DNA of 24,173 bases, from the NCBI GenBank assembly GCA_964618805.1, contig CAZUBM010000024.1, positions 1 to 24,173 of the forward strand. The letters run 5' to 3'. The position numbers were made by a program, and so were the translations under genes. Positions 1 through 24,173 of this stretch are shown one piece after another. A model generated the notes under the pieces. That model saw nothing but the letters and a program-made list of their open reading frames with translations, was not told the origin of the DNA and did no database searches. This stretch comes from an uncultured Nitrososphaerota archaeon. Its GTDB lineage: Archaea > Korarchaeota > Korarchaeia > Korarchaeales > Korarchaeaceae. Positions within the stretch are counted from its first letter, which is position 1, and every line of letters begins with the position of its first letter.

Positions 1-980
1 GCTGCATACGGTTTGTTAAGGGCTACACCCACTGTATAGTCATCAATAACATCAACCCTTTTTATGACTTCTGAGAATCTAGAATAGTCTACAGCTCCAA
101 CATCCTTGTTCATTATGGTCTCATATGTGAACTTAACATCCTCTGCTGTGAACGGAACCCCATCGTGCCATCTTATGTTTTCGTGCAAGTGGAAGACTAT
201 ATAAGTGTCGTTGATCCATTCCCAGCTCTTCGCCATATGAGGCTCCAACTCCCAGTTCTCCCCGTACCTTACTAGAGAATCATAGACGGGGTCCCCGACA
301 GCTCGTACAGAATATCCTGTTTGCATAAATATTGGATTAAGATTGTCAGCATCGCTTGGCTGAACGTATCTTACCACGTCCTTTCCAGGTATCTCCCACT
401 CATTGCAGCCATCTGTATCATAGTATGGACTAAAGCCCTTGACATCTGCAGAAAGCAGGAAGGTGTTAACAACCCTCCAATATGGGATCACGGGCAATTC
501 GTAATAGAGAATTTCTGATGCTTTCAAGTATATCTTCTCCCTCTCCGCTGGATCAATGGTTTTGTCTCCTTCGTCAAGTAACTTGTCAAAAACACCGTTA
601 GAGAAATTGAAAATATTGAGGCCGCCCTCAGAGTGGAAAAACGTCCTCATTCCTGTTGGATCAAATCCATAACCAGTTTGGACTAAGAAGAGGTCGTATC
701 CACCTTCTTCCCAAGTTTTAGGCGCGCCCCTTGCTCTGTCCAACCATTCACTAAAGTCAATAATATGTAACTCTAACTTTATGCCTATCTTAGGAAATTC
801 GCTGGTCAATACCTCTCCTACGTTCTGTCTGATTATATTTCCCTTCGGAACCATTAAGTGAAGAGTGAAGAAATATCTTTCCTCCTGCTGAGCTCTGAGC
901 CTAAGCGTCGAAGCAATAGGCATTAATGTTAGGAGAAGAAGTGCTGAAAACAACAATACAGCCTTTTTGAATTTATTCAT
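1..980 (-). CDS. dppA: ABC transporter substrate-binding protein, family 5 (DppA/OppA-like), apparently circularly permuted; 3' end runs off the window
   Basis: Hand-translated open frame from ATG at 980 (GAGGTG RBS upstream) with no stop down to base 1. It has a signal peptide MNKFKKAVLLFSALLLLTLMPIAS and the family-5 signature region LEPHMAKSWE...FHLHENIRWHDGVPFTAEDVKFTYE. It lies next to dppBCDF. Absent from the ORF track because the stop is outside the window. Confidence 0.93.
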   Translation of the reverse strand, partial: MNKFKKAVLLFSALLLLTLMPIASTLRLRAQQEERYFFTLHLMVPKGNIIRQNVGEVLTSEFPKIGIKLELHIIDFSEWLDRARGAPKTWEEGGYDLFLVQTGYGFDPTGMRTFFHSEGGLNIFNFSNGVFDKLLDEGDKTIDPAEREKIYLKASEILYYELPVIPYWRVVNTFLLSADVKGFSPYYDTDGCNEWEIPGKDVVRYVQPSDADNLNPIFMQTGYSVRAVGDPVYDSLVRYGENWELEPHMAKSWEWINDTYIVFHLHENIRWHDGVPFTAEDVKFTYETIMNKDVGAVDYSRFSEVIKRVDVIDDYTVGVALNKPYA

Positions 981-1010
981 AATGTGCACCTCTATTGAGT
1001 AGAGCCAAGG

Positions 1011-1028
1011 CCTTTTTATAAGCTTTTC
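1011..1028 (-). promoter_or_regulatory. Archaeal BRE + TATA promoter for the substrate-binding protein gene
   Basis: Minus strand reads GAAAAG-CTTATAAAAAGG, a purine-rich BRE followed directly by a TATA box, 30-45 nt upstream of ATG 980. Confidence 0.65.
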
Positions 1029-1078
1029 TAGGGTTCTAGAACGTCTCGTATAGAATTTAATCTTCATGCCTTTTAAAT

Positions 1079-1930
1079 CTAAAAGAACTTTGTTCCTGCC
1101 TTCCTCATTAGGGACAGGAATATAGGTAGAAAGGCAATAAAGAGAAGAACATAGAGCCAGCTTGGTGGCTTGGTGTAGATCAGCTCATATCTTCCCTCAA
1201 TTACCTGAAGCTCTTTTAGCGATCCACCCTTATCTCCAACCCACAAAGAATCACCAATCCAACAGATTCCTGTAGGAAGTCTTCCAGGAGAATAGAAGGT
1301 TTCTAGCACTTTTCCGTTCGTAGGATCAATTTTCTTTATTCTCATGTCGGAAGTAGCGACCCACAAAAAGCCTTCCTTGAAATCCAGCCCAAAGACCCCT
1401 GAAAACCTAATGGTCCTTATAACTCTCTTGGAGCTCAAATTTATTTCGAAAATCTTCATCTGATCTAGAGAGCTTAACCACAACTTCTCGCCTGATATTG
1501 TTATTCCTGAAGGGTAGGTCCAGTTTCCTTTAATTGCATCGATCAAGGTATGATTTAACAAACTAAAACAGTAGAGATTCCCTGTACTCACATCCGCGAT
1601 CCATAAATTGCCTTCGGAATATGCAAGACCCCAAGGAGATTCTACTGGCGACTTCATAGAAAGATCTATTTCTTCGCTCCTCAAATTAAACCTCGATATC
1701 GTTCCATTACTTGGGAAGCTTATCCATATATATTCATCTGACTCCCTCGTTATTCCATGAGGACCATGTTCAAAGAAGAAACTTCTCTTCTCTTCCAGAA
1801 TTTCTCTCGAAATAGGCCTTTTTACCACGAATAAACCCAAATAAAATGATAGACATATAAGCCCAAATATTGTAAGAATGAGAATTGATGCCTTTATTTC
1901 TGCTGAGTATTTTGAGTATTTGCTATTCAT
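1079..1930 (-). CDS. Membrane-anchored beta-propeller repeat protein (NHL/YncE/glutaminyl-cyclase-like fold), function unknown
   Basis: Five repeats of type P-x-G-[IL]-x5-7-[LI]-W (GPHGIT..IWIS, SPWGLA..LWIAD, YPSGIT..LWLSS, GVFGLD..LWVAT, LPTGIC..LWVGD) between N- and C-terminal hydrophobic helices. Likely start is ATG 1930 with a GGTGAG RBS just after the dppF stop; the ORF-track start at 1993 overlaps dppF. Confidence 0.75.
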   Translation of the reverse strand: MNSKYSKYSAEIKASILILTIFGLICLSFYLGLFVVKRPISREILEEKRSFFFEHGPHGITRESDEYIWISFPSNGTISRFNLRSEEIDLSMKSPVESPWGLAYSEGNLWIADVSTGNLYCFSLLNHTLIDAIKGNWTYPSGITISGEKLWLSSLDQMKIFEINLSSKRVIRTIRFSGVFGLDFKEGFLWVATSDMRIKKIDPTNGKVLETFYSPGRLPTGICWIGDSLWVGDKGGSLKELQVIEGRYELIYTKPPSWLYVLLFIAFLPIFLSLMRKAGTKFF

Positions 1931-1946
1931 GTGCTCACCATGAGCA

Positions 1947-2927
1947 CTATCTACGAGTGATAAGATGACAGGCAACAAAATGCCCATCTTCAATTTCTAC
2001 AAGCTGAGGACTTTCTTTTTTACAAACTTCAGTGGCATACTCACATCTAGTGCGAAATCTGCAACCAGATGGGGGATTTATGGGACTAGGCAATGTTCCC
2101 TTAAGCGGAGCCGTCTTCATTTTCCTCTCAGGATCGGGTAATGGTATGGAAGATATAAGCCCTTTTGTATAGGGATGCATTGGATTTTCAAACAGAGACC
2201 TTTTATCAGCAATCTCCATTATTTTTCCCAAATACATGACCCCTATTTTATGTGAAATGAACCTAATAACGCTCATTTCATGACTTATCACTAGGTATGA
2301 CAAGTTATACTTTTGCTGAAGGGATTTCATGAGATTAAGTATCTTGGCCTTAATTGAAACATCAAGAGAGGATACTGGCTCATCAGCCACTATTAGCTTG
2401 GGTTTCAGGATAAGAGCTCTGGCGATGCTTATCCTCTGTCTCTGTCCTCCACTAAATTCTGCAGGATACCTATAGTAATGTAGTGGTGAGAGACCCACCT
2501 CTCTTAGCATCCTTATGACCTCTGATCGTATCTCTCTGGAAGTTAAGTCTGTGTGAAGCTCAAGGGGCTCTCCAATTGACTTACCTATAATTATTCTTGG
2601 ATTAAGAGAGGTGTATGGATCTTGGAATATCATCTGTACGTTTCTCTTAAAGTTCTTTAGATCTCTTCTGTTCATTTTTAAGACGTTTTTTCCATTGAAC
2701 TCTATTTCACCGGAGTCCGGCCTTTCAAGGAGGACTATACACCTTGCGGTGGTTGTTTTTCCACTACCTGTCTCTCCTACCAACCCAAAGCACTCACCTG
2801 GCTTGATTTCAAAGCTGACATCATCTACGGCTTTTATGTCACCTTTTTTCCTCGGAATAAGGCCTAAAACATATTTTTTCACGGGAAAATATTTCTTTAA
2901 GTGATTTACCCTTAGTAAAACGTCCAT
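1947..2927 (-). CDS. dppF: Oligopeptide/dipeptide ABC transporter ATP-binding protein
   Basis: Walker A GETGSGKT, signature FSGGQRQR, Walker B IVADEP, and C-terminal HPY domain with four Cys (GCRFRTRC..C..VAC). Confidence 0.95.
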   Translation of the reverse strand: MDVLLRVNHLKKYFPVKKYVLGLIPRKKGDIKAVDDVSFEIKPGECFGLVGETGSGKTTTARCIVLLERPDSGEIEFNGKNVLKMNRRDLKNFKRNVQMIFQDPYTSLNPRIIIGKSIGEPLELHTDLTSREIRSEVIRMLREVGLSPLHYYRYPAEFSGGQRQRISIARALILKPKLIVADEPVSSLDVSIKAKILNLMKSLQQKYNLSYLVISHEMSVIRFISHKIGVMYLGKIMEIADKRSLFENPMHPYTKGLISSIPLPDPERKMKTAPLKGTLPSPINPPSGCRFRTRCEYATEVCKKESPQLVEIEDGHFVACHLITRR

Positions 2928-3917
2928 TTAATCACCCTTTTCATACAGAAAACAGGCCACTTTCCTTTCTTCTGCTACCTTGATTAATCTAGGATCGCTT
3001 TTAGTACAAATTTCGGTAGCATACTCACATCTTGGATGAAATCTACATCCCTTTGGTGGATTTATAAGGCTTGGAACTTCACCTTTTATCTCCTTTAAAA
3101 CCTCAACATCCTTGTGCGGAGGAGGAATTGCCCCCAGCAGGGCCTTAGAATAGGGGTGAAGGGGATTCCTGTAAAACTCTTCAACAGGCCCTATCTCAAC
3201 AATTTTTCCGGCATACATGACAGCTACCCTATCAGCAAGCTGCGCAGTAACGCCTAGATCATGTGTAACTAAGAGTATGGACGCCCCAAGTTTTTCCTTT
3301 AGCTCTTTGAGGAGAAGAAGTATTTGTGCTTGAATCGTAACATCAAGATTTGATGTCGGCTCATCTGCTATTAGCAGGTCTGGATTACATGATAAAGCCA
3401 ATGCAATCATAGCCCTCTGCCTCATGCCGGCGCTGTATTGGTGAGGATAGCTGTGGGCCATGTCCTCCGGAGAAGGTATCTTGACGAGACTTAGAGCCTC
3501 ATAAGACTTATCCCATGCATCTTTTCCTTTTAACATTTGATGTATTGTTATAGCCTCAACTATCTGGTCTCCTATCCTGAAAACTGGGTTTAAGCTCGAA
3601 GTTGGATCCTGAAAAACTATAGCGACCTTGCTACCTCTGAATTGCTGGATCTGTTTTGCATCATACTTTAGAATGTCTTCTTTACCCTTGTAAAGTATTT
3701 TTCCGCCAACTATCTTGCCTGGTCTTTGAACTAGTCTGCAAAGGGCTAAACTTAAAGTGGATTTGCCACAACCCGATTCTCCAACAAGGCTTAGAGTCTC
3801 TCCCTTAAATATTTTCAAGGAAACATCGTCGACTGCCCTAACTATGCCATCAAGCGTGTAATAATAAACCTTAAGGTTTCTAACATCAAAAAGAACTTCT
3901 TTTTCTTCCTTATTCAT
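2928..3917 (-). CDS. dppD: Oligopeptide/dipeptide ABC transporter ATP-binding protein
   Basis: Walker A GESGCGKS, IVFQDP, YSAGMRQR, IADEPT, HPY domain with GCRFHPRC. Start is ATG 3917 or TTG 3926. Confidence 0.95.
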   Translation of the reverse strand: MNKEEKEVLFDVRNLKVYYYTLDGIVRAVDDVSLKIFKGETLSLVGESGCGKSTLSLALCRLVQRPGKIVGGKILYKGKEDILKYDAKQIQQFRGSKVAIVFQDPTSSLNPVFRIGDQIVEAITIHQMLKGKDAWDKSYEALSLVKIPSPEDMAHSYPHQYSAGMRQRAMIALALSCNPDLLIADEPTSNLDVTIQAQILLLLKELKEKLGASILLVTHDLGVTAQLADRVAVMYAGKIVEIGPVEEFYRNPLHPYSKALLGAIPPPHKDVEVLKEIKGEVPSLINPPKGCRFHPRCEYATEICTKSDPRLIKVAEERKVACFLYEKGD

Positions 3918-3918
3918 C

Positions 3919-4797
3919 TCAATCAACTCTTTCTACCTCAAAAGCATCCCTTATTGCATCTCCGAGTAAATTAAACCCTAAAACTGCAAAAAGAATTGCT
4001 ATCCCAGGAAATGTTGATTCCCACCAAGCGGTCGCCACAGAAACACGCCCTTGCGTAATTATTTTCCCCCAAGAAATGAGAGTTGGATCTCCAAGACCAA
4101 GGAAGCTGAGGCCTGCTTCCATTAATATTGCTCCTGCCATTTGAAAAGTTAGAACGACTATTATAGGAGGTAGTGCATTTGGCAGTATGTGTTTAAACAT
4201 GATTCTGAAAGAGCTTCCACCCATTACCTGAACAGCCTCTACATATGGGGTTTTCTTCAATGAGAGAAATTGACTCCTCGTTATCCTCGCAAGACCAGGC
4301 CATCCAGTAATCCCTATCGCAAAAATTATGATATTTATCCCTCTAACTTCAAACATAGATAGAAAGACGATTATCAGGAACAATGTAGGAATTGTTAGCA
4401 TGATGTCAGTGAATCTCATCAAGATCTCATCTATCCACTTGCCAAAGTAACCAGCGAGGCTACCAATTAGGACTCCGAATAAGAAAATAAGTCCGATAGA
4501 TCCAAGTCCGACTTTCATTGAGGTCCTTGCCCCATAGAAGATCAATGCCAACATATCACGTCCTAAATTGTCCGTTCCCAAGGGAACGCTCCAGTCCTTG
4601 AAAGGTGGCGTGTACCTCATTTCAAGACGAGGATTAGGATACGGAAATATTATTGACGCGCTTGCTGCCATGAAAACTAACGAGATAACTATTGCTGCTC
4701 CAAATATTCCCAGGTAGTTCCTTCTAAACCTTTTAAGGAATCTCCATATGTAGCTCCTTCCTTTTATTATTTCCTTTTCCCTCTTCTCCTCTTTCAT
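3919..4797 (-). CDS. dppC: Oligopeptide/dipeptide ABC transporter permease
   Basis: PLGTDNLGRD, EAA-like loop YVEAVQVMGGS, KHILPN, EAGLSFLGLG, FNLLGDAIRD; GGGTGA RBS upstream. Confidence 0.95.
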   Translation of the reverse strand: MKEEKREKEIIKGRSYIWRFLKRFRRNYLGIFGAAIVISLVFMAASASIIFPYPNPRLEMRYTPPFKDWSVPLGTDNLGRDMLALIFYGARTSMKVGLGSIGLIFLFGVLIGSLAGYFGKWIDEILMRFTDIMLTIPTLFLIIVFLSMFEVRGINIIIFAIGITGWPGLARITRSQFLSLKKTPYVEAVQVMGGSSFRIMFKHILPNALPPIIVVLTFQMAGAILMEAGLSFLGLGDPTLISWGKIITQGRVSVATAWWESTFPGIAILFAVLGFNLLGDAIRDAFEVERVD

Positions 4798-4806
4798 CCA
4801 ATCACC

Positions 4807-5784
4807 CTAGTCATAGGTGATACGAGGGTCTAGGAAGGCGTAAATAATGTCAGTTATTAGATTGGCCAATACAACCATGACAGCAGTCATCATCGTTGTT
4901 CCCATTATTACTGGATAGTCCCTCGTGAAAGTGGCATCTACAATTAACCTTCCCATGCCAGGCCAAGCGAATACTGTCTCAATTAAGACAGCACCAGATA
5001 ACAGAAAACCAAAAGCGAGTCCTATAGCCGTAACAAATGGGAGCAAAGCATTTCTAAGTGCGTGCTTATAAATTACTACTCTCTCTTTTAGTCCCTTCAT
5101 CCTTGCAGTCATTATGTAGTCCTTTGACAACACTTCCAGCAGGCTTGATCTAAGCAATCTAGTCAAGTAAGCTGTCCTAAGGTATCCAAGGGTCATTGCA
5201 GGAAGTATGAGATGATATATCTGATCCTTAAGTGATTCCCAAAATGAGCCGTAGATAGCTCCTGTTGTAGCAGATCCGCACGTAGGCAACAGGCCTAATT
5301 TTACAGAGAAAAGAAGGATTAAGAGTATTCCCAACCAAAAACTGGGCATCGAGACTCCAAGGAGAGAAATTACTCTAGAAACGTTGTCTACAATTCCTCC
5401 TTCCTTGACAGCCGAGATCGTACCTAAGGGTATAGCCAACAAAATGGCAATTAGTTCGGCTGTTAGGACAAGTTTTATCGTGTTTGGAATTCTTATCATT
5501 ATTGCATCGCTTACAGCTCTGTGAGTTATGAACGAATATCCCATGCTGCCTGAGATAAGCATCTTAAGCCACGAAACATATTGAACCAAGATAGGATCGT
5601 TTAAGTGATACTTTTCCCTTAGGAATTCGATGGTCTCGATGGAAACTCGTGGGTTAAAACCCAAAAAGAACTGAAATGGATCCCCGGGTGCTGCATGAAT
5701 TATCGTGAACACTATTATTGAAATTGCAAACAGAGTAGGTAAGGCAATGAAGCTTCTCCTTACTACGTAATCTTTCAAGGCCAT
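4807..5784 (-). CDS. dppB: Oligopeptide/dipeptide ABC transporter permease
   Basis: APGDP, SMPSFWLG, DYIMTARMKGL, KHALRNA, ETVFAWPGMG, RDYPV, YAFLDPRI. Start is ATG 5784 or TTG 5790. Confidence 0.95.
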   Translation of the reverse strand: MALKDYVVRRSFIALPTLFAISIIVFTIIHAAPGDPFQFFLGFNPRVSIETIEFLREKYHLNDPILVQYVSWLKMLISGSMGYSFITHRAVSDAIMIRIPNTIKLVLTAELIAILLAIPLGTISAVKEGGIVDNVSRVISLLGVSMPSFWLGILLILLFSVKLGLLPTCGSATTGAIYGSFWESLKDQIYHLILPAMTLGYLRTAYLTRLLRSSLLEVLSKDYIMTARMKGLKERVVIYKHALRNALLPFVTAIGLAFGFLLSGAVLIETVFAWPGMGRLIVDATFTRDYPVIMGTTMMTAVMVVLANLITDIIYAFLDPRITYD

Positions 5785-5869
5785 TATCAAGAGAGCATTT
5801 TCAAATAAATAAAAAAATAACTATTCTGGCTTTTCTTATACATTTGAAAGGGAGCGATCCGTAAATCGC

Positions 5870-6097
5870 CTATTTTCTTATTATCCTGTAAAGGTAATAT
5901 CCCAGGGGGAGGAGCAGGATCCCAATGATAATCCATAGGATCGAATCTCTCAAGCTTTCTCCTTTAAGGTAGTTCATTACTGTAAACAATATACCCACCG
6001 ACAAGCTTAATACAGCGGTTAACAATACTAGGTGAAATCCAAGGAAAATCGCTAGAGTTATAAGTAGAGCGTATATATCCTTTCTCTCCAATTTCAT
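5870..6097 (-). CDS. Small integral membrane protein, unknown function
   Basis: 75 aa from ATG 6097 (81 aa from TTG 6115) with about three hydrophobic segments and basic termini; fills the gap between dppB and the peptidase without overlap. Confidence 0.6.
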   Translation of the reverse strand: MKLERKDIYALLITLAIFLGFHLVLLTAVLSLSVGILFTVMNYLKGESLRDSILWIIIGILLLPLGYYLYRIIRK

Positions 6098-6161
6098 TTG
6101 AGACAGGTAACTCAACCAAATACTTTTATTTTAGACTTTACATTCGAGATCAGATGTTTAA

Positions 6162-7553
6162 ATGGGTTTAGGAAATCTTCTGGAGGATATCTTCAAAAAT
6201 GTTCCAGATTATAAGCACTTTATGACTGTTGACGAACTTAATGAGTCCTCAAAGAGCCTTGCCGAAGAATACAAGGAAGTCGTACAATTAAAGGAAATAG
6301 GTAAATCTAGAGATGGAAAACCCATTTTTTCTTTAAAAATAGGGAATGGAGGGTTGAACGCTGTCCTTTTTGCATTTCCTCATCCCAATGAACCAGTTGG
6401 TAGCATGATGTTGGAGTACTTATCAAATGTGTATGCACAAAACGAGGAATTGAGGAAAAACATGGGCTTCACCCTTCATATCGTTAAGGTATCGGATCCT
6501 GATGGGGCTAAACTTAACGAAAACTGGTTTAAGGGACCATTTACCCCTCTGAACTATGCCTTAAACTATTACAGACCAGCTGGAAATCAGCAGGTTGAAT
6601 GGACCTTTCCGATAAAGTACAAGAACTTGAATTTTAACAAACCGATTCCCGAAACAAAAGCATTAATGAAATTAATAGATGAAACTAAGCCTGATTTCAT
6701 CTACTCTCTTCATAATGCTGGTTTCGGTGGAGTCTACTATTACCTAAGTCATGACATACCCCTTCTCTATCCAATTTACCAATACATAGCCCTCAAACAA
6801 GAATTACCTCTAAGCCTCGGAGAACCAGAGATGCCATATGCGATCAAGTTTGCCGATGCTGTGTATTCTCTACCAAGCACAAAAGAAAGATATGATTATT
6901 TAGAGAAGCATTCAGAAAAAGATCCTGCAGAGATAATAAAAAGTGGGACATCTAGCGTGGATTATGCGAAAAGGGTCAATCCTAACGTATGTGAGCTTGT
7001 TTGCGAAGTTCCATACTATTACGATCCAAGGATCAATAATCTCTCAGAATCTGATGTTATTAGAAAGGATGCTATACTATCAAAACTCGATTTTAGAGAA
7101 GACCTCTACAAATTCTTGTATGACAGATTCAAAGGAATACACAATCTCCTGACGAGACCATCTAGGTTCAAGGAATCGATAGAATATTTCCTTGAGGTAG
7201 GGCTAGAATCCATAAAAGCCGAAAGAAATTGGGCAAAGAATAATCCGGAGTTAGAGAGGCCTGCAACAGTAGCTGAGAAGTTTGACAACGAATTGGTCAG
7301 CAAGTTCTACTCCATGCTAATTACTGGCCTTTTCTTGAGGATGATAACTTACCAATTAGAGCTAGGTTTTGACAAAAGGCTATCAGATTTGGCAGAAAAG
7401 GTAAAAGAGAGGCTTTCAGAATTAGATGAGATCGTTGAAAGGGAAATGAATTACAGCGTAATTCCCATAAAAAAGCTCGTCACCGTTCAACTAGCTGCTG
7501 GTCTATATACGATGCTTTACGTCAAGGAAATTAGACGCAAGTATCAATCTTAA
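6162..7553 (+). CDS. M14 family zinc carboxypeptidase-like protein
   Basis: IGKSRDG, HxxE zinc motif FPHPNEPVG, DPDG, third ligand YSLHN, and CEVPY (candidate catalytic Glu). No signal peptide. Confidence 0.85.
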   Translation: MGLGNLLEDIFKNVPDYKHFMTVDELNESSKSLAEEYKEVVQLKEIGKSRDGKPIFSLKIGNGGLNAVLFAFPHPNEPVGSMMLEYLSNVYAQNEELRKNMGFTLHIVKVSDPDGAKLNENWFKGPFTPLNYALNYYRPAGNQQVEWTFPIKYKNLNFNKPIPETKALMKLIDETKPDFIYSLHNAGFGGVYYYLSHDIPLLYPIYQYIALKQELPLSLGEPEMPYAIKFADAVYSLPSTKERYDYLEKHSEKDPAEIIKSGTSSVDYAKRVNPNVCELVCEVPYYYDPRINNLSESDVIRKDAILSKLDFREDLYKFLYDRFKGIHNLLTRPSRFKESIEYFLEVGLESIKAERNWAKNNPELERPATVAEKFDNELVSKFYSMLITGLFLRMITYQLELGFDKRLSDLAEKVKERLSELDEIVEREMNYSVIPIKKLVTVQLAAGLYTMLYVKEIRRKYQS

Positions 7554-7701
7554 GGCTTTAATAGAGACAGATTAATTTTTCTTTATGCTTAGTTTTGGAA
7601 ATTAAAATATAGCATTATTGTTTGGCTCTGAATAAACATCAATAAGATAAGTGTAAAAAAGAGGTTAGATTTGCATTTCTATTTTCTTCTGCTGGAATTA
7701 G

Positions 7702-9075
7702 CTATCTACAGTAGTACTTTGCCGCTAAGTAGAGAGCATGAGCCGCCAAAACCGCCCTTTCTGGAGAAGAAAAAACTGGTATCCCCTTTTTCTGAAGTCT
7801 GCTCGATTGCTTTTTAGTATATGATCCTCCAGAGGCTACGGCTAAAATTGGTTTGCCATATTCTTTCATCCTTGGAACTATGTCGACGATCTCCTCTTCT
7901 AATGGAGTATCTTGAAAGACGAAGAACACTATTAGGATATCAACACACATATCTTCGAGCAAAGATCTCATAGAAACCTCGTAATCCTTGGCAGTCGCGC
8001 TACCTGTTAAGTCGACTGGATTTCTAACTATAGCATAGGGAGGCAATCTCCTCCTTAATTCTCTCTTCGTCCTCTCTGAATATTCAGCAAGCTTCAATCC
8101 TCTCTTAATTATTTCGTCTGTTGCCATCACGCATGGACCAGCTCCATTTGTTACCATAGCAATTCGAGGACCAGCAGCTAACGGGAGCATTGAAAGAGCC
8201 TTCGATACATCATATAGCTCTTCAAATGTTTTGACTTCAATAACACCACATTGTTTGAAAGCGGAGGAAATTATTTCATATGAGCCTGCGATTGATCCTG
8301 TATGAGAAACTGCAGCTTTCGATCCCTCTTCCGTTCTGCCAGACTTCAGTACAACAATGGGCTTTTTCCTAGACACTTCTCTACATGCCTTCATGAACTT
8401 TCTTCCATTTGAAATGCTCTCAGCATAAATTGCTATAACCTTAGTCTCAGGATCTTGCCCCAAATATCTTACTAAGTCTGCCTCATCCACATCTGCCCTA
8501 TTACCATAGCTAACAAATTTGCTGATTCCCACTCCATCCTCCGCAGCCCACTCCAAAAAAGCACAGCCAAAAGTTCCGCTTTGAGTGAGAAATGCTATAC
8601 CTCCCTTGGGAGGTCTCAACATTCTCTCCCTAGATTGAAAGAAGGTATCTAGCCTGGTTTTTCCGTCAAAAATTCCTATGCAGTTAGGACCAATTACTCT
8701 CATTCCATACCTCCGAGCTATTTGAGCTATCGCTCTCTCCATCTCAGCCCCTTCTTGTCCTACTTCCTTAAAGCCTCCGGAGACTATAACCACCGCTTTA
8801 ATTCCCTTCTTCCCGCATTCTTCTACTACTTCAGGAACGATTCTTGGAGGGATAGAGAGAACTGCTAGGTCTACCTTTCCAGGGATTTCCAGTACGCTTT
8901 TGTAGCATTTGAGTCCTAAAATCTCATCAGCCCTTGGGTTTACGGGGTAAATATCTCCCTTGTACTCTCCCTTAACAAGACTTCTTAGTATTTCATGTCC
9001 TATTTTACCCGGTTTTGTTGATGCGCCAATTACAGCAACAGATCTGGCCTTAAAGAAATAGTCGAGGTTCTTCAT
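7702..9075 (-). CDS. acdA: Acetate/acyl-CoA ligase (ADP-forming), alpha subunit
   Basis: CoA-binding domain VAVIGAS...YPVNP, IGPNCIG, TQSG, SYGNRADV, phospho-His motif AVSHTGSIAG, TNGAG, NPVDLTG. No ATP-grasp domain. Start is ATG 9075 or 9105. Confidence 0.92.
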   Translation of the reverse strand: MKNLDYFFKARSVAVIGASTKPGKIGHEILRSLVKGEYKGDIYPVNPRADEILGLKCYKSVLEIPGKVDLAVLSIPPRIVPEVVEECGKKGIKAVVIVSGGFKEVGQEGAEMERAIAQIARRYGMRVIGPNCIGIFDGKTRLDTFFQSRERMLRPPKGGIAFLTQSGTFGCAFLEWAAEDGVGISKFVSYGNRADVDEADLVRYLGQDPETKVIAIYAESISNGRKFMKACREVSRKKPIVVLKSGRTEEGSKAAVSHTGSIAGSYEIISSAFKQCGVIEVKTFEELYDVSKALSMLPLAAGPRIAMVTNGAGPCVMATDEIIKRGLKLAEYSERTKRELRRRLPPYAIVRNPVDLTGSATAKDYEVSMRSLLEDMCVDILIVFFVFQDTPLEEEIVDIVPRMKEYGKPILAVASGGSYTKKQSSRLQKKGIPVFSSPERAVLAAHALYLAAKYYCR

Positions 9076-9230
9076 AGATTTTCCATCCAATAGGTTCTTT
9101 TTCATTTATCAAGTTGAGGAACATAGTTAAGTTGCCATCCTAGTAATAATCACGTATCATAATGGAATTTTGTCAGGAGCTGATCATCTTTTTTATCTAC
9201 TGCCCTCATACCTTAATAGGTGAGAAGACA

Positions 9231-9863
9231 TTGACCTTTGAGTTTAAAACCATAAAGGAAGCTGAAGAGGCCCTTAAAAAGGTAGAGGAGGATCTTATTG
9301 CAGGAAAAATAACAGAGGAAGAATACAAAAATCAGAAGAGAAAGATAGAGGCTTGTATTTCTCTTCTCGAGCTTGAAGACATGCTTATTGAGGGGAAAAT
9401 TACCGAAGATGAATATAAGCAAAAAAGAGCGGAGTATCAGGCCATAATTTCTGGAGAGGTTGTTCCTGAAGAGGAGATAGCCCCACTAGCCCAGGAAGTG
9501 AGAGAGATCGTTTCAAAAATCAAGGAGATAAAGGGGAAAAGGGAGAAATTAAGAGATCTTCTGGTGAATAAGGAGATAAGCGAGAAGACATTCAATAAAC
9601 TCGATTCAGAGTACGAAGAAAAGGAGAAGGACTTAACCAGTAAGTTATCTGAGAAGAAAGAAGATCTTGAAAGTAGGATCTCCGAGATAGAAGAGGAACT
9701 TGAGGAGGTTAGGCTTCAGTTAGAGGAACTCAGGGCTAGACTTGCACTTGAAGAGATAAGCAGCTCTGAGTACGATGCTAAAAGGAGGTTTCTTGAGAAA
9801 AGGGAGAAAACACTGTCAAGCGAGATAATATCACTGAAGGGGGCTCTAGAGTTACTTGAGTGA
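9231..9863 (+). CDS. Coiled-coil protein with SHOCT-like motifs / CdvA-like coiled-coil domain
   Basis: Four L-x2-[GKE]-[KE]-I-[TS]-x3-[YF] motifs (LIAGKITEEEY, LIEGKITEDEY, LVNKEISEKTF, LALEEISSSEY) joined by heptad-rich helices. Likely start is TTG 9231 with GGTGA RBS at 9219-9223 (ORF track start 9162). Family assignment is by recognition only. Confidence 0.7.
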   Translation: MTFEFKTIKEAEEALKKVEEDLIAGKITEEEYKNQKRKIEACISLLELEDMLIEGKITEDEYKQKRAEYQAIISGEVVPEEEIAPLAQEVREIVSKIKEIKGKREKLRDLLVNKEISEKTFNKLDSEYEEKEKDLTSKLSEKKEDLESRISEIEEELEEVRLQLEELRARLALEEISSSEYDAKRRFLEKREKTLSSEIISLKGALELLE

Positions 9864-10181
9864 TCGTCCCCTCTTTCCTTGCTGTCTGACCAATCTGTCT
9901 ACCTTAATTAGAAGTTTCATCCTACTTCATATATTTGTGTAGCACGATAATTTGCAGTCTCTTATATTTGTAATGCATGAATTCGCGTTTGAAGGATTAA
10001 GAGAAATAGAGGATAAAGGTATACATCTCTAATTTGTGAAATCGATTAGATCATTAGCCCTTCCCAATAATACTAAAAGAAGTAGGAATCGCAATGGTTC
10101 TTACTTTATTGGAAATTATTATTATGGTGAGTGCTAGGATCAATACCAATGCCCATTCTAAAATTGTAGAAGGCGAATTTA

Positions 10182-10859
10182 ATGCAAGATAGCTTGATAA
10201 AAACAAGAATTCTTCCTGCTACAATTTTACTACTAATAGGAGTTCTAATTGAGTTTATTGAGTATAAAATAAGGCACAGCAGAGGTAGAAAGGTTTCGAT
10301 AGATCTGATTCCGGGTTGGCTTGCAAAACTCGAGGGAAAAATCCTTTTAAGGCTAAATAAATTGCTTGAAGAACCATATTTCGGTAGATACCTCAAAATA
10401 ACCTCAATTTTAGGAGAAGAAATGACGATCATAGGGCTAAGCGCTATAATGTGCGTTCTTGGAGCAATACGTCAAGGAATCCTTCTTTTCTCCTCTTTTA
10501 TATGTGGAACCGCCATTGTTCTTCCATTGAAGGTATTAATTTCTAGGCCAAGGCCTTACCAAACACATAGCTCTGTGAGACGCTTAGCTGACGAGATAGG
10601 GGCCGGATTTCCAAGCGGTCACTCTATGAACGCTTTCATAATAGCTAGAATAATGACTAGTTTTTATCCCGTGCTAGGGCTTGTGCTATATCCAATAGCA
10701 GTTTCAACAGCGATAAGTAGAGTATATTTGGGACTCCATTACCCAACAGACGTGATGTTTGGCTCGCTTATAGGATGGACTATTGCTGGCGAAGCAGTAC
10801 ATCATCAGGAGCTGGTCATCTCCGTCGTCTATTTCTTGATTAAATACATTATGAGATGA
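10182..10859 (+). CDS. PAP2 family membrane phosphatase (lipid/polyprenyl-pyrophosphate phosphatase-like)
   Basis: Three PAP2 motifs KVLISRPRP, FPSGH and SRVYLGLHYPTD, plus several hydrophobic segments. Confidence 0.9.
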   Translation: MQDSLIKTRILPATILLLIGVLIEFIEYKIRHSRGRKVSIDLIPGWLAKLEGKILLRLNKLLEEPYFGRYLKITSILGEEMTIIGLSAIMCVLGAIRQGILLFSSFICGTAIVLPLKVLISRPRPYQTHSSVRRLADEIGAGFPSGHSMNAFIIARIMTSFYPVLGLVLYPIAVSTAISRVYLGLHYPTDVMFGSLIGWTIAGEAVHHQELVISVVYFLIKYIMR

Positions 10860-10862
10860 TTT

Positions 10863-10893
10863 CCTCTCATTTTTATGATAGAAAAATGAGAGG
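10863..10893. repeat. Inverted repeat, 12-bp perfect arms with 7-nt loop, right after the PAP2 stop (possible terminator or operator)
   Basis: CCTCTCATTTTT-atgatag-AAAAATGAGAGG read directly from the sequence. Confidence 0.85.
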
Positions 10894-10901
10894 TTAATCG
10901 T

Positions 10902-10927
10902 TGAGCCTAAAAAGCTTTTTAGGCTCA
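10902..10927. repeat. Perfect 26-bp palindrome
   Basis: TGAGCCTAAAAAGCTTTTTAGGCTCA equals its own reverse complement. Confidence 0.95.
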
Positions 10928-10971
10928 TTCTCTAAGTCCTTTCATTACAGAAAGCAAAAATGAGGTTATAT

Positions 10972-10993
10972 TCCTTAAACCCGGGTTTAAGGA
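10972..10993. repeat. Perfect 22-bp palindrome
   Basis: TCCTTAAACCCGGGTTTAAGGA equals its own reverse complement. Confidence 0.95.
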
Positions 10994-11150
10994 TGCTATT
11001 TCATATAAATTCCCAATAGCTAAATATAATGTAATCTTATTCTATGATATAAAGAAATATCTTTGAAAATAAACGAAAAGATCACCTACGGTCATTTCCA
11101 GTGTAATGGCGTTATTTCTCATTAGGTGACTTTATAAGAAGAGGCCCGCG

Positions 11151-11164
11151 TCCTCCTAGGAGGA
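11151..11164. repeat. Perfect 14-bp palindrome containing a GGAGG RBS-like arm
   Basis: TCCTCCTAGGAGGA equals its own reverse complement. Confidence 0.8.
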
Positions 11165-11352
11165 GAGTGAAAACAAATGGATCAATCTTACAGAGACGTT
11201 CGAGAGTCTCTGAGCACGATCAGTTGCACTCTCAGGATTATACCTCATATAATATTTCAGCAGGCCTTACATGCCCAGAAGATGTTGGCTTCTCTTGCCT
11301 GGAAGTCCGTTCCTATAGTGTAAATATTTTTAACTAAGAGAGAGGGAGGGGA

Positions 11353-11634
11353 TTGAAGAGCGAGATGCCAGTTGGTAGCAAGCTTCTACCTAGCCAGAAA
11401 ATCAAGGTTTCAAGAGGAAAAGTCCATATCATAGAAGAAAGATGCAAAGGGTGCGGTCTGTGCATTGATTTCTGTCCCAGACAAGTTCTTCGTAGATCTA
11501 ACCATGTGAATGAGAAAGGATACCACGTTGCGGAATTTGTTGAAGAGCCTGAAGAAGGAAAAATCTGTGTTGCCTGCGGCTTTTGTCAAGTTATTTGTCC
11601 AGAATATGCTATCTGGGTGGAGAAAGTTGAATAA
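11353..11634 (+). CDS. korD: 2-oxoacid:ferredoxin oxidoreductase delta subunit (2x[4Fe-4S] ferredoxin-like)
   Basis: CKGCGLCIDFCP and CVACGFCQVICP motifs, NEKGYH; first gene before korA. TTG start with GGAGGGGA RBS; alternative ATG at 11365. Confidence 0.9.
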   Translation: MKSEMPVGSKLLPSQKIKVSRGKVHIIEERCKGCGLCIDFCPRQVLRRSNHVNEKGYHVAEFVEEPEEGKICVACGFCQVICPEYAIWVEKVE

Positions 11635-11657
11635 CTTTTTCGATTGGGGGGATACAA

Positions 11658-12809
11658 TTGGGAAAGGCTGTTCTGACTGGAAAGCACTTTTGGTACGGTA
11701 ATATTGCAATAGCTGAGGGTGCTATAGCTGCAGGCTGTCGATTTTTCGCAGGATATCCAATAACCCCTGCCAGCGAGATTGCAGAACATATTTCCAGAAG
11801 ATTTCCAGAAGTTGGTGGAATATTCGTTCAATTTGAGGATGAACTCGCTTCTATGGCAGCAATCTTAGGAGCCTCTTGGGCGGGGGTTAAGTCTATGACT
11901 GCAACTTCGGGTCCAGGCTTCAGCCTTATGATGGAGAACATAGGGCTTGGTGTAATGATGGAAGTTCCGGTAGTCGTTGTGGACGTCCAGCGAGGCGCTC
12001 CAAGCACAGGTCTTCCAACACTTACGGCTCAGGGAGATGTTATGCAAGCAAAATGGGGAAGTCATGGACAGTACGAGATAATTGCACTTTCACCTGAGTC
12101 CCCACAAGAAGCTTTTGACCTTACAATACGTTGCTTTAACCTTGCTGAGAAGTATCGAGTTCCTGTCATCTTACTTGCAAGCGAATCTGTTTGTCATAGT
12201 GCTGGAAAGGTAGTGGTCCCGCCCGAGGAGGAAATAGAACTTGTATACAGGAAAAAACCTAGGGTTCCTCCTGAGGAGTATTTGCCATATAAGCCTGATG
12301 AAGACTTAATTCCTCCGATGGCATGTGCAGGAGAGGGGTACTCGATTAAGACAACAGGTCTTACACACGACGAGAAAGGCTATCCGGATACATCTCCCGA
12401 AGCTCAAGAGAAGCTTGTGAGACGACTGAATGACAAAATTAGAGTGCATAGAGAGGAAATTGTTGATGTAGAAGAGGATTTCATGGACGATGCTGAAATT
12501 GCTGTTGTCTCATACGGCCAAGTCTCCCGTCCAGCAAAGAGGGCAGTTAAGATGGCAAGAGAAGAAGGAATCAAAGCTGGTAGCATAAGATTAATCACTG
12601 TCTGGCCTTTCGCAGAACACATCATTAGGAAGTGGGCAAAGCAGGTTGATTACTTCATAGTTCCTGAGTTAAACTACGGCCAGATCTACTTAGAAGTAAA
12701 AAGAGAAGCTTGTGGGAATGCTGAAACCATACTAGTAGCAAGAATGGGGGGTAGGCTGATTACACCTGATGAGATCTATAGAGAGATCAAGAAGGTTAGT
12801 GGGAGGTGA
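11658..12809 (+). CDS. korA: 2-oxoacid:ferredoxin oxidoreductase alpha subunit (KorA type)
   Basis: FFAGYPITP, QFEDELAS, TATSGPG, DVQRGAPSTGLPT, QAKWGSHG, VPELNYGQ. Confidence 0.93.
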   Translation: MGKAVLTGKHFWYGNIAIAEGAIAAGCRFFAGYPITPASEIAEHISRRFPEVGGIFVQFEDELASMAAILGASWAGVKSMTATSGPGFSLMMENIGLGVMMEVPVVVVDVQRGAPSTGLPTLTAQGDVMQAKWGSHGQYEIIALSPESPQEAFDLTIRCFNLAEKYRVPVILLASESVCHSAGKVVVPPEEEIELVYRKKPRVPPEEYLPYKPDEDLIPPMACAGEGYSIKTTGLTHDEKGYPDTSPEAQEKLVRRLNDKIRVHREEIVDVEEDFMDDAEIAVVSYGQVSRPAKRAVKMAREEGIKAGSIRLITVWPFAEHIIRKWAKQVDYFIVPELNYGQIYLEVKREACGNAETILVARMGGRLITPDEIYREIKKVSGR

Positions 12810-12816
12810 AAAATGA

Positions 12817-13656
12817 ATGAAAGAAGCTTATGAGTTGCTACATCCGATAGATAGGTGGCTTAGAACCGAGCGGATGCCTCACATCTGGTGTCCTGGATGC
12901 GGCATAGGTGCCACGATACATGCTTGGGTAAGAGCTCTTGAGAGGGTTGGAATAGAGAAAGACAAAGTAGTTTACGTTTCAGGCATAGGATGTTGCGGCA
13001 GAGGTTCTGGCTATTTGGACGTAGATGGATTTCACACAACCCATGGGAGGGCCATCCCCTTTGCAGTTGGGTTAAAGCTAGCTAAGCCAGAGCTTTGCGT
13101 AACAGTAATATCTGGAGATGGAGATCTCTTTGCAATTGGTGGGAATCATTTCATTCATGCTTGCAGGAGGAACAATGACCTGCTAGTTATCTGTGTTAAT
13201 AACTTCATTTATGGGATGACCGGAGGCCAGCTTGCACCTACCACCCCCCATGGGGGCTATTCTACTACCAGCCCATATGGGAACATTGAGCACCCGTTTA
13301 ACACACCTCACTTAGCTGATGCAGCAGGAGCTGTGTATGTAGCGAGATGGACAAGTGTCCATGTTAGAGAACTCGAGATGTCAATAGCTGAAGCTCTAAG
13401 GATGAAAGGATTTAGGTATATCGAGGTTCTTTCTCCCTGTCCGGTGAATTTTGGAAGAAGGAACAACTTCCCCGAGCCAGATGATATGGCAAAGTGGTTC
13501 GCTAAATCGTCAATCATCAGACATGGAGCAAATACAAGCGAGGTAGCGATTGAGATAGGGAAACCCATTATTCTAGGGAATTTTGTTAAGAGAGAAGAGA
13601 AACCCACATATTATGAGTTGTTAAAGAAACTGGAGGAGATGAGGCGGGGAAGATGA
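12817..13656 (+). CDS. korB: 2-oxoacid:ferredoxin oxidoreductase beta subunit (TPP-binding)
   Basis: PHIWCPGCG, SGIGC, HTTHGRA, GDGD...NN TPP motif, YGMTGGQ, SPCP. Confidence 0.93.
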   Translation: MKEAYELLHPIDRWLRTERMPHIWCPGCGIGATIHAWVRALERVGIEKDKVVYVSGIGCCGRGSGYLDVDGFHTTHGRAIPFAVGLKLAKPELCVTVISGDGDLFAIGGNHFIHACRRNNDLLVICVNNFIYGMTGGQLAPTTPHGGYSTTSPYGNIEHPFNTPHLADAAGAVYVARWTSVHVRELEMSIAEALRMKGFRYIEVLSPCPVNFGRRNNFPEPDDMAKWFAKSSIIRHGANTSEVAIEIGKPIILGNFVKREEKPTYYELLKKLEEMRRGR

Positions 13657-14225
13657 GGGCCAGAAGGGAAGTTATGTTTGCAGGATTTGGCGGGCAAGGA
13701 ATTATAACGGCTGGCTATATTGTGGGTAGAGCTGCTGCTGTTTACGATGACAAGGAGGCTACCTTGACTCAAGCCTATGGGCCAGAGGCCAGAGGATCTA
13801 CCTGCTATAGTGGTGTAGTGATAGATGAGGAGGAGATAGATTATCCTTACCTCCTTAATCCAGAGGTTATGGTTATAATGAGCAAAGACGCGTACGAGAA
13901 ATTCTTGCCTAGACTTAGAAAAGGAGGTATTCTTATCGTTGATAGCTCGATAGTTAAGCCTGATGAGCGGACAAGGGATTATGTGGTTTATGAAGTGCCG
14001 GCCACGGAAGTTGCTGAAAGACTTGGAGCCAGAATTGTGGCAAATGTTATCATGTTAGGCTTCTTAGGAAAGGTCTGGGATGCTGTAAGCGTTGAAGCTT
14101 TAAGGGAATCAGTAAAGACAACGGTTCCTAGAAAGTACCTAGAACTAAACCTTAGAGCATTTGAAAAGGGGGTTGAGCTAGGAGAGAAGGCCCTTAAAGA
14201 GAGAGCTGAGATGGTGACCGGTTAA
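13653..14225 (+). CDS. korC: 2-oxoacid:ferredoxin oxidoreductase gamma subunit
   Basis: FAGFGGQG, QAYGPEARG, ANVIMLG, NLRAFEKG; ATGA overlap with korB. Confidence 0.92.
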   Translation: MRARREVMFAGFGGQGIITAGYIVGRAAAVYDDKEATLTQAYGPEARGSTCYSGVVIDEEEIDYPYLLNPEVMVIMSKDAYEKFLPRLRKGGILIVDSSIVKPDERTRDYVVYEVPATEVAERLGARIVANVIMLGFLGKVWDAVSVEALRESVKTTVPRKYLELNLRAFEKGVELGEKALKERAEMVTG

Positions 14226-16229
14226 ATGGAGGTAGTGCCGGTGTCCCATTCGAATGCTAGCGATAGAGGTTATGAAAAGGAAAGAATAGGTGTATTTGTT
14301 TGTCACTGTGGCAGAAATATCGCTGCGACCGTTGACGTCAAAGAAGTTGTTAAAAGGATCTCTAAACACCCAGCAGTAGTTCATGCAGAGGACTATGAAT
14401 ACATGTGCAGCAGACCTGGCCAAGAACTCATAGAAAAGGCTATTGAGGAGAAGCGATTGACTGGAGTAGTTGTGGCAGCTTGCTCACCCTCGATACACGA
14501 AACAACTTTTAGAGAAGTTGTAGAGCGTGCTGGCCTCAACCCTTACAAGTGTGAGATGGCAAACATTCGAGAACAGTGTAGTTGGGTTCATGAAGAGGTA
14601 GATAAAGCTACAGAAAAGGCAGTAAGGCTGATCAGAGGGGTCATCGAGAAAGTTATCAGGAACGAAGAACTTGAGCCAATCGAAGTAGGCCTTCACAAGA
14701 AGGCACTTGTGATAGGCGGAGGAATTGCTGGAATAAGAGCTGCTCTTGATATCGCGAATGCTGGCTTTCAGGTAATTTTAGTGGAGAAGAAACCGACAAT
14801 CGGGGGACACATGGCCCAGTTGGCTGAGACATTTCCGACACTTGACTGCGCCCAGTGCATTTTGACCCCCCTTATGAGCGAAGTTGCTAATCACCCGAAC
14901 ATCAGGCTTCTAACCCTCTCAGAAGTTGTGGATGTCGAGGGGTACGTAGGCAACTTTCACGTCCGCATTAAGAAGAACCCGAGATACGTGGATCCAGATA
15001 AATGCAATCTTTGTGACAATTGTACAGAAGTCTGCCCTGTAGTTGTGCCTTCGGAGTTTGATGAAGGACTAAGCCTTAGAAAGGCCATTTATATACCCTT
15101 CCCGCAAGCCGTTCCTTCTTCTTATGTGATAGATCCTGATGCTTGTCTTGGAATGAACCCAATTATCTGTGGTAAGTGTGCAGAACCGGATGTCTGTGGC
15201 CCAGGAGCCATCAACTTCTACGATCAGCCAGAGATCATAGAGGAGGATGTAGGAGTTATAATTGTTGCGACAGGATACGAGCTTTACAATCCAGAAAATC
15301 TCAGCGAGTATGGCGCCGATAAATATCCTGACATCATAACTTCCCTCCAGTTCGAGCGCCTGCTATCGCCTAATGGTCCAACAGGGGGAATTCCTAAGAG
15401 GCCTAGCGACGAGAAGATCCCTAAGAAGATAGCTTTCATTCACTGTGCTGGTTCAAGAGATGAGAAGCACATACCTTACTGTAGTAATATCTGCTGCACC
15501 TATTGCTCCAAACACGGCCTTCTGTTCAAGGAGCTGGTACCTGATGCTGAAGTTTATTCCTTTTACATTGATATAAGGGCTGTTGGAAAGAATTACGAAG
15601 ATTTCGTTAAGAGGGCCCAAGAAGAAGCTGGGATTCAGTTTATCAGAGGAAAAGTCTCTAGAATTTATGAAGAAGATGGAAAAGTGAAGATCTTCGCTGT
15701 AGACACTTTGCTAAATAGAAGAATAGAAATGGATGTCGACATGGCAGTTTTAGCCTTACCAATAGTTCCAGCTAATGGCATTGCAGATTTGGCTAGCAAG
15801 ATGCGAATTCAGATCGATAACTATGGATTCCTTCAGGAACTTCATCCAAAACTTCATCCTGTAGAATCAGCAACTCCAGGCATCTTCTTGGCTGGTGCAG
15901 CTCAGTCTCCAAAGGACATACAGGATACTGTTGCTCAGGCTAGCGCAGCTGCAAGCAAGGCGCTCGAAATCCTTACACAGGAAAAAATAAGCCATACACC
16001 AACTGTTGCTGTCATAGATAGAGACATATGTAGTGGATGTCGCCTCTGCATTTCTGTCTGTCCATATGGGGCCATAGAGCTAGTAGATGGAAGGGCTGAA
16101 GTCAATGAGATAATATGTGAAGGGTGTGGGGCATGCGTTTCCACATGTCCATCAGGTGCCATACGCTTGAGGAACTTCACCGATGAACAGCTTGATTCCA
16201 TGATTGAAGCCGTTGCTGGAGGGACATAA
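14226..16229 (+). CDS. hdrA: Heterodisulfide reductase flavoprotein subunit A
   Basis: IGVFVCHCG, AACSP, ANIREQCSWVH, FAD motif GGGIAG, TFPTLDCAQC, inserted ferredoxin domain, HCAGSRD..YCSNICC, and a C-terminal 2x[4Fe-4S] domain. Start is ATG 14226 or GTG 14241 (GGAGGT RBS). Confidence 0.96.
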   Translation: MEVVPVSHSNASDRGYEKERIGVFVCHCGRNIAATVDVKEVVKRISKHPAVVHAEDYEYMCSRPGQELIEKAIEEKRLTGVVVAACSPSIHETTFREVVERAGLNPYKCEMANIREQCSWVHEEVDKATEKAVRLIRGVIEKVIRNEELEPIEVGLHKKALVIGGGIAGIRAALDIANAGFQVILVEKKPTIGGHMAQLAETFPTLDCAQCILTPLMSEVANHPNIRLLTLSEVVDVEGYVGNFHVRIKKNPRYVDPDKCNLCDNCTEVCPVVVPSEFDEGLSLRKAIYIPFPQAVPSSYVIDPDACLGMNPIICGKCAEPDVCGPGAINFYDQPEIIEEDVGVIIVATGYELYNPENLSEYGADKYPDIITSLQFERLLSPNGPTGGIPKRPSDEKIPKKIAFIHCAGSRDEKHIPYCSNICCTYCSKHGLLFKELVPDAEVYSFYIDIRAVGKNYEDFVKRAQEEAGIQFIRGKVSRIYEEDGKVKIFAVDTLLNRRIEMDVDMAVLALPIVPANGIADLASKMRIQIDNYGFLQELHPKLHPVESATPGIFLAGAAQSPKDIQDTVAQASAAASKALEILTQEKISHTPTVAVIDRDICSGCRLCISVCPYGAIELVDGRAEVNEIICEGCGACVSTCPSGAIRLRNFTDEQLDSMIEAVAGGT

Positions 16230-16230
16230 G

Positions 16231-16644
16231 ATGAGTGGAGAGTATAAGCCTAGGATTATCGCATTCCTTTGTAGATGGTGCGGTTACGCTGGGGCAGATA
16301 TGGCGGGAACTTCTCGCCTAAAGTATCCCCCCTCTATCATACCAATTAGAGTTCCTTGTACCGGAAGGATCGATATGGAACAAGTTCTAAAGGCACTAAA
16401 GAGATCTGATGGTGTTCTCATCGCAGGTTGTCACACTCCGGGGGATTGCCACTATGTTCGCGGTAATTTCCAATGCTTTAAGCGAGTTACTCTTCTTAAG
16501 AAGTTTCTAAGGCAAATGGGAATAAATCCAGCAAGAGTTAGGTTAGAATGGATCTCCGCAACTGAAGGAAGGAAGTTCGCCAGAGTAGTAAGAGAATTCA
16601 CTAAAGAATTGGAGGAGCTAGGTCCGTTGAGGGGAGTGGAATGA
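16231..16644 (+). CDS. mvhD: F420-non-reducing hydrogenase iron-sulfur subunit D ([2Fe-2S])
   Basis: FLCRWCGYAGADMAG, RVPCTGR, AGCH.PGDCHY..GN, WISATEG. ATG 16231 lies 1 nt after the hdrA stop. Confidence 0.95.
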   Translation: MSGEYKPRIIAFLCRWCGYAGADMAGTSRLKYPPSIIPIRVPCTGRIDMEQVLKALKRSDGVLIAGCHTPGDCHYVRGNFQCFKRVTLLKKFLRQMGINPARVRLEWISATEGRKFARVVREFTKELEELGPLRGVE

Positions 16645-17633
16645 AGATAAAGTTGGCTGTTGGTTACGGCTCGATTTGCGGAGGATGCGATGTTGCATTT
16701 ATCGATCTGGGTGAAAAGTTAATAGACCTAACAGAACTGGTAGACATAGTCTTTTGGCCGGCTCTAGTGGATACCAAAGAAGAAGACCTGAGGAAGCTTA
16801 AGGAAATAGATGTAGGCATGTTCTTTGGTGCAATACGTACCGATAAGCATAAGGCTACCCTTGAACTCCTTAGGGAGAAAGCTCGCTTGCTCGTAGCATT
16901 TGGAACCTGTGCATGCTATGGTGGAGTTCTTGGGCTTGCAAATGCTGCTAGGAGCATGGATTTACTTAAAACCGGATATGTAATAACAAAGAGCACAGAA
17001 AACCCGAAACAAATCCTTCCAGGCTTAGAAAAATTAGAGGGAATACCTATAAGCATTCCAAAGATTAGGAGCTTGGTATCCCCAATTAGCGATTTTGTAG
17101 ATGTTGATATATGGGTGCCTGGTTGTCCGCCGCCTGTTGATTCCATCATTAAACTGTTAGACGTCTTAAAAGACTATCAGCGCGGTCACTTGCCACCAAA
17201 GGGGCTGTTCATTGCTGAGGACAGGAGTTTATGTGAATTTTGTGATCGAGAGAAGCCAGAGGTGTTACAAATAGAGAAGTTTAGAAGAGTTCATGAGGGC
17301 AAGATTGACGAAAAAGAATGCCTATTGAAACAGGGGATCCTTTGCCTTGGACCAGTAACAAGAGGGGGCTGCGGAGCGAGATGCATCAAAGCTAATATGC
17401 CATGTAGAGGATGCTTTGGACCTGTTCCAAATGTAGAAGATCAGGGAACTAAATTCATCACGGCTGTAGCGGCCGCATTAAAGGCGGGAGAGGAAAGGGA
17501 AGTTGGTGAGGAGGAGTTGAAAAAACTTATCGAGGAGATTCATGACCCTCTAGGGCTCTTCTACATGTTCTCTCTTGCCGCCTCCATAATAAACAGGAAA
17601 TATTTGGATTTGGGAGGAGATGAAGATGAGTAG
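16641..17633 (+). CDS. mvhG: Group 3c [NiFe]-hydrogenase small subunit
   Basis: CGGCD, FGTCACYGG, PGCPP, SLCEFC, CLL..G.LCLGPVTRGGCGARC...NMPCRGCFG. Confidence 0.93.
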   Translation: MKIKLAVGYGSICGGCDVAFIDLGEKLIDLTELVDIVFWPALVDTKEEDLRKLKEIDVGMFFGAIRTDKHKATLELLREKARLLVAFGTCACYGGVLGLANAARSMDLLKTGYVITKSTENPKQILPGLEKLEGIPISIPKIRSLVSPISDFVDVDIWVPGCPPPVDSIIKLLDVLKDYQRGHLPPKGLFIAEDRSLCEFCDREKPEVLQIEKFRRVHEGKIDEKECLLKQGILCLGPVTRGGCGARCIKANMPCRGCFGPVPNVEDQGTKFITAVAAALKAGEEREVGEEELKKLIEEIHDPLGLFYMFSLAASIINRKYLDLGGDEDE

Positions 17634-19095
17634 TAAGGAGAAAAATGTGATTATAATTGAACCTGTAACGAGGCTCGAAGGAGAGGCCAAAATCAGCATA
17701 ATATTAGATGAGGAAGGAAATGTTAAGGATGCTTATTTTCAAGTAATGGATTACAGGGCTTTTGAGAAGCTCTTAATTGGTAGACAGGCAGAGGAAGTAC
17801 CGAGGATAGCAGCTCGTATCTGTGGAGTTTGCTCCTGGGCCCATCACATGGCCGCTGTGAAAGCCCTAGATGACCTCTTTGGCAGGGAACCTACACAACC
17901 TGCCAAAAAGTTGAGAGAGCTCTCTTATTGTGCTCACATAATCCATAGTCACTTAATACACTTCTTTCTATTCGCATCTCCGGACCTTTTCCTCTCACCA
18001 GAAGAAAAGCCGTCGGTGAGGAACTTCATCGGTCTCCTTAGAAAGCATCCGGAGTTGTTAAGGGAAGCATTAAAGTGGCATACGGAAGCGGAGAAAATCC
18101 AAGAGATGATTGGAGGTAAAGCTATTCATCCTCCATTTGCGATCCCAGGAGGGGTAAGCAAGTCCTTGACTGAGGAAGAGAGAGCAGAAATAATGGAGAA
18201 AACTAAGGGATTTCTTGATTTCGCCTTAAATTCCTTGGCATTCTTCAAAAAGAAAGTAATTGAAAATGAAAAGTATAGAGATCTCTTCTTCGGCGATCTT
18301 TATCGCTTGGAGACATATTACATGGGCTTAGTGGATGAAAATAATCAGATCAACTTCTACGATGGGAAGATAAGGGTCATAGATCCAATGGGCTATGAGA
18401 ATGCCAAGTTCGATTGCTATGATTACCTCGATTACATAGCAGAGAGGGTTGAGGGATGGACTTACACCAAGTTCCCCTACCTGAAAAAAGTAGGATGGAC
18501 GGGGCTTAAGGACGGGAAGGAAAGCGGGGTTTATAGAGTGAATTCACTGCCCCGCCTAAACGTCTCTGATGGAATGCCCACTCCCAAGGCTCATGAGGCT
18601 TACAAGGATTTCGTAGATACTCTGGGTCACCCAGCTCATGCGACTTTAGGCTTTCATTGGGCAAGATTGATTGAGATAATCTATGGCGCTGAGAGAATGT
18701 TAGAACTCTTGGAAGATCCAGAAATCGTCAGTAAGGACGTTATGAATTACACAGGAGAATACAAAGGAGAGGGCATAGGAGTGGTGGAAGCGCCACGTGG
18801 AACATTGATTCATCATTATGAAGCTAATGATGATGGAATAATCACAAATTGTAACCTTATAGTGCCGACGACTATGAATAACGCGGCCATTTGCATGGAA
18901 ATTAGGAACTCAGCTAGTAAGCTTATAAAAGGCGGGAATGTCCCGGAGGGGGTTCTAAATCGCGTTGAAATGGCTTTTAGAGCGTACGATCCTTGTCTCT
19001 CATGCTCTACGCATTCACTACCTGGTGAAATGCCCCTTGAGGTCGTTGTAATGACACAAGATGGGAAGGTGTTAAGGAGGCTGAGGAGGAGTTGA
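17626..19095 (+). CDS. mvhA: Group 3c [NiFe]-hydrogenase large subunit
   Basis: EPVTRLEG, L1 RICGVCSWAH, GGKAIHP, HWARLIE, EAPRGTLIHHY, L2 RAYDPCLSCSTH followed by a 26-aa cleavable tail. Start is ATG 17626 or 17620. Confidence 0.95.
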   Translation: MSSKEKNVIIIEPVTRLEGEAKISIILDEEGNVKDAYFQVMDYRAFEKLLIGRQAEEVPRIAARICGVCSWAHHMAAVKALDDLFGREPTQPAKKLRELSYCAHIIHSHLIHFFLFASPDLFLSPEEKPSVRNFIGLLRKHPELLREALKWHTEAEKIQEMIGGKAIHPPFAIPGGVSKSLTEEERAEIMEKTKGFLDFALNSLAFFKKKVIENEKYRDLFFGDLYRLETYYMGLVDENNQINFYDGKIRVIDPMGYENAKFDCYDYLDYIAERVEGWTYTKFPYLKKVGWTGLKDGKESGVYRVNSLPRLNVSDGMPTPKAHEAYKDFVDTLGHPAHATLGFHWARLIEIIYGAERMLELLEDPEIVSKDVMNYTGEYKGEGIGVVEAPRGTLIHHYEANDDGIITNCNLIVPTTMNNAAICMEIRNSASKLIKGGNVPEGVLNRVEMAFRAYDPCLSCSTHSLPGEMPLEVVVMTQDGKVLRRLRRS

Positions 19096-19562
19096 ATAAC
19101 GTCTTGGTGTTAGGCTGGGGTAATCCTATACTTGGCGATGATAGTTTAGGAGTTAGAGTTGCCGAGAAATTGAAGAAAATGGGGCTCCCAAAGGAAATAA
19201 AGATAGAATGCTCTTCTTCCTCGCCTTTCTCAGTGGTTAGGAAGATGCTTAACTATAGAAAGGTTATTATAGTGGATTCTCTTAGGCTTCCGCACGTTAA
19301 AGAAGGGAAGGTGTTCAAATTCAATTTAAAGGAGTTTTGTGGCTCATCAGTCATCATTAACCCACACAGCATCAGTCTTCCTGCTGCGTTCGAAATCTAC
19401 AGAACCCTATACCCCGACCAGGTTCCAAAAGAAGTACTCGTCATAGGCGTTTGCGTAGGCCCCCCCAAAGTTGGTGAAGGCTTATCGGATGAGATAAAGG
19501 CCAAAATTGACGAGGTGGTGGAGTTAGTTATGAAGGAGATAGGGGGTGAGAGAAATGAATGA
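19092..19562 (+). CDS. Hydrogenase maturation endopeptidase (HycI/HybD family)
   Basis: LGWGNPILGDDSLG, IIVDS, PHS motif; TTGA overlap with the mvhA stop. Confidence 0.9.
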   Translation: MNNVLVLGWGNPILGDDSLGVRVAEKLKKMGLPKEIKIECSSSSPFSVVRKMLNYRKVIIVDSLRLPHVKEGKVFKFNLKEFCGSSVIINPHSISLPAAFEIYRTLYPDQVPKEVLVIGVCVGPPKVGEGLSDEIKAKIDEVVELVMKEIGGERNE

Positions 19563-19926
19563 GTTGGCTAAAAAAGTAATAGAGATTAGCGGCCAAAACG
19601 TCTACAGTTGCTATCAGTGTGGTTGCTGTAGCGCAGGATGCATGTTTACAGAGAAGATGGATATCCTGCCTAATCAAGCAATAGCCCTTATCCAGAGAGG
19701 GGATAGAAGTGTTCTTGAGAAGGAGACCCCGTGGATATGTGCATCCTGTTTTGTCTGCACTGTGAGATGCCCAAGGGGTCTGGATGTAGCAGCTATCATG
19801 GAAGCTTTAAGAGAGATAAGGATAAGGGAGAGAGGCTTCGTAAGGGTGGACCTTAGGAAGATCGAGAACATAGAGAGGCTGCCACAAATAGCTATAACAG
19901 CTGTAGCTCAGAAGTTCACGTGGTGA
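19555..19926 (+). CDS. hdrC: Heterodisulfide reductase subunit C (short form)
   Basis: CYQCGCCSAGC and WICASCFVCTVRCPRG...IMEALR; ATG 19555 with GGGGTGA RBS. Confidence 0.9.
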   Translation: MNELAKKVIEISGQNVYSCYQCGCCSAGCMFTEKMDILPNQAIALIQRGDRSVLEKETPWICASCFVCTVRCPRGLDVAAIMEALREIRIRERGFVRVDLRKIENIERLPQIAITAVAQKFTW

Positions 19927-19931
19927 TTGAA

Positions 19932-20807
19932 ATGAGAGTCCTGTTTTATCCCGGTTGTTCCCTTAAGAACAACTATCCTGAGTTCGAAAAAAGCTCACTT
20001 GAGGTCTGCAAGAGACTTGGAATTGAGCTCTTGGAGATCCCTAGATGGACTTGCTGTGGGGTCAACTTCAGTCTTGCTACAGATAACGTGATGAGACATC
20101 TAGGAGCAGTTCGCTCACTCATCAATGCTCAAGAGAAGGGAAAGGAAATTGGAACTAAAAGAGTTGTCACAGCATGCTCCATGTGCTACAACGTTTTGAA
20201 AAGGGTTAATCTGACATTAAGGGAGGAACCTGATAAGTTGGACACTATAAATGCCTTTATCGATGATCAACCGAACTACGTTCCTGAGCTAGAAATAATA
20301 CACCTTCTTACTCTGCTAAAAGAGATAGGCTTTGAAAGAGTTAAGGAAAAAGTTATTAGGCCCTTAAAAGGATTAAGAGTTGCATCTTACTATGGATGTG
20401 CCCTTCTTAGGCCCAATAAACCTGCTGGCATCCCTGTAGATAACTCAGAGAGTCCAACCATATTTGAAGACCTTATGAGCAGCATAGGTGCTGAACCTAT
20501 CGATTTCCCCTTCAAAACCGAGTGTTGCGGTAATTATCACGTTGTGTTTAGGCCTGATATTGTTGAGATGAGGACTGGGAAGATAATCGGATCTGCAAGG
20601 TCAAGAGGAGCCGATATCATTGTTTCTACATGCCCTCTGTGCTTATACAACCTTAAAAGAGGGAATGATGCCCTTGAAAAGGGTGAGAGAGTTCCAATCG
20701 TTTTCTTCACTCAGCTACTGGCATTGGCGCTAGGTGTTAACTCCTATCTAGGGGATGAGATTAAGCAGGAGATCTTAAGAAGGGTAGAGAGAAAAGGCCC
20801 TTCATAA
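19932..20807 (+). CDS. hdrB: Heterodisulfide reductase subunit B
   Basis: Two complete CCG domains, YPGC..WTCCG..TACSMC and YYGC..ECCG..STCPLC; ATG 19932 with GGTGA RBS. Confidence 0.93.
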   Translation: MRVLFYPGCSLKNNYPEFEKSSLEVCKRLGIELLEIPRWTCCGVNFSLATDNVMRHLGAVRSLINAQEKGKEIGTKRVVTACSMCYNVLKRVNLTLREEPDKLDTINAFIDDQPNYVPELEIIHLLTLLKEIGFERVKEKVIRPLKGLRVASYYGCALLRPNKPAGIPVDNSESPTIFEDLMSSIGAEPIDFPFKTECCGNYHVVFRPDIVEMRTGKIIGSARSRGADIIVSTCPLCLYNLKRGNDALEKGERVPIVFFTQLLALALGVNSYLGDEIKQEILRRVERKGPS

Positions 20808-20924
20808 AAGAAATGCGGCCATGCAGACGATACAAGTGAAGAAAAAAGCTGAGCAATCCTACTCTAGTTATAAAGTCTCTTAACTTATGGTTTTTGATAG
20901 ATCTCTTGCTTCTCTGTGATCTAT

Positions 20925-21746
20925 TCAAAGACCGACAAGTCCTAGTGGAACCACCTCTATTCCTCTCTTTTCAAGCTCTCTTACAAATGGATTTATTCCA
21001 ACACAGTCAGATGCTATATGACCTGTAACTATTAGATTTCCTTCTAGTTCCTGGCTTGCTAGAATCTCCAAATCCCTTGGCTCTATATGAATGTATATCA
21101 AGGTATCGATACCGTGCTCAAAATAGGCCCTAGCAACATCACTACCGCCATTTGTTAGAGCTCCATGAGCAACCACTGCCCTTCCAACCCTATTATCCTC
21201 ATCCCCAAGCACAAGCATTATTGGAGTTTTTGCAAAGCTGAACTCCTTTAGTCTCATAAATGCCGACATAAGATCTTTTACTTTAGCATCACTCCCAATG
21301 TCGTCGACGACTTCCTGCATTATCCTTCTTCCAATCTCGTCTAAGGGGTTATGTATGTTCATGTAGCCTATGTTTAACGCTCTAGCCCCGCCAGGAGCTA
21401 GATCGTAATTTGCTTTGTGTGAGGATATCATTAGAGCTCGCATCTTTCTTTCTACTGCCTCATTAGCCACCTCCTTTGGAATTCCGTTCCTAACCATTAA
21501 GTCTACGTGCTTTCTAAATACCTTAAACTTCTCAATGGCAGCCCTTCCACCTTCTGGATGATGAGCTATTGCAGCATCACATCCAAGCATTTTTGCTAGC
21601 AATAAGCCAGGAACTCCCACATCTATGGCAAAAAGAACCTTATTAACCTCTTCTTTTGGATTATATATCTCGCTATCTGCGGGAATCGAATCAAATCCAG
21701 CCATTTCTAAAGCTAAATTCATTATCTCCTCAGTGCTCATTCCCAT
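20925..21746 (-). CDS. Nif3/DUF34-like dinuclear metal-centre protein
   Basis: KVLFAID, IAHHP, NIHNPLD and VTGHIASD match the Nif3 metal-ligand pattern. Start is ATG 21761, 21746 or 21740. Confidence 0.75.
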   Translation of the reverse strand: MGMSTEEIMNLALEMAGFDSIPADSEIYNPKEEVNKVLFAIDVGVPGLLLAKMLGCDAAIAHHPEGGRAAIEKFKVFRKHVDLMVRNGIPKEVANEAVERKMRALMISSHKANYDLAPGGARALNIGYMNIHNPLDEIGRRIMQEVVDDIGSDAKVKDLMSAFMRLKEFSFAKTPIMLVLGDEDNRVGRAVVAHGALTNGGSDVARAYFEHGIDTLIYIHIEPRDLEILASQELEGNLIVTGHIASDCVGINPFVRELEKRGIEVVPLGLVGL

Positions 21747-21966
21747 GATGATCAGAGTCATATATTGCCTTTCCTTAATTAACGAAGAGGTATAACTTCC
21801 TGCAACTATTAGCAGAAGATGACTTTCCGTTCAAACCCAGAACTTCTTATGATATTAGCTTTCATTCGACGATGGGCAATATCTTGAGGAGAAGGAAATT
21901 TCTTTATCAAACCCTAGATCAATCTAGTTCATTTAACCCAGAGCTGCCATGGTCATCTGATTATCT

Positions 21967-23718
21967 CTACCAAACTGGAGGGATTTTTTCTCCCGTCTGA
22001 AGGTTAATCAAGCCCTTCGCTGTTAGCATGATCTTTCTGGGGTAACAAGTTAGAAACAGGAATGTTTGAGTATCTATTGGATTTGGCTCCAATGAAGGAT
22101 CCGGTTTGAGCATTTTGGCCCTCTCATTTATAATTTCTAGTTCCCTAATGACTTTATCCGGTGACCTATCGGTCATAAGACCTCCAATCGGTAAAGAGAC
22201 TTCGGCTAACACGTTTTTTCCTTTCACAACGACTATCCCTCCCCCCAGCTCAACAACCCTGTTAACAGCAAAGGCCATTTCCTCATCCGTAGCTCCTATT
22301 ACCGAGATGTTATGAGAGTCATGAAGGACGCTCATGGCCACAGCTCCTTTCTCATATCCCACCTTCCAGAAGGAGATTCCGATGCTTCTTCCGTATCTAT
22401 CAACTATAGCTACCTTGTTTATCCCCCTTCCAAGGTCCCTTTGAACTACCCCATTTCGAACCTCAAGCTCCTCTGTTATCTGCTCTATATCAGCTCCATA
22501 ATAATGAGGTCTTAAAACAACTGCTTTAACAGATTTTCTGTTAGCAGATACTCTGATCTCAAAGTCTTTTGCTTTTAGAGCCCTTGGAATGCGTAAACTA
22601 TTTCTAACATAATCAGGAGCTGGTTTCAGCGGAATATCTACTACTAATTTTCCTCTCTCGGCTATCAGCTTCCCATTAGCCATAACTTTAGTTATCTTAA
22701 CTCTCTCCAAATCAGAAATGAAGAGAATATCCGCGTATCGGCCAGGAGCTATAATCCCAACCTCTCCATCTATTCTCCAGTGCCTGGCGTTGTTTATAGT
22801 TGCGAGCTGATAAGCTACCAGCGGATCTAAACCTGCCTTGATAGCTTCTCTTACCTCATGATCCATGTGACCAACCTTCAATAGGAGTTCTGCAGGACGA
22901 TCGTCCACGCAAATTCCAACCATCTGCCAATCTATGCTTGCCTCTATAAGGCCTGAGATAGCTTCCTTACACGTACTGGGCTTAAGTTCAAGAAAAGTCC
23001 CTCTCTGAAGGAGTTCTAAGGCTTGATGGACGTTTCCAGAGAAATGGGTTGATGAAATTCCAGAAGAAAGCCATGCATCTGTCTCTGGAGGAGAAGGAAC
23101 GCCATGGCCTTCTATTATCTTTCCTGCCTTTAGGCCAGTTTCAATGACTTCCCATAGCCTCTTTCCCCTGTTAAAGAGCCGGGCATAGTCCATAACTTCT
23201 CCTATGCCTACTACTCTGTCCAATTTCAGTGCTTCTTCTGCCTCTTTCCCTCCTATGTAGCCACCTGTTTCCTCATAAGGAGTAGGAGGGGTTGCTGAGG
23301 AAAGGGATATGTACACCTTTTGAAACAGGCCTTCGGTCTCCTCAAGAAGATAGTAAATTCCATTCAGACCCAATGCATTGCATATTTCGTGAGAATCTTC
23401 GATTATGGTTGTTGTTCCTCTTGGAAGAGTTATCTGAGCATGTCTTCTTGGACTTAACCTTGAACTCTCTATATGATAGTGAGAATCGACGAATCCTGGA
23501 ACTAAATAAAGGCCTTCAGCATCTATTATCTGCGTATCTTTGCCTATGGTATGGCTTGCATCCCCCACTAAGGCTATTCTCTCACCATAAACTGCTATAT
23601 CAACTTCTGGAACAAGGCTACGTGTGCAAACATCTACCAGGGTTCCTCCCATAATGACGACGCTTGCTGAAATGCGGCCTAATGCAACATCCACAAGATC
23701 TTGTCTATTTATCATCAA
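21967..23718 (-). CDS. ade: Adenine deaminase (AdeC)-like amidohydrolase, divergent
   Basis: PGFVDSHYHIESS, DSHEICN, GIGEVMD, IEGHG, CVDD, G.IAPGRYAD, and the C-terminal adenine-deaminase domain (VLHDSHNI..IG, LPIGGLMT). Start is TTG 23718 or ATG 23715. Confidence 0.82.
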   Translation of the reverse strand: MMINRQDLVDVALGRISASVVIMGGTLVDVCTRSLVPEVDIAVYGERIALVGDASHTIGKDTQIIDAEGLYLVPGFVDSHYHIESSRLSPRRHAQITLPRGTTTIIEDSHEICNALGLNGIYYLLEETEGLFQKVYISLSSATPPTPYEETGGYIGGKEAEEALKLDRVVGIGEVMDYARLFNRGKRLWEVIETGLKAGKIIEGHGVPSPPETDAWLSSGISSTHFSGNVHQALELLQRGTFLELKPSTCKEAISGLIEASIDWQMVGICVDDRPAELLLKVGHMDHEVREAIKAGLDPLVAYQLATINNARHWRIDGEVGIIAPGRYADILFISDLERVKITKVMANGKLIAERGKLVVDIPLKPAPDYVRNSLRIPRALKAKDFEIRVSANRKSVKAVVLRPHYYGADIEQITEELEVRNGVVQRDLGRGINKVAIVDRYGRSIGISFWKVGYEKGAVAMSVLHDSHNISVIGATDEEMAFAVNRVVELGGGIVVVKGKNVLAEVSLPIGGLMTDRSPDKVIRELEIINERAKMLKPDPSLEPNPIDTQTFLFLTCYPRKIMLTAKGLINLQTGEKIPPVW

Positions 23719-23994
23719 TAAGCAAATCTCATGAAATAAAAAAGGTTTTGAGTCTTCTTAACTTAGTTCTTACATGCAATTTGAAGCCTCAAAGTAATTG
23801 AGTATGAAGACGTTAAGAGCGAACCTGATCAACTTGAGGAAGTTTAGGTGGAGCAAAATTCGAAGGTTTCTTGTTGCTTATAGATTGGACCTAAGAGCTT
23901 GTTAATTTGATAAATTATAGACGTCCAAAAAGAAGGAACTTTGTTTGTGGTGGGAGAATAGAGGAAGCCAAATGGAAACTTGTATGAGAAAAAT

Positions 23995-24173
23995 TCAAGG
24001 ACCACCCCAGCACTCGCTCAGGAATTCGTAGTCTATCCCGAAAAGATCTGTTGAAGAAGAATAGGGGAGATATCCTCTTTCCTTTGCTTTTAAGCAGAAT
24101 TCTCTTCTCATTTGTGTAGAAGAAGGATAATCTATAACTAAAACAAGCTTTCCGTTGGAGATCATTCTATCAA
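23995..24173 (-). CDS. 3' end of a TM1410/MJ1477-like (GH114-type) protein, entering from the right edge
   Basis: Hand translation: DRMISNGKLVLVIDYPSSTQMRREFCLKAKERGYLPYSSSTDLFGIDYEFLSECWGGP-stop (TGA at 23995-23997). GKxVLVIDY...A+..GY.PY resembles the C-terminus of that family. Only 58 aa are visible. Confidence 0.6.
   Translation of the reverse strand, partial: DRMISNGKLVLVIDYPSSTQMRREFCLKAKERGYLPYSSSTDLFGIDYEFLSECWGGP

Follow-up and report, generated by a model that had tools for sequence, protein, structure and literature searches.

The window, the whole 24,173-nt stretch of DNA that was analysed, carries 11 ORFs on the plus strand at positions 11353–20807 (9455 nt) in the order korD-korA-korB-korC-hdrA-mvhD-mvhG-mvhA-protease-hdrC-hdrB. 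Every gene assignment is upheld by Pfam and NCBIfam profiles. The kor genes match the delta ferredoxin, POR_N plus PFOR_II, TPP_enzyme_C and POR gamma families, and the remaining genes match HdrA, FlpD, Oxidored_q6, NiFeSe_Hases, a HycI-type protease, Fer4_8 (HdrC-like) and two CCG domains (HdrB). Counted with the longest-ORF starts, the successive junctions from korD to hdrB measure 23, 7, −4, 0, −26, −4, −14, −4, −17 and −7 nt, the extremes being an overlap of 26 nt and a gap of 23 nt. The ORF list agrees with a sequence-only reading of this DNA, which had described 11 same-strand genes with junctions that overlap or leave at most about 23 nt and a korC stop codon abutting the hdrA start codon. 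The hdrA ATG begins at 14226, directly after the korC TAA, which ends at 14225. However, an in-frame GTG at 14241, with GGAGGT ahead of it at 14228–14233, could serve equally well as the start of hdrA, in which case korC and hdrA would be 15 nt apart; alignment of the solved HdrA proteins to the window HdrA begins only at residue 16. GGAGG-like motifs are located ahead of korD, korA, korB, korC, mvhG, mvhA, the protease gene and hdrC, and none is obvious in the sequences upstream of mvhD or hdrB.

A 493-nt intergenic region (10860–11352) without any ORF of ≥60 aa on the plus strand precedes korD and is the presumed promoter and leader of the operon. A genus-level alignment of this region reveals conserved A/T boxes (TTTATAAG near 11133 and AATATTTTTAAC near 11322) and a conserved CTCC..GGAG repeat. 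Bacterial-type promoters (14 versus 16.7 ± 3.6 in shuffles, in a scan that does not cover archaeal promoters) and bacterial-type terminators (6 versus 9.3 ± 3.6) are not above shuffles. On the 3′ side, the operon is flanked by a convergent gene (20925–21761). The 11 genes are probably co-transcribed as a single operon.

KorDABC is predicted to be a four-subunit 2-oxoglutarate-type 2-oxoacid:ferredoxin oxidoreductase, with 2-oxoglutarate as its likely substrate. The delta subunit KorD (11353–11634; 93 aa; Fer4 families) is a 2 × [4Fe-4S] ferredoxin-like protein whose eight cysteines, arranged in two CxxCxxCxxxCP motifs, are invariant across 22 orthologues; its best NCBIfam match is OGOR_delta (53.3 bits; cut-off of 125 not reached). 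The alpha subunit KorA (11658–12809; 383 aa; POR_N, 236.8 bits; PFOR_II, 80.7 bits) matches the structures 1yd7_A (423.5 bits) and 8ys5_A, a 2-oxoglutarate synthase alpha subunit (261.4 bits). KorA passes the cut-off of 411 for NF006412, '2-oxoacid:acceptor oxidoreductase subunit alpha', with 559.4, and this generic alpha model is the only one whose curated cut-off is passed among the four Kor subunits. The TPP-binding beta subunit KorB (12817–13656; 279 aa; TPP_enzyme_C, 116.1 bits) scores 268.6 against NF007207, '2-oxoglutarate ferredoxin oxidoreductase subunit beta' (cut-off 364), and the gamma subunit KorC (13653–14225; 190 aa; POR, 127.6 bits), whose gene overlaps korB by 4 nt, scores 200.6 against NF006323 (cut-off 235). 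The delta-alpha-beta-gamma order, which is also that of the Helicobacter oor genes, and the domain set are the same as in OorDABC/KorABCD 2-oxoglutarate:acceptor oxidoreductases (PRK09626-09628 and PRK08441 names), and the best NCBIfam names for the delta and beta subunits are 2-oxoglutarate-specific. The window KorA clade stands apart from these enzymes by its frequent Hdr neighbour.

The downstream genes contain all six subunit types of the methanogen MvhADG–HdrABC complex, for which the structures 5odc, 8rvu and 7bkb were compared by sequence match. HdrA (14226–16229, or from 14241; 667 aa), the predicted FAD- and multi-[4Fe-4S]-containing electron-bifurcating subunit, aligns over its full length (residues 16–663) with 8rvu_a (696.4 bits) and 5odc_A (694 bits), and many of its cysteines are invariant across 25 orthologues. 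MvhD (16204–16644; 146 aa; FlpD, 163.6 bits) is the putative [2Fe-2S] adaptor between the hydrogenase and HdrA. The [NiFe]-hydrogenase consists of the small subunit MvhG (16641–17633; 330 aa; Oxidored_q6, 82.8 bits) and the large subunit MvhA (17620–19095; 491 aa; NiFeSe_Hases, 125.6 bits). Two sequences of MvhA, RICGVC at about residue 66 and DPCLSCSTH at about residue 458, are the putative metal-ligand motifs, and a C-terminal tail follows them. The adjoining gene encodes a hydrogenase maturation endopeptidase (19092–19562; 156 aa; HycI, 33.1 bits) that passes the TIGR00072 cut-off (91.5 versus 47.45). HdrC (19546–19926; 126 aa; Fer4_8, 34 bits) is a short 2 × [4Fe-4S] subunit, and HdrB (19920–20807; 295 aa) contains two CCG domains (76.3 bits over two stretches). 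In contrast to the methanogen proteins, none of the window proteins reaches an Hdr or Vhu equivalog cut-off: HdrA scores 835.2 against NF040770 (cut-off 1100), MvhD 122.8 against VhuD NF045873 (215), MvhG 199 against VhuG NF045875 (450), MvhA 413.5 against VhuA NF041785 (800) and HdrB 147.9 against TIGR03288 (345). HdrB also scores 144.6 against SdhE NF042965, a fumarate-reductase anchor (cut-off 500), and HdrC is far under the cut-offs of both QmoC (59.1 bits) and HdrC NF041779 (57.3 bits).

The linkage of kor to hdrA extends well beyond this genome, contrary to the uniqueness that the sequence-only reading had named as grounds for rejecting its proposal. The 11-gene set recurs in four species of the genus, with order and flanks complete in two (L004 and L005) and the order matching up to the contig ends in the others (L006 and L007). 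Beyond the genus, korDABC-hdrA is found in four less closely related members of the phylum (G027–G030), and in total it occurs in 9 of 41 sampled genomes, the source genome included. G027 adds hdrA alone after korDABC, and G029 has korDABC followed by an hdrA::mvhD fusion, hdrC and hdrB but no hydrogenase; the conserved core is therefore the Kor–HdrA pair. Across many phyla in public genomes, HdrA or HdrA-like genes occur within 6 kb at 51 of the 80 closest KorA loci (the best 80 of 594 relatives, which are top-scoring rather than random and include related, non-independent rows). A full HdrA is directly adjacent at 26 of these best 80 of 594, a partial or HdrA-like gene is adjacent at 15 and one lies within 6 kb at 10; 21 have no such gene within 6 kb, and 8 are cut by contig ends. 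The korC-hdrA junctions in many phyla overlap by 4 nt or leave a gap below ∼30 nt, and in three loci (L051, L052 and L070) hdrA sits between korA and korB. In the KorA tree, 60 of the 76 rows of the korD-bearing clade have HdrA or HdrA-like neighbours, a count that takes in 8 rows fetched for their adjacency, and 14 of the 15 rows outside this clade lack both korD and Hdr. The window HdrA belongs to an 18-row clade (support 100), 16 rows of which adjoin Kor and/or Tfr-like genes. The mid-potential module varies among Kor–Hdr clusters (Mvh hydrogenase, Flx-like NADH module, GltD-like or HdrL-like proteins), and soluble fumarate-reductase-like genes are often included. In L028, a gene for a Frd/Tfr-like flavoprotein, mvhD and sucCD are linked with hdrCB-hdrA-korDABC, and four loci (L117, L133, L174 and L176) join Mvh, Hdr and Tfr-like genes with Kor. 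With the gene content, tight junctions and conserved linkage observed here, the window operon is, as judged from sequence, a hydrogen-driven member of a widespread Kor–Hdr gene-cluster family. The korC-hdrA junctions and neighbourhoods lend strong comparative support to the earlier proposal that Kor may serve HdrA as a dedicated low-potential partner.

A closely related gene set has been described in bacteria. Working within a reductive TCA context, Rubin-Blum et al. (2019) put forward a Flx-Hdr-Kor-Tfr complex for tubeworm symbionts, whose 'cluster 1', shared with Thioflavicoccus mobilis, reads frdB-frdA-hdrC-hdrB-korD-korA-korB-korC-hdrA-flxD-flxC-flxB-flxA (PMC6315080). The core korD-korA-korB-korC-hdrA plus an MvhD/FlxD-type gene is identical in the window operon, and both clusters include hdrC and hdrB, which lie downstream in the window and upstream in cluster 1. 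The exact cluster 1 Flx arrangement was found in L035, L046, L079 and L090, whose KorA proteins are 54–61% identical to the window KorA. Unlike the bacterial cluster, the archaeal operon has a [NiFe] hydrogenase (MvhG, MvhA and protease) in place of FlxCBA, so the donor would be H2 rather than NADH, and its fumarate-reductase-like genes reside on another contig with hdrA2-mvhD2. The words 'hydrogenase' and 'Mvh' are absent from the searched supplements of PMC6315080. The window operon would thus represent an H2-driven version of the gene set proposed in 2019. The sequence-only reading knew of no characterised example; this stands for biochemistry, as no biochemical test of a Kor–Hdr complex was found in the searched literature, but the linkage and the complex hypothesis had been published in an NADH-driven bacterial version. 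Methanogen MvhADG–HdrABC forms super-assemblies with Fwd/Fmd (PMC13518236), and the window operon would follow an analogous logic in supplying a CO2-fixing enzyme with low-potential electrons, with Kor as the putative recipient in place of formylmethanofuran dehydrogenase. The 'succinate operon' of Pseudoclostridium thermosuccinogenes encodes a fumarase, an Flx-Hdr module and a fumarate reductase of a novel kind, with Hdr-type bifurcation proposed to reduce ferredoxin at the expense of exergonic fumarate reduction, a coupling that its authors call an assumption (PMC7282089). The source genome contains a comparable TfrB-like/FeS/TfrA-like set beside hdrA2-mvhD2, whereas the bacterial operon, as described there, is NADH-driven and contains no Kor.

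The host is an uncultured vent archaeon. Its genome (93.7% complete) yielded no mcrA, and no thiol/disulfide carrier was identified in it by the search for ComA and DsrC, neither of which was found; this counts against the H2-driven reading given below. Because mcrA and ComA were not found, the host is judged not to be a methanogen, CoM-S-S-CoB is an unlikely substrate and the methanogen framing of the earlier reading probably does not apply. The source genome encodes hdrA2-mvhD2-FeS-TfrB-like-FeS-TfrA-like, a fumarate-reductase-like set, on contig C1, SucCD on contig C53 and a class I fumarase; citrate synthase was not found in it. The mechanism that we propose is an inference as to its direction, its acceptor at high potential and a possible contact between Kor and HdrA. 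MvhA would oxidise H2, and the electrons would reach the bifurcating FAD of HdrA by way of MvhG and MvhD. From there, one electron of very low potential would move, directly or via ferredoxin, to the KorD/KorB iron-sulfur chain, where succinyl-CoA and CO2 would be converted to 2-oxoglutarate. The other would flow downhill through HdrC/HdrB to a disulfide, which the soluble fumarate-reductase-like enzyme from C1 would in the end regenerate. Overall, this would amount to fumarate + 2 H2 + CO2 (+ATP) → 2-oxoglutarate. As a whole, this H2-driven Kor–Hdr–Mvh unit is a tentative reading whose probability we place slightly short of even. The C1 genes lie outside the operon with their own HdrA2/MvhD2 and may therefore form a separate complex.

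Kor and Mvh–Hdr could instead be separate enzymes that share a promoter and a common free ferredoxin pool, with no direct channel or fixed stoichiometry. KorD is an ordinary ferredoxin-docking module, and the 21 loci without a nearby Hdr gene among the best 80 of 594 indicate that such a Kor can work alone. Likewise, the 80 nearest MvhA loci include hdrA at 65 and kor at only 6, so Mvh–Hdr commonly works without Kor. However, −4-nt korC-hdrA junctions of the translational-coupling type in distant phyla, the insertion of hdrA between korA and korB, the addition of hdrA alone in G027 and an HdrA clade whose association with Kor or Tfr neighbours is specific argue against simple co-regulation, which we regard as quite unlikely.

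Synteny cannot give the direction of electron flow, and the unit might run in reverse, which was the first of the two directions offered by the sequence-only reading; the second was reductive carboxylation. Kor would then oxidise 2-oxoglutarate from glutamate or peptide breakdown, and its electrons and those of a thiol (via HdrBC) would be confurcated at HdrA for H2 evolution at Mvh. Flavin-based bifurcating enzymes are reversible in principle. Bifurcating hydrogenases have been stated to be reversible (PMC12590816). The window and genome look peptide-fermenter-like, which counts against the reductive reading since in such an organism one would expect Kor to work in the oxidative direction: they contain an ABC transporter of the Opp type, a carboxypeptidase of the M14 family, at least five paralogues of ADP-forming acyl-CoA synthetase (ACD), one of them two genes upstream of the operon within flanks conserved in the genus, and several other 2-oxoacid oxidoreductases. 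Confurcation is nevertheless improbable in our estimate. The oxidised disulfide would require another reductant, and the sole linked candidate, the fumarate-reductase-like enzyme, is thermodynamically opposite in sense because fumarate oxidises thiols, as their redox potentials dictate. No glutamate dehydrogenase was found in the genome to supply 2-oxoglutarate. In relatives, the cluster is linked with genes for fumarate reductase and with sucCD, and the one described in 2019 stands in a reductive TCA context (PMC6315080). Gene context tilts mildly towards reductive carboxylation driven by H2 and away from H2 evolution by confurcation, given that citrate synthase was not found and that SucCD, fumarase and a Tfr-like fumarate reductase beside hdrA2-mvhD2 are present.

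The operon spans positions 11353-20807 of the window and comprises 11 ORFs on the + strand. Pfam and NCBIfam searches assign the gene order korD, korA, korB, korC, hdrA, mvhD, mvhG, mvhA, hydrogenase maturation protease, hdrC and hdrB. Consecutive genes are separated by gaps of 23, 7, -4, 0, -26, -4, -14, -4, -17 and -7 nt, and the hdrA ATG directly abuts the korC stop codon. Equally plausibly, hdrA could start at a GTG (14241) that follows a GGAGGT motif, which would leave a korC-hdrA gap of 15 nt. The hdrC and hdrB genes (19546-20807) are positioned at the downstream side of the cluster. The operon is real and tightly packed, and the 11 closely spaced, same-strand kor-hdr-mvh genes of the sequence-only reading are borne out by the ORF positions, gaps and domain matches. 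Because the junction spacing is so tight, all 11 genes are probably co-transcribed as one transcript.

The 2-oxoacid:ferredoxin oxidoreductase (Kor) of the operon is complete, with alpha, beta, gamma and delta subunits that contain POR_N/PFOR_II, TPP_enzyme_C, POR and 2 x [4Fe-4S] domains. Only two NCBIfam cut-offs are passed, those of the generic model for Kor alpha and of the superfamily model for the protease, and the Kor subunits score below the cut-offs of the 2-oxoglutarate (OGOR)-specific models. The putative Kor substrate is 2-oxoglutarate, for which the sucC or sucCD and thiol:fumarate-reductase-like (Tfr-like) neighbours in relatives provide supportive context. HdrA, the bifurcating subunit, matches solved methanogen HdrA structures over its full length (696.4 bits against 8rvu_a, 694 bits against 5odc_A; residues 16-663), and many of its cysteine residues are invariant across 25 orthologues. 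In several relatives, the HdrA match contains a single in-frame TGA or TAG (G029:C13:3792-5756, G031:C26:31-1977, G019:C1:879867-881810 and others), which could represent selenocysteine codons, frameshifts or sequencing errors; the window HdrA has none.

The remaining subunits form a hydrogenase module and an HdrCB pair. MvhD, MvhG and MvhA match Pfam FlpD (163.6 bits), Oxidored_q6 (82.8 bits) and NiFeSe_Hases (125.6 bits), respectively. MvhA contains RICGVC and DPCLSCSTH, which we take to be the N- and C-terminal cysteine motifs expected in the large subunit, followed by a C-terminal tail. HdrB contains CCG in two stretches, and HdrC has a Fer4_8 match with two [4Fe-4S] motifs. All subunit types of the methanogen MvhADG-HdrABC complex are thereby recognized by domain or motif, but none of them reaches the NCBIfam equivalog cut-off (HdrA 835 vs 1100, HdrB 148 vs 345 and HdrC 57 vs 350 for the Hdr equivalogs; VhuA 414 vs 800, VhuG 199 vs 450 and VhuD 123 vs 215 for the Vhu equivalogs). 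The operon also differs from the methanogen system in its genomic setting. The sequence-only reading had proposed that the genome be checked for mcr and coenzyme M biosynthesis; neither mcrA (TIGR03256) nor the coenzyme M gene ComA (PF02679) was found in the source genome, a 93.69% complete draft in which a missing match does not prove absence, and CoM-S-S-CoB is probably not available as a substrate. The methanogen reading was dropped because both genes were missing from this search.

Within the phylum, the linkage between Kor and HdrA recurs beyond the genus. Four further species of the genus share the gene order: two (L004 and L005) contain all 11 genes with the same flanks, and the other two (L006 and L007) match the operon up to the ends of their contigs. 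The adjacency of kor and hdrA, for which the sequence-only reading had suggested a synteny search, is found in relatives and across phyla. In a sample of 41 genomes that includes the source genome, korA and hdrA occur together in nine: five of five in the genus, two of two in one genus from another family of the same class, and two of two in two genera from another class-level group of the phylum. The adjacency was found in none of the other genera of its own family in this sample, and the korABC genes of the sister genera lack both korD and hdrA. As judged from gene content, the conserved core is Kor and HdrA, not Kor and hydrogenase, because genome G027 adds hdrA alone to korDABC, and the string of genome G029 (korDABC, an hdrA::mvhD fusion, hdrC and hdrB) contains no hydrogenase. 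A genus-specific operon fusion was dropped as an explanation, given that the linkage recurs elsewhere in the phylum and at KorA loci of other phyla.

The wider distribution was analyzed by aligning KorA against a species-representative genome collection, from which the best 80 of 594 relatives were kept (50-65% identity). Among these 80 loci, local tblastn locates a full HdrA directly adjacent to Kor in 26, a partial HdrA or HdrA-like protein adjacent in 15, and HdrA or an HdrA-like protein within 6 kb in 10; 21 loci have none and eight are cut by contig ends. By record titles, the loci belong to Thermoplasmatota, Chloroflexota, Bathyarchaeia, Hermodarchaeota, Desulfobacterota-type 'delta proteobacteria', Clostridiales, Planctomycetota, Calditrichia, Cloacimonadota, Aminicenantes, Armatimonadota and others. 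The korC-hdrA spacing is -4 nt or less than ~30 nt in many phyla. In three loci, from an Armatimonadota MAG (L051), an unclassified bacterial MAG (L052) and an Actinomycetes MAG (L070), hdrA is located between korA and korB. The hdrA-mvhD insertion is seen whole in L052 and L070, and L052 adds a pair resembling Flx, the NADH module of bacterial Kor-Hdr clusters (korD-korA-hdrA-mvhD-...-korB-korC).

The module that follows hdrA-mvhD varies by lineage. The Mvh hydrogenase variant is present in the window, in a Thermoplasmatota locus with the identical 11-gene order (L020) and in a Hermodarchaeota locus (L069). An Flx-like NADH variant, composed of Fer4_22 and NAD_binding_1 proteins, occurs in L035 and L052, and a GltD-like protein takes this place in L033. 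In a Dehalococcoidales MAG (L030:9596-14678) and a 'delta proteobacterium' MAG (L067:9710-14685), korDABC is followed by a giant HdrL-like protein of 1120-1175 aa that combines a GltD-type NAD(P)H domain with ferredoxin and HdrA-like parts, and then by mvhD, an HdrD-like CCG protein and a further hdrA. At locus L028, the order is hdrCB-hdrA-korDABC, FeS protein, Frd/Tfr-like flavoprotein, mvhD and sucC-sucD, which places Kor in a fumarate-succinate-succinyl-CoA-2-oxoglutarate context; sucC or sucCD adjoins kor in both L028 and L106.

A second sample, based on MvhA, retained the best 80 of 598 relatives. The hdrA gene is found in 65 of these 80 loci and kor in six (L111, L117, L123, L133, L174 and L176), one of which, the Bathyarchaeota record L123, shares the gene order of the window. 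A Tfr-like flavoprotein of at least 50% identity is encoded in seven of the best 80 of 598. Hydrogenase, Hdr, a fumarate-reductase-like pair and Kor are combined into one string in four loci, and Tfr-like genes lie alongside kor in L117, L133, L174 and L176. The closest Mvh/Hdr genes outside the genus, among the matches listed, belong to an 'uncultured Nitrososphaerota archaeon' record (L109:6627-15500; HdrA 65%, MvhD 64% and HdrC 61% identity). This locus contains hdrA-mvhDGA-protease-hdrCB in the order of the window, directly followed by an FeS and TfrA-like pair, and has no kor within 6.6 kb upstream of the Mvh/Hdr genes.

Phylogenetic trees of KorA and HdrA were built from best-scoring relatives, not random genomes, and related rows are not independent. 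In the KorA FastTree of 91 rows, a korD-bearing clade of 76 rows (support 87) has HdrA or HdrA-like neighbours in 60, with eight of the 76 having been fetched for their hdrA adjacency. Outside this clade, 14 of 15 rows lack both korD and Hdr. The HdrA tree of 78 rows places the window HdrA in an 18-row clade (support 100), of which 16 rows adjoin Kor and/or fumarate-reductase-like genes; 42 of the other 60 rows are Mvh-only. KorA of the genus falls together with rows from Thermoplasmatota and bacteria (SH-aLRT 91) and is separate from the korABC of sister genera and from other Thermoproteota Kor-Hdr clusters. AU tests that constrained the genus to a single clade with its sister genera (p 0.052) or with relatives G027-G030 (p 0.036) gave borderline values for groups that were named after the tree had been seen. 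Lateral gain of the operon by the genus is suggested.

The window is the entire contig C24 of a 2.18-Mb draft genome with 62 contigs (93.69% complete, 3.4% contamination). A small-subunit rRNA fragment on contig C27 fits the archaeal model better per base (449.4 bits over 515 nt) than the bacterial model (523.5 bits over 822 nt). The sole Mvh-type hydrogenase found in the genome with the window's proteins as queries is the window's own. The genome also encodes one Complex1_49kDa-type gene, class I fumarase, SucCD (contig C53), several further 2-oxoacid oxidoreductases, at least five paralogues of ADP-forming acyl-CoA synthetase and, on contig C9, a weak Flx-like pair away from the operon. DsrC, glutamate dehydrogenase and citrate synthase were not found in the 93.7% complete draft, where 'not found' is no proof of absence. 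DsrC was accordingly dropped as an Hdr substrate.

A second Hdr string is encoded outside the window on the minus strand of contig C1 (255288-262984; L016 289-7984). In order, it comprises an HdrC-like gene, hdrA2 (56% identity to the window HdrA), mvhD2 and four genes whose products are an FeS protein (367 aa), a TfrB/HdrD-like protein (402 aa) that has two CCG domains (TfrB NF004898, 160 bits; cut-off 385), a 2Fe-2S/4Fe-4S protein (239 aa) and a flavoprotein (552 aa) for which thiol:fumarate reductase TfrA is the best-matching name (NF004900, 335 bits; cut-off 718). This locus, a soluble fumarate-reductase-like set, encodes no donor module, and MvhD2 could draw on the hydrogenase of the window.

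The arrangement resembles a published bacterial cluster. The accessible text of PMC6315080 (Rubin-Blum et al. 2019) describes frdB-frdA-hdrC-hdrB-korD-korA-korB-korC-hdrA-flxD-flxC-flxB-flxA in tubeworm symbionts and Thioflavicoccus, reports expression of this gene set in the Escarpia laminata symbiont, and proposes a protein complex in which electrons are shuttled directly to the oxoglutarate enzyme and thiol:fumarate reductase. As in that description, hdrA and then an MvhD/FlxD-type gene directly follow korDABC in the window (gaps 0 and -26 nt), and hdrC and hdrB are included, although downstream rather than upstream. The window differs in that MvhG, MvhA and the protease replace FlxABC, and the frdBA/tfrAB-like genes lie outside it, beside hdrA2-mvhD2 on C1. 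In the accessible part of PMC7282089, a 'succinate operon' made up of Flx-Hdr and fumarate reductase is assumed to act as a bifurcating unit. Full-text literature searches turned up the linkage in PMC6315080 alone and found neither a hydrogenase-driven Kor-Hdr form nor a biochemical test of the linkage, and a kor-hdr linkage is not described in the accessible portions of PMC12054007, PMC12542636, PMC12787533, PMC9723716, PMC2702500, PMC13518236, PMC5736913, PMC5947623, bioRxiv 2020.03.09.984617, PMC11237513, PMC8163825 or PMC12590816. The window is a member of a widespread, largely unstudied family of Kor-Hdr modules. For the NADH-driven bacterial form, the family and its logic have already been published; the window contributes a hydrogen-driven archaeal form with the fumarate-reductase part moved to a second Hdr locus.

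The preferred mechanism, held tentatively at somewhat under an even chance, is H2-driven bifurcation at HdrA that feeds Kor and an HdrCB/disulfide/Tfr-like branch. Flavin-based bifurcation at HdrA would be powered by H2, the low-potential electron would pass to Kor, where succinyl-CoA would be reductively carboxylated, and the high-potential electron would pass through HdrCB to a putative disulfide, regenerated by a Tfr-like enzyme that reduces fumarate. The stoichiometry would close, in that each 2-oxoglutarate corresponds to one disulfide and one low-potential equivalent of two electrons. Within this mechanism, we infer the direction, the Kor substrate, the high-potential acceptor and the physical contact. 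The fumarase, SucCD and Tfr-like cluster of the source genome, together with the citrate synthase not found there, were counted for the H2-driven reductive direction. The opposite direction, in which oxidative Kor would support H2 evolution through confurcation, draws on the resemblance of the source genome to that of a peptide fermenter, where an oxidative Kor is reasonable; we consider it unlikely. That Kor and Mvh-Hdr are simply co-regulated and linked via a free ferredoxin pool appears quite improbable.

In an extension of H2-driven bifurcation that we regard as doubtful, KorDABC would dock onto HdrA so that low-potential electrons stay in protein. This archaeon, which is not a methanogen, would then have an H2-powered 2-oxoglutarate synthase supercomplex whose exergonic sink is fumarate, reached via HdrBC and the Tfr-like enzyme. 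Such an assembly would be a TCA-cycle counterpart of the methanogen Hdr-Mvh-Fwd super-assembly and would tell which acceptors Mvh-Hdr reduces in organisms other than methanogens. Anaerobes that do not produce coenzyme M or B commonly carry Mvh-Hdr genes. The conserved linkage of HdrA with an oxidoreductase of the 2-oxoglutarate type, often with a soluble fumarate reductase, is a concrete and testable proposal for their acceptors: the low- and high-potential arms would each be a reaction of the TCA cycle, with H2, NADH or NADPH as interchangeable donors. If true, the conversion of succinyl-CoA to 2-oxoglutarate, a thermodynamically hard CO2-fixing step, would proceed without relying on free low-potential ferredoxin. 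The proposal bears on the efficiency of carbon fixation, on how archaea of vents and sediments metabolize H2 and on how bifurcating complexes evolved.

Within the genus, two A/T boxes are kept in the region upstream of the operon (11100-11345): TTTATAAG around 11133 and AATATTTTTAAC around 11322, with a CTCC..GGAG repeat between them. A 48-codon ORF with a Shine-Dalgarno-like motif (11177-11323) also lies between the boxes and was dropped as a gene; its conservation is weak and limited to two of three relatives (N-terminus weakly similar in L004 and L005, absent from L007). Promoter and terminator scans with bacterial-type models, applied to this archaeal host, do not rise above shuffles in the window, and Rfam and tRNA scans of the whole window gave no matches. 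The operon is flanked by genes for peptide use, which encode an Opp-type ABC transporter on the minus strand (3-5790), an M14 carboxypeptidase (6162-7553) and an alpha-type ADP-forming acyl-CoA synthetase (7702-9105). In L004 and L005, the carboxypeptidase and synthetase likewise adjoin the operon, and the synthetase is kept in L007.
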